NCBI GenBank assembly: GCA_964544115.1
Contig: CAZJBP010000001.1
Coordinates: 1-60,705 of the forward strand
Direction of reading: 5' to 3'
Origin: an uncultured Victivallales bacterium
GTDB lineage: Bacteria > Verrucomicrobiota > Kiritimatiellia > UBA8416 > JADHWI01
DNA: 60,705 nucleotides
Shown here: piece by piece, positions 1 through 60,705 of the stretch
Layout: each line of letters opens with the position of its first letter
How positions within the stretch are numbered: the first letter of the stretch is position 1
Position numbers and translations under genes: made by a program
The notes under the pieces: generated by a model
What the model was told of the DNA's origin: nothing
What the model saw: only the letters and a program-made list of their open reading frames with translations
The model's database searches: none

Positions 1-8
1 GCGTGAAG

Positions 9-326
9 GGGGCGCATCCCCGTTTCAGTGCACACGGGGTTGACGCCCAGGCGGGTCCGTCTGCCCCGGCGACACGATCCGCAAAGGGGCGCGGGATGGG
101 CAGCCGCAGGCAGGCGGGCCCATATCGCGTGCCCGCGTTTCGACCCGAGCCGCGACACATCCCCCGGCAGCCTCTCGATCCGATGCGATTCCCACCGGCC
201 GCCCGAGGTCGATACCGATACCGATGCCGACCCCGACGCCGAAAGGACTGCGCGCCAGGCCGCCAGCCCCAACCGCGGGCCTGACACTACCCACACTGCA
301 CTTGCACTGAAACGGGGATGCGCCCC
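9..326. mobile_element. MITE-like foldback element with 24-bp perfect terminal inverted repeats around a ~270-bp non-coding core
   Basis: 9-32 GGGGCGCATCCCCGTTTCAGTGCA is the exact reverse complement of 303-326 TGCACTGAAACGGGGATGCGCCCC. The core contains a hexamer-phased CGG tract (about 203-236, reverse complement CGGGGT CGGCAT CGGTAT CGGTAT) and recurs in inverted orientation at 60405-60705 and partly at 52040-52135. Confidence 0.45.
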
Positions 327-456
327 GGGTTGCGGCGTGCCCGCATCGGGGCTCGACGCTAAGTCCGACGGGCTGCTAGGCTTTGGCGACATGAGTCAAG
401 CTGGCGGGCGAGCGAGCGGGCGCCTCGTGATCCCGCCGCGTGGGAGGGTGCGTTCC

Positions 457-1863
457 ATGGCCACGATTGTCTTTCGCGAGGGGCCTCTTGCCGGCCAACA
501 GCGTGAGGTGCCGGAATCCGGCCTCAACATCGGTCGGAGCCCGACCTGCAAGCTGACGATGAATGATGGACGGGTCTCCGGCGAGCACCTGCTCCTCACC
601 ATGGAAGCGGGAGCCTGGTGGGCATACGATCTCCAGAGCACGAACGGCACGTTCGTCAACGGCCGGCAGATCCAGGCCATGCGGCTGAACGAGGGGGACC
701 AGATCGCCATCGGCGACTCGATCATCCTGTTCCACCTCGGCGCGGCGCCCGCCATCGATCCGAACGCCATCCCCTCCAGCCCGACGGCGGCCAGCCTGCG
801 GCAGGCCGACGCCGGCGTGAAGATCATCGCCCGGGCGGCCGACAACGAGGCGGAGATGAGCCGCGACGACCTCGAAGCGGCGGCGGCCCTGACGGACGCG
901 TACCGCCGCATGCGCGAGCAGGTGGCCCGAACCATCGTGGGACAGGCGGATGTCGTGGAGCAGGTGCTGATCGCCATCTTCTGCCGCGGCCACGCCCTGC
1001 TGGTCGGCGTGCCCGGCGTGGCAAAGACACTTCTCGTCAGCACGCTGGGCCACCTGCTGGATCTCAGCTACAAGCGCATCCAGTTCACCCCGGACCTGAT
1101 GCCGTCGGACATCACCGGCAGCGACGTGCTCCAGGAGGACCAGACCACCGGCAAGCGCGTGTTCCGCTTCATCCAGGGGCCGATCTTCGCCAACATGCTG
1201 CTGGCCGATGAGATCAACCGCACCCCGCCGAAGACCCAGGCGGCGCTGCTGGAGGCCATGCAGGAGCATCGCGTGACGATCGGCGACACGTCGTACCACC
1301 TGCCGGAGCCGTTCTTCGTCCTCGCCACGCAGAACCCGATCGAGCAGGAAGGCACGTATCCGCTGCCCGAGGCGCAGCTTGACCGGTTCATGTTCAACAT
1401 CATCGTGGACTATCCCACCGCCGACGAGGAGCGGGACATCATCCGGCAGGTCACCGGCTCGTACAAGGCGGAGCTGGAGGTGACGCTGACCGCGCAGGAG
1501 GTGCTGAACCTCCAGCAGATCGTGCGCCGGGTGCCGGTCGCCGCCCACGTCATCGACTACGCCCGCGACATCGCGCGGGCCACGCGGCCCAAGGCGCCCG
1601 ACGCGCCGGACTTCGTCAAGGAGATGGTGGCCTGGGGCGCCGGGCCGCGCGCCGGCATCTGCCTGATCACCGCCGCCAAGGCGCGCGCGATCCTGCATGG
1701 CCGGCACCATGCCACCACGGAAGACGTCCGGAAGGTCGCCCTGCCGGTCCTGCGGCACCGCGTGCTGACCACGTTCAACGCCGAAGCGGCGGGCGTCACG
1801 AGCGACGAAATTGTCCGGATGGTGATCGAGCGCCTCAAGCCCGTGGAGAGCATCAACGTGTGA
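457..1863 (+). CDS. FHA domain fused to a MoxR-family AAA+ ATPase
   Basis: ORF 28-1863; ATG at 457 chosen (alternative 391) because the upstream part lies in the repeat element and is Arg/Pro-rich. N-terminus [13 protein letters not shown]...[24 protein letters not shown]...[12 protein letters not shown]...GDSIILF is FHA-like. Then Walker A GVPGVAKT, Walker B LLADEINR and the MoxR-type [22 protein letters not shown]. Confidence 0.85.
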
Positions 1864-2193
1864 TGGTCTGGCAGACGATTCAGCTGTTTAGGCTGTAGGC
1901 TGTTAGGGAGACGAGATGGAAGGGGCGGACAGATGGACTGCGAATGTCTCCCGCCAGAAGAAAGTCGGACACGACTGGATCGCCCTAACAGCCCAAAGTG
2001 GGCCTGCGCCCACAACCTATAATCAACCACAGATTACACTGATGGCACGGATGGGGAAGCCAACATGACAAAGCACAACCCACTTCATATCAGTGCTATC
2101 CGTGTTATCCGTGGTAATCATCTTGTTTTCTATCAGCGATCCGGATGGTTAAGGTACTAATCGTCCAACCCACCTGACGGCCTCTCCCCTACA
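1864..2193. other. 330-bp lower-GC structured spacer between moxR and the DUF58 gene, containing a REP-like hairpin
   Basis: GGCTGTTAGGG (1898-1908) pairs perfectly with CCCTAACAGCC (1983-1993). Second set: GATTAC...CACGGAT versus tandem TATCCGTG TTATCCGTG GTAATC (about 2030-2120). CAGCTGTTTAGGC (1881-1893) recurs at 59165-59177. Confidence 0.4.
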
Positions 2194-3129
2194 ATGAAGA
2201 CCGGGCGCTCACTGGATTACATGCGGCTGCTGCCGGGCGAGTCCACCGCCAAGGTGTCCCGCCTGGAGTACCTGGCCCGGAGCGTCGTGGAGGGCTTCAT
2301 CACCGGCCGCCACCGGAGCCCGCACAAGGGCTTCTCGGTCGAGTTCGCCGAGCACCGGCAGTACGCGCCGGGCGACAACCTGCGGGACCTCGACTGGCGC
2401 GTGTACGGCAAGTCCGACCGGTTCTACATCAAGCAGTACATCGAGGAGACCAACCTCCGGGCCACAATCCTCGTGGATGCGTCCGGGTCCATGGCCTACG
2501 CGGGGGACCTGGCCGCCGAGGTCGACGGGCACCGGCCCTCGAAGTTCGAGTATGCGCAGCTTCTGGCCGCCGCGCTCTCCTACCTCCTCATCATGCAGCA
2601 GGACGCCGTCGGGCTGGTGACGTTCGACACCGGCATGCGCCGCTACATCCCCGCCCGCAGCCGGGCCGGGCAGCTGCGCCAGGTGCTGGATGAGCTCAAC
2701 CAGACCCGCCCGGGCGGCGAAACCGGCCTGAGCCCGATCTTCCACAACATCGCCGACCGGATTCACCGCCGCGGCGTCGTCATCATCCTGAGCGACCTGT
2801 TCGACAACGCCGAGGGCATCATCAAGGCCCTCCACCATTTCCGCTACCGGCGCCACGACGTGCTGCTGCTGCACATCATGGCGGAGGAGGAACTCACCTT
2901 CCCCTTCAAGGGCTCCACGCACTTCCAGAGCCTCGAGCAGTCCGGCGTGAAACTGCAGATCGATCCCTCGTCCGTGCGGGGCGAGTACCTCAAGCGGGTC
3001 GGCGACTTTGTGGCCACGATCAAGTCCGCCTGCAGCCAGATCCGGGCGGAGTATGTCCCGATGTCCACGAAGACGCCGTTCGACGAGGCGCTCGCGGATT
3101 GCCTGTCGCGGCGGCGCAAGAGCCGGTGA
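2194..3129 (+). CDS. DUF58 domain protein (MoxR-associated, vWA-like)
   Basis: GRHRSPHKGFSVEFAEHRQYAPGDNLRDLDWRVYGKSDRFYIKQY is the classic DUF58 signature, followed by ILVDASGSM; sits downstream of moxR. Confidence 0.85.
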   Translation: MKTGRSLDYMRLLPGESTAKVSRLEYLARSVVEGFITGRHRSPHKGFSVEFAEHRQYAPGDNLRDLDWRVYGKSDRFYIKQYIEETNLRATILVDASGSMAYAGDLAAEVDGHRPSKFEYAQLLAAALSYLLIMQQDAVGLVTFDTGMRRYIPARSRAGQLRQVLDELNQTRPGGETGLSPIFHNIADRIHRRGVVIILSDLFDNAEGIIKALHHFRYRRHDVLLLHIMAEEELTFPFKGSTHFQSLEQSGVKLQIDPSSVRGEYLKRVGDFVATIKSACSQIRAEYVPMSTKTPFDEALADCLSRRRKSR

Positions 3130-3136
3130 GGAGTTC

Positions 3137-5653
3137 ATGCTGTTCCAGAACATGTGGTTGCTGGCGGGGCTGCTGACGGTATCCATCCCGATCGTCATCC
3201 ACCTGCTGAACCGGCGGACCCCGCGGACGGTCCAGTGGGGCGCGATTCAGTTCCTCCTCGACTCCATGATCCGCTGCAAACGCCGGATCATGCTGGAGGA
3301 GGTGCTGCTCCTGGGCGCGCGGTGCCTGCTGCTCTCCCTGGTGGCCTGCGCCGTCGCCCGGCCCTTCGTGCCGCCGGGCTCGCATGTCCCGTATGCGATC
3401 GTCCTGCCGCTCGCCCTGCTGGCCATCGCGATGTTCGGCGCCTCCTTCGCCATGACGCCGGCCCCGCGGGCCGCGAGGGTCTGCCGCCTCGCCGCCGCCC
3501 TGATGATCCTGCTGGCCGGCCTGGCGGTCGGGCTGGAAAAGAAGCTCAACCTCGGACGGTTCGGCGGGGCCGCCTCGCAGAGCATCGCCCTGGTCATCGA
3601 CGGCTCGACCTCCATGACGGTCGGCGCGGACGGCACGCCCAACTTCAACCGCGCGCTCGCCGAGGCCACGCGGCTCGTTGAGACGGCCGGCCCGGGCGCG
3701 GAGTTCAGCGTCATTCTGGCCGGCTCATTTCCCGTGACGGTCATCGGCGCGCCCGCCTCGGACCGCGTCAAGGTGCTCTCGGCCCTCGAGGCCCTTAAGC
3801 CCGCCGCCGGCTGCGCGCGGGTCCCCGCGGCCCTGTCCGCCGCCGCCTCGGCGCTCGCCCTGGGCTTCTGCCCCGAGAAGAAGATCGTGTTCCTCACCGA
3901 CGGCCAGCGCGCCGGCTGGGAGACGGACGACCCCAGCCGCTGGAAGTTCGTCGGGGACACCTTTGCCAAGATGACCCCGCCGCCGGACTTTGTGCTGAGA
4001 ACCCTCCCGGGGCCGAAGCGCTTCCGCAATGCCGGGGTGGCCGCGATCGACTTCTCCCGCGAGGCCGTGGGCGCCGACCGCGAGGTCGGCATCCTGGTGC
4101 GCGTGGAGAACACGGGCAGCGAGGCCGTGACGCCGTCGGAGCTCACGCTCAAGATCGGCGAGGACGTGCTGACGGACCGGACGATCGGCCAGATCGAGCC
4201 CGGCGCTTCGGAGTCGATCCGCTTCCCGTACCGGTTCAGGGAGGCGGGGCCGCACACGCTCGTCGCCCGCCTCGCCGTCACGGACGACCTGCCCGCCGAC
4301 GACACCTGCAGCGCGGCGGTCAGCGTCATCGGGTCGCTGCGCGTCCTGCTGATCGACGGCCATCCATCCTCGCGCTTCCTGGACGGCGCCGCCTCCTTCG
4401 CCGCCCTGGCCATGGCTCCCGCCGAGGGCACCGCCACCCTCGCAAAGCGGGCGGGCGGCGCAGACGCGGAAAAGCAAGGCGCCGACCGATTTCTCATCGA
4501 GCCGAAGATTGTGGATGTCCTGTCGCTCCAGGACATCGGACCGCTGGCCGGCTATGACGTCATCGTGCTCTCCGACGTCCCGCAGCTGCCGTCCGCGCTG
4601 GCCCGGGACGTGAGGGCCTACGTGCGCGACGGAGGCGGTCTGCTCGTGGCGCCGGGAGAGAACGCCCGCCGCGACTTCTACAACGGATGGCTGACGACGG
4701 AAGGGAAGCGCCTGCTGCCGGCGGACATCGGCACGCGCATCACCGCCGCCCCGGGGGAGGAGCGCCGCCTCAGCCTGACCACCCTGACGCATCGCGCACT
4801 CCAGTCCGTCCGGGACAGCAACCGCGGCGACATCGGCACGCTGGCCGTCTCGGACTATTGGCTGCTGGGCGAGGCGGCGCCGGACGAAGCGGTGTCCATC
4901 GGAGCCCGCCTGAACAACGGCGATGCGTTTCTGGCCGAGCGCAAGGTCGGCAAGGGAGTCGTCCTGCTGACGGCCTGCTCGCTGGACCATCGCGGCAGCA
5001 ACCTCGCCGGCCTCAGCGCGTTCGTCCCCCTGATCCACGAGATGGTGTACTACCTGAGCAATCCGTCCAGACCGAACCTGAACGTCGCGCCGGGCCCGGA
5101 CATTGCCCTGCGCCTGACGGCGCGTCCGCAGGGCAAGCCGCGGGACGAGGAGGCCCGCGCAGACGTCCTGGGGCCCGACAACGTGAGCCACCCGGCCCGC
5201 CTCCTGATCTCCGGCGACGGCGCGGTGGTGAGGATGGGAGGCCTCCAGCAGCCCGGCCTGTACCGCATCACCGTGCCCGGCGCGCTCAAGGAATGCTGCG
5301 GCGACGTGCTGGCCGCCGACGGCACGGTTCCTTTCGCCGTGGCACAGGAGATTGAGGAAAGCCGCCTGCAGCCGCTCGGGCCGGCCGACGTCGAACTGGT
5401 CCGGAAGTTTACCCGGCTCAGCCAGCCGGCGACGGTCGAGGAGGCCCGGCGGATCCTGACCGGAAAGGCATTCGGCAAGGAGCTCTGGCGCCTCCTCGCC
5501 ATCGCCGCCCTGCTGCTGGTGCTGGTCGAAATAGGCCTCACCCGCTGGATCGTCGCCCGACGCGGGGAGGCCAGGGGCGTAGCGTTTTCGGGACCGAACG
5601 AGCTGTCGACGTCGTTGCGCGCACACGGGGAGACGATCCGGCATGCTGACTGA
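3137..5653 (+). CDS. BatA-N-terminal-domain membrane protein with a vWA-like region
   Basis: In-frame ATG at 3137 preceded by GAGGAG. N-terminus MLFQNMWLLAGLLTVSIPIVIHLLNRR matches the aerotolerance-regulator BatA N-terminal motif. MIDAS-like VIDGSTSM; C-terminal TM helix LWRLLAIAALLLVLVEIGL. Confidence 0.75.
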   Translation: MLFQNMWLLAGLLTVSIPIVIHLLNRRTPRTVQWGAIQFLLDSMIRCKRRIMLEEVLLLGARCLLLSLVACAVARPFVPPGSHVPYAIVLPLALLAIAMFGASFAMTPAPRAARVCRLAAALMILLAGLAVGLEKKLNLGRFGGAASQSIALVIDGSTSMTVGADGTPNFNRALAEATRLVETAGPGAEFSVILAGSFPVTVIGAPASDRVKVLSALEALKPAAGCARVPAALSAAASALALGFCPEKKIVFLTDGQRAGWETDDPSRWKFVGDTFAKMTPPPDFVLRTLPGPKRFRNAGVAAIDFSREAVGADREVGILVRVENTGSEAVTPSELTLKIGEDVLTDRTIGQIEPGASESIRFPYRFREAGPHTLVARLAVTDDLPADDTCSAAVSVIGSLRVLLIDGHPSSRFLDGAASFAALAMAPAEGTATLAKRAGGADAEKQGADRFLIEPKIVDVLSLQDIGPLAGYDVIVLSDVPQLPSALARDVRAYVRDGGGLLVAPGENARRDFYNGWLTTEGKRLLPADIGTRITAAPGEERRLSLTTLTHRALQSVRDSNRGDIGTLAVSDYWLLGEAAPDEAVSIGARLNNGDAFLAERKVGKGVVLLTACSLDHRGSNLAGLSAFVPLIHEMVYYLSNPSRPNLNVAPGPDIALRLTARPQGKPRDEEARADVLGPDNVSHPARLLISGDGAVVRMGGLQQPGLYRITVPGALKECCGDVLAADGTVPFAVAQEIEESRLQPLGPADVELVRKFTRLSQPATVEEARRILTGKAFGKELWRLLAIAALLLVLVEIGLTRWIVARRGEARGVAFSGPNELSTSLRAHGETIRHAD

Positions 5654-8600
5654 ACTCAGACGCAGTGATCTCCTGTCGGCGGATGTCCCGACCCTCGTGC
5701 TCGTCGCGCTCGCGGCCGTGGCTGTGGCAGCCTGGGCCGGCTCTCACGGATTGAAACGCCGGTTCGGGCGCCCGTGGCCGGGCCGCGGCTTCCTTGCCGT
5801 GCGTGTCCTCCTCGGAACCGCCGCCGCGTGGTCGGCTCTGCAGATCGCCGCGCGCTTCCTGATGCTGGGCACCCCGTGGTCGCTCTGGGCCACCGGCCTT
5901 GTCGCCGCGGCTTCCATCGAAACCGCCGCGGCGCTTTATCAGCTGGAGCGCGCAAGGGTTTCGACGCTCACCGGACGGATGCTCCTGGCCCTGCGGATCA
6001 CCCTGATCCTGCTGCTCATGGTAATGCTGTCCCAGCCGGTGCTGTGGTGGGAGACCGGCCGGAGCGTGACCCGCTACGTCGCCGTGCTGCTCGATGACTC
6101 GGCATCCATGCACATCACCGACCGGGCGCTGACGCCCTCGGACAAGCTGAAGCTGGCCTCTCTGTTCGGCCTCAAGGCCGTGCGCCAGCGACCGGAGCTC
6201 GATCTTCTTCCGGGCCGACTGGCCGACATCCGCAGCAAGCTCGCCGCCGAGAGCGCCGGCCTCCAGGCCGTGCCCGAAACCGACGCGGCCGCGTTCAAGG
6301 CCTTTCTCGAAAAGCAGGGCGCGTCCCTCGGAACGTTCCTGCAGGACGCGCACGGGCGCGTGAGCGGCGACTGCGAGGCGCTCGGCCGGGGCCTCGCACA
6401 GGCGGACGCCGCGCAAGGATGGAGGAAGAACCTCGAGGACATCCGCGCGCGCCTCAGCCAGAAGGTCCTCCCGCGCCTGGCCGAAGCCGCCAAACGGGTC
6501 GCCGACGGCAGCGCGGCACCCACACCGGAGCAGCGCCAGGGCCTGCTGCAGGCGCTGAACATCGCCGGCGACGAACTGGCGCAGAGCCTCGCGCTCCTGC
6601 CCCCGGCGCTGGCCGGCATGGACGAGGCCCTCTACCGCGGACTGTCGCCCGATGACGTCAAGGCCGTGGATGAGATTGCCGGCCGCACGCGCGCCCGGAT
6701 TGCGCGGGACGTACTGACCCGTCCCAAGGGAGACGCCGAGGGCATGCTCAACCGGCTGAAGAGCAAGTACGCGCTGAAGTTCGTCCGCTTCGCATCCGAC
6801 AGCGTGCCGACCGATGTGGATGCCTGGCAGAAAGGCGGGGAGGCGTCGTTTCTCCCCTCCCTGTCCAGCAACGCGCCCGACCGAGAAGATCTCCCGGCCG
6901 CGGGAGCGCTCCCACGGGCGTTCCGCGAAACGACGGACCTTGGCGCGGCGCTGGACCGGGTCGCCGGCGAAGCGACGCCCGACAGCCTGGCGGGCGTGCT
7001 GGTCCTGACCGATGGCCGCCACAACGGGAAGGTGTCGCCCGAGGCCGCCGCGCGGCGCCTGGGCACCCTCGGCGTACCGGTGTGCACGGTCTTGATCGGC
7101 AGCAGCGACACGCCGAAGGACGCCGCCGTCGTCGACGTCACGGCCCCCGTATCCGTCTACCTCGGCGACAAGGTCAACGTCCAGGCATCGCTGCGCCTGG
7201 TCGCTCTCCGCGGACGCACGGCCAAGGTCCGCCTCATGCTGAACGGCGAAGCCGTCGACGAGGCGTCGGTGGATGTGCCCGAGGATACGTTCCTGACCCG
7301 CGTGGCCCTGAGCCACACGCCGAAGGACGCCGGCATCCTCGCCTACGAGGTCGCGATTGAACCCATCGACGGCGAGCCGCTGACGGAAAACAACACGTGG
7401 CCGCTGCGGGTGGCGGCGTCGGACAACCGCATGAACGTCCTCCTTGTGGAAGGGCGCCCGCGCTGGGAGTTCAGATACCTGCGCAACCTGCTGTACGTCC
7501 GCGATCGCGCGGTGCACCTGCAGTACGTGCTGCTGGAGCCCGATCGCCTGGAGGGCGCGCCGGCGCCGGACCCGGTGGCGGCCTCGGCCTCCCGCACGTT
7601 TGGCGACGCGGAGGCCACCGCCCTGCCGGCCAGCCGGGCGGAGTGGATGCGGTTCGACGTGATCATCCTCGGCGACGTGGCTCCCGACGCGCTGGACGCG
7701 GACACCCTTGAGACGATCCAGCACTGCGTGTCGGAGCGCGGCGCGCTGCTCGTCGTCCAGGCTGGCCCCCGCTTCATGCCGCACTGGCATACGAGCCCCC
7801 TCCTGCGCGAGTTGCTGCCCGTCCGGTACGCGCAGACCGAAACCTCGTTCTACGCCAGCCCCGAGCCGGCCAGCCGCATCCGCCTGACCGCCGCCGGCAC
7901 GGCGCACCCGATCATGCAGCAGGCCGGCGGCGCGGAGGAGAACCGCGAGATCTGGGAGAGCTTCCCGCCGATCACCTGGCGCCACGCCGTCGCCAGCGTG
8001 AAGGAAGGCGCCTCGGTGCTCGCCTATGCCGAGCCGCTGCCCGTCGGACCCGGCGCCGCACTCGCGGAACGCGGCGCGCGCCGCGAGGACGCGACGGCGG
8101 CCGCCCCCCTGATCGTGGCGCAGCCCTACGGCCTCGGCCGAGTCGTGGCCCTCACCTATGATGAAACGTGGCGGCTGCGCTACCGGAAGGGCGACGTGCA
8201 TCACCACAAGTTCTGGGGCCAACTCCTGCGCTGGGGTGTGGGCGACAAGCTGCGTTCCGGCACGGAGCACGTCCGCATCGGCACGGACCTCCTCACCTAC
8301 CCGATCGGCGCCCCGGTCCGCATCGAGGCCCGGGTGCTCGACATGGACTACAAGGCCGTGACGAACGACTCGATCTACGTCCGCGTGTCCAGCAATGAGC
8401 GGGAGGTCATCCGCCGCCAGCTCCAGTATCGCCGCGATTCGTGCGGCATCTTCGAGGCCACGCTGCCCGCCATGCCGGAAGCGGGCCTGTACCGCGTGGA
8501 GCTCGAAAGCCGCAAGGTGGACGAGCTCCTGACCCGGGAAGGCGCCGCCGCAGTCGGCACGGAGTTCGTCGTGGCCGCGCCCGGCACGTCGCGGGAGCTC

Positions 8601-8831
8601 AGCGAGCTGTCCACTGACCTCGACACGCCCAGGGCGATGGCGGCCGCCAGCGGCGGGAAGGTCGCCGGGCCGGAGTCCGCCGACAGCGTGCTCGACGTGT
8701 TCGGGCCCGGAAGCCGGAGGCTGTCGGAAATAAGGGAGTTGACCCTGTGGGACTCCTGGCCGATGTTGGCGCTCATGGTCCTGATCATCACAGCCGAGTG
8801 GCTGTTGCGCAGAAGGAAGGGACTGGTATGA
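5643..8831 (+). CDS. Membrane protein with a vWA-like MIDAS and a glutamine-amidotransferase-like (DUF1355-type) region
   Basis: Start overlaps the upstream stop by 11 nt. TM helices at the N-terminus, VAVLLDDSASMHITD and LVLTDGRHNG, later FDVIILGDV; C-terminal TM WPMLALMVLIITAEWLLRRRKG. Confidence 0.65.
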   Translation: MLTELRRSDLLSADVPTLVLVALAAVAVAAWAGSHGLKRRFGRPWPGRGFLAVRVLLGTAAAWSALQIAARFLMLGTPWSLWATGLVAAASIETAAALYQLERARVSTLTGRMLLALRITLILLLMVMLSQPVLWWETGRSVTRYVAVLLDDSASMHITDRALTPSDKLKLASLFGLKAVRQRPELDLLPGRLADIRSKLAAESAGLQAVPETDAAAFKAFLEKQGASLGTFLQDAHGRVSGDCEALGRGLAQADAAQGWRKNLEDIRARLSQKVLPRLAEAAKRVADGSAAPTPEQRQGLLQALNIAGDELAQSLALLPPALAGMDEALYRGLSPDDVKAVDEIAGRTRARIARDVLTRPKGDAEGMLNRLKSKYALKFVRFASDSVPTDVDAWQKGGEASFLPSLSSNAPDREDLPAAGALPRAFRETTDLGAALDRVAGEATPDSLAGVLVLTDGRHNGKVSPEAAARRLGTLGVPVCTVLIGSSDTPKDAAVVDVTAPVSVYLGDKVNVQASLRLVALRGRTAKVRLMLNGEAVDEASVDVPEDTFLTRVALSHTPKDAGILAYEVAIEPIDGEPLTENNTWPLRVAASDNRMNVLLVEGRPRWEFRYLRNLLYVRDRAVHLQYVLLEPDRLEGAPAPDPVAASASRTFGDAEATALPASRAEWMRFDVIILGDVAPDALDADTLETIQHCVSERGALLVVQAGPRFMPHWHTSPLLRELLPVRYAQTETSFYASPEPASRIRLTAAGTAHPIMQQAGGAEENREIWESFPPITWRHAVASVKEGASVLAYAEPLPVGPGAALAERGARREDATAAAPLIVAQPYGLGRVVALTYDETWRLRYRKGDVHHHKFWGQLLRWGVGDKLRSGTEHVRIGTDLLTYPIGAPVRIEARVLDMDYKAVTNDSIYVRVSSNEREVIRRQLQYRRDSCGIFEATLPAMPEAGLYRVELESRKVDELLTREGAAAVGTEFVVAAPGTSRELSELSTDLDTPRAMAAASGGKVAGPESADSVLDVFGPGSRRLSEIRELTLWDSWPMLALMVLIITAEWLLRRRKGLV

Positions 8832-11800
8832 GCCCCCGCCCGAACACCCCGGCCGGGCTTCCCCCGGAGGTCGACATCGACCGCCTGCCGCAGGGCATTG
8901 TCGACAAGCTGACGCTCATGATCCGGCGCATCCGCCACATCATCCTGCTGCGCGGGATCCTGATGGTGGCGGCGACGGCCATGGGGCTGCTCCTCGCGCT
9001 GATGGCGCTGGACGCCGCGGTGGTCATGCTCCCTCGCAACCTGCATGCCGCCCTCTCCTTCTGCGCGCTGCTGGCAACGGCGGCCGTTGCATGGCGCGTC
9101 CTTCTTTACCCGCTGAGACGCCGGCACACGCTCACGGCCATTGCCCGGACCCTTGAGATCCGTCACCCCGAACTCGAGGAGCGGATCAGCTCGGCCATTG
9201 AACTGCTGGGCAGCCCGGACCCCGCGGCCATGAAGGGCTCCGAAGCGCTGATCGCGGAACTGGTGAAGGCCGCCGAGATCGATGCCACCGTGGTCCAGCC
9301 GCAGCTGGAATTCACCATCCGCACGGCCAGGCCCTACCTGGGTGCCGTGGGCGTCATGGCCGCCGTGGTCGCCCTGCTCCTGCTGCTGTGGCCCCAGTTC
9401 ATCTCCCGGCTGCTGGTGCGCACGCTGGTTCCCTACGCGAACGTCGGCAACGCGTACGCATCGCTCCTCGCCGTCGCCCCCGGCAACGGCCGGATCGGCT
9501 TCGGCGAGGCGCTGACGATCTCAGCGCAGGCTCGGATGCCCGGCATGACCCGGGCTGAAGTACTGTGCGTCGGCTCCAATGGCGTCGAGACGGTGGAACG
9601 GATGGCCGCCGGGGAGGTGCCCGCCTCGGAGGTCTCCGAGTTTTCGATGACGTTCCCGTCCGTGCAGGAGAGCTTCCGGTATCGCGTCCGCGCGGGCAGC
9701 GCCCTGTCGGGCTACTACCTGATCCGCGTGGAACGCCGTCCGGAGGTCGAGCGGTTCACCGTCTCCTACGATTACCCGGCCTACGCCGGGTTGCCGCCCC
9801 GGACGCAGGAGGGAGCGCCCGGAGACATCGTGGCGCCCGCAGGCAGCAAGGTCCGGCTCTCGGCCCGGTTCAACAAGCCGCTGACAGCCGCCGACCTGGT
9901 GCTGGACGGCAAGCCGGTCGACTGCCTCCCGCCCGCAGGCGCAACGGCGGCCGGGCCGCTGCAGGACCGAGCGTGGGAGGTCTCGCTGGCGAAGGGCCAA
10001 ACCGGGTCCTGGTTCCTTCGCCTGGAAGACGACATCGGCATGACGAATCAGCCGGCCCGTTTCAAGCTGCAGTCCGTGCCCGACGCACGGCCCACGGTGG
10101 CGATCTCGGAGCCCGCCGCCACCGCGCTGAAGCTCTCGCCGACGGACCTCGTGCCGATCACCTACGTTGCGCAGGACGACTACGGCATCGGCGCGGCCAC
10201 GTTGTTCGTCACCGTCGACGACGGGAAGCCCACGGTCGTCGACCTGCCGCCCCCCGCCCGCAACGAGGCCCGCCGCGACACGTGGACGGGGAGCGAGACG
10301 GTGGACCTGTCGGCGCTGGACCTGTCGGCCGCGAAGACCGTGCGCGTGCGGATCGGCGTGTCGGACACGCTGCCCGCCGACCTGCTCGGGCCCCAGACCG
10401 GCGTCAGCGCCGTGGTCTCGATCCAGATCGACCGGCAGGCCGCTGCGTTGTCCCAGCAGACCGTTCTCTCGCTCGAAGCCCAGCTTCGGGCCGACCTGGC
10501 CGCCGCGAAGGCGAAGCTGGAGCAGGGCCGCGACAGGACCGCCGCCGATATCAACAGCAACCCCGGCGCCGCGGTCCGCCTGCCGGACATCAAGGACATT
10601 CACCGCCTGGCCGAGGACGCCGAGGCGATCCTGCGCAGCCTGGCCGCGAGGGCCGGGGAGTCGCCACTCGCGGAGTTGTCCAACCCGCTGAAAGCCATCG
10701 CCGACCAGCATGTCGAGCCGGCAAAGAAGACGGCGGAGATCATCCCCGCAACGGACAACGACACGGAACGCGGCGAACACGCAAACTCCATGCTTCAGGA
10801 TTTCAAGGACGCTGTCGCGGCACTGGAGGACCTGGCAGGGAAGTTGGATAAGGCTCACGAGAACGCGATGCGCCTGGCCGCGCTGACCGATCTGGCGCAT
10901 CGGCAGGAGCAACTGGCCCAGGCCGCGCAAAAGCTCGCCAGCCAGCCTCAGCCGGCCAACAAGGAAGAGATGGAGAAGTGGAAGCAGGCGCAGGATGAAG
11001 CGCTAAAGAAGGTGGCGGACCTGCTCAAGAAGGACCCCGAAGCGCTCAGCAGGCAGATGGAAGAGAACCAGAAGGCCGCTCAGAACCTGTCCGAGGCGGC
11101 CCGACAGCTTGCGGAGCAGCAGAAGGCGCTGGCCGAGCAGCCCCCGCCGTCGCCGGATGGCGCGCTGAAGCAGCAGGGCGACATGGCGAAGAAGGCGGCC
11201 GGTCTGAAAGACGACACCGGCGCGCTGGCGAACAAGATGGAGAAGCTGGCCTCCGGCCCGGAAGACTCGAAACCGAAAAGCGCCTCCGAGGCCCGGCGCA
11301 GCGTGGAGGCCGCGGCCGACAGCATGAAGTCGGCGATGGATAAGATGGCCCCGACGCCCCCGGGCCCGCAGAAACCGCCGTCTCCAGACGCCGGCCCTAC
11401 CCCGCCGCCTCCGCCCCCGCCGCCGGGCGGCGCCAACCCGCCCGCCCCTCAGGCGTCCCAGCAGCAGGCCAGCCAGCAGCTCCAGAAGGCTTCGGACAAG
11501 CTCGCGGAACTGGCCAAGACCATGGACGGTCAGAACAAAGCGGCGAAGCCCGGGGAGAGCAAGACCCCGTCGGCCGGGGCGAAGACGCCCAACGCCGGCA
11601 GTCCCGCCCCTGGCAAGGGCGCCGGATCCAAGGGCCAGGGCGAAGGCGGCGGCAAGCCCGGCTCGACGCCCAGCCCCGGAAAGACTCCTGGCGGGCCGCC
11701 GGGCCCGGGCGGCAAGGAGCCCGGCGCGCCGGGCGGAGAGCAACCGGCACCTGGCACCGGCATGCCGAATCCCAGCCCGCTGGCCAAGGCCTTTGACAAG

Positions 11801-12148
11801 GCGGCGGGTGCGGCCACGGCGCCGTCGATGGCGCAGGCCGCCCCCCCGGCCGCGCAGGCGGCGGCGGCGCTTAACCAGATGGCCTCGGCTATGGCGCAGG
11901 GCATGGGAATGTCCTCGGCGCCGCCCGGCGGCTCCGCGGGAGGCGCACCCGGCGCTGCTCCCGACGGTTCCGGGATCCCCGGCGGCGGCGGGGACCTCGC
12001 CGGATCCGGCGGCAAGTGGCTCACCTCCGGAAAGACGGGCCCGGGCGGCGACCTCGGCGCCGCCGAGGACGGCACGGCGTCGGACTATCGCGACCTCGTC
12101 AAACGCTACTTCAGAGCGGTGGCCCGCGAAGGGGAGAAGGAACCATGA
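8828..12148 (+). CDS. Large membrane-anchored protein (DUF4175-like, tentative) with a long coiled-coil and a Pro/Gly/Ala-rich tail
   Basis: ATG at 8828 overlaps the upstream TGA (ATGA). N-terminal TM pair (ILLRGILMVAATAMGLLLALMALDAAVV...). Heptad-like Ala/Glu/Lys/Gln stretch, then PPPPPPPP and PGKGAGSKGQGEGGGKPG low complexity. Operon position matches Bat-type clusters. Confidence 0.55.
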   Translation: MSPRPNTPAGLPPEVDIDRLPQGIVDKLTLMIRRIRHIILLRGILMVAATAMGLLLALMALDAAVVMLPRNLHAALSFCALLATAAVAWRVLLYPLRRRHTLTAIARTLEIRHPELEERISSAIELLGSPDPAAMKGSEALIAELVKAAEIDATVVQPQLEFTIRTARPYLGAVGVMAAVVALLLLLWPQFISRLLVRTLVPYANVGNAYASLLAVAPGNGRIGFGEALTISAQARMPGMTRAEVLCVGSNGVETVERMAAGEVPASEVSEFSMTFPSVQESFRYRVRAGSALSGYYLIRVERRPEVERFTVSYDYPAYAGLPPRTQEGAPGDIVAPAGSKVRLSARFNKPLTAADLVLDGKPVDCLPPAGATAAGPLQDRAWEVSLAKGQTGSWFLRLEDDIGMTNQPARFKLQSVPDARPTVAISEPAATALKLSPTDLVPITYVAQDDYGIGAATLFVTVDDGKPTVVDLPPPARNEARRDTWTGSETVDLSALDLSAAKTVRVRIGVSDTLPADLLGPQTGVSAVVSIQIDRQAAALSQQTVLSLEAQLRADLAAAKAKLEQGRDRTAADINSNPGAAVRLPDIKDIHRLAEDAEAILRSLAARAGESPLAELSNPLKAIADQHVEPAKKTAEIIPATDNDTERGEHANSMLQDFKDAVAALEDLAGKLDKAHENAMRLAALTDLAHRQEQLAQAAQKLASQPQPANKEEMEKWKQAQDEALKKVADLLKKDPEALSRQMEENQKAAQNLSEAARQLAEQQKALAEQPPPSPDGALKQQGDMAKKAAGLKDDTGALANKMEKLASGPEDSKPKSASEARRSVEAAADSMKSAMDKMAPTPPGPQKPPSPDAGPTPPPPPPPPGGANPPAPQASQQQASQQLQKASDKLAELAKTMDGQNKAAKPGESKTPSAGAKTPNAGSPAPGKGAGSKGQGEGGGKPGSTPSPGKTPGGPPGPGGKEPGAPGGEQPAPGTGMPNPSPLAKAFDKAAGAATAPSMAQAAPPAAQAAAALNQMASAMAQGMGMSSAPPGGSAGGAPGAAPDGSGIPGGGGDLAGSGGKWLTSGKTGPGGDLGAAEDGTASDYRDLVKRYFRAVAREGEKEP

Positions 12149-13200
12149 TGAAGGCCCTTGCAGCGCTGCTGATCCTGGTCGCCGTTCTGCGTGCGGGCGC
12201 TGCCGATGCTCCTCCCGCGCCCGAGGCCGCTGGCGCGGGCGATCCCGTGGAACGCGCGGTCGAGCGCGGCCTGGCGTACCTCGCCGGGATTCAGGACAGT
12301 GGCGGGTTCTTCCCCGAGGAGTACGGCCGGACCACCGGGGTCGTCTCCCTCGGGGGCATGGCGTTTCTGGCCAAGGGCTACCTTCCGGGCCGCCCGCCCT
12401 ACGGCGACGTCCTCAACCGCTGCATCGACTACGTCGTCGCCAACCAGATGGAGAACGGCCTGCTGGCCAAGCCCGATCAGCGCATGTACTCGCACGCGAT
12501 CAGCACGCTCTTTCTCTGCGAGGTGTCCGGCATGGTGGACCCCGCCCGGCAGGCGAAGCTGGACGACGTCCTGCCCAAGGCCGTGAAGCTGATCCTGGCC
12601 GCGCAGGCGGTCCCCAAGGGCGACGACCAGCGCGGAGGCTGGCGGTATAGCCCGACCTCCAACGACAGCGACATGTCCTGCACCGGCTGGGCGCTCATGG
12701 CACTGCGATCGGCGCGGCTCAACGGCGCGCCCGTGCCGGACAAGGCCATCGAGGATGCCGTGACGTACATCCTCAACCACGGTGACCCCGCCCAGGGCAC
12801 CTTCGGCTACCAGGACCGGTCGAGCCACGCCACGGAGCTCACCGGTGCCGGCCTCCTCTGCCTGGAGCTGACCGGCCATCACGGTGAGGACATCACGTTG
12901 AAAGCCGGTGACTTCATTCTCAACAACTATGAGAAGCTGCCCGGGCAGGACTACGTCTCGTACGGCAACTATTATAACGCCCAGGGCATGTTCCAGCTCG
13001 GCGGCAAGTATTGGGCAAAGTACTCCGAGTGGATGTACGCCACCTGGCTGCCGAAGCAGCGGGAGGACGGCTCCTGGCCGCCGACCAACATCGGCGTGGC
13101 CTATGAAACCGCCATGATGCTCCTCGCCATGACCGTGCCCTACCGTCAGCTGCCGATCTACCAGCGCGACGAGACGGTCGACGACGCAGCCGGACGGTGA
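12145..13200 (+). CDS. Secreted prenyltransferase/squalene-oxidase-repeat (terpene-cyclase fold) protein
   Basis: ATG at 12145 overlaps the upstream TGA. Signal peptide MMKALAALLILVAVLRAGAA. Repeated QW-like motifs: IQDSGGFF, QMENGLL, QRGGWRYSP, DMSCTGWALMALRSA, KQREDGSWPP. Confidence 0.75.
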   Translation: MMKALAALLILVAVLRAGAADAPPAPEAAGAGDPVERAVERGLAYLAGIQDSGGFFPEEYGRTTGVVSLGGMAFLAKGYLPGRPPYGDVLNRCIDYVVANQMENGLLAKPDQRMYSHAISTLFLCEVSGMVDPARQAKLDDVLPKAVKLILAAQAVPKGDDQRGGWRYSPTSNDSDMSCTGWALMALRSARLNGAPVPDKAIEDAVTYILNHGDPAQGTFGYQDRSSHATELTGAGLLCLELTGHHGEDITLKAGDFILNNYEKLPGQDYVSYGNYYNAQGMFQLGGKYWAKYSEWMYATWLPKQREDGSWPPTNIGVAYETAMMLLAMTVPYRQLPIYQRDETVDDAAGR

Positions 13201-13371
13201 GGCCGCGACCGCGGCTCGACGCCTCCACATCACCGTCTACAAGGGACCTCCTACAGGGGTCTTGCACGGCATTCACAACGAGTTTATCCTCCGCCCTGAA
13301 GTCGGGCATACGAAGTTGTTCCTCGCGCCGCTCATGAGGACTGAACGTTCGAAAGAGGAAGGCGATAGTGT

Positions 13372-14946
13372 ATGAAGGGGATGCGGTTCTGGCGTTTTGC
13401 GGTGCTGCTGTGCGCGGGTTTGGCGTGCGGTGCGAGTGCGGGGGATCTGGCGATTGCCTCGTTCAACGGCGCAGGGCGTTTGACGTTCGAGGCGTTGAAC
13501 AACGGAACCAATTACACGTACCGCGTGGAATGGGCGTCATCGCCGGCCGGGCCGTGGACGAATTTTGCGGGTGCGGCCGCTGTGCTGGATGCTGTCGAAG
13601 CTCCCGGAGGGAAGACCGTGACCTGCTCGGTTCCGATGTGCTACCGCGTGGTTGCCTCGGTTTTGGCCGCCGCTCCGGCGGCAACGACAGACAGCGCGAC
13701 GTCTCTGGCGGGCACCTCAGCCACACTCAACGGCACCGGCACTCCCGGCGGAACCGCGGCAGGTGGCTGGTTCCGCTACTCCACCGTCAGTCCCGGCACG
13801 GGCAACGACACCTTCGGCACGCGGGTGCCGACCAGCGGCGCCACTGCGCTGGGCTCCGGGACGTCCCCGGTGGCCTACTCGCGCGGGATCGCCGGACTGT
13901 CTGCGGGGACGGCCTACTACTACTGCGCCATCGTCTCCAACTCCATGGGGGTGGCGTTCGGTACGGTGCAGTCCTTCACGGCCCCACTGCCGCCTGCGGC
14001 GACGACGACGGCCGCAACGTCGCTCGCCGGCACCTCGGCCACGCTCAACGGCACCTGCAATCCCGGTGGAGCCGCAACGACCGGCTGGTTCCGCTACTCC
14101 ACGGTCCATCCCGGAGCGGCCAATGACAGCTTCGGCACGCGGGCGCCGGCCAGCAGCGGCACGGCGCTGGGCTCGGGGTCATCTCCGGTGGCCTACTCTC
14201 AGGGGATCAGCGGGCTGATCGCCGGGACGACCTACTACTATTGCGCCATCGCCGAGAATGCCGAGGGGCTCTCGTTCGGGAGCATCCTGTCCCTCACCAC
14301 GAGCGCAACCGCCCCGGCGGCAACGACAGACAGCGCGACGTCTCTGGCGGGCACCTCGGCCACGCTCAACGGCACCGGCACTCCCGGCGGAGCCTCCACG
14401 ACCGGCTGGTTCCGCTACTCCACCGTCAGTCCCGGCACGGGCAACGACACCTTCGGCACGCGGGTGCCGACCAGCGGCGCCACTGCGCTGGGCTCCGGGA
14501 CGTCCCCGGTGGCCTACTCGCGCGGGATCGCCGGACTGTCTGCGGGGACGGCCTACTACTACTGCGCCATCGTCTCCAACTCCATGGGGGTGGCGTTCGG
14601 TACGGTGCAGTCCTTCACGGCCCCACTGCCGCCTGCGGCGACGACGACGGCCGCAACGTCGCTCGCCGGCACCTCGGCCACGCTCAACGGCACCTGCAAT
14701 CCCGGTGGAGCCGCAACGACCGGCTGGTTCCGCTACTCCACGGTCCATCCCGGAGCGGCCAATGACAGCTTCGGCACGCGGGCGCCGGCCAGCAGCGGCA
14801 CGGCGCTGGGCTCGGGGTCATCTCCGGTGGCCTACTCTCAGGGGATCAGCGGGCTGATCGCGGGAACGACCTACTACTACTGCGCCATCGCCCAGAATGC
14901 CGAGGGGTTGGCGTTCGGCACCGTGCTGTCCTTCACCACCCCATGA
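13372..14946 (+). CDS. Secreted protein with four ~105-aa Ig/Fn3-like modules (A-B-A-B)
   Basis: Signal peptide MKGMRFWRFAVLLCAGLACGASA. Each module reads ATS LAGTSATLNGT..PGG..T.GWFRYSTV.PG..ND.FGTR...GTALGSG.SPVAYS.GI.GL.AGT.YYYCAI..N..G..FG...SFT. Confidence 0.8.
   Translation: MKGMRFWRFAVLLCAGLACGASAGDLAIASFNGAGRLTFEALNNGTNYTYRVEWASSPAGPWTNFAGAAAVLDAVEAPGGKTVTCSVPMCYRVVASVLAAAPAATTDSATSLAGTSATLNGTGTPGGTAAGGWFRYSTVSPGTGNDTFGTRVPTSGATALGSGTSPVAYSRGIAGLSAGTAYYYCAIVSNSMGVAFGTVQSFTAPLPPAATTTAATSLAGTSATLNGTCNPGGAATTGWFRYSTVHPGAANDSFGTRAPASSGTALGSGSSPVAYSQGISGLIAGTTYYYCAIAENAEGLSFGSILSLTTSATAPAATTDSATSLAGTSATLNGTGTPGGASTTGWFRYSTVSPGTGNDTFGTRVPTSGATALGSGTSPVAYSRGIAGLSAGTAYYYCAIVSNSMGVAFGTVQSFTAPLPPAATTTAATSLAGTSATLNGTCNPGGAATTGWFRYSTVHPGAANDSFGTRAPASSGTALGSGSSPVAYSQGISGLIAGTTYYYCAIAQNAEGLAFGTVLSFTTP
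13682..14940 (+). repeat. Tandem direct duplication, period 639 bp (213 codons), inside the repeat-protein gene
   Basis: CAACGACAGACAGCGCGACGTCTCTGGCGG starts at 13682 and again at 14321. About 13768-14221 looks base-for-base identical to 14407-14860 by eye; differences cluster at the unit edges. Confidence 0.9.
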
Positions 14947-15187
14947 CGCTGACAAGACCCCAACCGGCCGTCGTCGATTCCGATGGCGCCAGCGTACGGT
15001 GACCTCCCTCGCTGCGTTCGGGATGCCCCGGACAGCGGTTTGTGCGGCTCTGGATTCCCGACCACGGCTCCCGGCCGTGACCGCCTCATGCCGTCGCCGA
15101 ACGCAGTGAGACATCCCCCCCCCGGGGGGGCGATCGTTCCGGAGAACGCTGTTGCCATAAGGCACACACGGTGATACCCTCGCATGG

Positions 15188-15475
15188 ATGGATGTTTACC
15201 GGTGTGACCTGGAGAAGAACGAGAAGCTGAAGGCTGAGCGTGGCATCAGCTTTGAGCAGGTTGTGATGCACATCGAGCGGGCGGATATTCTTGACGTGTA
15301 TGAGCATCCCAACCAGAAGAAGCATCCTGGTCAACAGATCTTGGTCGTGCGGATCGAAGAATATGCCTACCTTGTGCCGTTCATAGAGTCGAGCGAGGGA
15401 CGCTTCCTTAAGACAATCATCCCGAGCCGCAGGGCGACACGGCAGTACTTGGAGGAGGAACATGAAAACGATTAA
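15188..15475 (+). CDS. BrnT-like (DUF497) toxin
   Basis: DLEKNEKLKAERGISFEQVV resembles the BrnT N-terminal W/FD..K...N..KHG.SFE.A motif. 95 aa; overlaps its partner by 14 nt; about 50% GC versus about 68% in the flanks. Confidence 0.65.
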   Translation: MDVYRCDLEKNEKLKAERGISFEQVVMHIERADILDVYEHPNQKKHPGQQILVVRIEEYAYLVPFIESSEGRFLKTIIPSRRATRQYLEEEHEND

Positions 15476-15755
15476 AATCGACAGAGAGGAACAGGGGATT
15501 CTTGATTCCGTTGCAAGGGGCGAATGGAGATCCGTCAAGAATCTCAAGAGTGAGATCAAGCGGCATCAGCAATATGCCAGGAATACCCTCAAGAAGGATC
15601 GAAGGGTAAACATCCGAGTGTCGTCCAAGGATCTTGAAGAGCTCCAGGCGATCGCCGTGGCAGACGGGATTCCTTATCAGACCCTGATGTCCAGCGTTCT
15701 TCACCGTTTTGTCGGCGGACGACTCGTGGACAGCAAAGCAGTCCGTGCAAGGTGA
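15462..15755 (+). CDS. BrnA-like CopG/RHH antitoxin
   Basis: C-terminal RRVNIRVSSKDLEELQAIAVADGIPYQTLMSSVLHRFVGGRL matches the RHH antitoxins partnered with DUF497 toxins. Confidence 0.65.
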   Translation: MKTIKIDREEQGILDSVARGEWRSVKNLKSEIKRHQQYARNTLKKDRRVNIRVSSKDLEELQAIAVADGIPYQTLMSSVLHRFVGGRLVDSKAVRAR

Positions 15756-16014
15756 GTCACCTGGCGGCACCTTTGGCCCGAGGCCTTTGACAGATCCCTC
15801 GCTGCGCTCGAGATGACCCAGACGGCGGCGCGGGCGTTGCTGGCTTCGCGGGCAGGGCTCCCTGCCGCATGGCGCTTCACTCCACCCGCGCGCGTTCACT
15901 CGACAAGGACAGAGGCGATACCCTATGGTGCGCCCCGGGATGCAGGAGGTGCCGGGCGGGCCGCGGGGCGGGCCACGGCGTGTGTGGGATGGCGGGGCGG
16001 GCAATCACTCTCAT

Positions 16015-17226
16015 ATGACCCAGAACAGACTCGAACGCACTGAGAATTTCCTGGTCTCGCTCATCCGGCGACCCTCGCTGGACGCGCGCCTTTTTCCCCG
16101 CCGCGTCCAGTTCCTTCTGTGGTGGCTCAAGCAGTTGTCCCGGCTCTACGGAGGCGTGGTGCAGCTGCGGCTGTTCCTCTACCGCAAGGGCATCTTCCGC
16201 CACCACGCGCTCGGATGCCAGGTCATCAGCGTCGGTAACCTGACCGTGGGCGGCACGGGCAAGACGCCGGTCGTGGAGGTGTTCGCGCGGGAGCTGGCCA
16301 AGGTCGGCAGGAAGGCCGCCATTCTGAGCCGCGGCTACAAGAAGCAGGAGGCGCGCCCGCTCCGTCGCCTCGCCAACTGGCTGCTCCTGCGTGAAGTTGC
16401 GCGCCCGCCGCGGGTGGTCTCGGACGGACGGCAGCTGCTCCTGGATTCGGCCATGAGCGGCGATGAGCCGTACATGCTCGCGGCCAACCTGCCGGACGTA
16501 GCCGTGCTGGTGGACAAGAACCGCGTCAAGAGCGGCCGCTACGCCATCAACCGCCTGGGGTGCGACACCCTGATCCTCGACGACGGCTTCCAGTACCTCT
16601 CCCTCCGGCACCGGGTCGAGATCGTGCTGGTCGACTGCACCAACCCCTTCGGCAACGGCCATGTCCTGCCCCGCGGCATCCTGCGCGAGCCAGTCCGCAA
16701 CCTGGCGAAGGCGGACTTCATCTTCCTGACCAAGTCCAACGGCCACGGCACCGAAGACCTGCGGGCCCAGATCAGGGCGCTGAACTCCCGCGCGGAAATC
16801 ATCGAGTGCCGGCACTGCCCGCGCTACCTGGAGAACGCGTTCACGGGGCAGCAGCTGCCGCTCGAGGCGCTGGGCGGCATGAAGGCGGTGGTGATGTCCG
16901 GGATCGCCGTGCCGGAAGGGTTTGAAAGCGAACTGCGCGCGCGCGGCGTGAACCCGCTGGAGACCTACCGCTTCGCCGACCACCACCGCTATTCCCAGCA
17001 GGAGCTTATCGACGTCGTCAACGTCGCGGCGCGCCTCGGCGCAGACGCCGTGCTGACCACCGAGAAGGACGCCGTGCGATTCCCGAAGCTCGACCGCTGC
17101 GACGTGCCCGTCTGGTTCCTCCGCGTGGATATCGAAATCCTCAGCGGCCACGAGGACTTTCACCACTGCATCGAGCGCATCTGCTTCTTCAATGAGCCCG
17201 AACCGTCAGGAACGCATGCACGCTGA
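16015..17226 (+). CDS. lpxK: Tetraacyldisaccharide 4'-kinase
   Basis: [20 protein letters not shown]-loop typical of LpxK, and ILSRGYK. In-frame ATG at 16015 chosen; the upstream extension is Arg/Gly-rich. Confidence 0.9.
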
Positions 17227-17250
17227 ACCCCGAACCCTGAACCCATCGCC

Positions 17251-18255
17251 ATGTCCGAGCGCATTCTGATCTGCGGCGTGAACTGGCTGGGCGACGCGGT
17301 GATGACCTTGCCGGCGATCACGGCGTTTCTCGCCGAACACCCGGACGCCCGCGTCTCGATCCTGGTGAAGCCGCCGCTGGTTCCCTTCTGGCGGATGGTG
17401 CCGGGGCTGCACGACGTTCTGGAACTGGAGACCGGCGACGCGGGTACCCTGTGGGCCGCCGGAACGGTCCGCCGCGGGCGGTTCGACCGCGCCATCGTGC
17501 TGCCGAACTCGTTCCGCTCGGCACTGATCCCGTTCCTGGCCGGCGTGCCGGCGCGGCGCGGCGCGGCCTCGCCCCTCCGCGGCTGGATGCTGACCGAGCG
17601 CGTCGACGCCGCGCCCGCGCCCGCCCGCCGCCATCAGGCCTGGGAATACATGCGACTGCTGCCGGTGACCGCCCCCGCCACCGACCTGTCGCTGCCGCAG
17701 CTCAGCCCCGGCGCCGCCCACCTCGATGCCGCCCGCCGGCAGCTGCCGTGGGACGCCGCCGCTCCCTGCGTCGGCCTTCTCCCCGGCGCAGCGCGGGGGC
17801 CGTCCAAGCGCTGGCCGGCCGAACGTTTCGCGGAGGTGGGCCGCCGACTCGCGTCCGAGCGCGGGCTGCGCATCGCGGTCTTCGGCTCTGCCGGCGAAGC
17901 GGCCATCTGCCGCGAAGTGGCCGACGGGATCGGCGGCGCGGCCGCCTGCCTCGCGGGGCGCACCTCCCTGCCGGAGCTGACGGCGCTGCTGGCCGGCTGC
18001 CGGGCCGTGGTCAGCAATGACAGCGGGGGCATGCATCTGGCCGCGGCCGCCGGAACGCCCGTGGTGGCGATCTTCGGCCTGACGGACCCGGCGGTGACCG
18101 GCCCTATCGGTGCGGCCCACCGCGTGGTCGCCGCGGCGGGGGTCACGCGCGCGCGGGCCATTCCGCGTCATTCCGAGGAAGCCGAACGCGCCCTGCGGAG
18201 CGTCACGGCGGATGAGGTGTTTGCGGCCGTCGTCGCGGCGCTGGGCCGGACATAG
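17251..18255 (+). CDS. waaF: GT9 ADP-heptose:LPS heptosyltransferase (type II-like)
   Basis: N-terminus ILICGVNWLGDAVMTLPAI resembles WaaF GPSWVGD. C-terminal SNDSGGMHLAAAAGTPVVAIFG is a GT9 motif. Confidence 0.75.
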   Translation: MSERILICGVNWLGDAVMTLPAITAFLAEHPDARVSILVKPPLVPFWRMVPGLHDVLELETGDAGTLWAAGTVRRGRFDRAIVLPNSFRSALIPFLAGVPARRGAASPLRGWMLTERVDAAPAPARRHQAWEYMRLLPVTAPATDLSLPQLSPGAAHLDAARRQLPWDAAAPCVGLLPGAARGPSKRWPAERFAEVGRRLASERGLRIAVFGSAGEAAICREVADGIGGAAACLAGRTSLPELTALLAGCRAVVSNDSGGMHLAAAAGTPVVAIFGLTDPAVTGPIGAAHRVVAAAGVTRARAIPRHSEEAERALRSVTADEVFAAVVAALGRT

Positions 18256-18269
18256 GCGGGAGGGAACTC

Positions 18270-19856
18270 ATGTCGCGTCACAACGTATTGCGGTCGACAG
18301 TCCTGATCAGCGCGTGCACCGGCTTGAGCCGCGTGCTGGGCTTCGCCCGCGAAATGTTCATGGCCCACTACTTCGGCACCTCGCTGGCGAAGTCCGCCTT
18401 CGACGTGGCCTTCAAGGTTCCGAACCTCTTCCGCCGGCTGTTCGGGGAAGGCGCGCTGTCGGCCGCCTTCATCCCCGTGTTCGCACAGACCGTGGAGGAA
18501 GAAGGCGCGCCCGCGGCCAACCAGCTTCTGAACCGCATGGCCTCGCTGCTGGCCGCGATCCTGTCGCTCGTGGTGCTCGTCGGCATCGTCGCCATCGCCG
18601 CCGCGATGGCCTTCCTGCCGCTCGGCGAGCGGGCGACCGCCGTGCTGCCGCTGCTGCAGATCATGCTGCCGTATGCGGTGCTCATCTGCGTCGCGGCCCT
18701 GTGCATGGCGGCGCTGAATGCGCTGCACCACTTCACCCTGCCGGCCCTGACCCCGTTGCTGCTGAACGTGGTGTGGATCGCCGCGCTCGTGATCGTGTGC
18801 CCGCGCATGGGGGCCTCGCCCGACGCGCGCATCCGGGCCCTGGCCTGGGCCATCACCATCGCCGGGGTTGTTCAGCTGGCCGTGCAGATTCCCGCGCTGG
18901 GCCGCTTCGGCATCTGGCTGCGTCCGAGCCTGGACTGGCGCTCCCCGCGCGTGCGCAGCGTCATGACGCTGATGCTGCCCGCGGCGCTGGGCATGGGCGT
19001 GGTCCAGATCAACGTCCTCGCCGATGGCCTGATGGCGCTGTGGGTGGGTAAGTGGGCGCCGGCCGCGCTGACCTACGCCGAGCGGCTGGTCTACCTGCCG
19101 CTGGGGCTGATGGGCACCGCGCTGGGCACGGTGCTGCTGCCGACCTTCGCGCGGCAGGCCGCCGCAGGGCGCCACTCGGAGATGGCGCGCACGCTGGAGG
19201 CCTCGATCCAGAACCTGATGGTGATCGTGATCCCGCTGGCCGCCGGCATGACCGTCCTGGCGCGGCCGATCGTCGACCTGACGTTCAAGGGCGGCGAGTT
19301 CGGCGCCGAATCGGCGACCTACACCGCGCGGGCGCTGATGTTCTATGCGCCGGGGTTGATCCCGTTCAGCCTCTACAAGCTGCTCGTCCCCGCGTTCTAC
19401 GCCACGAAGGACACGCGCACGCCCGTGCGGATCGGCGCGGCGATGGTCGCGCTGAACATCTGCCTCAACCTCACCTTCATCCTGACCTGGCCGGAGGGCT
19501 GGGGACACGCGGGGCTGGCCTGCGCCACCTCCCTGAGCAGCCTCGTCAACTGCCTCCTGCTGGGCCGGGTGCTCTCGCGGCGGATCACCGGCATGCGCTG
19601 GGGCGAGACGGCCGGCATCCTGGCCAGCAGCCTCACGGCGGCAGCGGTCATGGCCGGCTGCGTGGCGGCGGCCCAGCCCGTGGCCGTGGCGGCGCTGGCG
19701 CGGCTGGAGCTGGCCCCGAAGGTGCAGCACCTGGGGGTCCTGGCCCTGCTCGGCGGGCTCGGGCTGGCGGTCTACGCGGCCGGCGCCTGGCTGCTGTGCC
19801 GCGAGGCCCTGATCCGGGCGCTGACCGCCCGCCGGGCGGCGAAGGCCGCGGAATAA
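18270..19856 (+). CDS. murJ: Lipid II flippase MurJ
   Basis: LISACTGLSRVLGFAREMFMAHYFGTSLAKSAFDVAFKVPNLFRRLFGEGALSAAFIPVF is the canonical MurJ N-terminus; polytopic throughout. Confidence 0.9.
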   Translation: MSRHNVLRSTVLISACTGLSRVLGFAREMFMAHYFGTSLAKSAFDVAFKVPNLFRRLFGEGALSAAFIPVFAQTVEEEGAPAANQLLNRMASLLAAILSLVVLVGIVAIAAAMAFLPLGERATAVLPLLQIMLPYAVLICVAALCMAALNALHHFTLPALTPLLLNVVWIAALVIVCPRMGASPDARIRALAWAITIAGVVQLAVQIPALGRFGIWLRPSLDWRSPRVRSVMTLMLPAALGMGVVQINVLADGLMALWVGKWAPAALTYAERLVYLPLGLMGTALGTVLLPTFARQAAAGRHSEMARTLEASIQNLMVIVIPLAAGMTVLARPIVDLTFKGGEFGAESATYTARALMFYAPGLIPFSLYKLLVPAFYATKDTRTPVRIGAAMVALNICLNLTFILTWPEGWGHAGLACATSLSSLVNCLLLGRVLSRRITGMRWGETAGILASSLTAAAVMAGCVAAAQPVAVAALARLELAPKVQHLGVLALLGGLGLAVYAAGAWLLCREALIRALTARRAAKAAE

Positions 19857-19874
19857 TGGCCGCGCAGGCGTGCG

Positions 19875-21785
19875 GTGTTCTCTATGTCTGACAGTCCCCA
19901 CCCCGTGCTGTCCCCGACCGACGCCGCGCGCGTGCAGAAGGCGCTGCGCCAGTACTGGGGCTACGAGACGCTGCGGCCGCTGCAGGCCGACGCGATCGCC
20001 TGCGCGCTGGCCGGACGCGACTCGCTCACGGTCCTGCCGACGGGCGGCGGCAAGTCGCTGTGCTACCAGATCCCCGCCGCGCTCGACGGGGCGCTGGACG
20101 TCGTGGTCTCGCCGCTGATTGCGCTGATGAAGGACCAGGTCGACGGCCTGCGCGAGTCGGGCTACCCCGCGGCGGCCCTGCACAGCGCCATGGACGCGGA
20201 CGGGCGGAATGCGGTGGAGGCCGGGCTGAGCTCGGGCCGGACGCGGCTGCTGTTCGTCTCGCCCGAGCGCCTGCTGACGGAGGAGTGCCTCGCGCGGCTG
20301 GAGGGGCTCGGCGTCCGCCGCTTCGCCATCGACGAGGCGCACTGCATCAGTCAGTGGGGCCACGACTTCCGCCCGGAGTACCGCCGGCTGGCCGTTCTGC
20401 GCCGGCGGTTTCCGCGGGCCGGCGTGCACGCCTTCACGGCCACAGCCACCCCGCGCGTGCGCGAGGACATTGTGCGGCAGCTCGGCCTGAGGGATGCGGC
20501 CGTGCTCGTCGGGCGCTTCGACCGGCCGAACCTGATCTACCGCGTGCTGCCCAAGACCGACCTGCGCGAGCAGACGGCGGCGGCCCTCGCGCGGCACGCC
20601 GGGGAGGCGGCGATAGTCTACTGCCTCAGCCGCAAGGACACCGAGATGCTCGCGGCGTGGCTGGCGGCGAGCGGCGTGCGCGCCGCCCCCTACCACGCCG
20701 GCATGGACGCCCAGGCGCGGCACCGCACGCAGGAGGCCTTCGCCGACGGCACGCTGGATGTGGTCGCCGCCACGGTGGCGTTCGGCATGGGGATCGATCG
20801 CAGCAACGTGCGCTGCGTCGTCCACACCTCGCTGCCCAAGAGCATCGAACACTACCAGCAGGAGACCGGCCGGGCCGGGCGCGACGGGCTGGAGGCCGAG
20901 TGCGTGCTGTTCTACTCGGCCGCCGATGTCATGCGCTGGAAGTCGATCTTCGACAAGTCCCGCGAACCCGGGGACGACGGGGGCGAGCCGGAGCGTTCCC
21001 CCGAGGCCGAGGCCCAGGCCGCGGGCGACAGGGAGGCCGCGCGCCGCGTCCAAGACGAGCTGCTCCAGGGCATGCAGCGCTTCTGCACGTCCGCGCGCTG
21101 CCGCCACCGGGCGCTGTCGGAGTACTTCGGCCAGGACTACGAGCGCGACAACTGCGGCGCCTGCGACGTGTGCCTGGACGAGGTCGAGGACGTCGCCGAC
21201 GGCACCGTGCTGGCGCAGAAGGTGTGCTCCTGCGTGGCGCGGGTGAACCAGCGCTACGGAATCGGGCACGTCGTGGACGTGCTCCTCGGGTCCGACACCG
21301 AGCCCATTCGCCGCGCCGGCCACGACACCCTGAGCACCTACGGCCTTGTGAAGGACACCTCCCGCGCGGCGCTGATGGCCATGGTCTACCAGCTCCTCGA
21401 CCAGGGCCTGCTGGCCCGCACCGAGGGCGAGCGGCCCGTGCTGCAGCTCAACGAGGCCTCCTGGGAGGTCATGCGCGGGCAGCGCGCCGTGCGCCTGCTG
21501 CGTCCCCGGGAGCGGCTGCGGAAGCGCACCGCGCGCGGCGAGGCGGCGCTCGCGGGCGTTGAGGACGGGCTGTTCCAGGCGCTTCGCCGCTGGCGCCAGG
21601 AAGAGGCGCAGCGCCATCACGTGCCGGCCTACGTGATCTTCCACGACACCACGCTGGTCGAACTGGCCCGCCACCAGCCGACCGACGTGGACGCTCTGCG
21701 CGGCATCTCCGGTATCGGAGAGCGCAAGCTGGCCCAGTGGGGCCACGCCGTCTGCGAGGTCATCCGCACCCACGGGCGGGCATGA
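19875..21785 (+). CDS. recQ: ATP-dependent DNA helicase RecQ
   Basis: LPTGGGKSLCYQIPA, DEAHCISQWGHDFRPEY, Zn-binding CRHRALSEYFG...CGACDVC, and a C-terminal HRDC-like FHDTTLVELARHQPTDVDALRGISGIGERKL. Confidence 0.9.
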   Translation: MFSMSDSPHPVLSPTDAARVQKALRQYWGYETLRPLQADAIACALAGRDSLTVLPTGGGKSLCYQIPAALDGALDVVVSPLIALMKDQVDGLRESGYPAAALHSAMDADGRNAVEAGLSSGRTRLLFVSPERLLTEECLARLEGLGVRRFAIDEAHCISQWGHDFRPEYRRLAVLRRRFPRAGVHAFTATATPRVREDIVRQLGLRDAAVLVGRFDRPNLIYRVLPKTDLREQTAAALARHAGEAAIVYCLSRKDTEMLAAWLAASGVRAAPYHAGMDAQARHRTQEAFADGTLDVVAATVAFGMGIDRSNVRCVVHTSLPKSIEHYQQETGRAGRDGLEAECVLFYSAADVMRWKSIFDKSREPGDDGGEPERSPEAEAQAAGDREAARRVQDELLQGMQRFCTSARCRHRALSEYFGQDYERDNCGACDVCLDEVEDVADGTVLAQKVCSCVARVNQRYGIGHVVDVLLGSDTEPIRRAGHDTLSTYGLVKDTSRAALMAMVYQLLDQGLLARTEGERPVLQLNEASWEVMRGQRAVRLLRPRERLRKRTARGEAALAGVEDGLFQALRRWRQEEAQRHHVPAYVIFHDTTLVELARHQPTDVDALRGISGIGERKLAQWGHAVCEVIRTHGRA

Positions 21786-22051
21786 AGACGACAACCGTCA
21801 TGAATGTGCGGCGGCACCTCGGGGAGATTCTTGACGAGGTCAGGCTCAAGTCGGAGACGTTTATCGTCGAGAGGGCGGGCAAGCCGATCGCGCGCATCAG
21901 CCCGCTGGAGCAGGCCGAGACACCCGCCGACGCGGCCGAACGGCGCGTCAGGGCTGTCCGTGAGGCAGCCGGGATGTATGCCACATCGCCAAGGGCGGCG
22001 GACATCGATGCCTGGCTCGATAAGGAACGAGACCGCTGGGGAGAGCGCTGA
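21782..22051 (+). CDS. Phd/YefM-family antitoxin
   Basis: MKTTTVMNVRRHLGEILDEVRLKSETFIVERAGKPIARISPLE. Its ATG overlaps the recQ TGA (ATGA at 21782-21785). Confidence 0.75.
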   Translation: MKTTTVMNVRRHLGEILDEVRLKSETFIVERAGKPIARISPLEQAETPADAAERRVRAVREAAGMYATSPRAADIDAWLDKERDRWGER

Positions 22052-22461
22052 TGCCACGCGTCTTTCTGGACACCGGTCCCCTCATTTACCTGGCTGAAGG
22101 CGCGCCGCCGCGGATGAATCGCGTGCGGGATCAGTTGGCGCAGTGGATCCGCGCCGACGCCTTCATCGGGACCTCCACGCTGACGTTGCTGGAGCTGCTG
22201 GTCGTGCCGAAGCGGAAGCAGGACGTTCGCGCCGAACGCAAGTATCGAGCCCTGCTGGCGGCCTTTCTCAGCGAACCCACCGCCGCGTTGGACGAGAACG
22301 CCGCCGCCCTCGGAGCCGAGTACCGCGCGGCCCTGAACCTGCGGACCCCGGACGCCATCCAGCTGGCCACCGCCGTCAGTCGCGGCTACGACGTCTTCTA
22401 TACGAACAACCGCCGCCTGCAGCGATGCGGTGACATTGAGATCCTCCTCGTTGAGCCCTGA
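22051..22461 (+). CDS. vapC: PIN-domain toxin (VapC-like)
   Basis: VFLDTGPLIYL, LLELL, TPDAIQLATA and FYTNN carry the PIN acidic residues. Its start overlaps the antitoxin stop (TGATG). Confidence 0.8.
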   Translation: MPRVFLDTGPLIYLAEGAPPRMNRVRDQLAQWIRADAFIGTSTLTLLELLVVPKRKQDVRAERKYRALLAAFLSEPTAALDENAAALGAEYRAALNLRTPDAIQLATAVSRGYDVFYTNNRRLQRCGDIEILLVEP

Positions 22462-22487
22462 TCGGCGGCCGTTTCTCTCCTCTCGCG

Positions 22488-25361
22488 TCATCGCAGAAGG
22501 TGTGCGGCGACGATCTGCTGAATGCGCAGCAGCAAGGCATCGCCCGAGGCCAGCACAGCCTCCAGGGCGGCAGGGGTTGCCGAAACGTCATCGCGGGCGG
22601 CACGCAGGCGGCACAGTGCGGCCACGGCTGCGGCATCCAGCAGGTTGGAACCCACACACGTCGCCTCGATCGCTCCCGCGGGAATCGGCGCTTCCGGCGC
22701 CTCGCCGCCGTCCCCCACCAGCGTGACCAACGCCCGCAGGGCCGTCTCAACGGCCTCACACAGGGCCTGCGTCGCCTCGGCGGCGAAGCCCCCATCGCGC
22801 AGCACCCGCCCCATCCTCGCCTTGCGTTGGCCCTGGGCTATGAGCGCCTCCGCTCCAGCTCGGCGCCGACGCTTCTCATTCTCCGCCTCGGTGTCGGCAA
22901 GGCCGCCGTGCAGGACGGATCCGGACGCAGTTGAGAATTGAAGCACGCCGGCCGCCTCAAGCCGCCGGATGGCTTCGAAGGTTGACCGGTCCATCAATTC
23001 GAGGGCGGGCGCCGCAGCGCCGCCCTCGCGCTGGAATGCGTCATGGAGCAGGCGCTCGGCCACAGGACGGACTTGCTCGGCGTCGCCATCGACGACCGCC
23101 AGCAGCGTTGACAATCCCGTCGGCGGCGTGTGCGACTGCAGGAGCAGAAGGCGCGCGTCCAAGCGGACAGAGAGATCCTGTTTGAACGCCGTCAGCGGAT
23201 CGCCGCGCGAGGCGACAGCAGCCGGCGCTTCGGCGGGCACTGCGGCGGGGGGCGTCGTCGCGGAAGCGCCCATAATGGTCCCGATACGCTCCATGAACGC
23301 CTTGCGTCCGCCCGGCATCTTCAGGGCGGCCAGTTCGCCCCGTCCGTCCAGCACGCCATCGGCCAGTTCCTGCTTGCCCGCCAGGAGCCCCAGCATGCGG
23401 TGCTCGATGGAGTTTTCGCAGACGAGGTTGATCACCGTGACCGGGCGCGTCTGATGCTTCCGCCAGGCCCGGGCGATACGCTGTTCGAGTTTCGCGGGAT
23501 TCCACGGCAGATCGAGGTTGATGACGACGCTGGCGGCCTGCAGGTTGAGCCCGGTGGCGCCGGAATCGGTGGAAAGAAAGAGTCGGCACGCGGGGTCCTG
23601 CTTGAAGCGGTTGATCTCGGCCCGGCGCTTCTGCTGCGGCACGCTGCCCGTATGCCACGCGAACCCCAACTTCTTTCCACCCGCCAGCTCGCGTACGAGC
23701 TCCAGCATGCGCTCCCACTCCGAAAATATGATGATCTTCTCGTCGCCGGCGCCGCACAGGTCGTCCAGCACCGCATCGAGTTCGCGCAGCTTGGGGCTGA
23801 TGCGGCACTCCGGGTCCAGAATGAACGGCGTGTCGCAGATCATCCGCATGCAGGCCAGCCATCGCTGCAGTTTGTCGAACTCGTCCGGCATCAGCGGGCG
23901 ACGCTGGGCAATGGCAATGATCTTAGCCACGCGCGCCTCGTAGGCCGCGTAGCGAGCGGCCTGCTCGTCGTCCATCTTGACGAAGAAATTCTTGACGGTG
24001 CGCGGCGGCAGTTCCTCCTCGACCTCGTCCTTGCGGCGGCGCAGCATGATGGGCCGCAGGCGGCGATGCAGTTCATCCAGGTTGCGGAAGCCGGAGGGGC
24101 GGCCCTTCTCGTCGAGTTCGTAAAACTCGCGATTGAAGCGGAATAGCGAGCCGAACAGGGTCGGGTCGAGAAACTCGACGATGGAGTAGACTTCGTCGAT
24201 GCGGTTCTCCAGCGGGGTGCCGGTCAGAACGAATGCGTAGGGGCTCTGCAGTTGCTTGATCGTCCGCGCCGTCCGCGTCTGCCAGTTCTTGATGCGCTGG
24301 GCTTCGTCCAGGATGACCACATCCGGGGCAACCAGTTCATTCATCTCGCGCCAGTCCGCCAGAGCCTGCTCGTAGTTACACAGGTAGAAGAAACTCTTCG
24401 ACCGGTACAGCCGCAGGCGCTCCGCCCGTGGACCCCACACCGGCAACGCGGGCTGGTCCGTGAACCGCGCGATCTGTTCCTCCCACTCGGTCTTCAGCGA
24501 CGCGGGTGAGACCACCAGCACGCGTTCGATGCCGCGGGTGCGGCGCAGCAGCTCGCAAGCGGCGACGGCTTGGACGGTCTTGCCCAGCCCCATCTCGTCG
24601 GCCAGCAGCGCACGCTCGCCAAAGGCCAGGTGGAGCATGCCGTCGGTCTGGTACGGATAGAGTTTCCCCTTCACCACGTCCAACGTTCGTCGGCCCTCAG
24701 CCACATCTGCCAGGAATCGCGCCCGGGCTGTTGCCCGCTCTTCACGCCGCGCCGCTTCGCGAACCCATGCTTCCACATCCTGCGATACGCGAATGCACGT
24801 CCGTACGGAGGGACGAACCTTTTCGAGGGCGCGCACGAGGGACGGCACGGCATCGGTCGGCGGCGCCAGCAGGCGGCCTTGGGAATCAAAGAACGTCGCC
24901 AACAGACGTCGCGCGGCTGCCGACAGGCCGGAGGGCAGAAGAGCCAGCACCTCGGGAGCGCCCCTGCGGGCCAGATAGACTTCGGCGAACGGGCTGCCGC
25001 TCACCGCCGCCCGGCGATAGGCCCGAATGCCGGGCGCCCGCAGATGGCTCAGCACCGCTTCGATGTGCTTGCAGGTTCCGAGGCCGTTTTTCCGGAAGTC
25101 CATGCAATTGCACGTATTGTCCTGTCGCTCCAAAGCGCGAACCTCGACGCGATACGCGCCCCGGCCGGCCGCGTCTCCGCCTGCCAGGAAGTCGCCGTAG
25201 AAACCATCGACCCGCAGGGACTGGACGGCGATCGATTCGGTGGCAGCCCGCTGCCGTCGCCGCTCGATCTCGTCCTCATCGCTGGATTGCCAGCCATGCG
25301 GCGCGGCGCGCTTCGCGGTTGCCAAAGCAGGTTTCTTGCTCTTGGACGACTTCCCCTTCAT
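22488..25361 (-). CDS. SNF2-family helicase with an N-terminal SWIM zinc finger and an uncharacterised ~270-aa C-terminal extension
   Basis: SWIM: CNCMDFRKNGLGTCKHIEAV. SNF2: DEMGLGKT, DEAQRIKN, LTGTPLENR. Helicase C: STDSGATGLNLQ, DLPWNPAKLEQRIARAWR. Confidence 0.85.
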   Translation of the reverse strand: MKGKSSKSKKPALATAKRAAPHGWQSSDEDEIERRRQRAATESIAVQSLRVDGFYGDFLAGGDAAGRGAYRVEVRALERQDNTCNCMDFRKNGLGTCKHIEAVLSHLRAPGIRAYRRAAVSGSPFAEVYLARRGAPEVLALLPSGLSAAARRLLATFFDSQGRLLAPPTDAVPSLVRALEKVRPSVRTCIRVSQDVEAWVREAARREERATARARFLADVAEGRRTLDVVKGKLYPYQTDGMLHLAFGERALLADEMGLGKTVQAVAACELLRRTRGIERVLVVSPASLKTEWEEQIARFTDQPALPVWGPRAERLRLYRSKSFFYLCNYEQALADWREMNELVAPDVVILDEAQRIKNWQTRTARTIKQLQSPYAFVLTGTPLENRIDEVYSIVEFLDPTLFGSLFRFNREFYELDEKGRPSGFRNLDELHRRLRPIMLRRRKDEVEEELPPRTVKNFFVKMDDEQAARYAAYEARVAKIIAIAQRRPLMPDEFDKLQRWLACMRMICDTPFILDPECRISPKLRELDAVLDDLCGAGDEKIIIFSEWERMLELVRELAGGKKLGFAWHTGSVPQQKRRAEINRFKQDPACRLFLSTDSGATGLNLQAASVVINLDLPWNPAKLEQRIARAWRKHQTRPVTVINLVCENSIEHRMLGLLAGKQELADGVLDGRGELAALKMPGGRKAFMERIGTIMGASATTPPAAVPAEAPAAVASRGDPLTAFKQDLSVRLDARLLLLQSHTPPTGLSTLLAVVDGDAEQVRPVAERLLHDAFQREGGAAAPALELMDRSTFEAIRRLEAAGVLQFSTASGSVLHGGLADTEAENEKRRRRAGAEALIAQGQRKARMGRVLRDGGFAAEATQALCEAVETALRALVTLVGDGGEAPEAPIPAGAIEATCVGSNLLDAAAVAALCRLRAARDDVSATPAALEAVLASGDALLLRIQQIVAAHLLR

Positions 25362-25409
25362 CGATTGTCCATCCTTTCCGTGTCTTCCCTACGCGTCCCG
25401 AAGCGTCAC

Positions 25410-25433
25410 TCTCACACTTCATGAAGTGTGAGA
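25410..25433. promoter_or_regulatory. Perfect 24-bp palindrome TCTCACACTTCATGAAGTGTGAGA (candidate operator or stem-loop)
   Basis: Checked base by base: 12+12 perfect arms centred at 25421/25422. Lies 49-72 nt upstream of the SNF2 start (25361) and 25 nt past the ecfT stop (25458). Confidence 0.35.
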
Positions 25434-25457
25434 CTCGCCCTGAAGGGCCGGACGCCA

Positions 25458-26219
25458 TCAGGCCGCGTAGTAATGCCAGGCGAACACGGCGCAGACCGCC
25501 ACGACAACGGTGAGCAGGACGGCGTCGCGCCACGTCAGCGGGTATTCGCTCAGGACGCTGCGCCGACGCCGGTTCCCAAACCCCTTGGATTCGAGGGCCA
25601 CGGCCAGCTGGTCGGCCCGCCGCAGGCCGCTGACCATGATCGGCACAATGATCGGCACGTAGCGGCGCAGGCGCGCCAGCAGCCCCCCGGCGTCCAGGTC
25701 CAGCCCGCGCGTCTTCTGCGCCATGACGATGGTCTGGCCGGCATCCATGAACAGGGGCGTCAGCCGGAAGGCCAGCGAGAGGGTGAAGCTGACCACGAAG
25801 GGCAGCCCCAGCCGCGACAGGCCGTAGGTGAAATCCTCGATGCGGGTGCAGGTCAGGAACATCACCGCCGCCACGACGAAGCAGTTCAGGCGGATGCCGA
25901 CAGCCATGCCGTACTGCAGGCCGCCGGCGGCGTTGGATGAAAAGCCGGCTCCGGCGGTGTGCGCTGCGGCCGGGAACAGCGACCACATCGCCGCGCTCAT
26001 CACGAAGAGCAGGACCATGATGCCGGCCATGCGGCGCAGCGTCGGCCCGCAGCCGGCCGGCAGCGACACCAGCAGGAGCAGCCCGAAGTAGGGCAGCACT
26101 TCCAGCGGGCCGCGGCTGAGAAACGGCGGCACGAAGGCAAGCACCAGGGCCGCGATCTTGCTCACGGGATGGGCCTGCTCGAAGAAGCCGCCCGTGGGCC
26201 GGTAGAGCGAGAGGCTCAT
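25458..26219 (-). CDS. ecfT: ECF transporter transmembrane (T) component
   Basis: MSLSLYRPTGGFFEQAHPVSKIAALVLAF...; CbiQ/EcfT-like ARG motif region IVMAQKTRGLD. ATG overlaps the ecfA stop (ATGA). Confidence 0.8.
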   Translation of the reverse strand: MSLSLYRPTGGFFEQAHPVSKIAALVLAFVPPFLSRGPLEVLPYFGLLLLVSLPAGCGPTLRRMAGIMVLLFVMSAAMWSLFPAAAHTAGAGFSSNAAGGLQYGMAVGIRLNCFVVAAVMFLTCTRIEDFTYGLSRLGLPFVVSFTLSLAFRLTPLFMDAGQTIVMAQKTRGLDLDAGGLLARLRRYVPIIVPIMVSGLRRADQLAVALESKGFGNRRRRSVLSEYPLTWRDAVLLTVVVAVCAVFAWHYYAA

Positions 26220-27892
26220 GCCGGCCTCCTTTCCAGCGCTCCGGCCAGTTCGTCCACCGTCACGGCAGGCACCCCCAGCAGGCTGCCCAGCCGCACGCAC
26301 GGCGGCGCCACGAGGCCGGCCAGCGCCAGCCGGTCCGGCTGGTGAAACACCTGCCGCGCGGTGCCGTCGGCGATGATCTCGCCGCCTCTCATGAGCACCA
26401 CGCGCCGCGCCCAGGTGGCCGCGACGTCCATGGCGTGGGTGATGATGATGACCGTGTGCCCGGCGCTGTTCAGCCGGGCCAGCAGCTGCATCATGGCGAC
26501 CTGCTCGGCCGCGTCCAGGCCGGTGGTGGGCTCGTCGAGCACCAGCACCTCCGGCTCGCACGCCAGCACGCAGGCCACGGCCAGCTTCTGGCGCTCGCCC
26601 TTGGTCATGACAAACGGATCGGTCTGCTCGCGGCCGCCCAGCCCCACCGTCTCCAGCGCGACGGCGACCCGGCGCGGCAACTCAGCCGGCGGCACCTTGC
26701 GGTTCGAGAGCCCGAACGCCACCTCGTCGAAGACCGTCGCCGCGAACAGCATGTGGTCGGGGTCCTGAAAGACAAAGCCGACGCGCGCGCCCAGCCGCGC
26801 CGTGTCGGCCCGGGTGATCGCGGCCCCGTCGAACCGCACCTCGCCGAAACGCGGCGTCAGCAGGCCCATGGCGTGCTTGACCAGCGTCGTCTTGCCGGAC
26901 CCGTTCTGACCGAGCAGGGCCACGAAGTCCCCGCGCCGGATGCCGAGGTTGACGTCCCGCAGGACCGGCTTGTCCGGCGTGTAATGGAAACTGACGCCGC
27001 TGAGTTCGATCAGGCTGGCGCCGCCGGGCTCGGAGCGGTCGGCAAAGGCCGCCCCGGCCTTGGCCGACATGCCGGCGCGCGCCAGCGCGGCCCGCGCCGC
27101 GGGCACGTCGACCGGGCGGTCGGGCAGGCCCAGCCGGGCGCACAGCTCGAACATCTGCGGACACTGGACGCCGTTGCGCAGGCAGAAGGCCGGATCCGCC
27201 AGCACGTCCGCCGCACGTCCCTCCGCCGCCACGCGGCCCTGCCGAAGCACGACCACTCGGTCCGCGTGCACCAGCCGTTCGGTCTCGTGTTCCACGAGCA
27301 CCACGCCGTGCCGATCCCTCGACAGGCTGCCCAGCGCGTCGAAGAGCTGCTGCCGGCCGACGGGGTCCAGGTCGGTCGTCGGCTCGTCGCACAGCAGCAG
27401 GTCCGGCTTCAGGCACAGGACGCTGGCCAGCGCCAGCCGCTGCTTCTGGCCGCCGGACAGCGTGTGGGGATCACGGTCCAGCAATCCGTCCAGGCCGACC
27501 TGCCGCGACACCGTCTCGATCCGCTCCCGCATCGTGGCGCGGTCGAGGCCGAGGTTCTCCATGCCGAAGGCGCACTCGAGGCGCGCGTTGGTTGAGAAGA
27601 GCTGCGACTCGAAATCCTGGAACATCGTGCCGACCTGGCCACAGAGGTCGGCGATGCGCTTGTGGGCGATCGATTCGCCGTGCACCTGCACCTCGCCGCG
27701 GAACGGGCCCCGGAAGAACTTCGGCACGATGCCCGAGGCGCACCGCACCAGCGTGGACTTGCCGGCGCCGGTGGCGCCCACGATGCCGACGAACTCACCG
27801 CGATCGACGTGGACGTCGATGCCGTCGAGGGCCGGCGCGCGCGCGCCCCGGTAGGCGAAGGTGACGTTCTTGCAGGAGAGAAGGGTGCTCAT
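26216..27892 (-). CDS. Fused ECF ATPase (EcfA1-EcfA2, two ABC domains)
   Basis: Walker A GIVGATGAGKST and LLGQNGSGKTT; signature LSGGQKQRLALA and a degenerate MTKGERQKLAVA; Walker B LLLCDEPT and VLVLDEPT. Confidence 0.85.
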   Translation of the reverse strand: MSTLLSCKNVTFAYRGARAPALDGIDVHVDRGEFVGIVGATGAGKSTLVRCASGIVPKFFRGPFRGEVQVHGESIAHKRIADLCGQVGTMFQDFESQLFSTNARLECAFGMENLGLDRATMRERIETVSRQVGLDGLLDRDPHTLSGGQKQRLALASVLCLKPDLLLCDEPTTDLDPVGRQQLFDALGSLSRDRHGVVLVEHETERLVHADRVVVLRQGRVAAEGRAADVLADPAFCLRNGVQCPQMFELCARLGLPDRPVDVPAARAALARAGMSAKAGAAFADRSEPGGASLIELSGVSFHYTPDKPVLRDVNLGIRRGDFVALLGQNGSGKTTLVKHAMGLLTPRFGEVRFDGAAITRADTARLGARVGFVFQDPDHMLFAATVFDEVAFGLSNRKVPPAELPRRVAVALETVGLGGREQTDPFVMTKGERQKLAVACVLACEPEVLVLDEPTTGLDAAEQVAMMQLLARLNSAGHTVIIITHAMDVAATWARRVVLMRGGEIIADGTARQVFHQPDRLALAGLVAPPCVRLGSLLGVPAVTVDELAGALERRPA

Positions 27893-27905
27893 TCGAATCC
27901 CGCGC

Positions 27906-28808
27906 CTAGAGGAGGGCCGCGCCGGCCAGAAGGACCAGAAGGCCCGGCGCCATCCCGGCCGCCACCGCCGCCGTGCCCTTGGCCTCGGCGGCGAACGCCG
28001 CGGCTCCGTAACCGACCCCCAGGCCCTCCGCGCTGATCATCAGCCCGGAGATGAAGGCAAACGCCGTGCCCCCGATCACCAGGACTGCGCCGAGCAGGGC
28101 CAGCCGGCCGCGCCCGGAGGTCGCACGCGGGGCGGCGGCAGGCGTTTCCCCGGGGAACACGTCCGTGTCCTCTTCCATGATCTGGTAGTACAGCAGCCCC
28201 CAGTTGCCCACGCGCGTGTAGAGCAGCGCAAGGAGCACGGCGCCGATGGCTGACGCGGCGATGAGGTTGTTCACCGCGATGATGAGGCCCAGCGCGGCGA
28301 ACGGAGCCATGCGCAACAGGTCCATGCCCCACCCGATGATCGCGCCGATGGCCATGCAGGCCGTGACCACAGCCACGCCGAAGGTCAGCCAGCCCCGGAC
28401 GCCGGAGCTCACCGGGTTGGCTTGCCCCATGAACGCGCGCCACAGCGCATAGGGCAGATAGCCGTAGATGAAGTTGCCGACGAAGCCGAACAGGCTGCCG
28501 GGCCCGAGCATTCCGCCCAGCGCATCCGCGATGAGGTTGCCGAGGCCGGAACCCCAGGCCGCCGCGGGGCCGAAGAGGAAGCTCAGCACCACCGGGATGG
28601 CGGCGCCCGGGCGGACCTCCGTCAGGCCGGGAATGATGACGAAGCCCTTGAACGGCAGCAGCACGGCGACGTAGGCCGCGGCACTGATCGCAGTCAACAC
28701 GACCATGCGCGTATTGCCCCAGACCTGGAACAGCTCGCCGAGGGCGGAGTGCGTACGGGGAACCGGAGCCACCGATCCTTGCGAATCAACCTGAGCAGGC
28801 GCTTTCAT
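27906..28808 (-). CDS. Probable ECF substrate-binding (S) component, QueT-like (tentative), with an extra C-terminal hydrophobic extension
   Basis: Position as first gene of the ECF operon. About 6 TM core (TRMVVLTAISAAAYVAVLLPF...EVRPGAAIPVVLSFLFGP...GLGNLIADAL) plus about 90 additional residues with 2 more TM helices. Confidence 0.5.
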   Translation of the reverse strand: MKAPAQVDSQGSVAPVPRTHSALGELFQVWGNTRMVVLTAISAAAYVAVLLPFKGFVIIPGLTEVRPGAAIPVVLSFLFGPAAAWGSGLGNLIADALGGMLGPGSLFGFVGNFIYGYLPYALWRAFMGQANPVSSGVRGWLTFGVAVVTACMAIGAIIGWGMDLLRMAPFAALGLIIAVNNLIAASAIGAVLLALLYTRVGNWGLLYYQIMEEDTDVFPGETPAAAPRATSGRGRLALLGAVLVIGGTAFAFISGLMISAEGLGVGYGAAAFAAEAKGTAAVAAGMAPGLLVLLAGAALL

Positions 28809-28918
28809 GGGGCATGATGGTGTCGGAACAGGGCCGGGATGGCAAGGCGGCAGTTCTCAGGCGGCGCCCCAGCGGGGCTCTCACGACGCCGGGCGGCCAG
28901 ACCCACATCAGCGCCCCC

Positions 28919-29000
28919 ATCGTTCTCGTCCTCGTCCCTCGTCGTCGTCCCCGGTCCGACCTTCGAGGACGAGGACCGCTGCGCTGAGGACGAGGACGAT
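28919..29000. repeat. Hexamer-phased inverted repeat (CGTCCT units facing AGGACG units) forming a long hairpin
   Basis: ATCGTTCTCGTCCTC (28919-28933) versus GAGGACGAGGACGAT (28986-29000): 14/15 complementary. Inner arms TCCTCGTCC/GGACGAGGA. Confidence 0.5.
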
Positions 29001-29038
29001 TTGATTTGTCCGAATCCTTCTCCCGCTGAACGGGGCGC

Positions 29039-30043
29039 TCACGACGCCGGGCGCAGGATGTCGGCCGCCGCCGCCACAACGCCGTCCACCGTCACGGCGT
29101 CCATGCAGGCGGGCGGCGCCGAGCAGCGGCGGCGGTAGCAGGGCTGGCAGTCCATCGGCGCGCGCAGGATCCGGTGCCCTCGGCCGTAGGGGCCGGTGCG
29201 GACCGGGTCGGTGGGGCCGAAAATCGCCACCGTCGGCGTCCCCACCGCGGCGGCCATGTGCATCGGCCCGGAGTCATTCGTCACCAGCAGATCCAGGTCG
29301 CCAATCAACGATACAGCCTCGATCAGAGACAGCTTGCCAGCGACGCTGCGCGCCCGCGGACCGATCTGCTCGGCGATGCGTTCGCAGCCGGCGATGTCCG
29401 CCGCGCCGCCGACCATCGTCACGCTGCCGCCCAGCCGGCCCAGGATCCGGCGGCCGGCTTCCGCGAAGCGGTCGGCCGGCCAGTTCTTCGTGTCCCAGCG
29501 CGAGAAGGGGCACAAACCGATTCGCGGACGGGCCCCGAACCCGTCGGGCGACGGCAGCCGCAGGGGGAACTCCACGGAAAGGCGCTTGAGCCCGAGGTGG
29601 GTCACGATGTCGAGACACTGGTCCACGGCGTGGCGGGCAAGGCGGCGACGCCCCGCCACCTCGCCGTACAGCAGGCGCGCGCCTTCGCGATGGAACGACG
29701 GCCCTATCCGCCGGCGGGCCACGGCCATCCGCGTCACCAGCGCGCTCTTCATCAGCCCCTGCAGGTCGATCGCCAGGTCGTAGGTCTCCGCGCGGAGATC
29801 CCGCACAAACGCCGGCAGTGCCCCGACATGGCGGCGGGGGAAGCAGAAGGTGCGGTCGACGTCGGGAAAGCACTCGACCAGCGACCGGTATTCGGGCTGC
29901 GTGACCCAGTCGATCGACGCGCCCGTCTCCACCCGCAGGTTATGCACCGTGGGCAGAGCCTGCAGGATGTCCCCGAGCGAACTGAGTTTGACCACAAGGA
30001 TGCGCACGGCGGGGAATCTAGCGGGTCGTTTGCCCCGTGTCAC
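29039..30043 (-). CDS. waaC: GT9 heptosyltransferase (type I-like)
   Basis: RILVVKLSSLGDILQALPTVHNL resembles the WaaC N-terminus VKTSSMGDVLHTLPAL; NDSGPMHMAAAVGTPTVAIFGPT. GTG start at 30043 overlaps the vapC stop. Confidence 0.7.
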   Translation of the reverse strand: MTRGKRPARFPAVRILVVKLSSLGDILQALPTVHNLRVETGASIDWVTQPEYRSLVECFPDVDRTFCFPRRHVGALPAFVRDLRAETYDLAIDLQGLMKSALVTRMAVARRRIGPSFHREGARLLYGEVAGRRRLARHAVDQCLDIVTHLGLKRLSVEFPLRLPSPDGFGARPRIGLCPFSRWDTKNWPADRFAEAGRRILGRLGGSVTMVGGAADIAGCERIAEQIGPRARSVAGKLSLIEAVSLIGDLDLLVTNDSGPMHMAAAVGTPTVAIFGPTDPVRTGPYGRGHRILRAPMDCQPCYRRRCSAPPACMDAVTVDGVVAAAADILRPAS

Positions 30044-30483
30044 GAGGCATCAAGGGGATTCCACACGCGGATGAATCCAACGCCGGAGAAATCCCGCGCG
30101 TTCCGGGTTGCGAAGTCCGTCACGCCATGGTGTCGGAGCACGGCGGCCAGCCTGATGTCGAAGATGCGTCGATAGGCAAAGGCCGGACCGGACGCTTGTC
30201 GCCATACCTCATCCATGATCCCGTACCCCGGCACGACATCGACGATCCGCCACCGAAGGTTCGAGCGGAAGGCGTCGATGACCTGTGCTGCTTCCGGGGC
30301 GCCCAGCGGCGGGGATGAGACCGACGGGTTGCGAAGCAGGCAGTAGAGTTCCATCAGCACCTGCTCGCAGAGGCAGAAATCGTCCCGCTGCGCGAAGCCG
30401 CCCAGGAATTGCCGGGCCACTGCGTGAAACGGGGAGTCGCGGTCACAGGCCGCATACAGGATGTTCGTGTCGCACGAGGTCAC
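30040..30483 (-). CDS. vapC: PIN-domain toxin (VapC-like)
   Basis: MTSCDTNILYAA, LMELY and TDFATRNARDF are PIN signature residues; 4-nt overlap with the upstream antitoxin. Confidence 0.8.
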   Translation of the reverse strand: MTSCDTNILYAACDRDSPFHAVARQFLGGFAQRDDFCLCEQVLMELYCLLRNPSVSSPPLGAPEAAQVIDAFRSNLRWRIVDVVPGYGIMDEVWRQASGPAFAYRRIFDIRLAAVLRHHGVTDFATRNARDFSGVGFIRVWNPLDAS

Positions 30484-30782
30484 GCCCGCCCCGCGTTGTT
30501 ACCGTCGGGATTCCCGTAGCCCGCGCCACTCTCCGCCGCCTGCAGCCGTTCAGTGTGGATCCGTTCCCGCCAGGCGGGCCGGTCGAACGGATCTCTCCCC
30601 CCGAGGGGGCTGGCCGCAGGCAATGACCATTCCGCCACGGGGTGGCCGCTGGCCGGCGACACGGCAATCAGATACTCCAGCCCGCGACGCGTGAGCTCTG
30701 CAAGCGAGACCTCCGTACGGGCCGCCAGATCCTTGGCTCGCCTGTAGAGTTCATCCGGAAGTTGTATCTGCGTCCTTGTCAT
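30480..30782 (-). CDS. Ribbon-helix-helix antitoxin (VapB-like)
   Basis: MTRTQIQLPDELYRRAKDLAARTEVSLAELTRRGLEYLI is a typical RHH N-terminus; overlaps the PIN gene. Confidence 0.7.
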   Translation of the reverse strand: MTRTQIQLPDELYRRAKDLAARTEVSLAELTRRGLEYLIAVSPASGHPVAEWSLPAASPLGGRDPFDRPAWRERIHTERLQAAESGAGYGNPDGNNAGRA

Positions 30783-30851
30783 GATGTATAGTTTCCATCT
30801 ACATCAGTTTGATGTCAATGGAAAGATCATCCACGCAGATGGACACCCGAC

Positions 30852-32348
30852 TCAAGGCAACTTGCGGGACTGGATATGGTGGACGATGAGGCGCGCCAGC
30901 TCAGGGCCGATGCCCGGAACGGCGGCGACGATGTCCGCCTCTGTGGCGCGGACCAGGCGGCGGACCGATCCGAAGTGCTTCAGCAGCGCTGTTTTGCGCG
31001 TCGGGCCGATCCCCTCGATCTCGTCCAGCGCCGACTCGCGCAGGCGGCGGCTGCGCAGAAGGCGGTTGTAGGTGATGGCGAAGCGGTGGGCCTCGTCGCG
31101 GATGCGCTGCAGAACCTTGAGCGCCTCGGAATCCCGCGGCAGGCGGATGGGCTCGCCCGGGTCGCGGTAATGGATTTCCTCGTACTGCTTCGCCAGCCCG
31201 GCCACGGGCAGAGACGCCAGCCCCAGCTCACGCAGTTCGGCCCGCGCCGCCCTCAGCTGGGTGATTCCGCCGTCAACCAGCACCAGGTCCGGCAGCGCGC
31301 CGCCCTCCGCCTGCTGGCGCGCGTACCGCCGCCGCACCACCTCGGCGATCATCCGCGGATCGTCGATGCCCTCGACGCCTTGGATCCGGAACCGGCGGTA
31401 CCGGCCGCGGTGCGGGAGCCCGTCCAAGGCACACACCATGCTCGCCACCGAATGGCTGCCGGAGATGGTGGAGATATCGAACGCCTCGATGACGTGCGGC
31501 GGCTTCGGCATCGCCAGCCGCTCGGCCAGCTCACCCAGTCCGCGCAGGGCGACCTCGCGTCGCATCTCGGGCGTGAGGGCCATGCGCGCCCGCTGCCGCA
31601 CGGTCTGGTGGAGCATATGCACCGTATCGCGCAGGACGGCCGCCGTTTCGAAGTCCAGCGCCTCCGCGGCGGCCGTCATGCGGTCGCGCAGCTCCTTCAG
31701 CAGCGCGGGGCGCTCGCCGCGCAGGAAGGCGCACGCCTCATCCACCCGCTGCAGGTAGTCCTCGCGGGTCACCCGCCCGATGCAGGGCGCGCTGCAGAAC
31801 CGCACGATGTCGTTGATGCAGTGCCGGTACGTCTCGGCGTCGGGCGTCTCCGGCGGGCACTTGCGCAGGCCGAACCGCTTTTCGACAAAATCGACGGTCG
31901 CGCGCGCCGCCGCGGCCGCGGCGTAGGGACCGAAGTAGTCGGCGCCATCCTCCCGGCGCAGGCGCACGAGCTTCAGGCGCGGGCAGGACTCCGCGCGGTT
32001 GATGCGAATCAGCAGGAACCGCTTGTCGTCGCGGAAGGCCACGTTGTACCGGGGGCGATACTCCTTGATCAGGCGGCCCTCGGTCAGGACCGCCTCGGCC
32101 TCGTTGCGCACGGGGAACGTCTCGAGGTCGGCGATGCTCTTGATCAGGCTGCGCAGTTTGGGTGCGGCCGAACGCAGGGTGGCGGGCTGAAAGTAGCTGC
32201 GAACCCGGTCGCGCAGCGAGGCGGCCTTGCCGACATAGATGATGCGGCCGTTGCGGTCGCGCATGAGGTAGCACCCCGGCAGGTCCGGCAGGTCCGCCAG
32301 CTTGCGGCGCAGGGCTTCAGGCCAGGAAGAGAACGATTCGGGCTTCAC
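30852..32348 (-). CDS. uvrC: Excinuclease ABC subunit C (compact, GTG start)
   Basis: GIY-YIG: PGCYLMRDRNGRIIYVGKAASLRDRVRSYF. UVR: LRDRMTAAAEALDFETAAVLRDTV. Endonuclease domain IEAFDISTISG; C-terminal HhH2 LDEIEGIGPTRKTALLKHFGS. Confidence 0.9.
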   Translation of the reverse strand: MKPESFSSWPEALRRKLADLPDLPGCYLMRDRNGRIIYVGKAASLRDRVRSYFQPATLRSAAPKLRSLIKSIADLETFPVRNEAEAVLTEGRLIKEYRPRYNVAFRDDKRFLLIRINRAESCPRLKLVRLRREDGADYFGPYAAAAAARATVDFVEKRFGLRKCPPETPDAETYRHCINDIVRFCSAPCIGRVTREDYLQRVDEACAFLRGERPALLKELRDRMTAAAEALDFETAAVLRDTVHMLHQTVRQRARMALTPEMRREVALRGLGELAERLAMPKPPHVIEAFDISTISGSHSVASMVCALDGLPHRGRYRRFRIQGVEGIDDPRMIAEVVRRRYARQQAEGGALPDLVLVDGGITQLRAARAELRELGLASLPVAGLAKQYEEIHYRDPGEPIRLPRDSEALKVLQRIRDEAHRFAITYNRLLRSRRLRESALDEIEGIGPTRKTALLKHFGSVRRLVRATEADIVAAVPGIGPELARLIVHHIQSRKLP

Positions 32349-32381
32349 GGGGTTCAGGGCTGAGGGTTCAGGGCTCGGGGT

Positions 32382-33881
32382 TCAGTACGCCCCTTTTGCA
32401 AAGAGGACCACGCCCAGGGTGCGGAGCAGGATCCGCACGTTGAGCACGGCGTTCTGGTTGCGCAGGTAGTACAGGTCGAGGATGCACATGTCGTGGAACG
32501 TCAGGTCGCTGCGGCCGGACACCTGCCACAGGCAGGTCAGCCCCGGCAGGCCGGCGTGGCGGCCGTAATGCCACGACTCGTAGTAGTTCTCGAAATCGCT
32601 GCGCGGCAGAGGCCGCGGGCCGACCAGGTTCATCTCGCCGCGCACGACGTTCCACAGCTGCGGCAGCTCGTCCAGGCTGAAGCGCCGCAGGAAACGCCCC
32701 ACCGGCGTCACGCGAGGGTCGCGGCGGATCTTGAACAGGCCGCGGCTGGCGGTCTCGTTAAACTCCTCCAGCGCCGCGCGCATCTCTTCAGCCCGGTTGT
32801 GCATGGTGCGGAACTTCAACATCAGGAACGGATGCTGATTCACGCCGATCCGCTCCTGAACAAAGAGGGCCGGCCCCGGGCTGGTCAGGCGTATCCACAC
32901 GGCCAACAGGCCCATGAACGGTGAGGCGACCAGCAGCGCGGCGGTGGAGGCCGCGGCGGACACCGCCCGGCCCAGCGACAGTCGCCACGGCGCCGGCGGC
33001 ACGTCGAAATGCGCCATCGGGACATTCAGCACCGTGTCGATGGGCAGCCGGGCCTCGTGCATGAGCACGCGCATCTCCTCCGACAGGATCTTCACCGGCA
33101 GGCCCAGACTCTCGGTCCGTTCGAGAATTCGCGTGACGGTCTGCATCCCCAGTCCGGGCTCCGCGCAGATGACCATGCCCGCCCCGTGCGCGGCGCAGCC
33201 CTCTTCGATGCGCAGCAGCACGGCCTCGACCGGCTCGCCCGCGGCCAGCGGAAACTGCGCCACGACGTGCACCCCGTGCGGCCGGGTGGCGTTGAGGAAG
33301 GCGGCCAGCCAGTCCGCCGCCTTGCCATCGCCCAGAAGCAGCGCAGGGCACGATCCCAGGCCCGAGCGCTCGTGAAGCCGCTCAAACCGCGCGCGCGCCA
33401 CCGTGCGAAAGAACAGGGCCAGGATGACATTCAGCGAAACCACCGTCAGGAACATGCTGCGGGGATGGAACTGGTTTCGGCTGAGGTAGAAGAACGCAAA
33501 GAACAGCAGCAGGGCGATCAGGTTCGCCTTGACCAGGCCGAGGGCGGGGCGGCTTCCGCGCAGGAGCCGGCGCCCGGCGTAAAGGTCGAAATAGGCGTAC
33601 AGGGGCAGGAGCGTCGCGAGGAGGAAGAACAGGATGCGCGGGGCGCTGCGCAGGTAGAAATCGGTGAACAGGGCGTCCAGCGCCCCCGTCTGGCGGAAGC
33701 CGAAGAACGTGTTGACGGCCGTGAAGAACCGCTCGCCGGCCGCGCTTTCGACGCGCAGGTAGAGGGCGATGATGTAGGCCGCCACGACGGCCAGAATGTC
33801 CGTGACCACATACGCAGCGGTCAGAACATCCCGGTGGCGCCGCTGCCCGCCGACTCTCTGTTCACGGTTTGCCATATCCAA
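32382..33881 (-). CDS. Polyprenyl glycosylphosphotransferase (WbaP/EpsB-type initiating sugar transferase)
   Basis: N-terminal TM helices and a C-terminal bacterial sugar-transferase domain: FVQERIGVNQHPFLMLKFRTM, RDPRVTPVGRFLRRFSLDELPQLWNVVRGEMNLVGPRP. Confidence 0.85.
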   Translation of the reverse strand: MDMANREQRVGGQRRHRDVLTAAYVVTDILAVVAAYIIALYLRVESAAGERFFTAVNTFFGFRQTGALDALFTDFYLRSAPRILFFLLATLLPLYAYFDLYAGRRLLRGSRPALGLVKANLIALLLFFAFFYLSRNQFHPRSMFLTVVSLNVILALFFRTVARARFERLHERSGLGSCPALLLGDGKAADWLAAFLNATRPHGVHVVAQFPLAAGEPVEAVLLRIEEGCAAHGAGMVICAEPGLGMQTVTRILERTESLGLPVKILSEEMRVLMHEARLPIDTVLNVPMAHFDVPPAPWRLSLGRAVSAAASTAALLVASPFMGLLAVWIRLTSPGPALFVQERIGVNQHPFLMLKFRTMHNRAEEMRAALEEFNETASRGLFKIRRDPRVTPVGRFLRRFSLDELPQLWNVVRGEMNLVGPRPLPRSDFENYYESWHYGRHAGLPGLTCLWQVSGRSDLTFHDMCILDLYYLRNQNAVLNVRILLRTLGVVLFAKGAY

Positions 33882-33981
33882 GGCGCCTGCGGCCTGCCGG
33901 CCGCGACATACGCCCGTCTATAGTGACTCCGCCTGTGTGCGGCGTTCAAGTCAATACGACGCCGTTGTCAATACGACGCCG

Positions 33982-34758
33982 TCACGGGGCGCCACGAACG
34001 TGGACTTCGCGGGCCGAGTCCCGCATGAGTACGCCGATCGCGCTCATGCGGTGGGCCGGCGTGCGGGGGGTGTTCGCATAGGCCGGCGACGGCAGGTCGG
34101 GCCGGGGGAGAAAGGGCTGGACGACGTAGCGGCGCGCGCCGCGGATCAGGTCGCCGATCTCGGCCATGTGGTCATCCGTGTGTATGCGATCGAGGATGGT
34201 CGTGCGGAATTCGTAGTCGCGGGCGTGGCGCCGGATCAGCTCGACCGACGCGGCGATGGCGCCGGTGTCCGCGTGCCCCGTCAGCTCCCCATAGCGCGAC
34301 AGGCCGGCCTTCACGTCCATCGCCACATAATCGACCAGGGGCAGGCACTGCGCCAGCACCTCCGGGCGGGACCCGTTGGTGTCGAGCTTCACGGCGAAGC
34401 CGAAGCGCTTGAGGAACGCAATCAAGGCGGGCAGCTCGGGCGTGAGCGTGGGTTCGCCGCCGGTGATGACGGCTCCGTCGACCCAGTGGTCGGCCCAGCG
34501 CCGGCACCGCGACTCCAGATGCGCCCACGGCAGCCCGCTGCGCCGGCCGGCCATCAGCCGGGCGTTGTGGCAGAACCCGCACTGGAAGTTGCAGCCGGAC
34601 ACGAACAGCACCGCCGCCAGCCGGCCCGGAAAGTCGACCATCGTCGGGGCCTTGAGGTGCCCGAAGACCGGGGAGAGCGCGACGGCGGGAGCCTGCGGAG
34701 ACGGGGGTGCGCGGAGGGCGGGCGGGCGCTCCTCGGTCAGCGTTTCCGTGTTCAGCAT
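33982..34758 (-). CDS. nrdG: Anaerobic ribonucleotide reductase activating protein (radical SAM)
   Basis: CNFQCGFCHN CxxxCxxC cluster motif and GGEPTL; sits downstream of nrdD. Confidence 0.85.
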   Translation of the reverse strand: MLNTETLTEERPPALRAPPSPQAPAVALSPVFGHLKAPTMVDFPGRLAAVLFVSGCNFQCGFCHNARLMAGRRSGLPWAHLESRCRRWADHWVDGAVITGGEPTLTPELPALIAFLKRFGFAVKLDTNGSRPEVLAQCLPLVDYVAMDVKAGLSRYGELTGHADTGAIAASVELIRRHARDYEFRTTILDRIHTDDHMAEIGDLIRGARRYVVQPFLPRPDLPSPAYANTPRTPAHRMSAIGVLMRDSAREVHVRGAP

Positions 34759-34799
34759 TTCAGCATGCCCGCGTTTCAGCGTCTCAGCTTGCGTTCAAC

Positions 34800-35213
34800 T
34801 CATGCGGCCGTCGCGGCCGCCGGCAACGACTCGGCCAGCACGGCGGTCAGCATGCGCGGCGAGATCAGGCCGCGGCCCTGCTCGGAGTAGTCCGTCTGCA
34901 GCCCCTGGTACGTGTACAGCCGCGCAGCCCCGCACACCTCGTCGGGCGCGCCCGGCCGGGGGTTGACCACCGGCTCGTACTCCCCCGTCTCCGGGTTCAG
35001 CCGCGTGACGAGCAGCGCCGGGATCCGGTGCGGGTTGATGCACTCGGCCTCGCTGAAGGCCACCATGCCCTCGACCGTCAGCACGTCGAAGTAGGCCTTC
35101 TCGAACGCCTGCCACTCCTCCCTCTCGAGCAGCTTGTCCAGACGCTGATTCAGCGTCTTGCACTTGTCACAGTCCAGCTTGCCGAACACCTGGATACGGT
35201 AGGGCTTTCCCAT
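34800..35213 (-). CDS. Thioredoxin/glutaredoxin-fold CxxC protein encoded between nrdD and nrdG
   Basis: IQVFGKLDCDKCKTLNQRLDKLL is a beta-strand/CxxC/helix redoxin start. 137 aa; 35-nt gap to nrdD. Confidence 0.5.
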   Translation of the reverse strand: MGKPYRIQVFGKLDCDKCKTLNQRLDKLLEREEWQAFEKAYFDVLTVEGMVAFSEAECINPHRIPALLVTRLNPETGEYEPVVNPRPGAPDEVCGAARLYTYQGLQTDYSEQGRGLISPRMLTAVLAESLPAAATAA

Positions 35214-35248
35214 GGCGCTTCATGCCTCCTTCTTACAGGTCGCGAGGT

Positions 35249-38008
35249 TCAGATCCCGGCGGGGGCCGCCACTGCGGCGGGGGCGGCCGCCGCGTCGAGG
35301 TCCGGCTCGCCTTCGGCTGCCTCTTCCACCGCGTACCGGCCCTTCTGCCGGGCGATCAGTTCGCCGTAGCGCTTCGACTTGTTCCAGTTCTGAATCTTGC
35401 TGAAGTAGCCGACGACGCGGGTCTCGCCCACGACGTTGTCCGACCCGCACCGCTCGCAGACCTCGCGCAGGCCGCGCATGGTCGCATCGCACCGGTTGCA
35501 GTACGTGAACTCCGGCGAGACGGTCACCTGGGCCGACTGCGTGCGGTAGAACGTTTCCCGCATCAGCCGCGCGATGGACTCCGGCGCCGGCCGCTCCTCG
35601 CCCACGAACGCGTGCGTGATGGCGCCGGACTCGATCATGCTGTGGAACTTGGCCTGCTCGCGGATGCGCTCCACCAGCGACACGTCCGCCTCGGCCGCCA
35701 GGTGCACGGAGTTGGTGTAGTAGGCCGTGTCCTCGTCCGGCCCCTTGACCACGCGCAGGGCCTCGTTGCGGAAGTAGATCAGGTCGGTCTTGGCCAGGCG
35801 CCGGGCCGCGCTCTCGGCGGGGGACTCCTCGAGCGTGAACTTCAGGCCGTACTTCTTTGACAGCCGGCGCGTCTGCTGGAACATGTGCGCGACAATCTGC
35901 AGCCCCAGGCGCATGGCCCCGCGGCTGTCGTGCAGCTCCTGATCAATGAGGAACTTCACCGCGTCGTTCAGCCCGATCAGGCCGATGATGTAGGTGCAGG
36001 TGTCGAGGTTGACGTACGGCTTGCCGTCGCAGGACGGCTTGCCGATCTGCCACAGCGGGTGGCCGGGGCCGGAGATCATCTCCGCGCTCTTGGCCTTCTT
36101 CTGCAGGTGCGCCTGCGCGGCCAGCTCCATCGTCTTCTCCAGCTCGTCGAGGAAGGCGCGCAGGATGCCGTCGCCGCCTCGGCGCTTCGCGCGGTACGCC
36201 GCCTGCGGGATGTTGATCGTCACGTTCTGGAACCCGCAGAAGCGCATGCTTTCCGGGTGGCGCAGCATGCGGTGGTCCTCGATCGTCGTGCGCAGGCGGC
36301 AGCAGGCCGAGAGGGTGACCTCGTCGCGGTCAAAGATGAAGTACGTCGCCCCGTTGCGGCTGGCCAGCGCGCACGCCTCCAGGTACAGCTCGTGCTGCAC
36401 CGGGTCGTCGAACGTCTCCTGGCTCACGTGGAAGTCGCACTTGGGGAACTCGAAGACGCGGCCGTTGCGGTCGCCCTCGCCGAACACCTGGAGCAGCGCC
36501 CGGCAGAAGCCGCGCGCCTCGGCCTCGTAATCGCCGTAGGTCACGATGGCCTGGCCGCGCGACCGCAGCTCCTCGGCCACCTGCGCGTCGTAGGCCACGC
36601 TCTTCTCCCCGGTCATGACCTCGCGCAGCACGAGCACCCGCCGCCCCTGCGGATCGGTCCAGTAGAGGTCCATCATCGGGTAGCCGCTGGGATCCCGCTC
36701 GTCGCGCAGGGCCTCTTCCAGCCCGACCTTCTCCCCCGTGCTCAGCCGCAGCATGTAGCGGCCGCCGGGGCCGATCGCCGGCACCGTGCGCAGGTACTTC
36801 GGCACGCCGGTGTGCACGTTGAAGTCCAGGAAGAGCGACTGCCCGCCGCGCGAGAACGCGTTCTGCGCGCCGTTGAACACCAGCTCCTGCGCGGTCTGCT
36901 TCATCTGCGCCGGGGTCATCCCCTCCAGCAGCGGGGCGTAAATGATGTTGATGTAGGCCAGCCCCAGCGCGCCGGCGTAGTTGGACTGCATCGAGGCGAG
37001 GAACGTGTTCAGGTGCCCGGTCAGCACCGAGGCCGTGCGCGCCGGCTTGGACTCGTTGTTGAGGTTCACCAGCCCGCGCAGGCCGTACTTCTTGACATAT
37101 TCGATCGAGTGCGACGAGCAGTACACGCGGTGCGGGTAACCCAGGTCGTGTAGGTGCACCGCCCCGGTGTTGTGGGCGTGCTTGACCTCGGCGCTGAAGA
37201 TCGTGTCGAGCGCCCACTGCTTCAGCACCAGCTCGGCGATGCCCAGGTTCACCGCCTCGGAGTTGTTGTTGACGATGTTGCTGTTCTCGGTGGACTTGGT
37301 GAACATGAGCTGCTGCACGAAGTCCTTCGACACGCCGTAGACGGACAGGTCGCGCAGCTGGGCCTTGAGGCCGCGCTGCATAAGCTCGTTGTTGACCAGC
37401 TCGCGGATCAGCGTCGTGCTGACCGTGCTGATCTCGGTGGCGATGATCCAGTTCTCCACCGCCTTGGCCACGTCGGTGGCCGTTTCCGAGCTCAGCCCCG
37501 TGCGCGCCATGATGTGGGCGGCAATGCGGTTGCGGTCCCACGGCTGCGTGATGTCGCCCGTGGACTCCACCAGCAGCAGGCTGGCGTCGGTGACGTCCGC
37601 CGAGGCCCGCTCCGACTCGCCGCGCACGCGGATACGCTGGCGCGCCACCTCGCGCTGCTTGCGGTAGCGCTTGTAGGCCGCCACCACCAGCGTTTCCCCG
37701 TTCTCGGCCAGCACGATCTCGACCAGGTCCTGCACGTCCTCGATGCTCGGCACGCGGCGCCCGTCCGCGTCGGGATACACGTAGTACTCGCTGCCCGGAC
37801 GGTTCAGCTGCTCGATCACCTGCCGCGTGACATGCGCGGCCAGCTGGCGGCCCGGGTGATGCTGCGTCTTGCGGGCCACGGCATCCACCGCGTGCTGGAT
37901 GGCGGATTCGATCTTCTCCGGGCGGAACGGCACGATGACGCCGGAACGCTTGCGAAAGCCCTGAAAGACGGGGGATTCAACGGCAGACCTATTGAGGGGA
38001 TCCGACAT
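35249..38008 (-). CDS. nrdD: Anaerobic (class III) ribonucleoside-triphosphate reductase with an N-terminal ATP-cone
   Basis: In-frame ATG at 38008 (MSDPLNR...). ATP-cone: VIVPFRPEKIESAIQHAV. C-terminal Zn site CNRCDA...CERCGS and glycyl-radical motif TRVVGYFS. Confidence 0.9.
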   Translation of the reverse strand: MSDPLNRSAVESPVFQGFRKRSGVIVPFRPEKIESAIQHAVDAVARKTQHHPGRQLAAHVTRQVIEQLNRPGSEYYVYPDADGRRVPSIEDVQDLVEIVLAENGETLVVAAYKRYRKQREVARQRIRVRGESERASADVTDASLLLVESTGDITQPWDRNRIAAHIMARTGLSSETATDVAKAVENWIIATEISTVSTTLIRELVNNELMQRGLKAQLRDLSVYGVSKDFVQQLMFTKSTENSNIVNNNSEAVNLGIAELVLKQWALDTIFSAEVKHAHNTGAVHLHDLGYPHRVYCSSHSIEYVKKYGLRGLVNLNNESKPARTASVLTGHLNTFLASMQSNYAGALGLAYINIIYAPLLEGMTPAQMKQTAQELVFNGAQNAFSRGGQSLFLDFNVHTGVPKYLRTVPAIGPGGRYMLRLSTGEKVGLEEALRDERDPSGYPMMDLYWTDPQGRRVLVLREVMTGEKSVAYDAQVAEELRSRGQAIVTYGDYEAEARGFCRALLQVFGEGDRNGRVFEFPKCDFHVSQETFDDPVQHELYLEACALASRNGATYFIFDRDEVTLSACCRLRTTIEDHRMLRHPESMRFCGFQNVTINIPQAAYRAKRRGGDGILRAFLDELEKTMELAAQAHLQKKAKSAEMISGPGHPLWQIGKPSCDGKPYVNLDTCTYIIGLIGLNDAVKFLIDQELHDSRGAMRLGLQIVAHMFQQTRRLSKKYGLKFTLEESPAESAARRLAKTDLIYFRNEALRVVKGPDEDTAYYTNSVHLAAEADVSLVERIREQAKFHSMIESGAITHAFVGEERPAPESIARLMRETFYRTQSAQVTVSPEFTYCNRCDATMRGLREVCERCGSDNVVGETRVVGYFSKIQNWNKSKRYGELIARQKGRYAVEEAAEGEPDLDAAAAPAAVAAPAGI

Positions 38009-38194
38009 GGGGACGCCTCCTGCGCGGGCCGCGCCCACTTGCGGCCGGAAACGGGCTCGAACTCCTGTTCGGGAACCGTCGCCGGGGCATGCAGACACCA
38101 CCTCGACCCGCAGCAAAACGATCGCGAGTTAAGATCAGGTTAGGCCGCTTGTCAACCTCTTCATCGCACCTGTGGTGTGTTAAAGTTTTGACAG

Positions 38195-38247
38195 GCCCAA
38201 TATATTGTGGATGTGCCAGGAGTTCACAGCATCGCAAACTATTGTTT
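38195..38247. promoter_or_regulatory. Candidate NrdR box(es) upstream of nrdD
   Basis: 38195-38210 GCCCAATATATTGTGG matches the acaCwAtATaTwGtgt consensus at 13/16 positions, with a perfect 10-bp palindrome CAATATATTG at 38198-38207. Weaker second site TCGCAAACTATTGTTT at 38232-38247 (11/16); the 37-bp spacing is atypical. Confidence 0.3.
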
Positions 38248-38423
38248 TCCATGGGGTTGGGAGGTGCATGCCGGAAACGAAGGCGCACCTGCGGTTCAGC
38301 GCACAAACGGTTCAGGCCCTGGCGAGCGCCCCCAGGGCGTTGCCCTGGGCTTCATGATGTCGGACGAAGACCTTGTTTCGTTACTCGCCTGGATGTATCT
38401 TCTTTGTAGACACAAAGGAGATC

Positions 38424-38666
38424 ATGCAAACGACGATTCGGAAGTGGGGCAACAGTTTGGCGGTGCGTATCCCAAAGGCATTCGTGAAAGAGGCACATGT
38501 GGCCTGCGGAACGCCCGTTGAGCTTTCCGTTGATGACGGAAAGATCGTGATCGATCCACGCACGGAGCCTGAGTACAGGCTTCAGGATCTCCTGAAGGGC
38601 GTTACCAAGCGGAACCTTCATGCGGAAGTCGATACCGGCGAGGCCGTCGGACGGGAGGTGTGGTGA
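38424..38666 (+). CDS. mazE: MazE/AbrB-fold antitoxin
   Basis: MQTTIRKWGNSLAVRIPKAFVKEA is the SpoVT/AbrB swapped-hairpin motif. AAAGGAG lies 4 nt upstream of the ATG at 38424. Confidence 0.8.
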   Translation: MQTTIRKWGNSLAVRIPKAFVKEAHVACGTPVELSVDDGKIVIDPRTEPEYRLQDLLKGVTKRNLHAEVDTGEAVGREVW

Positions 38667-39004
38667 TGGCCCCGTACTGCCCGAAGCGGGGAGACGTGGT
38701 CTGGATGTCGTTCCATCCGCAGGCTGGACATGAGCAGGCCGGCCGCCGGCCTGCGCTCGTTCTCTCGCCTGAGCCGTACAACCGCAAGGTGGGGTTGGCG
38801 CTCCTTTGCCCCATCACCAATCAGGTCAAGGGCTACCCGTTCGAGGTCGTCGTGCCAGATGGTCTCAAGGCGGCCGGCGCCGTTCTGTCTGATCAGGTGA
38901 AGAGCATGGATTGGAAGGCACGCGGGGCAGCGTTCCTCTGTTCCCTTCCGGAATCCACGGTGCAGCAGGTGCTGAACAAGGTCGGCACGCTGCTGGATGC
39001 GTGA
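38660..39004 (+). CDS. mazF: MazF/PemK endoribonuclease toxin
   Basis: PKRGDVVWMSFHPQAGHEQAGRRPALVLSP...LALLCPITNQVKGYPFEV is the canonical MazF core; overlaps mazE. Confidence 0.85.
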   Translation: MVMAPYCPKRGDVVWMSFHPQAGHEQAGRRPALVLSPEPYNRKVGLALLCPITNQVKGYPFEVVVPDGLKAAGAVLSDQVKSMDWKARGAAFLCSLPESTVQQVLNKVGTLLDA

Positions 39005-39146
39005 ACAGCGGGGATAGGGACAGGCAAAGGACCCCAAACCAGTTTGTGCTTGCGTTGGAAGGCCGGGCGTAGGATAGGCAGCCGGTCGGGCGGCGCGGCG
39101 GGCGCGCGGCCCCTCAGCACGAACACCGAACAACGAGCGGCACAGC

Positions 39147-40031
39147 ATGAGTGCGAAGATCATCGACGGCAAAGAGGTCGCGGCTCAGATCCGCGAGGAA
39201 CTCAAGGCGGACATCCAGCGGCTCAAGGCGCGCGGCGTGACGCCGGGGCTGGGGGTGATCCTCGTCGGCGACGATCCGGCTTCGCGGTCGTACGTCACCG
39301 CCAAGGAGACGGCCTGCCACGAGATTGGCATCTATTCGGACGACAACCGCCTTCCCGCCACCGCGTCGCAGGAGGACCTGCTGGCGAAGGTCCGGCAGAT
39401 GAACGCGGACCCGCGCATCCACGGCATCCTCGTCCAGCTGCCGCTGCCGAAGCACATCAACGAGAGCGCGGTGATCGCGGCGATTGCCCCGGAGAAGGAC
39501 GTCGACGGCTTCACCCCGATCAACGTCGGGCGCATGGTGATCGGGGAGCGGTGCTTCCTGCCGTGCACGCCGCACGGCGTGGTCCAGCTGCTGGCGCGTA
39601 GCGGCGTGAAGATCGACGGCGCGCACGTGGTGGTCGTCGGACGCAGCAACATCGTCGGCAAGCCCGTGGCCAACATGCTGCTGCAGAAGCGGCCCAACGC
39701 CAATGCCACGGTGACCCTCTGCCACACCGGCACGCGCGACGTGGGGTCCTTCACGCGGCAGGCCGACATCCTGATCGTGGCGGCCGGCCGCCCCAACACC
39801 CTGACGGCGGACATGGTGAAGCCCGGCGCGGCGGTCATCGACGTGGGTGTCAACCGCGTGCCGGACGCCTCGAAGAAGCAGGGCTTCCGGCTCGTCGGCG
39901 ACGTGGATTTCGAGGGCGTCAAGGAGGTGGCCTCGCTGATCACGCCCGTGCCGGGCGGCGTGGGGCCGATGACGATCACGATGCTGATGTACAACACCGT
40001 CGAATCCGCGCGACTGCACGCGGGGGGCTAG
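39147..40031 (+). CDS. folD: Bifunctional methylenetetrahydrofolate dehydrogenase/cyclohydrolase
   Basis: [72 protein letters not shown]. Confidence 0.95.
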
Positions 40032-40033
40032 CC

Positions 40034-40405
40034 ATGAGCGCAAACGACGAACTGGCGAAGGTGGTGGCCGGCCGCGGGATCGACCGCATCCGGCGGCATA
40101 TCTTCCTGTGCTGTGACCAGACCGAGCCGAATTGCTGCTCGAAGGAGGCCGGGCTGAAGTCATGGGACTTCCTCAAGCGCCGGCTGGAGGAGCTGAAGCT
40201 GACGGGCAGCGGCGGCGTCTACCGGACGAAGGCGAACTGCCTTAGGGTCTGCCAGCAGGGACCCATCGCCGTGGTCTACCCCGAGGGGGTCTGGTACCGG
40301 GGCTGCACGCCCGAGGTGCTGGAGACGATCATCCAGAGCCACCTCATCGGCGGCGTGCCGGCGGCCGAGCACATGTTCCACCGCCGCGCAGCGGCGACAG
40401 AATGA
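40034..40405 (+). CDS. Thioredoxin-like [2Fe-2S] ferredoxin
   Basis: [20 protein letters not shown]...[20 protein letters not shown] shows the Cys pattern and motif of (2Fe-2S) ferredoxin-domain proteins. Starts 2 nt after the folD stop. Confidence 0.7.
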
Positions 40406-40495
40406 ACGGTTATGTGTACGGCGTCGGTCACGAGGGTTCGTGATTCAGTCTTCCTGAACCCTGAATCCTGAACCCCATCTTCCCGGGAACTTGCC

Positions 40496-41014
40496 ATGCT
40501 CCGGTCCAGCGTCAGCCACCTGCCCCGTCACAAGCAGTCCCTGCTTCTGGCGGCGCTGTTCATCGGGTCGGTGCTGGCCTACCTGATCCTGTCCCGCTGG
40601 GTGTTCCTGTACTGCGAGGTCGAGGGCGACAGCATGCGGCCGGCGCTGGAAAACGGCGATCGCCGGCTGGCGCACCGCTGGCTCTACCTCCTGCACGAGC
40701 CGCAGCGCGGCGACGTCGTGGCGCTCCGGGTTCCGGGCTACGCGGACCTGTCGGTCAAGCGCATCATCGCCCTGCCGGGCGAGACCGTCTCCTTCGAGGC
40801 CGGACACATCTTCATCGACGGCCGCGAGCTGCACGAGGCGTACCTCTCGCGCCGCCTGGAGACCGTGGGCGGTGTGCTGTCGAACCACACCTACCAGGTG
40901 GCGGCCGGTTGCTACTTCGTGCTGGGCGACAACCGCGAGGTCAGCGCGGACAGCCGCCATTTCGGCGCCGTTCCGCGCGAGAACCTGCTGGGCCGGATCC
41001 TTTCGACGGACTGA
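40496..41014 (+). CDS. lepB: Signal peptidase I
   Basis: GDSMRPAL (catalytic Ser), VKRIIALPGE (Lys box), GDNREVSADSRHFG. Confidence 0.85.
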   Translation: MLRSSVSHLPRHKQSLLLAALFIGSVLAYLILSRWVFLYCEVEGDSMRPALENGDRRLAHRWLYLLHEPQRGDVVALRVPGYADLSVKRIIALPGETVSFEAGHIFIDGRELHEAYLSRRLETVGGVLSNHTYQVAAGCYFVLGDNREVSADSRHFGAVPRENLLGRILSTD

Positions 41015-41806
41015 TCACCAGCCGCCGTAGGCCTCGGCGCCCTTCGCGCCGACCTCGCCGACCGCATTTTCCGACAGCAGCTTGCCCTTCGCATCGACGA
41101 TCACGAGCCTGGGGATGCCGGATACCTGGTAATGCCTCATCAGATCCCCGCGCACCTTGCTGTCATAGGGAATCGCCACCCAGGGCATGTCCAACTCCTT
41201 CATGTAGGTGAACATCCCGTCCTCGTCCTTGTCGGCGCTGACGAACACGACCTGGAACGACTTGCCGCTCTTGGCGAGATCGTCGTAGACCTCGACCAGC
41301 TTCGGCGTGAAGGCCCGGCAGGGGGGGCACCAATGCGCTGAGAAGTAGATTCCGATCTTCTCCGCACCGCTGAGTTCGGTGGCGTCGAGGTTCTTCTTCC
41401 TCGCATTGGTCAGCTTGTCGCCGAACAGGTCAACCAGTTCCTTCGCCGGCGGCGGCTTGGCGGCCTCCGCGGCCGCGGCCGCTTTCCACGAGGGCTGTTT
41501 GCGCTGGGCGACGCCCGGCTTCTGAGCGCTGGCGGCGGCCAGCTCCTTCGCAGCCGCCTGGTCCTCGGGAATCAACTCCCCCAGGCCGATGGCGATCTTC
41601 TGGCCGCCGGTGGCGCGCAGTTGGACCGTGCCGTACTGCAGCTTCACGAACTCCGCGTCCACGCTCGTTCCGTTGTTGCTGTGCCAGGCGCGCAGCCCCG
41701 CAGGCGCCGCGTTTGTCGCGGGCTCCCCCAGGGCCGGCGCGCAGGCCGTCCCGAGCGCCATCCCGCCCGCCACTACTGCTCCGAGCCACCGCTTCCATGC
41801 GTTCAT
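41015..41806 (-). CDS. Secreted SHD1-domain plus thioredoxin-fold (nucleoredoxin/TlpA-like) protein
   Basis: Signal peptide. SHD1-like RAWHSNNGTSVDAEFVKLQYGTVQLRATGGQKIAIGLGELIPEDQ. Then YFSAHWCPPCRAFTPKLVEVY...VVFVSADKDE...SGIPRLVIVD. Confidence 0.7.
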   Translation of the reverse strand: MNAWKRWLGAVVAGGMALGTACAPALGEPATNAAPAGLRAWHSNNGTSVDAEFVKLQYGTVQLRATGGQKIAIGLGELIPEDQAAAKELAAASAQKPGVAQRKQPSWKAAAAAEAAKPPPAKELVDLFGDKLTNARKKNLDATELSGAEKIGIYFSAHWCPPCRAFTPKLVEVYDDLAKSGKSFQVVFVSADKDEDGMFTYMKELDMPWVAIPYDSKVRGDLMRHYQVSGIPRLVIVDAKGKLLSENAVGEVGAKGAEAYGGW

Positions 41807-41821
41807 GTCTGCCTCCCGTCG

Positions 41822-42397
41822 TCACCCCGCGGCCTGTCCGTGCCGCTCGCCGCACGCGAGTTCGATCGCGCCGCGGTCCACAACGGCGACATCATGCGCC
41901 ATCAGGGTCTCGCCATCGAACAGAAAATGACCCAGGAATGGCTGGCCGGCCAGCATCATCGGCACCCAGTGCACGTCGTCGGGCCACATGCGGCCGTAGG
42001 GAATGGCCGCGGTCGGCGCCCACAGGGGCACGGCCTCGTCGGTCTCGACGGGGGTCCCCTCGCAGCCCTCGGCCGTGAAGACGATCACGTCCAGCGACAG
42101 GCCGTCGGTGAACTGGAACTTCAGCCGCCCCGCGCCGTGCGCCGTCCGCACGTCGACCCCCACCTCCTCGCGCACCTCGCGGATCGCCGCCTCGCGCGCG
42201 GTCTCGCCGGGCTCCAGGCGCCCGCCGGGGCCGTTGATCTTGCCCCGGCCGAGGCCGCGCTTCTTGTGGATCAGCAGGATCTGCCCGTCGTGGACGACGA
42301 ACAGCAGCGTGGCGCGCTGCTGCGGCGCCCAGGCGGGGCTCTTCACATCTTCCAGCGTCCAGGGGCCGGCTGGGCCCGTATCGGCGGCGCGGTGCAT
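41822..42397 (-). CDS. NUDIX hydrolase (MutT-like)
   Basis: Nudix box [24 protein letters not shown]. Start ambiguous: 42397 or 42439. Confidence 0.75.
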
Positions 42398-42469
42398 GGC
42401 GGGAAAGATACGGAACGGGGTCGGCGGAGGAAACCACAAAGGCAGGACGTACCGAGCCTGCGCGGGCGG

Positions 42470-42907
42470 TCACGCAAACGGATTGCGGATCGTGAGCCGG
42501 TCGATCTTTCGGCCGTTGTCCAGATCCTCCGTCAACAGCCATCTGCACCCGGTTTCAATGGCGGCTGCGACGAGCAGCGCATCATACCACGAATACCCGG
42601 TCTCCTCGCGCACCAGCAGCGCCCGGTCGAACGTGGCCGCGCTTGGAGCGTGCTGGCAGAGCGGCGTCAGGACGCAGCGCAGGTACTCGCGCGCTTCCGT
42701 TGTCCCCATGGGTTGAGCGAACTTCCGCAGCGCTACATTCAGGAACTCCTGAACGACCTGCGTCCCGATGATTCCCCTCCGGGACTCCAGGGCATCACGC
42801 ACGAGTTTCCTGGCCAGAACCTGCTTGTCTGGGGATCCATGGTCGAACGAATAGACCAGGACGTTAGTGTCGAGGAAGAACAGCCCCTTGAGATCAGCGC
42901 CGTTCAT
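42470..42907 (-). CDS. PIN-domain toxin
   Basis: LFFLDTNVLVYSFD, VVQEFLNV, WYDALLVAAAIE and LLTEDL are PIN acidic residues. Start at MNGADL (42907). Confidence 0.8.
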   Translation of the reverse strand: MNGADLKGLFFLDTNVLVYSFDHGSPDKQVLARKLVRDALESRRGIIGTQVVQEFLNVALRKFAQPMGTTEAREYLRCVLTPLCQHAPSAATFDRALLVREETGYSWYDALLVAAAIETGCRWLLTEDLDNGRKIDRLTIRNPFA

Positions 42908-43115
42908 TGGCTTCCTCGCGCGAAAACTTCCGGCCCGCCGACACATGGGGCAGCCGACCCATCAGCGAATCGTAGGCGCTTGCCGCCGTAGGCTGCATGA
43001 CGTACGTGTTCAGCCACTGGCGGAACACGTCATTCAGAGTCTGGTGCTCCTCGGCGGCGCGTCGGCGCGCCTGCACAAGCAGCCCTTCGTCCACCGACAT
43101 CGTCACGTTCTTCAT
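42894..43115 (-). CDS. Small putative antitoxin (RHH-like) overlapping the PIN gene
   Basis: MKNVTMSVDEGLLVQARRRAAEEHQTLNDVFRQWL; 73 aa; 14-nt overlap with the downstream PIN start. Confidence 0.55.
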   Translation of the reverse strand: MKNVTMSVDEGLLVQARRRAAEEHQTLNDVFRQWLNTYVMQPTAASAYDSLMGRLPHVSAGRKFSREEANERR

Positions 43116-43207
43116 GCCGATAGTGTGCACGAATATCGTGTGCACGGCAATGACAAACAACAACACACCGAATGGCCATAAGCTACACTATTGGTTGCTG
43201 TTGCTGC

Positions 43208-44245
43208 CTACTCCGGCACCTCAACGGGTCGGCCGTCGGTCAGGCTCCCGGCGACGGCTTCGGTGAAGGCCATGTAGCGGACGCCGGTGGCGAAGGACGT
43301 GAGGGTGACCGGTCGGCCTTCGCGGATGGAGGCGACAAAGTCCTCCTCCACGCGCCATCCCGGCGCCTCTGCCGGCGGCGCGATGTCCCGCAGGGCCGTC
43401 TCCCCGCGCCGCCCGATGCTCAGACGGTTGTCATCCGCCGAAAAACGGAGGGTCCCTTCGCTGCCGTACAGCGTCAGCGTGTTCTCGCGCACGCCGCCCG
43501 CCACGTTGGAGATCAGCATGGACAGCAGCGCGCCGCCGGCCATCTCGGCGGAGATAACGAGGTGATCGGGGATGAGGACCGGCGAGCCCGCGCCGGTTTC
43601 GGGGTGTGTTCGCGTTGGCTGGCAGATGGAGCCGCGGGCGGCCACGCGCGTCGCCTCGCCGATCCAGCGCATCAGCGTTTCGTACCAGATGCCCAGGCTC
43701 ATGATATTCAGGCCGCTGAGCGTTGCGTCCTGCCGCCACGACATCGGGGCCTCACGGTCCAGGTACGCGCCGGAGAGAGCGCGCAGGTCGGCGGCGAGGA
43801 CGTTCCCGATGGCCCCCTCGGCCAGCAGGCGCCGCACCAGGCCGTCGAACGGGAGTGTGAACGGCGCCGGCACAAGCTGTGCGACGCGGTCAGGCCGCTG
43901 CCTCGCCGCCGCGTGCATGTCCAGCGCCTCGGCCAGGTTCATGGCCATGCGGGCCTCGCACAGGACGTGCTTGCCGGCGGCCAGCGCGGCCCGCGTGACC
44001 TCGGCGTGCAGGCACGGCCAGGTGCCGATGACGATCGCATCCGTATCCGCGGCGGCCACCAGATCCTGCCACCGGTCGTAGACCGTGGGGATGCCGAAGG
44101 CCTCGGCCACCCGCCCGGAGGACTCGCGGCTGCGGTTGCACACGCTGACCAGGCGCACCCCGGGAATGGCGGCCAGCCCGGGGATGTGGCGCAGGCGGGT
44201 GTTGGCTCCGGCTCCGACGAAACCGATGCGCAGGGCGTCGGCCAT
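43208..44245 (-). CDS. Gfo/Idh/MocA-family NAD(P)-dependent oxidoreductase
   Basis: Rossmann N-terminus LRIGFVGAGANTRLRHIPGL, and EARMAM. GGAGGAG lies 8 nt upstream of the ATG at 44245. Confidence 0.85.
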   Translation of the reverse strand: MADALRIGFVGAGANTRLRHIPGLAAIPGVRLVSVCNRSRESSGRVAEAFGIPTVYDRWQDLVAAADTDAIVIGTWPCLHAEVTRAALAAGKHVLCEARMAMNLAEALDMHAAARQRPDRVAQLVPAPFTLPFDGLVRRLLAEGAIGNVLAADLRALSGAYLDREAPMSWRQDATLSGLNIMSLGIWYETLMRWIGEATRVAARGSICQPTRTHPETGAGSPVLIPDHLVISAEMAGGALLSMLISNVAGGVRENTLTLYGSEGTLRFSADDNRLSIGRRGETALRDIAPPAEAPGWRVEEDFVASIREGRPVTLTSFATGVRYMAFTEAVAGSLTDGRPVEVPE

Positions 44246-44265
44246 GGGACTTTCTCCTCCGGCGT

Positions 44266-44931
44266 TCATCTCAGGCACGGCTCGATATCGAGTGCGACCG
44301 ACGAGCGCACCAGATCGGAGACCGTGTTCTGCAGGCGCTGCGCGTCGGGGGGGGGCGGCAGGTAGACGGCGATGCGTTCAGCCAGCCGGCGCTCCAGGAC
44401 GGGCGCCGGCGCGAGCAGGTCGCGCGGCACCGTCTCCGGGGCGGCGAGGGCGGCCCGGGCTTCGGCCAGCAGGCGATGGACCGACAGGCCGCAGGCGCCG
44501 GGGTGCGATCGGAACAGATTTCCGGCGCAGAGGTCGCCCAGGGCGCGCAGGTACGTTTCCGCGTGGCCGGTTCGCAGGCGCGTCTCCAGGTGGGCTTCGG
44601 TGAGCAGCAGCAGCGCGGCCGCGAACTCCACGGCCACGCGCCACTGCGCCTCGGCGTCGGCCGGTGGTGGTGCGTCGGGGGACAGGCCGTTCGTTCCGAG
44701 GACGGCCGCCGCCGCGTGCCGGGCGGAACGGTGCAGATGGTCGGCCAGCGTCAGCGGGGACGTCGTCACCTTCCCACGGGGGGACGAGTGGCGGCGGCGC
44801 TGGCGCTGGCCGTGGCGCACCTTCGCCAGGTCCACGACGCCGAATATAATCAGGCCGATAAAGAACGAGGCCAGAGCGATCAGTACCAGGGTGAAGAAGG
44901 CCCCGGCCGTGCCTATGATGGTGTCTGCCAT
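44266..44931 (-). CDS. Hypothetical single-pass membrane protein
   Basis: MADTIIGTAGAFFTLVLIALASFFIGLIIFGVV TM anchor followed by an Arg-rich stop-transfer segment. No recognisable domain; stops 21 nt upstream of the oxidoreductase start. Confidence 0.4.
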   Translation of the reverse strand: MADTIIGTAGAFFTLVLIALASFFIGLIIFGVVDLAKVRHGQRQRRRHSSPRGKVTTSPLTLADHLHRSARHAAAAVLGTNGLSPDAPPPADAEAQWRVAVEFAAALLLLTEAHLETRLRTGHAETYLRALGDLCAGNLFRSHPGACGLSVHRLLAEARAALAAPETVPRDLLAPAPVLERRLAERIAVYLPPPPDAQRLQNTVSDLVRSSVALDIEPCLR

Positions 44932-45027
44932 ATTGCACCCCGACACACCGGCGGCAGCGACGCGCTCGCCGGCGGAAGGGAGGTTAGCATGAACCCGCTC
45001 CGTGTACAGTGCTGTAGTTGATCCGGT

Positions 45028-46200
45028 TCAGCCCGCAGCCAGGACGCGCAGCCAGCGCAGGGCGAGGACAAAGAGGGCCGCGTGCGCGGCGAGGGGCAGC
45101 AGGTAGATGCGGTCCCGCGAGCGGGCAAAGGCCAGCAGCAGAAACACCGCGCCCGGCACCAGCACGCGGGCATAGCTCCACGGCTCAACCCAGACCTTGG
45201 GCGACATCACGAACGGCATCGCGGAAAAGCCCAGCAGGCCTAGGCTCACCTCGTCCCGGCGGCGGAGGACCTCGCGCAGGGCGAGCCCGGCCGCCACGCA
45301 CGCGGTTGCCACGAACAGGCCCAGAAAGAGCCGCTCCGTCAGGCTGTGCGCCGGGAGCCCGGCCCACACGTCGGCGACATGGTCCCACAGCGCTGCCAGC
45401 GGCCGGCCGAGGTTCTGCTGGCCCCCGCGCCAGGACGGCATCCCGAACCGCAGCGCCACAACCGCCTGCCACGCGGCGAACGGCCCCAGCGAGGCAGCCA
45501 GGGCGGCGGCGGAGCGGCGGTCACGCCGGCGGACGAGCGCGTCGAAGCAGAGCACCGGCGCCATGACGGCGGACGTTTCGCGCGCGAGGCAGGCCAGGGC
45601 CAGCCCCGCCGCGGCCCAGCCGGTTCGGCGGGCGGCGTAGGCCGCCATCGCCGCGGTCAGCAGGGCCGTGGCCAGCGGCTCGGACAGGTCGCGCGCCGTG
45701 GCCAGCAGCAGGCCGCTCAGCGTGGCATAGAGCAGGCCCCACCACGGGGCGAGCCCCTCACGCCGGCAGAACATGGCCGCCGCGAACACGCCGCCGGCGA
45801 TGGACAGGAGGTTCACGACGACCATCGCCCAGGGCATCCACGCCACGCGCCCCGCGGACAGCAGCGCCGTGAGCCAGGGGTAAAGAATGCGCTGGTAACG
45901 ATAGGCCGGGATGTCCATGTGGCGCGAGTACCCCCGGTTGATCCACGGATCGCAGGCCGCGAACAGGAAGAACTGTCCGTCGTACCCGTCGCTGCGCTTC
46001 ACAACGAGCACGTGATCGCGGATCTCCTGCGGCGGCCGGTAGCGGTCGCCCGCGCAGATCAGGCCGGAAACGTCGCCGCCGAAGGGAGCCACCAGGCGGG
46101 CAACGATCCCCGCGTAGAGCAAGACCGCGATGGCCGGCGCGGCCCACAGCCCGTGGTGGGCAAGACGGCGAAGCCACCGGGATGCGCGTTGGGGGTCCAT
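45028..46200 (-). CDS. Polytopic membrane protein, possibly a GT-C-like surface-glycopolymer formation protein
   Basis: Start at MDPQRAS (46200). About 9-10 TM helices. GYDGQFFLFAACDPW...DIPAYRYQRILYPWL resembles motifs of uncharacterised glycopolymer-formation membrane families (from memory, unverified). Confidence 0.5.
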   Translation of the reverse strand: MDPQRASRWLRRLAHHGLWAAPAIAVLLYAGIVARLVAPFGGDVSGLICAGDRYRPPQEIRDHVLVVKRSDGYDGQFFLFAACDPWINRGYSRHMDIPAYRYQRILYPWLTALLSAGRVAWMPWAMVVVNLLSIAGGVFAAAMFCRREGLAPWWGLLYATLSGLLLATARDLSEPLATALLTAAMAAYAARRTGWAAAGLALACLARETSAVMAPVLCFDALVRRRDRRSAAALAASLGPFAAWQAVVALRFGMPSWRGGQQNLGRPLAALWDHVADVWAGLPAHSLTERLFLGLFVATACVAAGLALREVLRRRDEVSLGLLGFSAMPFVMSPKVWVEPWSYARVLVPGAVFLLLAFARSRDRIYLLPLAAHAALFVLALRWLRVLAAG

Positions 46201-46305
46201 GGGGTCGGCAGTGTAAGGCCAGCGCCGCGCGCGCGCAACGCTGCGGCCATCTTCCGGACAAGTTGGGTGTTGCGGCCGCGGGCGCGAGCGGGTACGTTCT
46301 GGCCC

Positions 46306-46788
46306 ATGGGCTGGAACGTCCTGCATGTCAAACCGCGCCGCGAGAAGAAGGTGGCGGAGCACTGCGAGCAGCTGAAGGTCGAGCACTACCTGCCGCTGCG
46401 GCAGGAAACCAAGGTCTACCAGCGCCGCAAGGTGACGGTCTCCAAGCCGGTCTTTCCCGGTTACATCTTCGCGTCGTTTGACGACGAGGGCCGGGTGAGC
46501 CTACTCAAGACCAACTGCCTTGTGCGGATCCTGCCGTCGCCGGACGAATCCGCGCTGGTGCATGAGCTGGACCAGGTGCGCGCGGCGCTGGCGGTGGACC
46601 CGACGCTGGGCGCCACGGCGGCGATGAGGAAGGGCCGGACGGTTCGCATTGTGGGCGGCCCGTTCCGCGGCATCGAGGGCCGGATCGACATGCTCAAGGG
46701 CCAAACGATGGTGTGCCTCAACGTCGAGATGATCGGGCAGGCCATCCGGGTCGAGGTGGATCGCAGCCTGGTGGAACTGGCGGATTGA
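46306..46788 (+). CDS. NusG paralog (RfaH/UpxY-like antiterminator)
   Basis: NGN: WNVLHVKPRREKKVAEHCE...PLFPGYIF-like VFPGYIFASF. KOW: GRTVRIVGGPFRGIEGRI. 160 aa; directly upstream of rfbA. Confidence 0.8.
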   Translation: MGWNVLHVKPRREKKVAEHCEQLKVEHYLPLRQETKVYQRRKVTVSKPVFPGYIFASFDDEGRVSLLKTNCLVRILPSPDESALVHELDQVRAALAVDPTLGATAAMRKGRTVRIVGGPFRGIEGRIDMLKGQTMVCLNVEMIGQAIRVEVDRSLVELAD

Positions 46789-46809
46789 TACAGGGAGGGA
46801 CCGCGGACC

Positions 46810-47715
46810 ATGACGAACGCGACAACGGCGAGCTGGAAGGGCATTGTGCTGGCCGGCGGGGCGGGCAGCCGGCTGCATCCCATGACGCGGACGGTCAGCA
46901 AGCAGATGCTGCCGGTCTACGACAAGCCGATGATCTATTATCCCATCGGCACGCTGATGCTCGGCGGGATCCGGGACATCCTGATCATCTCCACCCCGAC
47001 GGACCTGCCGCGCTTCCGCGAACTCCTCGGCGACGGGGCTGAACTGGGCCTGCACTTCTCCTATGCGCTGCAGACGGCGCCGCGCGGCCTGCCCGAGGCC
47101 TTTACGATCGCCGGGGATTTCCTCGCCGGCCACCCCGCGTGCCTGATCCTGGGCGACAACCTGTTCTACGGCGATCTGCAGTTCTTCCGCGAGGCCCTGA
47201 CGCACACGACCGGCGGCACGATTTTCGGCTACCCCGTGCAGGATCCCGAGCGCTACGGCGTGGTGGAGTTCGACCGCGCCGGGCGCGTGCTGAGCATCGA
47301 GGAGAAGCCGGAGAAGCCGAAGAGCCGTTACGCGATTCCCGGGCTCTACTGCTTCGACTCCCGCGTGGTCGATGTAGCGCGCAGCCTGAAGCCCTCGGTG
47401 CGCGGCGAGACGGAGATCACCGACGTCATCCGCGCCTACATGAACTGGGGCGAGCTGCGGGTGAAGAAGATGGCGCGCGGCATCGCCTGGCTCGACACCG
47501 GCACCCCGCTGAGCCTGCTCGAGGCCTCGCAGTTTGTCGCCACGGTCGAGCACCGGCAGGGGCTCAAGATCGCCTGCCTGGAAGAGGTGGCGTACCGCAT
47601 GGGCATGATCGACCTCGCGGGTTTCCGCGCGCGCGCCGCAGCGTATGCCAACAACTCCTACGGCGCCTACTTGCGCGAACTGCTGCGCGACTTCGAGGAA
47701 CACGGCGGCGCGTGA
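46810..47715 (+). CDS. rfbA: Glucose-1-phosphate thymidylyltransferase
   Basis: KGIVLAGGAGSRLHPMTRTVSKQMLPVYDKPMIYYPI, ILGDNLFYG, YGVVEFD, WLDTGT. Confidence 0.9.
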   Translation: MTNATTASWKGIVLAGGAGSRLHPMTRTVSKQMLPVYDKPMIYYPIGTLMLGGIRDILIISTPTDLPRFRELLGDGAELGLHFSYALQTAPRGLPEAFTIAGDFLAGHPACLILGDNLFYGDLQFFREALTHTTGGTIFGYPVQDPERYGVVEFDRAGRVLSIEEKPEKPKSRYAIPGLYCFDSRVVDVARSLKPSVRGETEITDVIRAYMNWGELRVKKMARGIAWLDTGTPLSLLEASQFVATVEHRQGLKIACLEEVAYRMGMIDLAGFRARAAAYANNSYGAYLRELLRDFEEHGGA

Positions 47716-47757
47716 CAAGAGTCCTCCGCCGCCGCGGCAGTGGGATGCGCTGGCCTC

Positions 47758-49866
47758 TCAGCGTGCGGCCTCGCCTGGCGCGGCCTCGCCCGTGGTCCGG
47801 TGGCCGAATTTATGGGGCAGGAACAGAAACCGCCAGTAACGCTCCTTGTCGTCTCGGTAGTATTCCAGCAGCCGGTAGATCACGTTGACGTGCCGCCGTT
47901 CGCCGCCCTGCACATCCACCAGCGGCTGAAACGTGAACTGGTAGCGCCGGTCATCGCGCGCCCACCGAATCAGTCCCAGCAGGATCTTCGTCTCCCGCTC
48001 GCCATCGGGCGATTTCGTGGACCATGACAGCAGCGGCGGCAGGATTGTCCTGCCGCCGGAGTGGAGGTACAGAGGGATGACATTGAAGTAGTTGTCGCCC
48101 CACCAGACGGGCCCAGCCCCCTTGTGGCCTTTCCAGTCCCACGCAGGCGGGAGCAGCAGGATCCAGTTGTCATCCTTGCTCCAATAGACGGGGAAGACGT
48201 CGAGGTAGTTGTCGCCCCACCAGACGTTGAGAACACCGTGGTTGTCACTCCAGTTCCAGGCCGGCGGCAGGAGCAGGATCCAGTCGTCCCCGGAGCTCCA
48301 GTAGATCGGGAAGACGTCAAAGTAGTTGTCACCCCACCAGACGGGGCCAACGCCGTGGTTGCCATTCCAGTTCCACGCCGGCGGCAGGAGCAGGAGCCAG
48401 TCGTCGCCCGAGCTCCAGTAGAGCGGGAACACGTCGAGATAGTTGTCGCCCCACCAGACCGGGCCAACGCCGTAGTTGCCGTCCCAGTTCCAGGCCGGCG
48501 GCAGGAGCAGCAGCCAGTCGTCGCCGGAGCTCCAGTAGACGGGGAAAACGTGGAGATAGTCCTCGCCCCACCAGACGGGGCCTGCGCCGTGGTTGCCGTT
48601 CCAGTTCCACGCCGGCGGCAGGAGCAGGAGCCAGTCGTCGCCATAGCCCCAGTAGACGGGAAAGACGTCGAAGTAGTTCTCGCCCCACCAGACCGGGCCG
48701 ATGCCGCGGTTGCCGTGCCAGTTCCAAGTCAGGGGGATCAGCAGCCAGGTGTCATCGGTGCTCCAATAGAAGGGGAAGACATCGAAGTAGTTCTCGCTCC
48801 ACCAGACCGGGCCGATGCCATGGTGGTCTTCGACATCCCACGCCACGGGCAGCAGCAGCCAGTTGTCGTCCCACCCCCAGAACAGGGGAAACACATCGAA
48901 GTAGTTCTCGCCCCACCAGACGGGGCCAACCCCCTTGTCGCCACCCCAGTTCCACATGGGAGGGACGATCAGGAGCCAGTCATCGTTCTGGCTCCAGTAC
49001 AGCGGAAAGACATCCAGATAGTCTTCGCCCCACCAGACGGGGCCGACGCCGCGGTTGCCGTCCCAGTCCCACGCCAGCGGCAGCAGCAGCCAGTTGTCGC
49101 CGCGGCTGAAATAGAACGGGAAGACATCGACGTAGTCCTCGCCCCACCAGACGTTGAGAACGCCGTAATTCCCTTCCCAGTTCCACGCCGGCGGCAGGAG
49201 CAGAAGCCAGTCGTCGCCGGAGCTCCAGTAGACGGGGAAGACGTCGAGATAGTTGTCACCCCACCAGACGGGGCCAACGCCGTGGTTGCCGTTCCAGTTC
49301 CACGCCGGCGGCACAAGCAGGAGCCAGTCGTCTCCATAGCCCCAATAGACGGGAAAGACGTCAAAGTAGTTCTCACCCCACCAGACCGGACCGGCGCCGT
49401 GGTTGCCGTTCCAGTTCCAGGCCAGCGGAGGCACGATCCAGTTCTGGCCCTCGAACCAGACCAGCGGGGCGAAAATGAAGTAGTCCTCCCCCCACCAGAC
49501 GTTCAGGAATCCGCGGTTGCCGTTCAGATTCCAGGCCGGGGGCAGGATCAGCAGCCAGTCGTCTTCCCACGTCCAGACCAGGGGGGCCACGTGGAAGTAG
49601 TCGTTGCCCCAGATGACAGGCCCGACGTAGCGATCGAATTCATCGACCCGCTCGTGGCTGCCGATCAGCCAGAAGCACGCCATCATCTCCCGCTCGTCTT
49701 CGCTCACGGAAGTGGAATAGAAGGGCGCCCACTTGATGCCCTCCTCATAGACTTCGGCCCGTGCCGCACCTGGCGTCAGCACGAACAGGGCGACCGCCAC
49801 GGCAACGGTACGCGCGGCAACACCTCGCAGGGATCCTCTCACGACTGCACCCCCTCCCTGCAGCAC
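47758..49866 (-). CDS. Secreted Trp-rich protein with 14 tandem ~39-aa repeats of unknown family
   Basis: Signal-like N-terminus VAVAVALFVLTPGAARA. Repeat consensus G.GPVWWGENYFDVFPVYWSSGDDWLLLLPPAWNWNGNH counted 14 times. Distinct ~75-aa C-terminal tail. Confidence 0.75.
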   Translation of the reverse strand: MLQGGGAVVRGSLRGVAARTVAVAVALFVLTPGAARAEVYEEGIKWAPFYSTSVSEDEREMMACFWLIGSHERVDEFDRYVGPVIWGNDYFHVAPLVWTWEDDWLLILPPAWNLNGNRGFLNVWWGEDYFIFAPLVWFEGQNWIVPPLAWNWNGNHGAGPVWWGENYFDVFPVYWGYGDDWLLLVPPAWNWNGNHGVGPVWWGDNYLDVFPVYWSSGDDWLLLLPPAWNWEGNYGVLNVWWGEDYVDVFPFYFSRGDNWLLLPLAWDWDGNRGVGPVWWGEDYLDVFPLYWSQNDDWLLIVPPMWNWGGDKGVGPVWWGENYFDVFPLFWGWDDNWLLLPVAWDVEDHHGIGPVWWSENYFDVFPFYWSTDDTWLLIPLTWNWHGNRGIGPVWWGENYFDVFPVYWGYGDDWLLLLPPAWNWNGNHGAGPVWWGEDYLHVFPVYWSSGDDWLLLLPPAWNWDGNYGVGPVWWGDNYLDVFPLYWSSGDDWLLLLPPAWNWNGNHGVGPVWWGDNYFDVFPIYWSSGDDWILLLPPAWNWSDNHGVLNVWWGDNYLDVFPVYWSKDDNWILLLPPAWDWKGHKGAGPVWWGDNYFNVIPLYLHSGGRTILPPLLSWSTKSPDGERETKILLGLIRWARDDRRYQFTFQPLVDVQGGERRHVNVIYRLLEYYRDDKERYWRFLFLPHKFGHRTTGEAAPGEAAR
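47985..49626 (-). repeat. Intragenic ~117-bp tandem repeat array (14 units)
   Basis: Periodicity is visible at both DNA and protein level. Units 3 and 9 are almost identical in protein (GAGPVWWGENYFDVFPVYWGYGDDWLLL.PPAWNWNGNHG). Confidence 0.85.
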
Positions 49867-49924
49867 TCGCGGCTGCCAGCCGTAGGGTGCGCCGGTCGTG
49901 ATAGGGTGTCAAGGCATTCTTAGG

Positions 49925-51835
49925 TCAACCCCAGTTGCCGACGTGGCGCCGGCGCACGAATTGCTCGTGCCAGATCCGCACGCCGAGGATGCCGAGGAGC
50001 AGCCGGCCCCACGCGCGCTGCCCGCGGCTGTGCTCCTCAAGCAGCCGGCGCACGCCCTCCGGCCGGAACAGCGGCGGCGTGTCGCCGCCGGCTGTGAGCA
50101 ACAGTTCGCGGGCGGGGCCCGGAAGGCCCTTGCACAGCCAGTGATCAAACGGCGAGATGAACGCAAACTTAGGGCGCCGTCGGATCGATCCCGGCAGCAC
50201 CCCGCGCATGGCACGCCGCAAGACGGTCTTCTCGCGCAGGCCGGTCATCTTCAGGGCCGGCGGGATTCCGGCGCAGAACTCCACAAAGGGGTGATCGAGG
50301 AACGGCACGCGCACTTCCAGCGAATGGGCCATGGACATGCGGTCCAGGCCGTGGATGACCGCGTCGGTCATGCGGGTCCTGAAGTCGAGGTGGAGCAGCT
50401 GATTGTGCGGATGCCACGTGGGGAAATCGTCCGGCAGCGTCAGCCGTTCATCCCCGACCGTGAGGGCGCCGGCCGCCTGCAGGAGCTCCGGGTGGATGAG
50501 GTCCCGCTCGAGTTCGGCGTGCAGCGCCGTGGGCACCGGTCCGATCCAGTGCGCGAACCGCGCAAAGCCGATGCGGGGAGCCGCGGCGAACACCTGGGCG
50601 GCCTTGGGCCAGCGCTGCCGGACCCACGGGTGGGCGGCGACCGCCGCGCGGGCGGCGGGCGGCAGGACCGAGAGGAGGCGGAGAATCTTTTCCGTGGCGT
50701 ACCAGGTGTAGCCTCCGAGCACTTCGTCGGCGCCCTCGCCGGACAGGACGACCTTGACGTGCTGCGCCGTCAGCTGCGCCAGCATCAGCCGCGGAATCTC
50801 CGTGGCGACGCCCATGGGCGCCTCCGCCCACCAGACCGCCTCGGGCATCCGCTCGAGGGCGCGGTCGGGGCACTGCAGCATGTGCGGAACGAGCCGCAGC
50901 GACGGTTCATCCAGCAGCGTCCGCTGGCCTCCGAACTCGTCGCAGTCGTGATCGGGGAAGCGGATGGAGAACGCGGGGACGGGCCGGTCGCTCGCCCGGC
51001 ACATAAGCGCCGTCACGGCGCTGGAATCGATGCCGCCGCTCAGCCACGTGCCGACCGGCACATCGCTGCGCAGGTGCAGACGCACCGATTCGGCCAGGCG
51101 CTCGCGGAACGCCTCCGCCCACTGGCGCGGGGACTGTCGCGGCTCCGCGCCGGCGGCCGGAAACCGGTATTCCCAGTAGGGCCGCACCGTCAGCCGCCCC
51201 GCCTCGTAGACGGCGAGGTGGCCGGGCGGCAGGCGCTGAACCGCCCGCAGCCCCGTGCGCGGGCCCTGCACGAAGCCGAAACGCAGCACGTCCAGGATCG
51301 CCTGCGGGGCGGCGTCCCGCGGCAGGGCCTGCACCGGGAGCAGGGATTTCACCTCCGAGGCGAAATACAGCGCATCCGCCGTCTCGGCGTAGCACAGCGG
51401 CTTGATGCCGGGACGGTCACGGGCGAGCAGCAGACGGCCGCGCCGCTCGTCCCAGACCGCCAGCCCGAACATCCCGCGGAGGTGCTCCAGGCAGGCGTCG
51501 CCGTGCTCCTCGTAGAGGTGGACGATCACCTCCGCGTCCGAATGCGTCCGAAAGAGGTGGCCCCGGGCGCAGAGCGCGGCGCGCAGCTCGATATGATTGT
51601 AAATTTCGCCGTTGCAGACGACGTGGACGAGCCCGTCCTCGGAGGCGATGGGCTGCTGCCCGCCCTCGAGGTCAATGATGCTCAGCCGCCGGAACCCGAG
51701 GCCCACGCCGGGGGCCAGGTGGAAGCCCTCGCCGTCCGGGCCGCGATGGACCGCCGCCGCCGCCATGCGCCTGAGCAGGGCCTCGTCGACAGGCGCCCGT
51801 CGATCCCGCGCAACGATTCCGCAGATGCCGCACAT
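49925..51835 (-). CDS. asnB: Glutamine-hydrolysing asparagine synthase family amidotransferase (AsnB paralog)
   Basis: Start set at MCGICGIV (Cys2 nucleophile must follow the Met). GPDGEG, SGGIDSS PP-loop; 636 aa. Confidence 0.85.
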   Translation of the reverse strand: MCGICGIVARDRRAPVDEALLRRMAAAAVHRGPDGEGFHLAPGVGLGFRRLSIIDLEGGQQPIASEDGLVHVVCNGEIYNHIELRAALCARGHLFRTHSDAEVIVHLYEEHGDACLEHLRGMFGLAVWDERRGRLLLARDRPGIKPLCYAETADALYFASEVKSLLPVQALPRDAAPQAILDVLRFGFVQGPRTGLRAVQRLPPGHLAVYEAGRLTVRPYWEYRFPAAGAEPRQSPRQWAEAFRERLAESVRLHLRSDVPVGTWLSGGIDSSAVTALMCRASDRPVPAFSIRFPDHDCDEFGGQRTLLDEPSLRLVPHMLQCPDRALERMPEAVWWAEAPMGVATEIPRLMLAQLTAQHVKVVLSGEGADEVLGGYTWYATEKILRLLSVLPPAARAAVAAHPWVRQRWPKAAQVFAAAPRIGFARFAHWIGPVPTALHAELERDLIHPELLQAAGALTVGDERLTLPDDFPTWHPHNQLLHLDFRTRMTDAVIHGLDRMSMAHSLEVRVPFLDHPFVEFCAGIPPALKMTGLREKTVLRRAMRGVLPGSIRRRPKFAFISPFDHWLCKGLPGPARELLLTAGGDTPPLFRPEGVRRLLEEHSRGQRAWGRLLLGILGVRIWHEQFVRRRHVGNWG

Positions 51836-52039
51836 GACGCGTCTGGCCTCCCGGTGGACCGGCGAGAGAATAAGGGGACGCAGCGCCCGTGTCACGCCGG
51901 GGTTGCGAGGAAGTAACGGGGCCCCTCTTCATCCTAATCTTACTCTTACTCGTAATCCCCCCCCCGCTCACGCCGCCCGCCTCCCCTCCCGCGGGTTGCG
52001 GGGACAGGTTCGCGGTTCCGGTTCGCAGTTCTCTCGTAC

Positions 52040-52135
52040 CTTCCCTTCGGCGTCGGGGTCGGAATCGCTATCGGTATCGACGTCGGGTGGCCCGCGGGAG
52101 GGCGGTGTGAGGCTGACGGGGGATGCGCCCGCCCC
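52040..52135. repeat. Third, shorter copy of the intergenic repeat family seen at both window ends
   Basis: TTCCCTTCGGCGTCGGGGTCGGAATCGCTATCGGTATCGACGTCGGGTGG aligns with 60545-60595. GACGGGGGATGCGCCC (about 52118-52133) resembles the TIR arm AACGGGGATGCGCCCC. Confidence 0.45.
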
Positions 52136-52238
52136 CCCCTCCCACGCGCTGGCTGGACTTGCCGTGCGGTGTTACGCTAAAGTGCCCCCACATCATCTGG
52201 CCCAGCGACGGGCCGCCGACGGTGTGGAGGTGCGTCTC

Positions 52239-52571
52239 GTGAAGGTTGCCGCAGGTGGGGTGGCGTTGATGGTTGCCGGGATTGCGCTGCTGGCCGGTTG
52301 CGAAGGAACGGTGTCGAACACGGACGGGTCCTCGACCGTGACGATCACCCCGTCCTCGACAACCATCGAGGGGGGCACGAGCAACGTCGTGTTCAAGGCC
52401 CAGGGCGGATACGCTCCGTATGCGTGGTCGGTGGACGATACGTCTTTGGGCAGCGTGACCGCGGCGGACGATGTGGGCATCTACGTCAGCAACGCGGTGA
52501 CGGGTGTTGCTGTGGTCACCGTTGTGGATGTCCGCTCCAACGAGGCCAACGCGACGGTGACGCAGGAATAG
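52239..52571 (+). CDS. Small lipoprotein with a bacterial Ig-like (Big_2-type) domain
   Basis: In-frame GTG at 52239, 8 nt after GGAGG. Lipobox VALMVAGIALLAGC, then ITPSSTTIEGGTSNVVFKAQGGYAPYAWSV...VVTVVDVRSNEANATV. Confidence 0.55.
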   Translation: MKVAAGGVALMVAGIALLAGCEGTVSNTDGSSTVTITPSSTTIEGGTSNVVFKAQGGYAPYAWSVDDTSLGSVTAADDVGIYVSNAVTGVAVVTVVDVRSNEANATVTQE

Positions 52572-52600
52572 GCGGCCGGCGGGCCGCGGAGGAGGGGCTT

Positions 52601-53788
52601 ATGGTCATGCATTACCGGCGGTTCGGACGCACGGAGCTGAAGATGCCCGTGCTCACGTGCGGCGGCATGCGGTACCAGCAGGCGTGGAAGGATGACGATC
52701 CCGCCCTGGAGATCGACCCCGACAATCAGGCCAACCTCGAGGCCACCGTGCGGGCCGCGGTGGCGGCCGGCATCAACCACATCGAGACGGCGCGCGGGTA
52801 CGGCACCAGCGAGATCCAGCTCGGCCGCGTTCTGCCCTCGTTTCCGCGCGCGTCGATCCTCGTACAGACCAAGATCGGCCCGGCCGAGAGCGAGGATGAC
52901 TTCCTGCGCACGTTCGACCAGTGCATGCGCAATCTGCGGCTGGACTACCTGGACCTCCTGGGCATCCACGGCATCAACACCGCCGACGTGCTCGATCTCA
53001 CGCTGCACAAGGGCACGCTGAAGGCCGCGCAGCGGCTGCGCGACGAGGGACGCGTGCGCCACATCGGGTTCTCCACGCACGGCCCGTGCGATGTCATCGT
53101 CGCCGCCATCGAGACCGGCGAGTTCGAGTATGTCAACCTGCACTGGTATTACTTCGATCCGCGCAACAGTCCTGCCATCGACGAGGCCGCCCGCCGGGAC
53201 ATGGGCGTGTTCATCATCAGCCCGTCCGACAAGGGCGGGCGGCTCTACGCCCCGCCGCCGAAGCTGGTCGAACTGTGCCAGCCGTTCACGCCGATGGGCT
53301 TCAACGACCTGTTCTGCCTGTCGCGCCCCGACGTGCACACCCTGAGCATCGGCGCGTCCCGGCCGTCGGATTTCGACGCGCACCTGGCGGTGATGCCCGA
53401 GCTCGACCGCGCGTCCGACGCCATCCGCCACGTGGTCGTGCGGCTGGAGTCCGAGATGCGGCGGGTGCTCGGGGATGCCTGGTGCGACGGCTGGGCTGAG
53501 GCGCTGCCGTCCATGGAGGCGACGCCCGGCGAGGTACCGCTCTACCACGTGCTGCGGCTCTACAACCTGGCGATGGCGTACGACATGGAGGAGTTCGGCC
53601 GCATGCGCTACAACCTTCTCGGCAGCGGCGGCCACTGGTTCCCGGGCAACAAGGTCGACAAGATCGACTGGGCGGCGCTGCGCGAGGGGCTCCGCAACCA
53701 CCCGCTGGCCGACCGCATCGAACAGGCGCTGAAGATCGCCCACGAGCGCTTCAACGCGGCCGATGAGAAGCGCCTCAGCGAGTCGTAG
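52601..53788 (+). CDS. Aldo/keto reductase family oxidoreductase
   Basis: MHYRRFGRTELKMPVLTCGGMRY, GINHIETARGYGTSE, YLDLLGIHG, VRHIGFSTHG. ATG at 52601 after GGAGGAGGGG. Confidence 0.85.
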   Translation: MVMHYRRFGRTELKMPVLTCGGMRYQQAWKDDDPALEIDPDNQANLEATVRAAVAAGINHIETARGYGTSEIQLGRVLPSFPRASILVQTKIGPAESEDDFLRTFDQCMRNLRLDYLDLLGIHGINTADVLDLTLHKGTLKAAQRLRDEGRVRHIGFSTHGPCDVIVAAIETGEFEYVNLHWYYFDPRNSPAIDEAARRDMGVFIISPSDKGGRLYAPPPKLVELCQPFTPMGFNDLFCLSRPDVHTLSIGASRPSDFDAHLAVMPELDRASDAIRHVVVRLESEMRRVLGDAWCDGWAEALPSMEATPGEVPLYHVLRLYNLAMAYDMEEFGRMRYNLLGSGGHWFPGNKVDKIDWAALREGLRNHPLADRIEQALKIAHERFNAADEKRLSES

Positions 53789-53889
53789 CGCCTCCCGGTG
53801 CCGCGCGGGCCGCGAACGCGCCTGGCGGAGGGATGAAGCAGCAGGCTCGTAGCGCCTGCTGTACCGGTACAGCGCGGGCTACGAACGCG

Positions 53890-53991
53890 CTGAAACGGGA
53901 TGCCGAAGGGCCGTCAGCACTGCGCGGCTCCGCGTTGCTTCCCGCTGTCGCCGTCCCTATGATATGCCCCTCGAGCGCCGCTGACGCGCGC
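53890..53991 (+). repeat. 102-bp direct repeat, copy 1 (carries a sigma70-like promoter at 53935-53963)
   Basis: 99/102 identical to 57538-57639 (mismatches counted by eye: 3). TTGCTT, 17-bp spacer, TATGAT. Confidence 0.85.
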
Positions 53992-54070
53992 CGTTTCTAT
54001 CCGGTGCCGGGACAGGGGTGCCGGGACAGGCGGGACAGGTGACAGGTAAAGGGTCCTTCGGAAGATCAAG

Positions 54071-56041
54071 GTGAGAGTGCGCTCAATAAGTCGCCTTGTG
54101 ATAGGCTGCCTCGTCCTGGGGTTGAGTGCGCTTTCGGGAAGAGCGCAGGAAGATCCGGCACTGTTCCGCATTGGCAAGGGGAACTTGCTCGGGTTTATCG
54201 ATCGCGACGGTCGAACGCTCGTCGTGCCCAAGTACCAGTACGTGGACACCGCCTGGTGGGAGGGGTGTTTGTGGGTCCGGGAATCGTTTCCCTTGTGGTG
54301 GCAGGGCTTGGAGACGAACGCACCCTCCGGCAACTTCATCGGCCCTGACGGGGTGACCATATCCGCGCGGCCGCTCTCAGAGCTCGATTGTTTCCGCGAG
54401 CCCATGTTCAGGAGCGGCATCGCGTTGGTGCGGCTCTCGATGAACGATTGTGCTTACATTGACAAAGCCGGGCGCATTTTATTCCACGCGCCTCCTTGGT
54501 GTGTGGGGGTTCCTGATGATGCAGGACCGTGGGTAATGGTTGAAGACGGCAAGTTCGGTTACGCCACGCGATCAGGCAAGGTCGTGGTCCCAGCGACGTT
54601 CGACGAGTGCGGCAGCTTCACCTATGGGTTTGCGCCCGTCCGGCGGGGTTCCGAATGGGGCATCATCGACTCAGACGGGAAATGGGTATTGGAGCCCTCA
54701 TATAGTGAGATCAGGAGGGTCGAGAGCGGTCACACGTTGTTGAAGTATCGGTCGGGTATACGTTGGGGAATGCTTCGCAACGACGGCAAGGTTCTTACCG
54801 CCGCGAAGTTCGATCAGGTGGGTCACGGAGGCTATGGGGTGGTCACCGTGCGGATCGGCGACAAGTGGGGTCTGGTGACCGATGGAGGCTGTACTGTTCT
54901 GGACCCCCAGTTTGAGGGGGTGGGTACTGTGACTCCGTACGTAGTGGCGGTGTCAAAAAGCAATCTCTGGGGGCTTGTGAGCCTAGACGGGACTGTTGTC
55001 CAAGAGCCGGCGTTCAGCTCGCTGTCGATCCGTGAGGCTGGTGGGCCGTGCGTCGGTCGCATGCCTCTGGCCGGCTGTGGCGTTCTGCTTGATGAGCGTG
55101 GAAGAAGGATCACCGCGCCGGCGGCGGATGATTTCCATCTGGTGGGCAACGACAGAGCTTTCTTCAGGCAGGGCGAAAAGTGGGGGCTCATGGCGACAGC
55201 GGGAGAAGTGCTGATCGAAGCGACCTACGACGATGTTGGAGGCTTCGAGAAACACGGCTTGTTTGGTGTCGCACGCAGGCGCATGCGGGGTCTGGTTGAT
55301 ATAGTGACAGGTCGCGAAGTGTTGCCGACGACGCATGAACGCGTTGTGAGTTGGCACGAGGTAGTGCGGTGCATTGACGGCGGCACGAATTCGTTCTACA
55401 CGCGGTCTGGGTCCGTGTTGGTATCTGAAGAGGCGGGGATCACGAATGTGACAGACGCATGGCTTATGTACGATGGGTATGGCGTCATAGAGGGGAAGAC
55501 AGGGGCGGGTGTCATCTCGAAGGATGGACGCATCGTGCTGCCGATGAGGTACGAGAGAGCGGGTTTCCCCTCCGAGGATCTTGTGCCGGTTCAAGTTGGG
55601 GGGAAGTGGGGGTATGTCGATCTGCGAGGCCGTCCGGTAGTAATGCCCCGCTTTGCGGATGCGGGGAGCTTTTCCGAAGGCGTGGCGTTTGTGCGGGTCG
55701 ACGACGCGTATGGATTCATTGATCACCGAGGGGAGTTTGTAATCGCACCGAAGTACGCGGCCGCTGGTTACAGCCTGAACGGTTTGCTTCCGGTCGCCGT
55801 GCGCCGCGAAGGTGGAACGGATGCGGTATGGGGGGTGGCAGCACTCAAGTGGGGGTTGATTGACCGACAGGGAAACACCGTGCTGCCCGTCGAATATGAA
55901 GTTTTGGAATGGGGGTCGAGATCGGCGAAGAAGAAGCGGCCTTACGGGAGAATGGTTAGTCGCGAATGTTCGCGCTGGGCGGATCTGGATACCGAAGGCG
56001 GCCGGTTCCTCGTCCCTTGGATTCAGGGCGCAGTGAAGTAG
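54071..56041 (+). CDS. WG-repeat (KWG-type) secreted protein
   Basis: GTG start, signal peptide RLVIGCLVLGLSALSGRAQ. More than 10 repeats of the type KFGYATRSGKVVVPATFDECGSFTYGFAPVRRGSEWGIIDSDGKWVLEPSY. GC is visibly lower than in the flanks. Confidence 0.8.
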   Translation: MRVRSISRLVIGCLVLGLSALSGRAQEDPALFRIGKGNLLGFIDRDGRTLVVPKYQYVDTAWWEGCLWVRESFPLWWQGLETNAPSGNFIGPDGVTISARPLSELDCFREPMFRSGIALVRLSMNDCAYIDKAGRILFHAPPWCVGVPDDAGPWVMVEDGKFGYATRSGKVVVPATFDECGSFTYGFAPVRRGSEWGIIDSDGKWVLEPSYSEIRRVESGHTLLKYRSGIRWGMLRNDGKVLTAAKFDQVGHGGYGVVTVRIGDKWGLVTDGGCTVLDPQFEGVGTVTPYVVAVSKSNLWGLVSLDGTVVQEPAFSSLSIREAGGPCVGRMPLAGCGVLLDERGRRITAPAADDFHLVGNDRAFFRQGEKWGLMATAGEVLIEATYDDVGGFEKHGLFGVARRRMRGLVDIVTGREVLPTTHERVVSWHEVVRCIDGGTNSFYTRSGSVLVSEEAGITNVTDAWLMYDGYGVIEGKTGAGVISKDGRIVLPMRYERAGFPSEDLVPVQVGGKWGYVDLRGRPVVMPRFADAGSFSEGVAFVRVDDAYGFIDHRGEFVIAPKYAAAGYSLNGLLPVAVRREGGTDAVWGVAALKWGLIDRQGNTVLPVEYEVLEWGSRSAKKKRPYGRMVSRECSRWADLDTEGGRFLVPWIQGAVK

Positions 56042-56069
56042 TGGGATCCCCTGCGTCAGAAAAGCACTC

Positions 56070-56203
56070 GGACAAGTGACGGACGAGTACTGACGGCACA
56101 CTGGGGAGCACACTGACCACACTGGGGACAGGTAAACTGTCGGAGATAGACAGACAAGTGACAGGTAAAGTCACCGGACAAGCGGACAAGTGACAGGTAA
56201 AGT
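56070..56203 (+). repeat. Array of short direct repeats with a GACAGGTAAA(G) core
   Basis: GACAAGTGACAGGTAAAGT perfect at 56153-56171 and 56185-56203. GACAGGTAAA also at 56127-56136. CACACTGGGGA occurs twice (56097-56107, 56118-56128). Related GGGACAGG x3 plus GACAGGTAAAG at 54004-54051. Confidence 0.7.
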
Positions 56204-56392
56204 ATCCTCCACCGGGGTGTAGGGTGGGCGAATCTGGCAGGGCGGGGCGCCGGGGCGTCAGTGTTTGTGAAGGGCGTCTGAGGTGGGTGTGACGGCGTTC
56301 TGAGTGGCACACGGAGCGCGAACGGCGGAAGCCGGGCACGCGCCGGCTGTTGGGTTGCCGGTCGGTGCCGTGAGCCAGCTTGCTGGCGGCGC

Positions 56393-57349
56393 TCAGACGA
56401 TCTGGCGCAACTGCCTGAAGCTGTAGATCTCGGGCCGTGAGCCGGCGGGATCCGGCGCCAGGGCTCGGGTGAGGCGTCGCCTGGCTATGGCCGCCTCGCC
56501 ACGGGCCTTGGCCAGAACGTTCTTCACGAAGAGGTCCGAGCCGATGACCAGGCCGTCAACCCAGTAGCGCACGCGGCGATCCGCGCGGATTGCAAAGGGC
56601 TGCTTCTCGGCGGCCTTCAGGGCGACGGCCTCTACGGTCTGCGGGGACGCGCCGGCCTCCACTGCCGTCTCGACAGCGATGGCGCGGCGCAGGGCTGACA
56701 GAAGGCTGTCCATGTCCTTGGCCCCAAGGCCCTCGGGCAGTGTCGGCAGCACGTGCGAAACGACGGGCTCTTCCCACGGATGCCGGCCAGCGGCCGACCA
56801 CTCGGCCAGGGTGCAGAACCGGTAGTCGGCGGGGTTTCTGACGATGCCTGCGCGTACCGGGTTGAGTTCCAGATACTTCCAGCAGTGCCAAACGGACAGA
56901 CCGCCTTCGAGGATGGTGTTTTTGAACCGCTCCTGCCAGAGGTGTCCCCGGCGGCGCACAGGACGTGTGCGGTTGAACCAGCGGGTGAACTGCTGCTGGA
57001 GGTCCTTCATGAAGCGGCTGACATCGCGCAGTTGCCCGGGCAGAGCCGCGGCCCGTTCAGTACCCACGCGCACCGTCTTCTTGCCGTCGTAGAAGGCATT
57101 GAATCGCGCCACCGCCTCCGCCTCCGGAAGCCCCTTGCCAGGGATGAACGTCAGCAGATGGAAGTGGTTGCCCATGACCTGGTAGGCGACAACCTCCACC
57201 GTGTACAGCCGCAAGAGCTTACGCATGATACAGACGAAGCACTCCTTCTCTGCCGGTCCGAAGGGGAACTCCCCCACGTGCCCACCGATCCGATTATAAA
57301 GGTGCATGAACGTGTCCACTTCCGACGGCTTGATCCTGGCCTGACGCAT
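56393..57349 (-). mobile_element. REP-associated tyrosine transposase-like (IS200/IS605 Y1 HUH superfamily) gene
   Basis: HUH motif VMGNHFHLL. RGHLWQERFKNTILE...YLELNPVRAGIVRNPADYRF (catalytic Tyr in the YxxxNP context). 318 aa with a non-catalytic C-terminal extension. Confidence 0.8.
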
Positions 57350-57417
57350 GGTTTCCTCCCCGGTGAGTGACTCGCCCCCTCCACACCTACCAAAGCAACT
57401 GCCGCGTCCGAATTCCG

Positions 57418-57532
57418 GTCGAAGGTGGACTACTAACCTGTCCCTATCGGCCGCCCGGTCGAAGGTGGACTACTAACCTGTCCCTATCGGCTTCGGCTAG
57501 TCGAAGGTGGACTACTAACCTGTCCCTATCGG
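57418..57532 (+). repeat. Three perfect 33-bp direct repeats GTCGAAGGTGGACTACTAACCTGTCCCTATCGG separated by 7 and 9 bp
   Basis: Copies at 57418-57450, 57458-57490 and 57500-57532, immediately upstream of the RAYT-like gene. Contains the reverse complement of GGGACAGGT. Confidence 0.9.
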
Positions 57533-57537
57533 GGCCC

Positions 57538-57639
57538 CTGAAACGGGATGCCGAAGGGCCGTTAGCATTGCGCGGCTCCGCGTTGCTTCCCGCTGTCGCC
57601 GTCCCTATGATATGCCCCTCGCGCGCCGCTGACGCGCGC
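57538..57639 (+). repeat. 102-bp direct repeat, copy 2
   Basis: See 53890-53991. Ends 10 nt before the asnS ATG (GGAGG RBS in between). Confidence 0.85.
57583..57611 (+). promoter_or_regulatory. Putative sigma70-type promoter of asnS
   Basis: TTGCTT (57583-57588), 17-bp spacer, TATGAT (57606-57611), 39 nt upstream of the ATG at 57650. Confidence 0.45.
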
Positions 57640-57649
57640 TGGAGGCGAC

Positions 57650-59155
57650 ATGAGCGATTCGATAGACACGACCGTTGACCGTCTGGCCGAACACGCGGGA
57701 CAGGCCGTCCGTTTGCGCGGCTGGGTGTACGGCCTGCGGCGCAGCGGCAAGGTGGCGTTTCTGGAATTGCGCGACGGCACGGGCATCTGCCAGTGCATCG
57801 TCGAGGCGTCTGCGCCGGAGGCGTTCGAGGCCGCCGGCCGACTGACCCAGGAGTCCTCGCTGGCGCTGACCGGCACCGTGCGCCCCGAACCGCGCGCCCC
57901 GGGGGGCTATGAGATTGCGGTGGTGACGCTGGAGCCCGTGCACATCGCTGAGGATTACCCCATCACCCGCAAGGCCCACGGGTGGGACTTCCTCTTCTCC
58001 CATCGCCACCTGTGGTTCCGGTCGCGCCGCCCGACCGCCATCCTCCGTATTCGCCACACGCTGATCCGCGCCTGCCGCGAGTTCTTCGACAACCGCGGCT
58101 TCACGCTGGTGGACACGCCGATCCTCGTGCCCGGAGCCGGCGAAGATACGCAGACGCTCTTCCCGGTGACCTACTTCGACCGGCAGGCCTACCTGGCGCA
58201 GACGGGCCAGCTCTACCTGGAGTCGGCCTGCATGGCGCTGGGAAAGGTGTACTGCTTCGGACCGACGTTCCGCGCCGAGAAGTCCAAGACGCGCCGCCAC
58301 CTGACCGAGTTCTGGATGATCGAGCCGGAAATCGCCTTCGCCGACCTGGACGACGTGATCGCCCTGGCCGAGGATTTCATGGTCCATCTTGTCGAGCGGG
58401 TCCTGGCCGCGAACACGGCGGATCTCGAGTCCCTCGGCCGCGACGTCGAGGCGCTGCGCCTCATCCGCAAGCCGTTCCCGAGGATGACGTACGATCAGGC
58501 GGTCGAGAACCTGCGCAGCGAGGCCACGCGCCAGAGGATGGAGGCGCGCCTGGAGCAGGCGCGGGCCGAACTGGCGGCGCGGCGCGCGGAGCAGGGCGCG
58601 CTGACGCTGGAGCTGGAGTCGGCCAAACAGGCCTGGAAGCAGGACAAGGCCCGGCTGGCCCTGCAGGAAACGGCGGACGCGATCACGGACCTGGAGCGCG
58701 AGGTGGAATATGCCCCCGAGCACATCCGGCTGGCGCAGGCGTTCGAGTGGGGCGGCGACCTCGGCGGCAGCGACGAATCGGTGCTGTCGCGGCAGTTCGA
58801 CCGCCCTCTGTTTGTGACCGACTATCCCGCCGAGGCCAAGGCGTTCTACATGAAGCGCCATCCGCACGACCCGCGGCGGGTCCGCAACATGGACCTGCTG
58901 GCGCCGGAGGGCTACGGCGAGATCATCGGCGGCAGCCAGCGCGAAGACGATATCGAGACTCTGCGCCGCAGCACGCAGGAGAAGGGGCTGCGCCCCGAGG
59001 ACTACGACTGGTACTTTGACCTGCGCCGCTTCGGCTCGGTCCCGCACGGCGGCTTTGGGCTGGGCATCGAGCGGACGCTGACGTGGATCTGCGGCCTCAA
59101 GCACGTCCGCGAAACCATCCCGTTCCCCCGCACGATGGGGAAGATGGTTTTGTGA
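57650..59155 (+). CDS. asnS: Asparagine--tRNA ligase with a ~65-75-aa coiled-coil insertion
   Basis: FRAEKSKTRRHLTEFWMIEPEIAF (AsnRS motif 2 context), GGSQRE, RRFGSVPHGGFGLGIERTLTWICGLKHVRETIPFPR (motif 3). Confidence 0.85.
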   Translation: MSDSIDTTVDRLAEHAGQAVRLRGWVYGLRRSGKVAFLELRDGTGICQCIVEASAPEAFEAAGRLTQESSLALTGTVRPEPRAPGGYEIAVVTLEPVHIAEDYPITRKAHGWDFLFSHRHLWFRSRRPTAILRIRHTLIRACREFFDNRGFTLVDTPILVPGAGEDTQTLFPVTYFDRQAYLAQTGQLYLESACMALGKVYCFGPTFRAEKSKTRRHLTEFWMIEPEIAFADLDDVIALAEDFMVHLVERVLAANTADLESLGRDVEALRLIRKPFPRMTYDQAVENLRSEATRQRMEARLEQARAELAARRAEQGALTLELESAKQAWKQDKARLALQETADAITDLEREVEYAPEHIRLAQAFEWGGDLGGSDESVLSRQFDRPLFVTDYPAEAKAFYMKRHPHDPRRVRNMDLLAPEGYGEIIGGSQREDDIETLRRSTQEKGLRPEDYDWYFDLRRFGSVPHGGFGLGIERTLTWICGLKHVRETIPFPRTMGKMVL

Positions 59156-59164
59156 AGAAGGCTG

Positions 59165-59235
59165 CAGCTGTTTAGGCCGTTAGGCGCCGGCGGCTCCCAC
59201 CGAACAGCCCAACAGTCTAACAGCCTAACGACCTA
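59165..59235. terminator. REP-like hairpin between convergent asnS and the methyltransferase gene (possible bidirectional terminator)
   Basis: TAGGCCGTTAGGC (59173-59185) pairs with GCCTAACGACCTA (59223-59235) at 12/13. Shares CAGCTGTTTAGGC and CTAACAGCC with the 1881-1993 element. No U-tract. Confidence 0.35.
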
Positions 59236-60372
59236 TTACGGCACTTCGTACACGAGCAACTCGCACGGCAGATCGCCGTTCTTGAGCGGGAACACCGCTT
59301 CGGGTTGGAGGGCCATGGCCTGCCGGTAGCCGGGATGGCCCGCGAGCAGGGCCACGCGGCTGCCATGCATCCGGCAGAGGGCCGCGGTGATATCGCGGCA
59401 GAACGCCGCGTCAGCTCCGAGCCGCACGTCATACGGCGGGTTGGCGACCACCATCCTTCGCACGCCGTCGCTCTGCCACGCGATCAGCGAGCGCTCGCGG
59501 AAGGCGATCCGAACGCCTGCGCGGCCGGCGTTCGCCCGTGCCACGTCCAGCACGGCCGGATCGATGTCCGCGGCCGTAACCGCCGGCGCGCCTCGCCCTG
59601 CGCGCCGGCGCGCCTCGCCCCTGAGCTCCCGCATGACCTGCCGGCCGTCATCGTCAAACCCGGCCCAGCGCTCGAATCCGAACCGCTCGCGCCGCAGCCC
59701 TGGCGCCACGTCCGCGGCCCACATCGCGGCCTCGATCGCGATCGTCCCCGAGCCGCACATCGGGTCGAGAACCGGCGTTACGCGGTCCCATCGGGCGAGC
59801 CGCAGGATCGCCGCCGCCAGCGTCTCGCGCAGCGGCGCCTCGCCCGCCTCGGTGCGGTACCCGCGCCGTGAGAGCGGCTCTCCGGAGAGGTCGACGTACA
59901 GCGTGACCGAGTTCCGCCGGATGTAGACCGACACACGCACGTCCGCGTCCGCCCGGTCCACGTTCGGCCGCTCGCCCGTGCGATCCCGCACCTGGTCGAC
60001 GATGGCGTCCTTGACCTTCAGCGCCGTGAAGCCGCTGTGCCGGAACGTCTCCGTGCCGGCCGTCACCGCCGATACGGAGAGCGAAAGGTCGGAGGTCAGG
60101 AACCGGGACCAGTCCACCGCGGATGCCCCGGCATACAGAGCATCCGCATCGTCGGCGTCGAAGCGGGCCACCTCCGCGAGGATGCGTGGCGCCACGCGGC
60201 TCTCCAGGCAGGCGCGCCATCCGTCGCGCCACGCGCCGCGGAACGGGATCCCGCCGCTGCCCTGGCGCACGTGCGGCAGGCCCAGGTCGCGCAGTTCCTC
60301 GTACAGTGCCAGCTCCGTGCCGGCACTGGCCGCCGCAAAGAATCCTACCGATTCGAACTCCATCCCGCCCAT
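59236..60372 (-). CDS. THUMP-domain class I SAM-dependent RNA methyltransferase (RlmL N-terminal-half-like)
   Basis: DPMCGSGTIAIEAA (motif I), NPPYDVRLG (motif IV), and an N-terminal THUMP-like region. Confidence 0.8.
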   Translation of the reverse strand: MGGMEFESVGFFAAASAGTELALYEELRDLGLPHVRQGSGGIPFRGAWRDGWRACLESRVAPRILAEVARFDADDADALYAGASAVDWSRFLTSDLSLSVSAVTAGTETFRHSGFTALKVKDAIVDQVRDRTGERPNVDRADADVRVSVYIRRNSVTLYVDLSGEPLSRRGYRTEAGEAPLRETLAAAILRLARWDRVTPVLDPMCGSGTIAIEAAMWAADVAPGLRRERFGFERWAGFDDDGRQVMRELRGEARRRAGRGAPAVTAADIDPAVLDVARANAGRAGVRIAFRERSLIAWQSDGVRRMVVANPPYDVRLGADAAFCRDITAALCRMHGSRVALLAGHPGYRQAMALQPEAVFPLKNGDLPCELLVYEVP

Positions 60373-60404
60373 CCTTTGCCCCTAACGGAGGCATCCAACC
60401 CGGC

Positions 60405-60705
60405 CACAAGCATGGCGCACGCCCGCAGCGGAGTCGAGTCCGCGATGGGCTGGCTGTCGGCAGCGGGCGCATCCGCGATTCAGTTCAAGCCGGTTGGGGT
60501 GTTGCCAGGCCTGCCGTCGTCGTGGTTGGCGGCCTCGCGCGCATTCCTTTCGGCGTGGGGGTCGGGATCGCTATCGGTATCGAACTCGGGCGGCCGGCGG
60601 TGGGTGGCTCGGTCTTGATGCTGCCGGGGGATGTGTCGCGGATCGGGTCGAAACACGGGCGCGTGATATCGGCCCGTCTGCCGCGTTGCCTTCGGGGGGC
60701 GCAGA
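60405..60705. repeat. Inverted homologue of the element at 1-385, truncated by the window end
   Basis: Reverse complement of about 95-260 aligns with about 60528-60695, e.g. CTGCCGGGGGATGTGTCGCGG.TCGGGTCGAAAC.CGGGC and TTCGGCGT.GGGGTCGG.ATCG.TATCGGTATCGA.CTCGGGCGGCCGG. TIR-arm homologue GGGCGCATCCGCGATTCAGTTCA at 60466-60488. Confidence 0.6.

Follow-up and report, generated by a model that had tools for sequence, protein, structure and literature searches.

Choline- and cell-wall-binding repeats (PF01473) and the glucan-binding YG repeats form beta-beta-solenoids of the LytA/CbpA type, in which three hairpins make up each superhelical turn. Aromatic residues form the ligand sites of these repeats, and the families are found mainly in Gram-positive bacteria. 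For the protein described below, the sole curated handle on its superfamily is a different entry, NF047486, the 'LA_1737 family' of Leptospira. Our analysis concerns a Trp-repeat protein encoded within a 60,705-nucleotide stretch of DNA (hereafter the window) from an uncultured Victivallales bacterium. Judged by its sequence relationships, this protein belongs to a rare branch, from the Planctomycetes-Verrucomicrobia-Chlamydiae (PVC) superphylum, of a larger superfamily of predicted exported proteins, which are often lipoproteins.

The gene and its repeat array

The Trp-repeat gene and the features discussed here are collected in Table 1. An alternative in-frame GTG at position 49842, with GGAGG 10 nt upstream, would yield a protein of 694 amino acids and appears to be the likelier start. 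GC contents of 0.62, 0.44 and 0.86 at codon positions 1, 2 and 3, respectively, match those of real genes in the window, whose overall GC content is 68%. This signature and the pattern of synonymous and non-synonymous differences between units (see below) mark the reading frame as a genuine, translated gene on which purifying selection acts. Trp alone accounts for 11.8% of the residues, and Trp, Leu, Val, Phe, Tyr and Ile together for approximately 44%, a very hydrophobic and aromatic composition. The protein ends in ...GEAAPGEAAR. A scan of the window with Rfam gave zero matches.

Table 1. Positions of the Trp-repeat gene, its parts and neighboring genes in the window.
Feature	Position	Strand	Size, motif or basis
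Trp-repeat coding sequence, complete with stop	47758..49866	minus	702 aa from GTG 49866
Signal-peptide-like N-terminus, residues 1-37	49756..49866	minus	Sequence inspection, -3/-1 rule
Conserved head, residues 38-81	49624..49755	minus	GIKWAPFY...CFWLIGSHERVDEFDRYV, ~44 aa; homologue motif
Thirteen full tandem units	48115..49623	minus	38/39 aa (114/117 nt); repeat finder, parse, HMM
Degenerate 14th unit, transition into tail	47998..48114	minus	GPVWWGDNYFNVIPLYLHSGGRTILPPLLSWSTKSPDGE; parse, unit HMM
Conserved C-terminal module, residues 624-702	47761..47997	minus	...ILLGLIRWARDDRRYQFTFQPLVDVQGGERRHVNVIYRLLEYYRDDKERYWRFLFLPHKFG..., ~80 aa; homologues, model
AsnB-type glutamine amidotransferase gene	49925-51895	minus	58 nt upstream of the Trp-repeat gene, same strand
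rfbA-like gene	46810-47715	plus	Opposite strand, converges on the Trp-repeat gene
NusG paralog	46306-46788	plus	Opposite strand, converges on the Trp-repeat gene
WG_beta_rep (PF14903) repeat protein	54071-56041	plus	4 kb from the Trp-repeat gene

An earlier note on this DNA, made from the sequence alone, had described a signal-like N-terminus, 14 tandem Trp-rich units of about 39 amino acids with 5-6 Trp each, and a distinct tail, and all of these elements are present. By inspection, the N-terminus reads MRGSLRGVAAR-TVAVAVALFVL-TPGAARA, with a basic n-region, a hydrophobic core (between the hyphens) and A-R-A before the E that follows. This arrangement fits a signal peptidase I site, and the protein is predicted to be exported by means of a Sec-type signal peptide. 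The head that follows carries the motif K-L-F/W-P-L-x-Y ... E-A-L-F-G-L-x-G-x-H, which recurs in homologues (L004-L011, P0003, P0008 and P0010), and probably caps the array at its N-terminal end.

Three approaches agree on the array itself. Tandem Repeats Finder reports a period of 117 nt with 11.7 copies, 77% matches and a score of 1334, whereas parsing of the protein yields 14 units of 38-39 amino acids (the first 13 full, the 14th degenerate), each with 5-6 Trp residues. A hidden Markov model (HMM) of the unit detects all 14, with E values of 1e-19 to 1e-25 and, for unit 14, of 1e-9. Outside the array, the same HMM matches nothing in any of the window's six frames. Each unit consists of three P-x-x-W hairpins of about 13 (12-14) amino acids, and its consensus reads GPVWW-G-x-D-YF-x-V / FPLYW-xxxx-NW-LL / LP(P)AW-x-x-x-G-x-K-G-V. 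The hallmark of every hairpin is a near-invariant Pro with a Trp three residues on: among 113 units from 19 proteins, the three Pro positions are conserved at 94% (P2), 100% (P14) and 99% (P28), and the corresponding Trp positions at 96% (W5), 96% (W17) and 93% (W31).

Some units had been called near-identical in DNA, with an array being expanded or homogenized. The mean DNA identity between units is approximately 72%, and even the closest pairs, units 3/9 (92%) and 4/10 (91%), fall short of that description. The expansion part of the claim fares better, in that units 3-4 and 9-10 resemble copies of one block of two units. Differences between the copies are mostly synonymous (6 synonymous versus 2 non-synonymous codon differences in one pair, and 6 versus 4 in the other). 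Comparison of the units thus supports growth of the array through recent duplication.

Homologues and curated families

Searches among 5.8 billion proteins returned 5 and then 62 matches, all of them 'hypothetical' or unnamed, and an exhaustive profile search gathered 754 representative clusters at E <= 1e-3. As to the taxonomic spread, which the earlier note had proposed to establish, homologues are rare, and the close ones, which come from metagenome-assembled genomes (MAGs), lie within PVC-type lineages. In GTDB, homologues occur in Lentisphaerae, Kiritimatiellia, Opitutia, Verrucomicrobia and Brocadiia. The Trp-repeat protein is 38-55% identical to its closer relatives (L002, L004-L011 and P0001-P0004), and full-length homologues carry 7, 12, 13, 15 or 19 units at a spacing of 38 amino acids. 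We define a PVC triple-hairpin subfamily by a signal peptide or lipobox, a conserved head, 38/39-aa units with the tandem signature G-P-V-W-W...F-P-L-Y-W...L-P-L-A-W, and a conserved tail that ends in W-R-h-h-E-(Y/H), an R-D-like polar pair, a few variable residues and Y-W-R-F-L-F-L-P-H-K-F-G. The Trp-repeat protein, with its predicted signal peptide, fits this definition.

At greater distances, 17 of 32 profile matches hit NF047486, several of them with scores at or above its 60-bit cut-off. Specifically, P0009, P0049 and P0086, which score 62-71 bits on NF047486, are retrieved by the profile of the window family with E values of 1e-22 to 1e-66. The C-terminal module is common to this wider superfamily, as hhalign matches it to the tails of distant relatives with a probability of 98.3% (E 1.4e-14). 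On this profile evidence, the Trp-repeat protein is homologous, at the superfamily level, to proteins that pass NF047486. Among 153 full-length superfamily members, 44 (~29%) have a lipobox and 82 have a hydrophobic N-terminus; several homologues of the Trp-repeat protein carry a lipobox in place of a signal peptidase I-type site. Every relative that is named or located comes from a bacterium with an outer membrane.

The Trp-repeat protein itself misses the 60-bit cut-off of NF047486 (the LA_1737_Cterm HMM), which gives no match to the whole protein at E <= 1 and none to unit 14 plus tail at E <= 10. The earlier note could name no family, and curated resources bear this out. Pfam was scanned with the whole protein, with a block of three units and with residues 623-702, which make up most of the tail, and NCBIfam with the whole protein and with unit 14 plus tail (residues 585-702); these scans return only noise, the best being Ig_mannosidase with an E value of 0.0012, below the cut-off. 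Sequence searches of the PDB, one with the single sequence and two with profiles, yield zero matches. No Pfam match to an outer-membrane barrel, autotransporter or T9SS sorting domain is found in the protein. We rejected a role as outer-membrane beta-barrel, autotransporter or T9SS cargo on this ground and because the predicted strands span 3-6 residues versus the at least 9 needed and the C-terminus lacks the expected final aromatic residue. At the sequence level, the choline-binding repeats do not match either: PF01473 (CW_binding_1) gives no match at E <= 1-10, and the hairpin period is 12-14 amino acids rather than approximately 20. A literature search on LA_1737, Trp-rich repeats of the PVC superphylum and hairpin-repeat lipoproteins found nothing relevant.

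Predicted structure

Two AlphaFold2 models were built. The first, of the full-length protein with an alignment of 17 rows, has a pLDDT of 46.7. The second, which covers residues 390-702 and draws on 39 alignment rows enriched in register-shifted repeat blocks, reaches a mean pLDDT of 71.5 and a pTM of 0.41, which represents moderate confidence. In this second model, each unit folds into six short strands of 3-5 residues that form three hairpins with turns of 2-4 residues, and these strands run on as one unbroken antiparallel meander. Pro turns run along one edge and Asp, Asn or Gly turns along the other. The C-terminal module is all-beta with nine strands and, at a pLDDT of approximately 90, is the most confidently predicted region. 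Trp, Tyr, Phe and Leu side chains emerge on both faces of the sheet. Because both predicted faces are hydrophobic, a simple single-layer ribbon is not the whole story, and if the model is right in this respect, then packing, oligomerization or membrane contact beyond what it resolves must be involved.

Foldseek searches of the model against the PDB and BFVD return nothing at E <= 1e-3. The sole high-probability match is the TCP10/G-box domain (probability 0.96, TM 0.29/0.18, E 0.015). The lowest E values, all above 1e-3, belong to weak matches with BamB and other propellers, with TM scores of 0.11-0.21 (~0.15). Propellers head this list because any beta-meander locally resembles propeller blades. 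The modeling and fold search that the earlier note had recommended produce no fold match in support of propellers.

Genomic context

The earlier note had placed the gene beside a co-directional asnB gene, rfbA and a NusG paralog and had taken this setting as a hint of function. The neighbors are as described, but the functional link is not borne out in other genomes. A tblastn comparison of 16 window genes, including asnB and rfbA, with approximately 8 kb around each of 12 homologue loci reveals that only the Trp-repeat gene is shared. Likewise, all-against-all clustering of neighbors finds synteny confined to very close relatives. For P0001, P0003 and the distant relative P0069, the surrounding contigs or locus are uninformative on neighborhood. 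As no neighbor is conserved family-wide, genomic context supports no particular partner. Locally, no terminator-like site is found in the 58-nt gap between asnB and the Trp-repeat gene, and co-transcription of the two is possible. Genes near the homologues, otherwise unrelated, encode a GT4 glycosyltransferase, an MBOAT acyltransferase, an MltF-like lytic transglycosylase and a CBM9 protein, and this looser envelope or glycan theme keeps the idea of a glycopolymer connection weakly alive.

Two candidate modification systems were also considered and rejected. C-mannosylation of Trp by a nearby weak GT-C-like gene was set aside because this neighbor is unconserved and scores below its Pfam cut-off. 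Radical-SAM/SPASM genes beside some homologues, which we take to be of the sulfatase-maturating type, are confined to one clade, and the idea that they modify the repeat protein was discarded for this reason.

Discussion

The best explanation overall, to which we give somewhat better than even odds, is that the Trp-repeat protein is an exported all-beta repeat protein whose hairpins form an open, capped array with a non-enzymatic role in the envelope. The hairpins would assemble into an open-ended, elongated and capped structure, either a beta-meander or a beta-beta-solenoid, and it is the openness of such an array, as opposed to a closed propeller, that would permit copy number to drift from 7 to 19. 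We tentatively picture a non-enzymatic cell-envelope protein whose long aromatic surface, if modeled correctly, might bind a repetitive envelope ligand. This ligand may most plausibly be a glycan polymer, such as peptidoglycan or an exopolysaccharide, or possibly a membrane interface, and the protein could serve as an adhesin, a scaffold or a spacer.

Two rival explanations concern the nature of the array. Metagenome and short-read assemblies can give a wrong number of tandem repeats, and one might suspect a collapsed or expanded array, or a reading frame that is no real gene. We consider this extremely unlikely: the units diverge by 8-50% in DNA (identity of at most 92%) and no exact internal repeat exceeds 44 nt, such that ordinary reads span unique differences, and the same architecture, with 12-19 units, appears in independent MAGs from five lineages. 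The codon-position and substitution patterns noted above also speak for a translated, selected gene. The earlier note had offered two closed 7-bladed beta-propellers or a long beta-solenoid for the 14 units, and only the open, solenoid-like form stays viable. That the units are propeller blades we judge very improbable, even though their period is blade-sized and propellers lead the weak Foldseek matches by E value. The unit counts of full-length homologues follow no closed-ring multiple, the model predicts with moderate confidence six strands per unit rather than four, and the TM scores to propellers are low with no E value at or below 1e-3. Furthermore, no propeller family of Pfam (WD40, PQQ, Kelch and others) matches even at E <= 1-10, and a head and tail conserved like caps are typical of open arrays.

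Two other rivals accept the array and assign it a different role. The protein might be associated with membranes or lipids, with its doubly hydrophobic, Trp-lined ribbon lying at or in a membrane interface or forming a hydrophobic groove that takes lipids or lipoproteins across the periplasm. Trp favors membrane interfaces, and this general preference, the hydrophobic composition, the 29% of superfamily members predicted to be lipoproteins, the restriction of named or located relatives to outer-membrane phyla, and the layout, in which a long beta array runs from an N-terminal anchor or signal to a conserved C-terminal module, are all in its favor. We regard it as unlikely, however, because the predicted strands, at 3-5 residues, lack the length that a transmembrane barrel or a beta-taco groove requires and Pfam matches to AsmA, TamB, DUF490 and outer-membrane barrels are absent. 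In addition, close homologues differ 2.5-fold in array length, a variation hard to reconcile with a bridge spanning the periplasm, and the Trp-repeat protein appears to have a cleavable A-x-A site and no anchor. A less probable proposal still is that the protein is a dedicated part of the surrounding glycopolymer pathway (asnB, rfbA and the NusG paralog); it could, for instance, share a transcript with the AsnB gene and bind or export an amidated sugar polymer. The closeness of co-directional asnB with no terminator-like site between, the nearby operon of the NusG paralog and rfbA, the weak GT-C-like gene and the envelope or glycan genes near other homologue loci are consistent with this proposal. 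Against it stand the 12 homologue loci that share no window neighbor, the limitation of synteny to very close relatives, and the convergent orientation of rfbA and the NusG paralog; moreover, envelope genes are common, such that their loose co-occurrence is weak evidence.

On present evidence, the Trp-repeat protein is one more hypothetical repeat protein with no link to a new mechanism. A bolder claim, which we hold to be possible but doubtful, is that the P-x-x-W triple-hairpin array represents a structurally undescribed beta architecture, a capped open stack of 13-residue, Trp-laddered hairpins that defines an envelope superfamily of outer-membrane bacteria. This superfamily, in approximately 750 clusters at 50% identity from PVC bacteria, Leptospira, Bacteroidota and Hydrogenedentes, has no Pfam model, solved structure, functional annotation or studied member; if the claim is true, its members would share an envelope role as a periplasmic or surface ruler, a scaffold or a polymer-binding fiber. 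The Trp-repeat protein would then be a near-ideal example of an unstudied repeat type and a structural handle on several hundred envelope proteins, including those of the LA_1737 type in Leptospira. Because it is short and regular, it would be a good target for crystallization or cryo-EM. Trp-ladder hairpin arrays are also of interest to protein design, for which this protein is a possible scaffold.

Comparison with known systems

The nearby WG_beta_rep protein is likewise built from repeats and has Trp-Gly motifs, but the two are unrelated: the Trp-repeat protein has no PF14903 match, and the unit HMM is silent at 54-56 kb. Beta-propellers such as BamB/PQQ and WD40 proteins share the blade-sized period and all-beta content, and BamB is periplasmic or envelope-associated, as is predicted for the Trp-repeat protein. 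They differ in having four strands per blade versus six per unit, whereas the Trp-repeat array has a variable, non-closing copy number and capped ends. The TCP10/G-box domain of CPAP (PDB 4bxr) is a single-layer hairpin sheet like the AlphaFold2 meander, and MORN-repeat proteins are among the weak BFVD matches to the model. Both are eukaryotic, cytoplasmic and not Trp-rich, and show no sequence relationship to our protein, for which the hydrophobic character of both sheet faces argues against a solvent-exposed single layer. With AsmA/TamB-like proteins, the likeness is one of outline only, namely a long beta repeat set between an N-terminal anchor and a conserved C-terminal module.

Choline-binding repeats, too, are secreted, open-ended arrays of tandem beta-hairpins rich in aromatic residues and Gly, with variable copy number, and the three-hairpin super-period of the Trp-repeat unit would fit the three hairpins per turn of the choline-binding solenoid, a left-handed superhelix. 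Their hairpins are approximately 20 amino acids long with a GW...YY pattern, in contrast to the P-x-x-W hairpins of about 13 amino acids described here.

The LA_1737 family (NF047486) belongs to the same superfamily. It is a family of Leptospira and relatives; the close Trp-repeat family is limited to the PVC superphylum. NF047486-matching relatives are mostly 1000-2000 amino acids long with super-repeats of 90-180 amino acids, and the Trp-repeat protein is distinguished from them by its regular 38/39-aa triple-hairpin unit with 5-6 Trp residues. Both groups consist of exported proteins, often lipoproteins, that are built from many short beta-hairpins rich in Pro and aromatic residues (of the F-P-L-x-W type) and end in a homologous C-terminal module (...S-x-L-W-R-x-F-E-Y...h-R-h-h-F-I-P).

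An exported protein with a Trp-rich repeat array

The ORF identified in the earlier note as encoding a secreted repeat protein is a real gene under selection. Its GC content by codon position (0.62/0.44/0.86) fits the pattern of genuine genes elsewhere in the window, which has ~68% GC. The annotated, longest-ORF start codon (GTG at 49866) has no Shine-Dalgarno sequence. Eight codons 3′ of this site, an in-frame GTG (49842) carries GGAGG 10 nt upstream and is likely the true start. Initiation there yields an N-terminus (MRGSLRGVAAR-TVAVAVALFVL-TPGAARA|EV) that on inspection reads as a textbook signal peptidase I signal, cleaner than the one obtained from 49866. Judging by eye from this signal peptide, we regard the product as exported.

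Tandem Repeats Finder reports an array with a period of 117 nt (11.7 copies, 77% matches, score 1334). The protein parses into 14 units of 38-39 aa, the last of them degenerate and the other 13 full, with five or six Trp residues per unit and a Trp content of 11.8% overall. An HMM of the unit recovers all 14 (E values of 1e-19 to 1e-25, and 1e-9 for unit 14) and finds no others in the six frames of the window. Near-identity of some units at the DNA level, as previously described, is an overstatement, because the top pairs share 92% (units 3 and 9) and 91% (units 4 and 10) identity. These pairs point to a putative duplication of a two-unit block, offset by six units; their synonymous and non-synonymous codon differences number 6 versus 2 and 6 versus 4, respectively. 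Given these identities and a longest exact repeat of 44 nt within the gene, an assembly artefact is unlikely, with the unit count here coming from the assembly alone.

Alignment of 113 units from 19 family members gives the consensus G-P-V-W-W-G-x-D-Y-F-x-V-F-P-L-Y-W-x-x-x-x-N-W-L-L-L-P-L-A-W-x-x-x-G-x-K-G-V. The conservation of P2 (94%), P14 (100%) and P28 (99%), together with W5 (96%), W17 (96%) and W31 (93%), implies that the unit comprises three sub-repeats of ~13 aa, each carrying P-x-x-W. The family norm is 38 aa; an additional Pro (LLPPAW) brings most units of the window protein to 39. The array is preceded by a head and followed by a tail.

Features of the repeat protein, its window and its homologue loci
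Feature	Position	Strand	Remarks
PIN-domain ORF	42470-42946	-	E 1.9e-11; between NUDIX and oxidoreductase genes
ORF	44266-44946	-	good coding statistics; no Pfam family
ORF	45028-46386	-	good coding statistics; no Pfam family
NusG paralog	46306-46788	+	NusG N-terminal domain; Pfam NusG E 3.3e-13
rfbA-like nucleotidyltransferase gene	46810-47715	+	21 nt after NusG paralog
Trp-rich repeat protein	47758-49866	-	702 aa (694 aa from GTG 49842)
Head	N-terminal to array		~44 aa; GIKWAPFY...CFWLIGSHE...; kept in homologues
Tail	C-terminal to array		~80 aa; ...RYQFTFQPLVDVQGGERRHVNVIYRLLEYYRDDKERYWRFLFLPHKFG; kept in homologues
AsnB	49925-51895	-	58 nt upstream of repeat protein gene
WG-repeat ORF	54071-56041	+	656 aa; eight Pfam WG_beta_rep (PF14903) repeats, E 7e-63
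IS200-like Y1 transposase ORF	56393-57349	-	weak PF01797 match, E 1.6e-6; adjoins WG-repeat gene
MltF-like lytic transglycosylase gene (SBP_bac_3 + SLT)	L008 4803-6977	+	ends 16 nt before homologue
MBOAT O-acyltransferase gene	L010 9153-10604	+	about 250 nt downstream of homologue; Brocadiia MAG
MBOAT gene homologous to that of L010	L011 15118-16569	+	about 6.3 kb downstream of homologue; Brocadiia MAG

A PVC branch of a wider superfamily

Searches of 5.8 billion clustered proteins yielded five relatives from the single sequence and 62 from a profile, all of them unnamed or "hypothetical". Homologues occur at 11 loci in GTDB species-representative genomes, sharing 37-54% identity within the segment that matches best. 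Their hosts are Lentisphaerae, Kiritimatiellia, Opitutia, other Verrucomicrobiota and Candidatus Brocadiia, which places the close family within the PVC superphylum. The number of units in full-length members ranges from 7 to 19. At L004 and L007, the longest ORF of the homologue begins with an extension of ~150 aa (L004 6516-7000 and L007 979-1450) ahead of the real signal peptide; by comparison with L005, both extensions look spurious, and translation probably starts at an internal codon in each.

When 1.84 billion cluster representatives were searched exhaustively with a profile, 754 matched at E <= 1e-3; most of these are proteins of 800-2000 aa with many matched stretches. Among 32 sampled distant matches, none has a meaningful Pfam domain and 17 match NCBIfam NF047486 ("LA_1737 family protein", Leptospira), with P0009, P0049 and P0086 scoring above its 60-bit cut-off. 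The window protein does not match NF047486. Its C-terminal module aligns with the tails of the distant relatives (hhalign probability 98.3%, E 1.4e-14, 73 columns), by which we judge the two homologous. The protein belongs to a branch, found in the PVC superphylum, of a superfamily that is uncurated and has the LA_1737 family as a relative. Named sources of this superfamily include Bacteroidota (Williamwhitmania), Hydrogenedentes and Planctomycetes. A lipobox is present in 44 of 153 full-length members, and a hydrophobic, signal-like N-terminus in 82. In one distant subgroup (P0022, P0024, P0064, P0069, P0070, P0083, P0085 and P0087), a conserved motif resembling MKGTPFYTGEY follows the lipobox, either directly or after a few residues, which suggests a distinct N-terminal module of lipoprotein members. 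Sequence and profile searches of the PDB gave no solved structure for any superfamily member, and a literature search found nothing on it.

An open array of hairpins is favored over closed propellers

A full-length AlphaFold2 model from 17 sequences was poor (pLDDT 46.7) except at the tail. A second model, of residues 390-702, used a 39-row alignment that took in register-shifted repeat blocks, drawn from the window protein as well as from homologues in the databases (pLDDT 71.5, pTM 0.41). This model is all-beta, with six strands of 3-5 residues per unit joined by turns of 2-4 residues, and would arrange each unit as three hairpins. The turn inside each hairpin is polar (x-D/N, G-D, N-G), and the conserved Pro residues fall in the turns that link one hairpin to the next. 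The tail is modelled as nine short strands (pLDDT about 90). The predicted sheet is hydrophobic on both faces, which, if the model holds, must be buried by coiling, sandwiching, oligomerisation or a membrane.

The earlier note proposed that 14 units would fit two 7-bladed propellers, a reading that we abandon. Copy number differs among homologues, units have six strands rather than four, and the head and tail are conserved in the manner of terminal caps. Foldseek found no match to the model in the PDB or BFVD at E <= 1e-3; BamB-type propellers rank first in no more than a nominal sense (TM about 0.15). The sole high-probability match (0.96) is the TCP10/G-box domain (4bxr), a single-layer hairpin sheet, but at a TM of 0.29. 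The copy number, strand count and caps, together with the lack of a structural match to propellers, speak for a capped array of hairpins with open ends.

Genomic context and possible role

The neighbors were accurately described in the earlier note as AsnB, rfbA and a NusG paralog. No terminator-like site was found in the 58 nt separating AsnB from the repeat protein gene. The NusG paralog (with a weak KOW match, below the Pfam cut-off) and the rfbA-like gene converge on its 3′ end. This pair is arranged like a polysaccharide operon that carries an antiterminator of its own; in a mechanical ORF list, the NusG paralog is hidden within a longer spurious ORF (45346-46788). The two ORFs lacking a Pfam family sit between the gene for a GFO/IDH/MocA oxidoreductase and this pair, and the longer matches GT-C mannosyltransferases of the GT22/Alg9 type, though below threshold (E 0.0019). 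The PIN-domain ORF is possibly a toxin-antitoxin element. The WG-repeat protein is a second repeat protein nearby, unrelated to the first. Its gene occupies a 2-kb stretch of 0.60 GC, versus about 0.68, with strong GC skew (+0.24); the compositional shift and transposase match hint at a small acquired segment.

The functional tie to this glycan locus does not survive comparison. When 16 window genes were compared by tblastn with 12 homologue loci, only the repeat protein itself was recovered, with the single exception of an oxidoreductase (GFO/IDH/MocA) match in L008 at 23% identity. Neighbor clustering confines synteny to very close relatives, and immediate neighbors elsewhere are heterogeneous, including, besides those tabulated, a CAAX-protease/PDZ protein alongside the MBOAT acyltransferase and, separately, a DUF4838/CBM9 protein. 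That several are envelope or glycan genes is mildly suggestive, far from a conserved system. At L003, L004 (8871-12145), L005 and L007, one or two radical-SAM/SPASM genes and a GT4 glycosyltransferase gene lie downstream on the same strand, an arrangement limited to one clade (MAGs labelled Verrucomicrobia (two), Kiritimatiellia (one) and Opitutia (one)).

We favor the view that this head, array and tail protein made of P-x-x-W hairpins serves in the envelope as a non-enzymatic binder or scaffold, given its export signal, the frequent lipoprotein forms and analogy with the choline-binding, cell-wall-binding and glucan-binding repeats, which are likewise secreted aromatic hairpin repeats. Its ligand would be a repetitive polymer or, possibly, a membrane interface. 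Glycan binding specifically is less likely than not, and a membrane or lipid role is slightly less likely again.

On present evidence, the protein is a clean and unusually regular variant of a superfamily already catalogued, yet unstudied, rather than a system of a new kind. Its interest lies in a possibly new hairpin-array architecture without PDB or Pfam representation, and in a family of envelope proteins restricted to the PVC superphylum.

Follow-up and report, generated by a model that had tools for sequence, protein, structure and literature searches.

A TIRtron with a WG-repeat passenger gene between 102-bp direct repeats upstream of asnS

TIRtrons, a class of genetic element, were delineated from genome comparisons in 2013 (Di Nocera et al. 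2013, BMC Genomics 14:522, PMC3733652) and are approximately equal to TnpAY1 subclass 2.1 (Quentin et al. 2018, PMC6006769). In the parts of these two papers available to us, the terminal inverted repeats (TIRs) have the consensus GGGGWSAS (PMC3733652) and often occur as dimers or clusters (PMC3733652; PMC6006769), and mobility of the element is raised only as a point still to test. In the same parts no passenger gene is reported for the class, and we found no description of cargo or insertion polymorphism and no mention of target duplications or direct repeats.

Here we describe a TIRtron in a 60.7-kb stretch of DNA from an uncultured Victivallales bacterium (hereafter the window). It differs from known TIRtrons in having a passenger gene within a TIR array, and in being flanked by a 102-bp duplication, with a clean empty site in relatives.

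Layout of the locus and its TIRtron

The features of the locus are as follows.

52601-53788, plus strand: aldo/keto reductase (AKR) gene, the left native flank (Pfam Aldo_ket_red, E 2.6e-20)
53783-53890, plus strand: AKR stop-codon context, imperfectly duplicated (53783-53821 and 53847-53890, about 85% match, one indel)
53890-53991, plus strand: DR1, a 102-bp direct repeat, 99/102 identical to DR2
54005-54055, plus strand: distal right-end TIR array, GGGACAGG units, the last ending GACAGGTAAAG
54063-56066, plus strand: captured WG-repeat cassette (ORF 54071-56041, with a signal-peptide-like N terminus)
56070-56206, plus strand: proximal right-end TIR array, with degenerate CGGACAAGTGAC units, GGGGACAGGTAAAC and two GTGACAGGTAAAG copies
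56393-57349, minus strand: TIRYT gene, encoding a 318-residue HUH/Y1 tyrosine transposase-like protein (motifs NHFH, LWQERF, YLELNP)
57415-57533, minus strand: left-end TIR array, three tandem 40–42-nt units, each with GGGACAGGTTAGTAGTCCACCTTCGAC
57538-57639, plus strand: DR2, the second 102-bp copy, ending 10 nt before the asnS ATG
57650-59155, plus strand: asnS (asparagine-tRNA ligase), the right native flank (NCBIfam asnS, 520 bits, above cutoff)

An initial annotation had placed a lower-GC WG-repeat gene and an HUH/Y1 gene between direct repeats. Pfam and NCBIfam matches confirm both genes, and the GC profile agrees (0.58–0.62 across 53900-56300 versus about 0.69 in the flanks). An assembly artefact can be rejected, because independent assemblies carry the identical arrangement (at least 10 contigs from different ENA and JGI metagenome samples, 99.3–99.9% identity).

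The transposase-like protein matches Pfam Y1_Tnp at 28.6 bits, above the 23-bit cutoff, and NCBIfam REP_Tyr_transpos below cutoff (E 3e-15). The best PDB match that Foldseek returned for its AlphaFold model (pLDDT 82) is TnpAREP, 4ER8 (E 7e-7, TM 0.70), and the sequence alignment with 4ER8 spans the YxxxNP helix. N61-H62-x-H64 and Y159 are invariant in 21 homologues; dN/dS is 0.21 against L183, a 78% paralogue. A tblastn search of PLSDB plasmids gave no match at E ≤ 1e-10. The original description, an HUH/Y1 (RAYT-like) transposase, holds and can be refined: the element belongs to a described class, TIRtron/TIRYT. As in known TIRtrons, the protein is a RAYT-homologous Y1/HUH protein with a C-terminal extension, inverted repeats instead of hairpin REPs enclose its gene, the repeat motif fits GGGGWSAS, and the TIRs keep conserved distances, in some cases as clusters. 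Its HuH, W and Y motifs (NHFH, WQ, YLELNP) fit those of subclass 2.1 (NH[YF]H, W[EQ], YIELNP). Whereas subclass 2.1 has a C-terminal domain with HTH-like Pfam matches, the window protein gave no HTH or DnaA_C match at E ≤ 0.01; its length, and an insertion of about 45–55 residues that separates the HUH strand from the core helix following it, recall subclass 2.3.

The GACAGG repeats are the TIRs of this TIRtron. All three arrays of GACAGG-core repeats are present at the positions and on the strands listed above, and elsewhere in the window there is no such repeat save one match with one mismatch. Copies of GGGACAGGTTAG lie upstream of the TIRYT gene and inverted copies of GACAGGTAAAG downstream. 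In the left-end array GGGACAGGTTAGTAGTCCACCTTCGAC occurs 91, 131 and 173 nt upstream of the TIRYT start codon; the elements of the proximal right-end array lie 193–258 nt past the stop codon. The GGGGWSAS consensus is fitted by GGGGACAG at 56123-56130 and by GGGACAGG units at 54010-54039 and 57437-57525. The distal array varies in length between strains, L001 having 24 more nucleotides (two more GGGACAG units) at 54015. As single-stranded DNA the three arrays fold no better than shuffles (z = +0.56, +0.58 and −1.32), and the idea that they are REP hairpins was rejected.

The ORF of the WG cassette matches Pfam WG_beta_rep (E 7e-63). A copy in L186/L187 has 93.1% nucleotide identity that is confined to exactly 54063-56066, and lies in a 0.58-GC context among different neighbours, without TIR arrays; only one near-miss, GGGGACCGGTTG, occurs there, about 75 nt downstream of the WG gene. 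Between the two copies dS is 0.11 and dN/dS 0.43. The cassette is flanked by the 5-nt repeat TCGGA (54058-54062 and 56068-56072) and, as read from the sequence, a regular array unit, GACAGGTAAAG-N7-CGGACAAG, is restored if the WG segment is taken out along with one TCGGA. Judged from these comparisons, the WG gene is foreign and its boundaries are those at which the identity ends. The insertion as a whole is composite: the WG gene was gained separately from a 58%-GC source and is seated in the right-hand TIR array. We found no extra TIR copies with cargo in the other loci of our sample.

Direct repeats, empty sites and related elements

Alignment and blastn (E 5e-48) bear out the 99/102 identity claimed for the direct repeats, with mismatches at 53915 (C/T), 53920 (C/T) and 53974 (A/C). 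Their reported placement is likewise correct: DR1 lies just past the AKR gene, starting 101 nt after its stop, and the 10 nt between DR2 and asnS are the GGAGG Shine-Dalgarno (SD) region. Same-species contigs show no variation in either copy, and the 3/102 differences between copies are fixed. AKR-derived sequence is contiguous with DR1 and the asnS SD with DR2, and one DR copy alone would rebuild an AKR-asnS spacer of about 150–210 nt. The repeats, host-like in GC, adjoin the outermost TIR units (13 nt away for DR1 and 4 nt for DR2). At 102 bp and 97% identity, they are unlike a classical short target-site duplication (2–15 bp, identical, abutting the ends). A high-copy dispersed unit, as had been entertained, found no support in the DNA searched: there is no third copy in the window, and none in 187 fetched loci except at the same locus in the same species.

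DR1 contains a weak sigma-70-like pair of hexamers, TTGCTT (53935-53940) and TATGAT (53958-53963), separated by 17 nt and reading towards the WG gene. Read by eye, they agree with the consensus at 8 of 12 positions and fall below the promoter scanner's threshold; the DR may carry a promoter. We infer that the 102 bp are the native asnS promoter and leader, that is, target DNA. Rfam gave nothing at the gathering threshold on the whole window, and at E ≤ 1 the DR1 region returned only a chance miRNA match, so the DR corresponds to no known leader or riboswitch. The DR together with the asnS start folds no better than shuffles.

The junction had been rearranged before. The AKR stop-codon context is re-duplicated downstream, as the initial annotation noted, with an alignment score of 45 against a shuffle mean of 16 and maximum of 37. 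Its second copy stops exactly at the start of DR1, and this duplication is older than the DR pair. The left edge of the DR had also been likened to an arm of a foldback element (CTGAAACGGGGATGC, located at 14-28 on the minus strand and 307-321 on the plus strand); the two do share CTGAAACGGG plus ATGC, with a 1-nt gap, and the resemblance goes no further.

Two relatives whose AsnS is 85% identical lack the cassette. They were found through protein database and contig look-ups; an AsnS search of genome contigs gave best matches only 48–56% identical. In L184 the AKR gene is followed by a 104-nt spacer and then asnS, and in L185 the AKR stop codon overlaps the asnS start codon. These empty sites support the proposal that the AKR-asnS spacer received an accessory cassette, with duplication. 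The predicted empty site had AKR-asnS adjacency with one 102-bp copy: the adjacency is there in both relatives, and a homologue of the 102 bp was not detected in either. The L184 spacer, aligned to the DR, to the AKR-downstream DNA and to the linker, scores as shuffles do; native origin of the DR is not demonstrable by alignment because the relatives' spacers (0 and 104 nt) are too diverged.

Related TIRYT loci show how such elements end. In about 10 of 34 homologue loci that have sufficient flanking sequence, a CAGGT[AT][AG]-core motif, mostly GGTGCCAGGTAAATAG or GGGACAGGT, stands some 100 nt upstream, and its inverted form some 190–360 nt downstream. Nine copies in one sample, in different contexts, have in common a 1.3-kb unit ending exactly GGGACAGGTTGAT.../...ATCAACCTGTCCC. 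Neither a flanking DR nor a consistent short target duplication was found in five multi-copy relatives, and since they lack flanking DRs a long duplication is not the normal outcome for the family. Long DRs surround just one TIRYT locus besides that in the window, L100/L112, where a 55-bp, 91% identical repeat starts at the upstream gene's stop codon and adjoins its own TIR array; a recognizable right TIR was not found in L100. Two other candidates were rejected: L118 is an internally deleted second copy, and in L156 the repeated end lies at a contig edge. The filled site set beside two empty ones, together with a sister family that is multi-copy and IS-like with exact TIR termini, argues that at least some TIRYTs are transposases still active, or active until recently, and not domesticated genes.

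Origin of the insertion

Our best reading, which we favour with modest confidence, is the insertion of a cargo-carrying TIRtron together with a long target duplication. The segment 53992-57537 is a TIRtron whose TIRYT gene is framed by GGGGWSAS-type TIRs, amplified into short arrays, and whose right-hand array was split by capture of the foreign, lower-GC WG-repeat gene. The mobile unit would then run left TIRs, TIRYT gene, right TIRs, WG gene, right TIRs. Its arrival between AKR and asnS would postdate the lineage's divergence from the relatives with 85% identical AsnS, and the same event would have duplicated 102 bp of target comprising the asnS 5′ leader and promoter-like region. One DR copy would thereby stand ahead of the TIR array and WG gene, and the other would keep asnS joined to its upstream signals. 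The relatives' sites are empty, and the DRs abut the outermost TIRs; duplication and insertion were probably one event. The locus illustrates how an insert placed immediately before an essential tRNA-synthetase gene can be retained, with the upstream region of that gene present on both sides of the insert; survival of the insertion may have required the duplication.

An alternative that we consider unlikely is that the repeats arose in two steps or by recombination. A TIRtron would have come to lie beside a single 102-bp unit, after which a circle or a linear copy, holding the element and the adjoining flank, re-integrated at that locus (by homologous, Campbell-type recombination, or by reinsertion at the far flank edge); or else a second promoter segment arose later, by a duplication selected for asnS expression. 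The three differences between strain-invariant copies fit slightly different donors, the older duplication implies a rearrangement-prone site, and typical family members have no target duplication. This route needs more events than a single insertion, however, and no intermediate arrangement occurs in the at least 10 contigs; moreover, the DRs match the outer TIR boundaries within 4–13 nt on both sides, which is not expected of a later independent duplication. It is less plausible still that the 102-bp units are themselves mobile DNA (direct repeats at the element's ends, beyond its TIRs, or a small repeat element in its own right) and the asnS-side promoter incidental. In its favour, the relatives' AKR-asnS spacers, absent altogether in L185, hold nothing alignable, and 14 nt at the left edge of the DR recur in an arm of a second repeat element within the window. 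Against this, no other copy exists in the window or the fetched loci, the homology of the multi-copy relatives ends exactly at the TIRs, and the GC of the repeats is that of the host. The L100 repeat begins in the last codons of the neighbouring gene, implying derivation from the target. The paralogue L183, whose contig starts inside the gene without a 5′ flank and is of no use for delimiting element ends, shares nothing past the ORF stop codon on the 3′ side.

Presence of the cassette in all sampled strains of the species, with the DR differences fixed, would also suit an ancestral arrangement from which the relatives lost the cassette by recombination between DRs. We hold this to be very improbable. 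Such a loss would leave one 102-bp copy, whereas the L185 genes overlap and the L184 spacer is unrelated; the WG gene stands at dS 0.11 from its foreign-GC copy versus 0.6–0.8 for host genes compared with L184, that is, for the species split; and the cassette has GC 0.58–0.62 in a 0.69 genome.

Beyond the preferred reading, insertion of a cargo-carrying TIRtron with target duplication, lies a bolder and doubtful idea. TIRYTs would actively build TIR arrays and use them as landing pads, splicing in ORF-sized foreign single-stranded DNA; the WG gene would have been excised behind AACGCAG at each donor boundary and joined at TCGGA within the array. The enlarged unit would next be mobilized by a replication-coupled route able to duplicate tens to about 100 bp of target. 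If true, TIRtrons would form a system that captures genes and duplicates promoters, set apart from integrons, ISCR elements and classical transposons.

Comparison with other known systems

The element is close to the REPtron/RAYT (TnpAREP) system: E. coli TnpAREP (4ER8) is the best structural and sequence match, and in both, inverted copies of a short motif stand on either side of the gene, here locally amplified into clusters like BIMEs. The window motifs, by contrast, are not palindromic (fold z −1.3 to +0.6) and are not dispersed within the window, the protein is twice as long, and some relatives are multi-copy like an IS.

IS200/IS605 elements encode a Y1 transposase, TnpA, of about 150 residues with a Y...Q motif, which moves by peel-and-paste single-strand transposition; they have subterminal hairpins and no TIRs. 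To our knowledge this Y1/HUH transposition never duplicates its target. The window element shares the HUH/Y1 catalytic core fold, and its multi-copy relatives likewise have no regular short target duplication, but it has TIRs, a 318-residue protein and the Tyr motif YLELNP. HUH/Y1 enzymes are not known to leave any duplication, which makes the 102-bp one, and the 55-bp one at the second locus, hard to account for mechanistically.

The enzymes of IS91/ISCR and Helitron elements are Y2 or helicase-fused, their ends are not inverted repeats, and they are not known to duplicate the target. Like the window element, these systems have an HUH enzyme, ends repeated in tandem, and a passenger between a first terminus and a second terminus in the same orientation. 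Unlike theirs, the window passenger looks inserted into the array, with its TCGGA flanks, rather than read through.

Long variable target duplications of 8–514 bp, with no accepted mechanism, are made by IS1634/IS1549 (PMC2266710). There, as here, direct repeats of tens to hundreds of base pairs surround the insertion and vary between copies (PMC2266710); the transposase is an unrelated DDE enzyme, and long DRs are the rule, whereas in our sample they occur at 2 loci among those with usable flanks. The element type itself, the little-studied TIRtron, is already known; its cargo and the long duplication set this one apart.

A bracketed element between the AKR gene and asnS

Between an aldo/keto reductase (AKR) gene and asnS, the window carries a WG-repeat gene and an HUH/Y1 transposase gene bracketed by two direct repeats, DR1 and DR2.

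Features of the locus
ends 53788: AKR gene, left flank of DR1
53890-53991: DR1, 102 bp
54071-56041, + strand: WG_beta_rep gene (Pfam E 7e-63)
56393-57349, - strand: Y1_Tnp (HUH) gene, 318 aa, between the DRs
57538-57639: DR2, 102 bp
starts 57650: asnS, right flank of DR2

The initial annotation had proposed a lower-GC WG-repeat gene and an HUH/Y1 gene between the repeats. Indeed, both genes are present, and GC is 0.58-0.62 across 53900-56300 against ~0.69 outside. The repeats have the boundaries it gave them and differ at three positions (53915/57563, 53920/57568 and 53974/57622); no third copy occurs in the 60.7-kb window. More than 10 same-species contigs (99.3-99.9% identity) share the identical arrangement, with both DR copies invariant. 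Because these contigs derive from different metagenome samples of ENA and JGI, the structure is not an assembly artefact.

The outer side of DR1 joins AKR-derived sequence and the outer side of DR2 joins the asnS Shine-Dalgarno (SD) sequence, so that a single copy would link the two as an ordinary spacer. The 102-bp unit holds TTGCTT-17 nt-TATGAT, an 8/12 match to the sigma-70 consensus that falls below the promoter scanner's call, and all three DR differences lie outside the two hexamers. The DR region matched no RNA family, and the predicted fold of the leader (DR plus asnS start) is unremarkable.

A search of reference genomes with AsnS returned nothing close; the protein database yielded two relatives at 85% identity. 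In one (L184) a 104-nt spacer is all that lies between AKR and asnS, and in the other (L185) the two genes overlap, the stop codon of AKR with the start codon of asnS. The AKR-asnS adjacency lacking the element, to be expected if a cassette had entered the region upstream of asnS with duplication, is found in both, and the contrast between the filled window and these empty sites supports and sharpens that proposal. Host genes of the window and of L184 are separated by a dS of 0.6-0.8, so the spacers of the window and its relatives are not alignable; the L184 spacer aligned with the DR no better than shuffles did.

A re-duplication of the AKR stop-codon context had also been noted, and it was borne out: 53783-53821 matches 53847-53890 with a score of 45 against a shuffle maximum of 37. 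The second copy stops exactly at the start of DR1. We speculate that this older duplication may have been left behind by a previous, similar event.

The likeness once drawn between the DR edge and the foldback arm at 303-326 is a tentative one, limited to CTGAAACGGG plus ATGC with a 1-nt gap. The DR left edge has 14 nt in common with the arm of another dispersed repeat family, found at 9-326, 52041-52097 and 60465-60705. Here 109-265 matches 60682-60527 at 86%, inverted, and 52041-52097 is a partial copy. The family looks MITE-like because of a perfect 24-nt inverted repeat (GCACTGAAACGGGGATGCGCCCC) at 9-32 and 303-326. Some strains (L004/L005, equivalent to L013/L014) carry a ~1.8-kb IS at 60445-60453, with a 9-bp overlap or duplication, that the window strain lacks; it contains a DUF6788 gene and a UPF0236-type transposase gene. 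A synteny breakpoint adjoins a dispersed repeat copy at ~60562: beyond it strain L001 departs from the window, with a 219-aa protein, Peptidase_M24 and DnaA as neighbours, and another strain has URO-D and GH130.

Terminal inverted repeats and the transposase family

The short repeats of the window form three clusters, which we describe as terminal inverted repeats (TIRs) of the HUH gene.

TIR clusters
left, upstream of the HUH gene: three tandem 40-42-nt units with GGGACAGGTTAGTAGTCCACCTTCGAC, 91, 131 and 173 nt before the start codon
proximal right, downstream of the HUH gene, inverted: GTGACAGGTAAAG twice and GGGGACAGGTAAAC once, +193 to +258
distal right, 54005-54055, far side of the WG gene, oriented as the proximal right cluster: GGGACAGG three times, then GACAGGTAAAG

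Degenerate CGGACAAGTGAC units precede the GTGACAGGTAAAG and GGGGACAGGTAAAC copies downstream of the HUH gene. DR2 starts 4 nt past the outermost left unit, and 13 nt separate the end of DR1 from the distal right array. None of the three clusters contains a significant hairpin (z-scores +0.6, +0.6 and -1.3). The TIR array is dynamic: at 54015 strain L001 is longer by 24 nt, which add two further GGGACAG units, and in a relative (L164) the left TIR occurs twice at a distance of 44 nt.

The HUH protein, a RAYT-like transposase (TIRYT), belongs to a conserved family of ~317 aa, whose hundreds of metagenomic members are 44-57% identical. The family has invariant N-H-x-H and YxExNP tyrosine motifs. 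Its AlphaFold model (pLDDT 82) best matches E. coli TnpAREP (4ER8; E 7e-7, TM 0.70), followed by the IS200, IS608 and ISDra2 transposases. We surveyed 80 metagenomic loci encoding TIRYT relatives, 34 of them with usable flanks. About 10 of these 34 have a CAGGT[AT][AG]-core motif, typically GGTGCCAGGTAAATAG or GGGACAGGT, lying ~100 nt upstream of the gene and, inverted, ~190-360 nt downstream.

One sample (Ga0256913) holds at least nine copies (L164, L172-L179), 78-96% identical to one another, in differing contexts of a ~35% GC genome. Their common unit is ~1.3 kb and homology stops exactly at GGGACAGGTTGAT... and ...ATCAACCTGTCCC; the unit behaves like an insertion sequence and has true TIRs. 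No long DRs surround these copies, one of which (L177) has TAAATA on either side. Elsewhere, locus L118 (4070-4200 and 6206-6345) has an internally deleted second copy 1.15 kb downstream of the full one. In this second copy the 5' end, which takes in the ORF's first 24 nt, runs straight on into the 3' tail sequence, a structure resembling that of a non-autonomous derivative. A 78%-identical paralogue or orthologue lies on a 1.5-kb contig (L183) from the same sample as strain L002; similarity to the window does not extend past the stop codon, and the 630 nt downstream contain no clear TIR.

The WG gene as cargo of foreign origin

The WG protein has one close relative (90%), its other homologues reaching ~20-32% identity. 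In the two contigs with this other copy (L186 and L187), nucleotide identity to the window is 93.1% and is confined to 54063-56066, a span that opens 8 nt ahead of the start codon and closes 25 nt past the stop. Their GC is 0.58, their neighbouring genes are unlike those of the window, and they contain no TIR arrays, the sole TIR-like stretch being one near-miss GGGGACCGGTTG ~75 nt downstream of the WG gene. The GC of the WG gene fits their context and not that of the host. Moreover, the WG dS to this copy is 0.11, a separation far more recent than the species split.

TCGGA flanks the WG segment in the window (54058-54062 and 56068-56072), and when the segment is removed with one TCGGA, what remains is a regular array unit, GACAGGTAAAG-N7-CGGACAAG, as at 56160-56190. 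The WG gene was thus acquired on its own, as cargo that entered a right-hand TIR array which until then had been unbroken. In the donor-like context AACGCAG precedes both WG boundaries (L187 ~1752-1758 and 3763-3769); AACGCAG and TCGGA could be microhomology or the mark of a cleavage site. The 3' end of the WG gene in the window strain carries four substitutions found in no other strain, all inside a 59-nt stretch (55941, 55955, 55980 and 55999); the remaining strains all have the L187 allele there.

Origin of the duplication and comparison with known TIRtrons

We think it somewhat probable that a single insertion of a cargo-bearing TIRtron, a TIRYT gene framed by TIRs, duplicated 102 bp of native asnS upstream DNA. 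The element would have entered this DNA and doubled the target in the same event. Five multi-copy TIRtron relatives have neither a flanking DR nor a consistent short duplication, which counts against a general rule. So near an essential gene, an insertion is likely to persist only where that gene's upstream signals are retained; this may be why a long duplication, otherwise a rare outcome, is what is seen here.

A two-step or Campbell-type origin of the repeats is a less probable course that would also account for the 3% divergence between DR copies otherwise invariant among strains. We regard it as improbable that the DRs themselves belong to mobile DNA: the relatives lack any homologue of the 102-bp unit, as such an origin would have it, but the uniqueness of the DRs and the family comparisons speak against it. 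That the whole structure is ancestral and was later lost in the relatives is very improbable, being contradicted by the relatives' spacers, GC and dS.

The element is a TIRtron of Di Nocera et al. (2013), a class already described. TIRtrons encode a TIRYT and have a GGGGWSAS TIR consensus, with TIRs often in dimers or clusters (PMC3733652). Quentin et al. (2018) equate TIRYTs largely with TnpAY1 subclass 2.1, with motifs NH[YF]H, W[EQ] and YIELNP (PMC6006769). The window protein has NHFH, WQ and YLELNP, but a long insertion that follows its HUH strand is reminiscent of subclass 2.3, and the protein may belong to either.

To this class the locus adds three features that we did not find in the TIRtron literature consulted: the site is demonstrably polymorphic, filled here and empty in relatives; a captured passenger gene lies within a TIR array; and the flanking duplication is very long. 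One other TIRtron locus is comparable (L100/L112). There a 55-bp DR, 91% identical (L100 1581-1635 and 3182-3236), flanks the TIRYT gene together with the array upstream of it, which has at least eight CCAGGTAA units; no right TIR was found at this locus. The first DR copy begins 3 nt before the stop codon of an upstream GH4 gene and abuts the large TIR array, and the second lies 26 nt past the TIRYT stop codon. Long, variable target duplications (8-514 bp), reported with no mechanistic model, are also known from the unrelated IS1634 and IS1549 (PMC2266710).

Follow-up and report, generated by a model that had tools for sequence, protein, structure and literature searches.

A gene for a HUH protein enclosed by short repeats in inverted orientation raises the question of what these repeats are: sequences that the protein spreads through the genome, or the ends of an element to which the gene itself belongs. 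Such a gene lies in the 60,705-nucleotide stretch of DNA analysed here, which we call the window. An earlier note on the window had proposed a REP/RAYT pair with an unusual repeat, devoid of an obvious palindrome and of a GTAG head. REPs are hairpins with a GTAG foot, of which a genome has hundreds of extragenic copies, and RAYTs are single-copy proteins of about 165 aa that do not duplicate their flanks. IS200/IS605 elements encode a transposase of about 150 aa, have asymmetric subterminal hairpin ends and no terminal inverted repeats (TIRs), and move by single-strand peel-and-paste.

Another class has been described, the TIR-associated tyrosine transposases or TIRYTs, which form TIRtrons (Di Nocera, De Gregorio and Rocco 2013, BMC Genomics 14:522, PMC3733652). 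The published TIRs are single, dimeric or grouped and of moderate or low abundance, and the majority of them, not all, carry the motif GGGGWSAS (PMC3733652). TIRYTs correspond approximately to TnpAY1 subclass 2.1 (Quentin et al. 2018, PMC6006769), which is the same as Bertels RAYT group 1 (PMC6006769; PMC5581495), the most IS-like of the RAYT groups, including in its duplication behaviour (Bertels et al. 2017, PMC5581495).

The gene of the window, hereafter the TIRYT gene (56393–57349, minus strand), encodes a RAYT-like Y1/HUH tyrosine transposase of 318 aa (TnpAY1 class 2). Its Pfam match is Y1_Tnp, and it scores 56 bits against NCBIfam REP_Tyr_transpos, under the 80-bit cutoff. The HUH residues (H62/H64, in GNHFH) and the catalytic tyrosine (Tyr159, in WKYLELNPVRAG) are intact, the C-terminal motif DRRVRYWVDGLVIGS is conserved, and the HUH, Tyr159 and the Y---NP motif are invariant in an alignment of 20 homologues (45–58% identity). 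The window protein reads NHFH, LWQERF and YLELNP, with the class 2 signature Y---NP, and the consensus of the 20-member alignment reads NHFH, LWA/G/Q and YIEMNP. The top fold match of an AF2 model (pLDDT 78.5, with a C-terminal tail of low confidence) was 4er8, the E. coli TnpA-REP (E 6.7e-7, TM 0.71 on target); IS200, ISDra2 and IS608 transposases ranked below it. About 70 residues of extra helices are modelled between the strands at 62–69 and 143–147. In the tail, Bac_DnaA_C, HTH_23 and HTH_28 gave no Pfam match at E ≤ 1 in any of 20 family members, and the search with the AF2 model found no HTH fold and no fold match for this low-confidence region. A tblastn search against plasmids returned matches to the core only, at 25–32% identity, and no close relative. 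The window protein is closer to RAYT/TnpA-REP than to IS200; the Pfam match, the sub-threshold NCBIfam match and the fold match to 4er8 all agree with its earlier description as a RAYT-like HUH transposase.

The repeat strings that had been quoted on the left and right of the gene, at 54004–54051 and at 39013–39035 were all found at the stated positions. GACAGGYWAR occurs eight times in the window versus 0.30 expected, a number reached in none of 100 shuffles, and GGGACAGG occurs 14 times versus 3.3 expected, again reached in 0/100 shuffles. Seven of the eight GACAGGYWAR matches fall in 54041–57524. The inverted arrangement is real, because GACAGGYWAR lies on the plus strand to the left of the TIRYT gene and on the minus strand to its right.

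Since the gene is on the minus strand, its upstream, or left-end, TIR array is found at 57415–57533 (minus strand). It consists of three 37-nt units (57415–57451, 57455–57491 and 57497–57533; spacing 40 and 42 nt); the unit reads GCCGATAGGGACAGGTTAGTAGTCCACCTTCGACCGG on the gene strand, and the 33-nt cores are identical in all three. The proximal right-end array (56117–56218, plus strand), 187–270 nt past the stop codon, has three GACAGGTAAA cores starting at 56127, 56160 and 56192, inverted with respect to the left end, and includes GACAAGTGACAGGTAAAGT at 56153–56171 and 56185–56203. The gene-proximal right copy (R1) is the best match to the left unit, and the distal copy (R3) contains an exact GGGGACAG at 56124–56131; the other cores of the window are mostly AGGGACAG or GTGACAGG, which fit 7/8 positions of GGGGWSAS. 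A third, outer array of right-end type (54004–54057, plus strand) consists of GGGACAGG at 54009, 54023 and 54032, then GACAGGTAAAGGGTCC, with GACAGGTAAA at 54041. It has the same orientation as the array at 56117–56218, so that together with 57415–57533 it bounds the whole 3.5-kb segment. A solo TIR-like copy, GATAGGGACAGGCAAAGGACCCC, lies at 39013–39035 (plus strand), flanked by the stop codon of a mazF/pemK-like ORF and by folD; it carries at 39017 the 12-mer GATAGGGACAGG common to all three left-end units, a word found nowhere else in the window outside the main locus.

The 5' leader of the TIRYT gene, and with it a putative promoter, extends from the ATG to the proximal left-end unit (57350–57414, minus strand). 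A CGGAATT box within this leader has counterparts in the upstream regions of homologues, compared by eye, which read CGGAAAT or CCGGAAA. A scan for sigma-70 promoters and terminators gave nothing above shuffles, and an Rfam scan of 53700–57700 at E ≤ 1 found no RNA family.

Folding the units as ssDNA and counting the motif across the genome had been suggested as checks on the REP/RAYT proposal. Folds of every unit and array gave z values of −1.4 to +0.9, one 5-bp hairpin excepted (0.44 and 0.03, with no hairpin, for left-end units), and no GTAG foot was found in the repeat units of the window. REP-like hairpins are rejected, because the folds of units and arrays are no better than those of shuffles; what the earlier note took for an unusual REP, lacking palindrome and GTAG head, is known in the literature as the TIR of a TIRYT/TIRtron (PMC3733652; PMC6006769). 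The 8-mer GGGACAGG was matched six times outside the locus versus about three expected, which is no clear enrichment in the 60-kb window, and across 634 kb of homologous loci the motif was found 183 times away from the transposase genes versus 168 ± 12 expected, which is no enrichment.

Copy number in this organism was estimated from the depth of Logan contigs. In four to five lake metagenomes the arrays have a depth of 1x (as for the proximal right-end array), or of 2–3x at the left-end triplet, which matches the expectation for three tandem copies. One extra solo unit (locus B) was found on another, depth-matched contig. An exact left-end 21-mer had 0 matches in a metagenome collection that evidently lacks this organism and is uninformative on dispersal. 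The real high-copy hairpin repeat of this genome (53839–53892) adjoins the locus and is unrelated to GACAGG. In conclusion, the repeats of the window are low-copy in this organism and are not REPs. The proposed pair thus stands as a RAYT-like protein with cognate inverted repeats, and falls as a REP system, since the repeats are non-hairpin and low-copy.

The TIRYT gene belongs to a 3.65-kb segment that separates two housekeeping genes, AKR (aldo-keto reductase) and asnS, which directly adjoin each other in the nearest relative (AsnRS 85% identical). The segment contains, in order, the outer array, a WG-repeat gene, the inner array, the TIRYT gene and the left-end array, and its GC content is 60–65% versus 68% for the window. 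It is bracketed by a 102-nt direct repeat (plus strand): copy a on the left (53890–53991, depth about 2x) is 97% identical to copy b on the right (57538–57639), which lies directly upstream of asnS (ATG at 57650). Copy a duplicates the sequence upstream of asnS, and a 102-nt duplication was seen at this insertion only. Recombination between the two copies would restore the empty site. A TTGCTT-17-TATGAT box present in the 102-nt repeat failed the criteria of the promoter scan. A single empty site could be used, because the more distant AsnRS relatives (67–68% identity) do not share synteny, and the 3.65-kb difference from the 85% relative may reflect an insertion or a deletion.

The WG gene (54071–56041, plus strand) is an ORF of 656 aa (647 aa as called in the metagenome contigs) that encodes a WG_beta_rep repeat protein (Pfam E 7e-63). 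It is convergent with the TIRYT gene, lies between two right-end-type arrays, has a GC content of 59.7% versus 68.2% for the window and is absent from the AKR–asnS spacer of the closest relative; it is a candidate passenger. Comparison with four further metagenome contigs showed the same structure of the locus in each (99.6–99.9% identity), and the TIRYT gene was seen at one locus in the window's own organism. No excision or circle junctions were seen in metagenome contigs carrying this locus.

The inverted arrangement recurs across the protein family. In 43 intact PVC loci, the GGGACA core was found upstream of the gene 73 times in sense versus 6 times in antisense orientation, and downstream 49 times in antisense versus 8 times in sense orientation. 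When the 260 nt upstream of each gene and the 450 nt downstream of it were searched without bias for their best inverted match, (G)GGGACA... repeats of 9–21 nt emerged in about 40 of 55 loci. The downstream inverted copies of homologues lie 200–350 nt beyond the stop codon, and most homologous loci contain an exact GGGGACAG. Arrays of at least two copies are present at the left end of 18/43 loci and at the right end of 14/43, and distal arrays beyond a convergent gene were also found in L010, L030 and L044. Repeats without a gene include large arrays in L044 and, in L058, inverted pairs that resemble MITEs, one of which has a 15-bp stem (z = −4.4). Among close homologues, L089 has one right TIR and a different flank, L088 has no clear TIR, and the contigs of P0001 and P0002 were too short for context.

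The Verrucomicrobia MAG HK-STAS-VERR-1 contains at least seven copies with 84–97.5% DNA identity over about 1310 bp. These copies share homology from (GATGAAA)GGGACAGGTAATT to AATTACCTGTCCCC, and homology stops at the GGGGACAGGTAATT inverted termini. No short or long direct repeats indicative of target-site duplication were found around six of them. The gene and its repeats are multi-copy as a unit in this genome, unlike a domesticated single-copy RAYT. In L025, a truncated copy (250-nt partial) precedes a full one, whose sequence begins anew at the terminus. Two to four paralogues are present in at least 10 other MAGs; in most other genomes paralogues are 65–86% identical at the DNA level, which fits old duplication or domestication as well as ongoing transposition.

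These properties are those of TIRtrons: a RAYT-like Y1/HUH gene lies within terminal inverted repeats, not REP hairpins, at similar distances from the coding sequence; GGGGACAG, in the distal right copy, fits GGGGWSAS; and copies are single or grouped, as the solo at 39013–39035 and the extra array at 54004–54057 in the window, the dimers of L058 and the groups of L044. We conclude, with a probability of roughly 0.72, that the locus is a TIRtron, a RAYT-like TIRYT gene bounded by TIRs with a (G)GGGACAG core. It is a PVC-clade addition to this described, experimentally uncharacterised class. In contrast to published TIRYTs, the clade of the window is restricted to PVC bacteria (Lentisphaerota, Kiritimatiellota, Verrucomicrobiota), its proteins of about 317 aa have a conserved tail with no Pfam match, its terminal arrays consist of end copies that are stacked and truncated, at least seven near-identical units are present in one genome, and some units enclose a convergent passenger gene. 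None of these five peculiarities is described in PMC3733652 or PMC6006769.

Judged by published motifs and descriptions, the window protein appears close to TnpAY1 subclasses 2.1 and 2.3; as in both, there are no REP hairpins nearby and the long protein has an extra C-terminal region. Subclass 2.1 is defined by NHVH or NH[YF]H, W[EQ], and YIELNP or Y[IV]HLNP (PMC6006769, Table 1) and by a C-terminal HTH-like domain (Bac_DnaA_C, HTH_23 or HTH_28), with a median length of 238 aa (PMC6006769). The window protein resembles it in Y---NP, NHFH, LWQERF and YLELNP, but has no HTH-like tail domain and is longer (318 aa). Subclass 2.3 proteins, found in Chromatiales and Alteromonadales, have the motifs NHYH/WE/YVDLNP (PMC6006769), measure about 325 aa, have insertions at beta1:alphaA and beta3:alphaC (large) and occur in about four diverged copies per genome (PMC6006769). 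The likeness here is in length, in the helical insertion of about 70 residues and in multi-copy behaviour; motifs and taxonomy differ.

The REP/RAYT reading, in which a domesticated single-copy RAYT spreads its flanking repeats between genes as high-copy REPs or REPINs, would account for the resemblance to the E. coli TnpA-REP REPtron (4er8), namely the fold, the partial NCBIfam match and cognate inverted flanking repeats able to cluster in arrays. It would also accommodate the few gene-less copies (39017 and locus B), the REPIN-like inverted pairs and large arrays of some relatives, and a gene seemingly fixed at one locus in this organism. However, the protein is twice as long and scores under the NCBIfam cutoff, the repeats are non-palindromic, low-copy TIRs whose folds have z values around 0 and whose depth is 1x, or 2–3x at the tandem triplet, 634 kb of related loci show no enrichment of the motif away from the transposase genes, and the high-copy hairpin of the genome is another sequence. 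As gene and ends are moreover multi-copy together in HK-STAS-VERR-1, and two to four paralogues occur in several genomes, we consider this reading improbable. An ordinary IS200/IS605-type insertion sequence, moving by single-strand peel-and-paste with subterminal hairpins, is hardly credible. The Y1_Tnp match, the Y1 HUH fold and catalytic residues shared with the IS608 and ISDra2 TnpA proteins, the presence of IS200, IS608 and ISDra2 transposases among the fold matches and the IS-like multiplication in one genome would agree with it, but the protein has Y---NP instead of the Y---Q of IS200 (PMC6006769, Table 1). It is also 318 aa long, its ends are inverted repeats without hairpins, no tnpB is present and the top fold match is TnpA-REP.

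Alternatively, the Y1 protein could be a domesticated DNA-binding regulator, the GGGACAGG arrays being operator clusters, for this protein or another factor, that control the Y1 gene and its neighbours (WG, asnS) and grow by replication slippage without transposition. The promoter-proximal position of arrays upstream of both the TIRYT and WG genes, the stability of the locus in the population, the G-runs that units often share with their flanks, which favour slippage, and a conserved C-terminal domain with no assigned function speak for such a role. A pure DNA binder, however, would not need the HUH and tyrosine that are strictly conserved across the family, and an operator role is hard to picture for inverted copies 200–350 nt past the stop codon. 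The arrest of homology at the TIRs of the HK copies, the nested copy in L025 and the empty site in the nearest relative also argue against regulation, which we regard as very unlikely.

If the locus is a TIRtron, the TIRYT enzyme would recognise GGGACAGG-core ends, nick and rejoin DNA there through its HUH/Tyr active site, and thereby move or copy the TIR-bounded segment. Tandem end arrays would be stacked partial duplications of the termini, left behind either when ends are cleaved and rejoined again and again or when the reaction re-initiates at the terminus. The functional unit in the window is probably the larger segment, 54004–57533, whose distal right-end array would let the WG gene ride as a passenger. 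No biochemical tests of TIRYTs are reported in PMC3733652 or PMC6006769, so that a transposase-like action on TIRs is suggested by analogy with TnpA-REP and IS608; action of the enzyme on its own ends, its chemistry, the origin of the arrays and passenger mobilisation are what we infer from the arrangement of the loci.

A stronger proposal, which we find tentative and rather doubtful, is that PVC TIRYTs are autonomous and currently active, and that non-hairpin ends, re-initiation arrays and distal-end gene capture define a distinct mode of transposition. The termini on which the HUH/Y1 enzyme acts would then be inverted but free of hairpins, and the two TIRs might pair with each other in ssDNA (compare the mini-elements of L058 with their 15-bp stem). 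If the reaction re-initiated repeatedly at the terminus, 3'-truncated copies of the end would pile up, such as the arrays of the window and the 250-nt partial copy of L025, and alternative distal right ends would capture passengers: the WG gene in the window, a GT2 gene in L010 and a URO-D-like gene in L044. If true, this mode would differ from both IS200/IS605 peel-and-paste and REP/RAYT dispersal.

Among RAYT-like proteins, the TIRYTs (approximately the TnpAY1 subclass 2.1 or group 1 of Bertels) form one of the largest groups. They raise the questions of whether they are transposases and whether they are selfish or domesticated, and of how a HUH enzyme would use inverted termini that form no hairpin. 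The PVC clade offers unusually clear material for these questions: a genome with at least seven near-identical, sharply bounded units, a nested copy, gene-less mini-elements, and two close relatives, one with the site occupied and the other with it empty. The terminal arrays of PVC TIRtrons look like reaction footprints, and they may be one reason why many of these TIRYT genes are carried on short contigs. For annotation, genes called COG1943 'RayT' in MAGs of Lentisphaerota, Kiritimatiellota and Verrucomicrobiota belong to TIR-bounded units rather than to REP systems.

The 318-aa ORF on the minus strand at 56393-57349 of the window, together with the repeats around it, is a newly found member, from a PVC clade, of a published kind of element, the TIRtron, composed of a TIRYT (TIR-associated tyrosine transposase) gene and its terminal inverted repeats (TIRs). 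An earlier note had read these features as a candidate REP/RAYT pair with an unusual, not obviously palindromic REP; that reading is partly supported, being correct on the enzyme class (RAYT-like) and wrong on the class of repeat and on its dynamics.

The repeat strings quoted in that note were all recovered at their positions and do flank the transposase gene in inverted orientation, right and left cores being on opposite strands. Upstream of the gene, to its right in window coordinates, the left-end array consists of three 37-nt units (57415-57451, 57455-57491 and 57497-57533) with identical 33-nt cores; downstream, to its left and on the opposite strand, the right-end array carries three copies of GACAGGTAAA (56127, 56160 and 56192). 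An outer array of three GGGACAGG and one GACAGGTAAA (54004-54057) precedes a WG_beta_rep gene (WG, 54071-56041), and a solo copy is present at 39013-39035. This pattern is beyond chance: 14 copies of GGGACAGG were counted in the window vs 3.3 expected, and 8 of GACAGGYWAR vs 0.30 expected, a number reached in none of 100 shuffles. A PemK/MazF-like toxin ORF (38667-39006, identified by eye and from the earlier note's label) ends right before the solo TIR-like copy, and the gene starting at 39148, downstream of both, is folD-like in appearance.

The window protein matches Y1_Tnp (Pfam, 28.6 bits) and REP_Tyr_transpos (NCBIfam, 56 bits, under the 80-bit cutoff of this model), and its sole sequence match in the PDB is Escherichia coli TnpA-REP (4er8, E 0.064). 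The top structural match of an AlphaFold model built from a 20-sequence alignment (mean pLDDT 78.5, pTM 0.78, low confidence for residues 240-318) is also 4er8 (E 6.7e-7, TM 0.71 on target), and the IS200, ISDra2 and IS608 transposases rank below it. Residues N61-H62-x-H64 (HUH), W138, Y159, E161, N163, R166 and A167 are invariant in the alignment, as is the C-terminal block DRRVRYWVDGLVIGS, and no HTH or DnaA_C domain was detected in any of the 20 family members. By its Y---NP signature the protein falls into the RAYT-like class 2 when TnpAY1 proteins are classified, the signature of IS200 being Y---Q (PMC6006769).

The names TIRYT, for RAYT-like genes that have terminal inverted repeats in place of REPs on their flanks, and TIRtron, for the corresponding elements, come from Di Nocera et al. 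2013 (PMC3733652). Many TIRs have a GGGGWSAS motif in common and are similarly spaced from the gene; they are moderately abundant and occur singly, as dimers or grouped (PMC3733652). In the window, GGGGACAG fits GGGGWSAS. According to Quentin et al. 2018 (PMC6006769), TIRYTs largely correspond to TnpAY1 subclass 2.1, characterized by the motifs NH[VYF]H, W[EQ] and YIELNP; Bertels et al. 2017 (PMC5581495) found this subclass, their group 1, to be more IS-like than any other RAYT group. The window protein resembles subclass 2.1 by its NHFH, LWQERF and YLELNP motifs, but it is longer (318 aa vs a subclass median of 238) and has no HTH-like tail. Its length, a large insertion that follows the HUH strand, and the multi-copy behaviour are reminiscent of subclass 2.3, from which it differs in motifs and taxonomy. 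In plasmid-borne relatives the core alone matches, with 25-32% identity.

A word-indexed search returned 684 relatives, mostly of ~317 aa, and an exhaustive profile search 618 representatives of 50%-identity clusters (E <= 1e-30), most of them aligned end to end. The genome scan yielded 80 loci, nearly all from Victivallales/Lentisphaerae, Kiritimatiellae and Verrucomicrobia MAGs. Almost every upstream region of the family contains at least one sense copy of GGGGACAGGCAAA, GGGACAGAGAAA, GGGACACAGAAATA or GGGACATAGA, 100-250 nt 5' of the ATG. In 55 loci, the 260 nt upstream and the 450 nt downstream were compared in an unbiased way for their best inverted match; this recovered these sequences as 9-21-nt inverted repeats in ~40 of the loci, and GGTGCCAGGCACC instead in a small subclade. 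It was also observed that GGTGCCAGGCACC or GGTGCCTGGCACC forms a self-complementary TIR, in arrays too, in L015, L023, L039, L047 and L065, the first four of these loci being from one Victivallales MAG. When the count was restricted to loci whose ORF is intact and whose flanks are long enough, 43 in all, the core was found upstream 73 times in sense vs 6 in antisense orientation and downstream 8 times in sense vs 49 in antisense; two or more copies were present at the left end of 18 loci and at the right end of 14. Given these counts, the triplets at both ends of the window element are typical of the family.

These repeats are not REPs. As single-stranded DNA, units and arrays show no more folding than shuffles do (z -1.4 to +0.9), the lone exception being the distal right copy, which has a 5-bp hairpin. 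The organism is present in many lake and freshwater metagenomes, and Logan contig depth remains at the single-copy baseline over the arrays at 56029-56302 and 53974-54110; it is 2-3x over 57399-57535, as expected from the collapse of three tandem copies. Two further contigs each carry one left-end unit: in one (~0.4x depth) the flank is similar to the TIRYT leader, so it is a paralogue or belongs to a related strain; in the other (~1x) the flanks are unrelated, so it is a solo copy elsewhere in the genome. At more than 700-900 nt from the genes, 634 kb of related loci show no enrichment of the core (183 vs 168 +/- 12). Core clusters in these 634 kb are somewhat commoner than in shuffles (14 vs 5.3 on average and 12 at most), and they include large gene-less arrays in L044. 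These arrays (8890-9550 and 13190-13560, 300-700 bp, GCCGTGCGTGCCTGTCCCCG-type units) lie on both sides of the TIRYT locus, with every unit antisense. Also among the clusters are two MITE-like inverted pairs in L058, one folding as a 15-bp stem (z = -4.4), the other with an insignificant fold (z = -1.1).

Contig depth climbs to 10-15x over 53837-53973 (Logan, four lake metagenomes), which is attributed to a palindromic two-hairpin repeat just outside the element (53839-53892, partial copy at 53795-53821). Its hairpins, CAGCAGGCTCGTAGCGCCTGCTGT... and ACAGCGCGGGCTACGAACGCGCTG, give an ssDNA z of -3.07, and it shows many loose ends and variable loop sequences; it looks like the real REP-like high-copy repeat of this genome, unrelated to GACAGG. 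One Logan contig (run X6, depth 12, 28-nt side) joins 53893 to 57410, so that the left-end unit begins where the hairpin repeat ends; it probably represents the solo-unit locus B (the ~1x contig) beside another hairpin-repeat copy, and not a deletion allele. Other repeats in the window include an intergenic family of ~60-90 nt (190-278, 52031-52099 and 60514-60600; 84-89% identity, both orientations) that contains GGGGTCGGAATCGCTATCGGTATCGA, a further pair at 109-174/60617-60682, a perfect 24-nt inverted repeat close to the window start (9-32/303-326), and long, apparently coding tandem repeats at 48028-49623 (117-nt units, ~12 copies) and 13670-14926 (units spaced ~320 nt, 4 copies).

Evidence for mobility comes from HK-STAS-VERR-1, a Verrucomicrobia MAG with at least seven copies of the element, some in tandem, 84-97.5% identical across ~1310 bp. 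In boundary alignments, homology starts at (GATGAAA)GGGACAGGTAATT, ~150 nt 5' of the ATG, and stops at AATTACCTGTCCCC, roughly 190-240 nt past the stop codon (two estimates); outside these boundaries the flanks are unrelated to one another, and no target-site duplication could be defined around the copies. Recent multiplication is documented in this lineage only, since paralogues in other genomes are just 65-86% identical (DNA). Tandem and partial copies of the element, and extra repeats of ~200-850 bp that the loci have in common 3-6 kb beyond the elements on the downstream side, were noted in this MAG (L036, 9843-12870; L019, L029, L040 and L061, about 13100-16800).

In L025, a copy is cut off after ~codon 33 and followed by AGGAAACT, then by a complete copy restarting at GGGGACAGGCAAATAATAGC. 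Many arrays follow this logic in miniature, being made of a short outer flank and an end piece of variable length, repeated (for example L017, L025, L030 and L040). Such stacked truncated ends are compatible with repeated cleavage and rejoining, or with re-initiation at a terminus; alternatively, they could result from slippage between G-runs.

HUH/Y1 chemistry is established for TnpA-REP and IS608 TnpA. By analogy, nicking by the TIRYT enzyme would take place at or close to the GGGACAGG-core termini, and strands would be rejoined by way of a 5'-phosphotyrosine link. Single TIRs do not fold, so the enzyme may recognize them in one of three ways: sequence-specific binding of one strand, binding of duplex DNA, or binding of a stem that the left and right TIRs form by pairing in single-stranded DNA, like that of the L058 mini-elements.

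In the closest available relative (AsnRS 85% identical), the aldo-keto reductase gene is directly followed by asnS, with a 104-nt spacer; in the window the two are 3.65 kb apart. This interval contains, in order, copy a of a 102-nt repeat (53890-53991), the outer array, WG, the inner array, TIRYT and the left-end array; repeat copy b (57538-57639) comes next, just upstream of asnS. The two copies are 97% identical, have a contig depth of ~2x and match by position the asnS upstream region of the relative; this direct repeat brackets the presumed 3.5-kb insertion with a duplicated asnS upstream region. No such duplication flanks the HK-STAS-VERR-1 copies. GC content is lower in the segment (WG 59.7%, TIRYT 64.9%) than in the surroundings (68.2%). 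Either insertion in the window or deletion in the relative fits, because the empty site would be recreated by recombination between the 102-nt repeats. No synteny is shared with more distant relatives; the four other metagenome contigs compared are structurally identical, and neither an indel within the arrays nor an excision junction was seen in contig lay-outs of five lake-metagenome runs.

The outer array is oriented like the proximal right-end array, so the outermost inverted pair encloses both the WG and the TIRYT genes. In L010 (GT2), L044 (a URO-D-like gene and a 195-aa ORF) and L030, too, the TIRYT gene is followed by a convergent gene and, beyond it, by more antisense TIR copies; L044 and L030 have no proximal right TIR. 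From the enclosing outer pair and this recurring layout, we infer that WG may be a passenger inside an extended TIRtron. Useful additions that come with this member of the published kind are the sharp boundaries of multiple copies in a relative, the arrays at the ends, a candidate passenger gene and a site that is empty in the closest relative.
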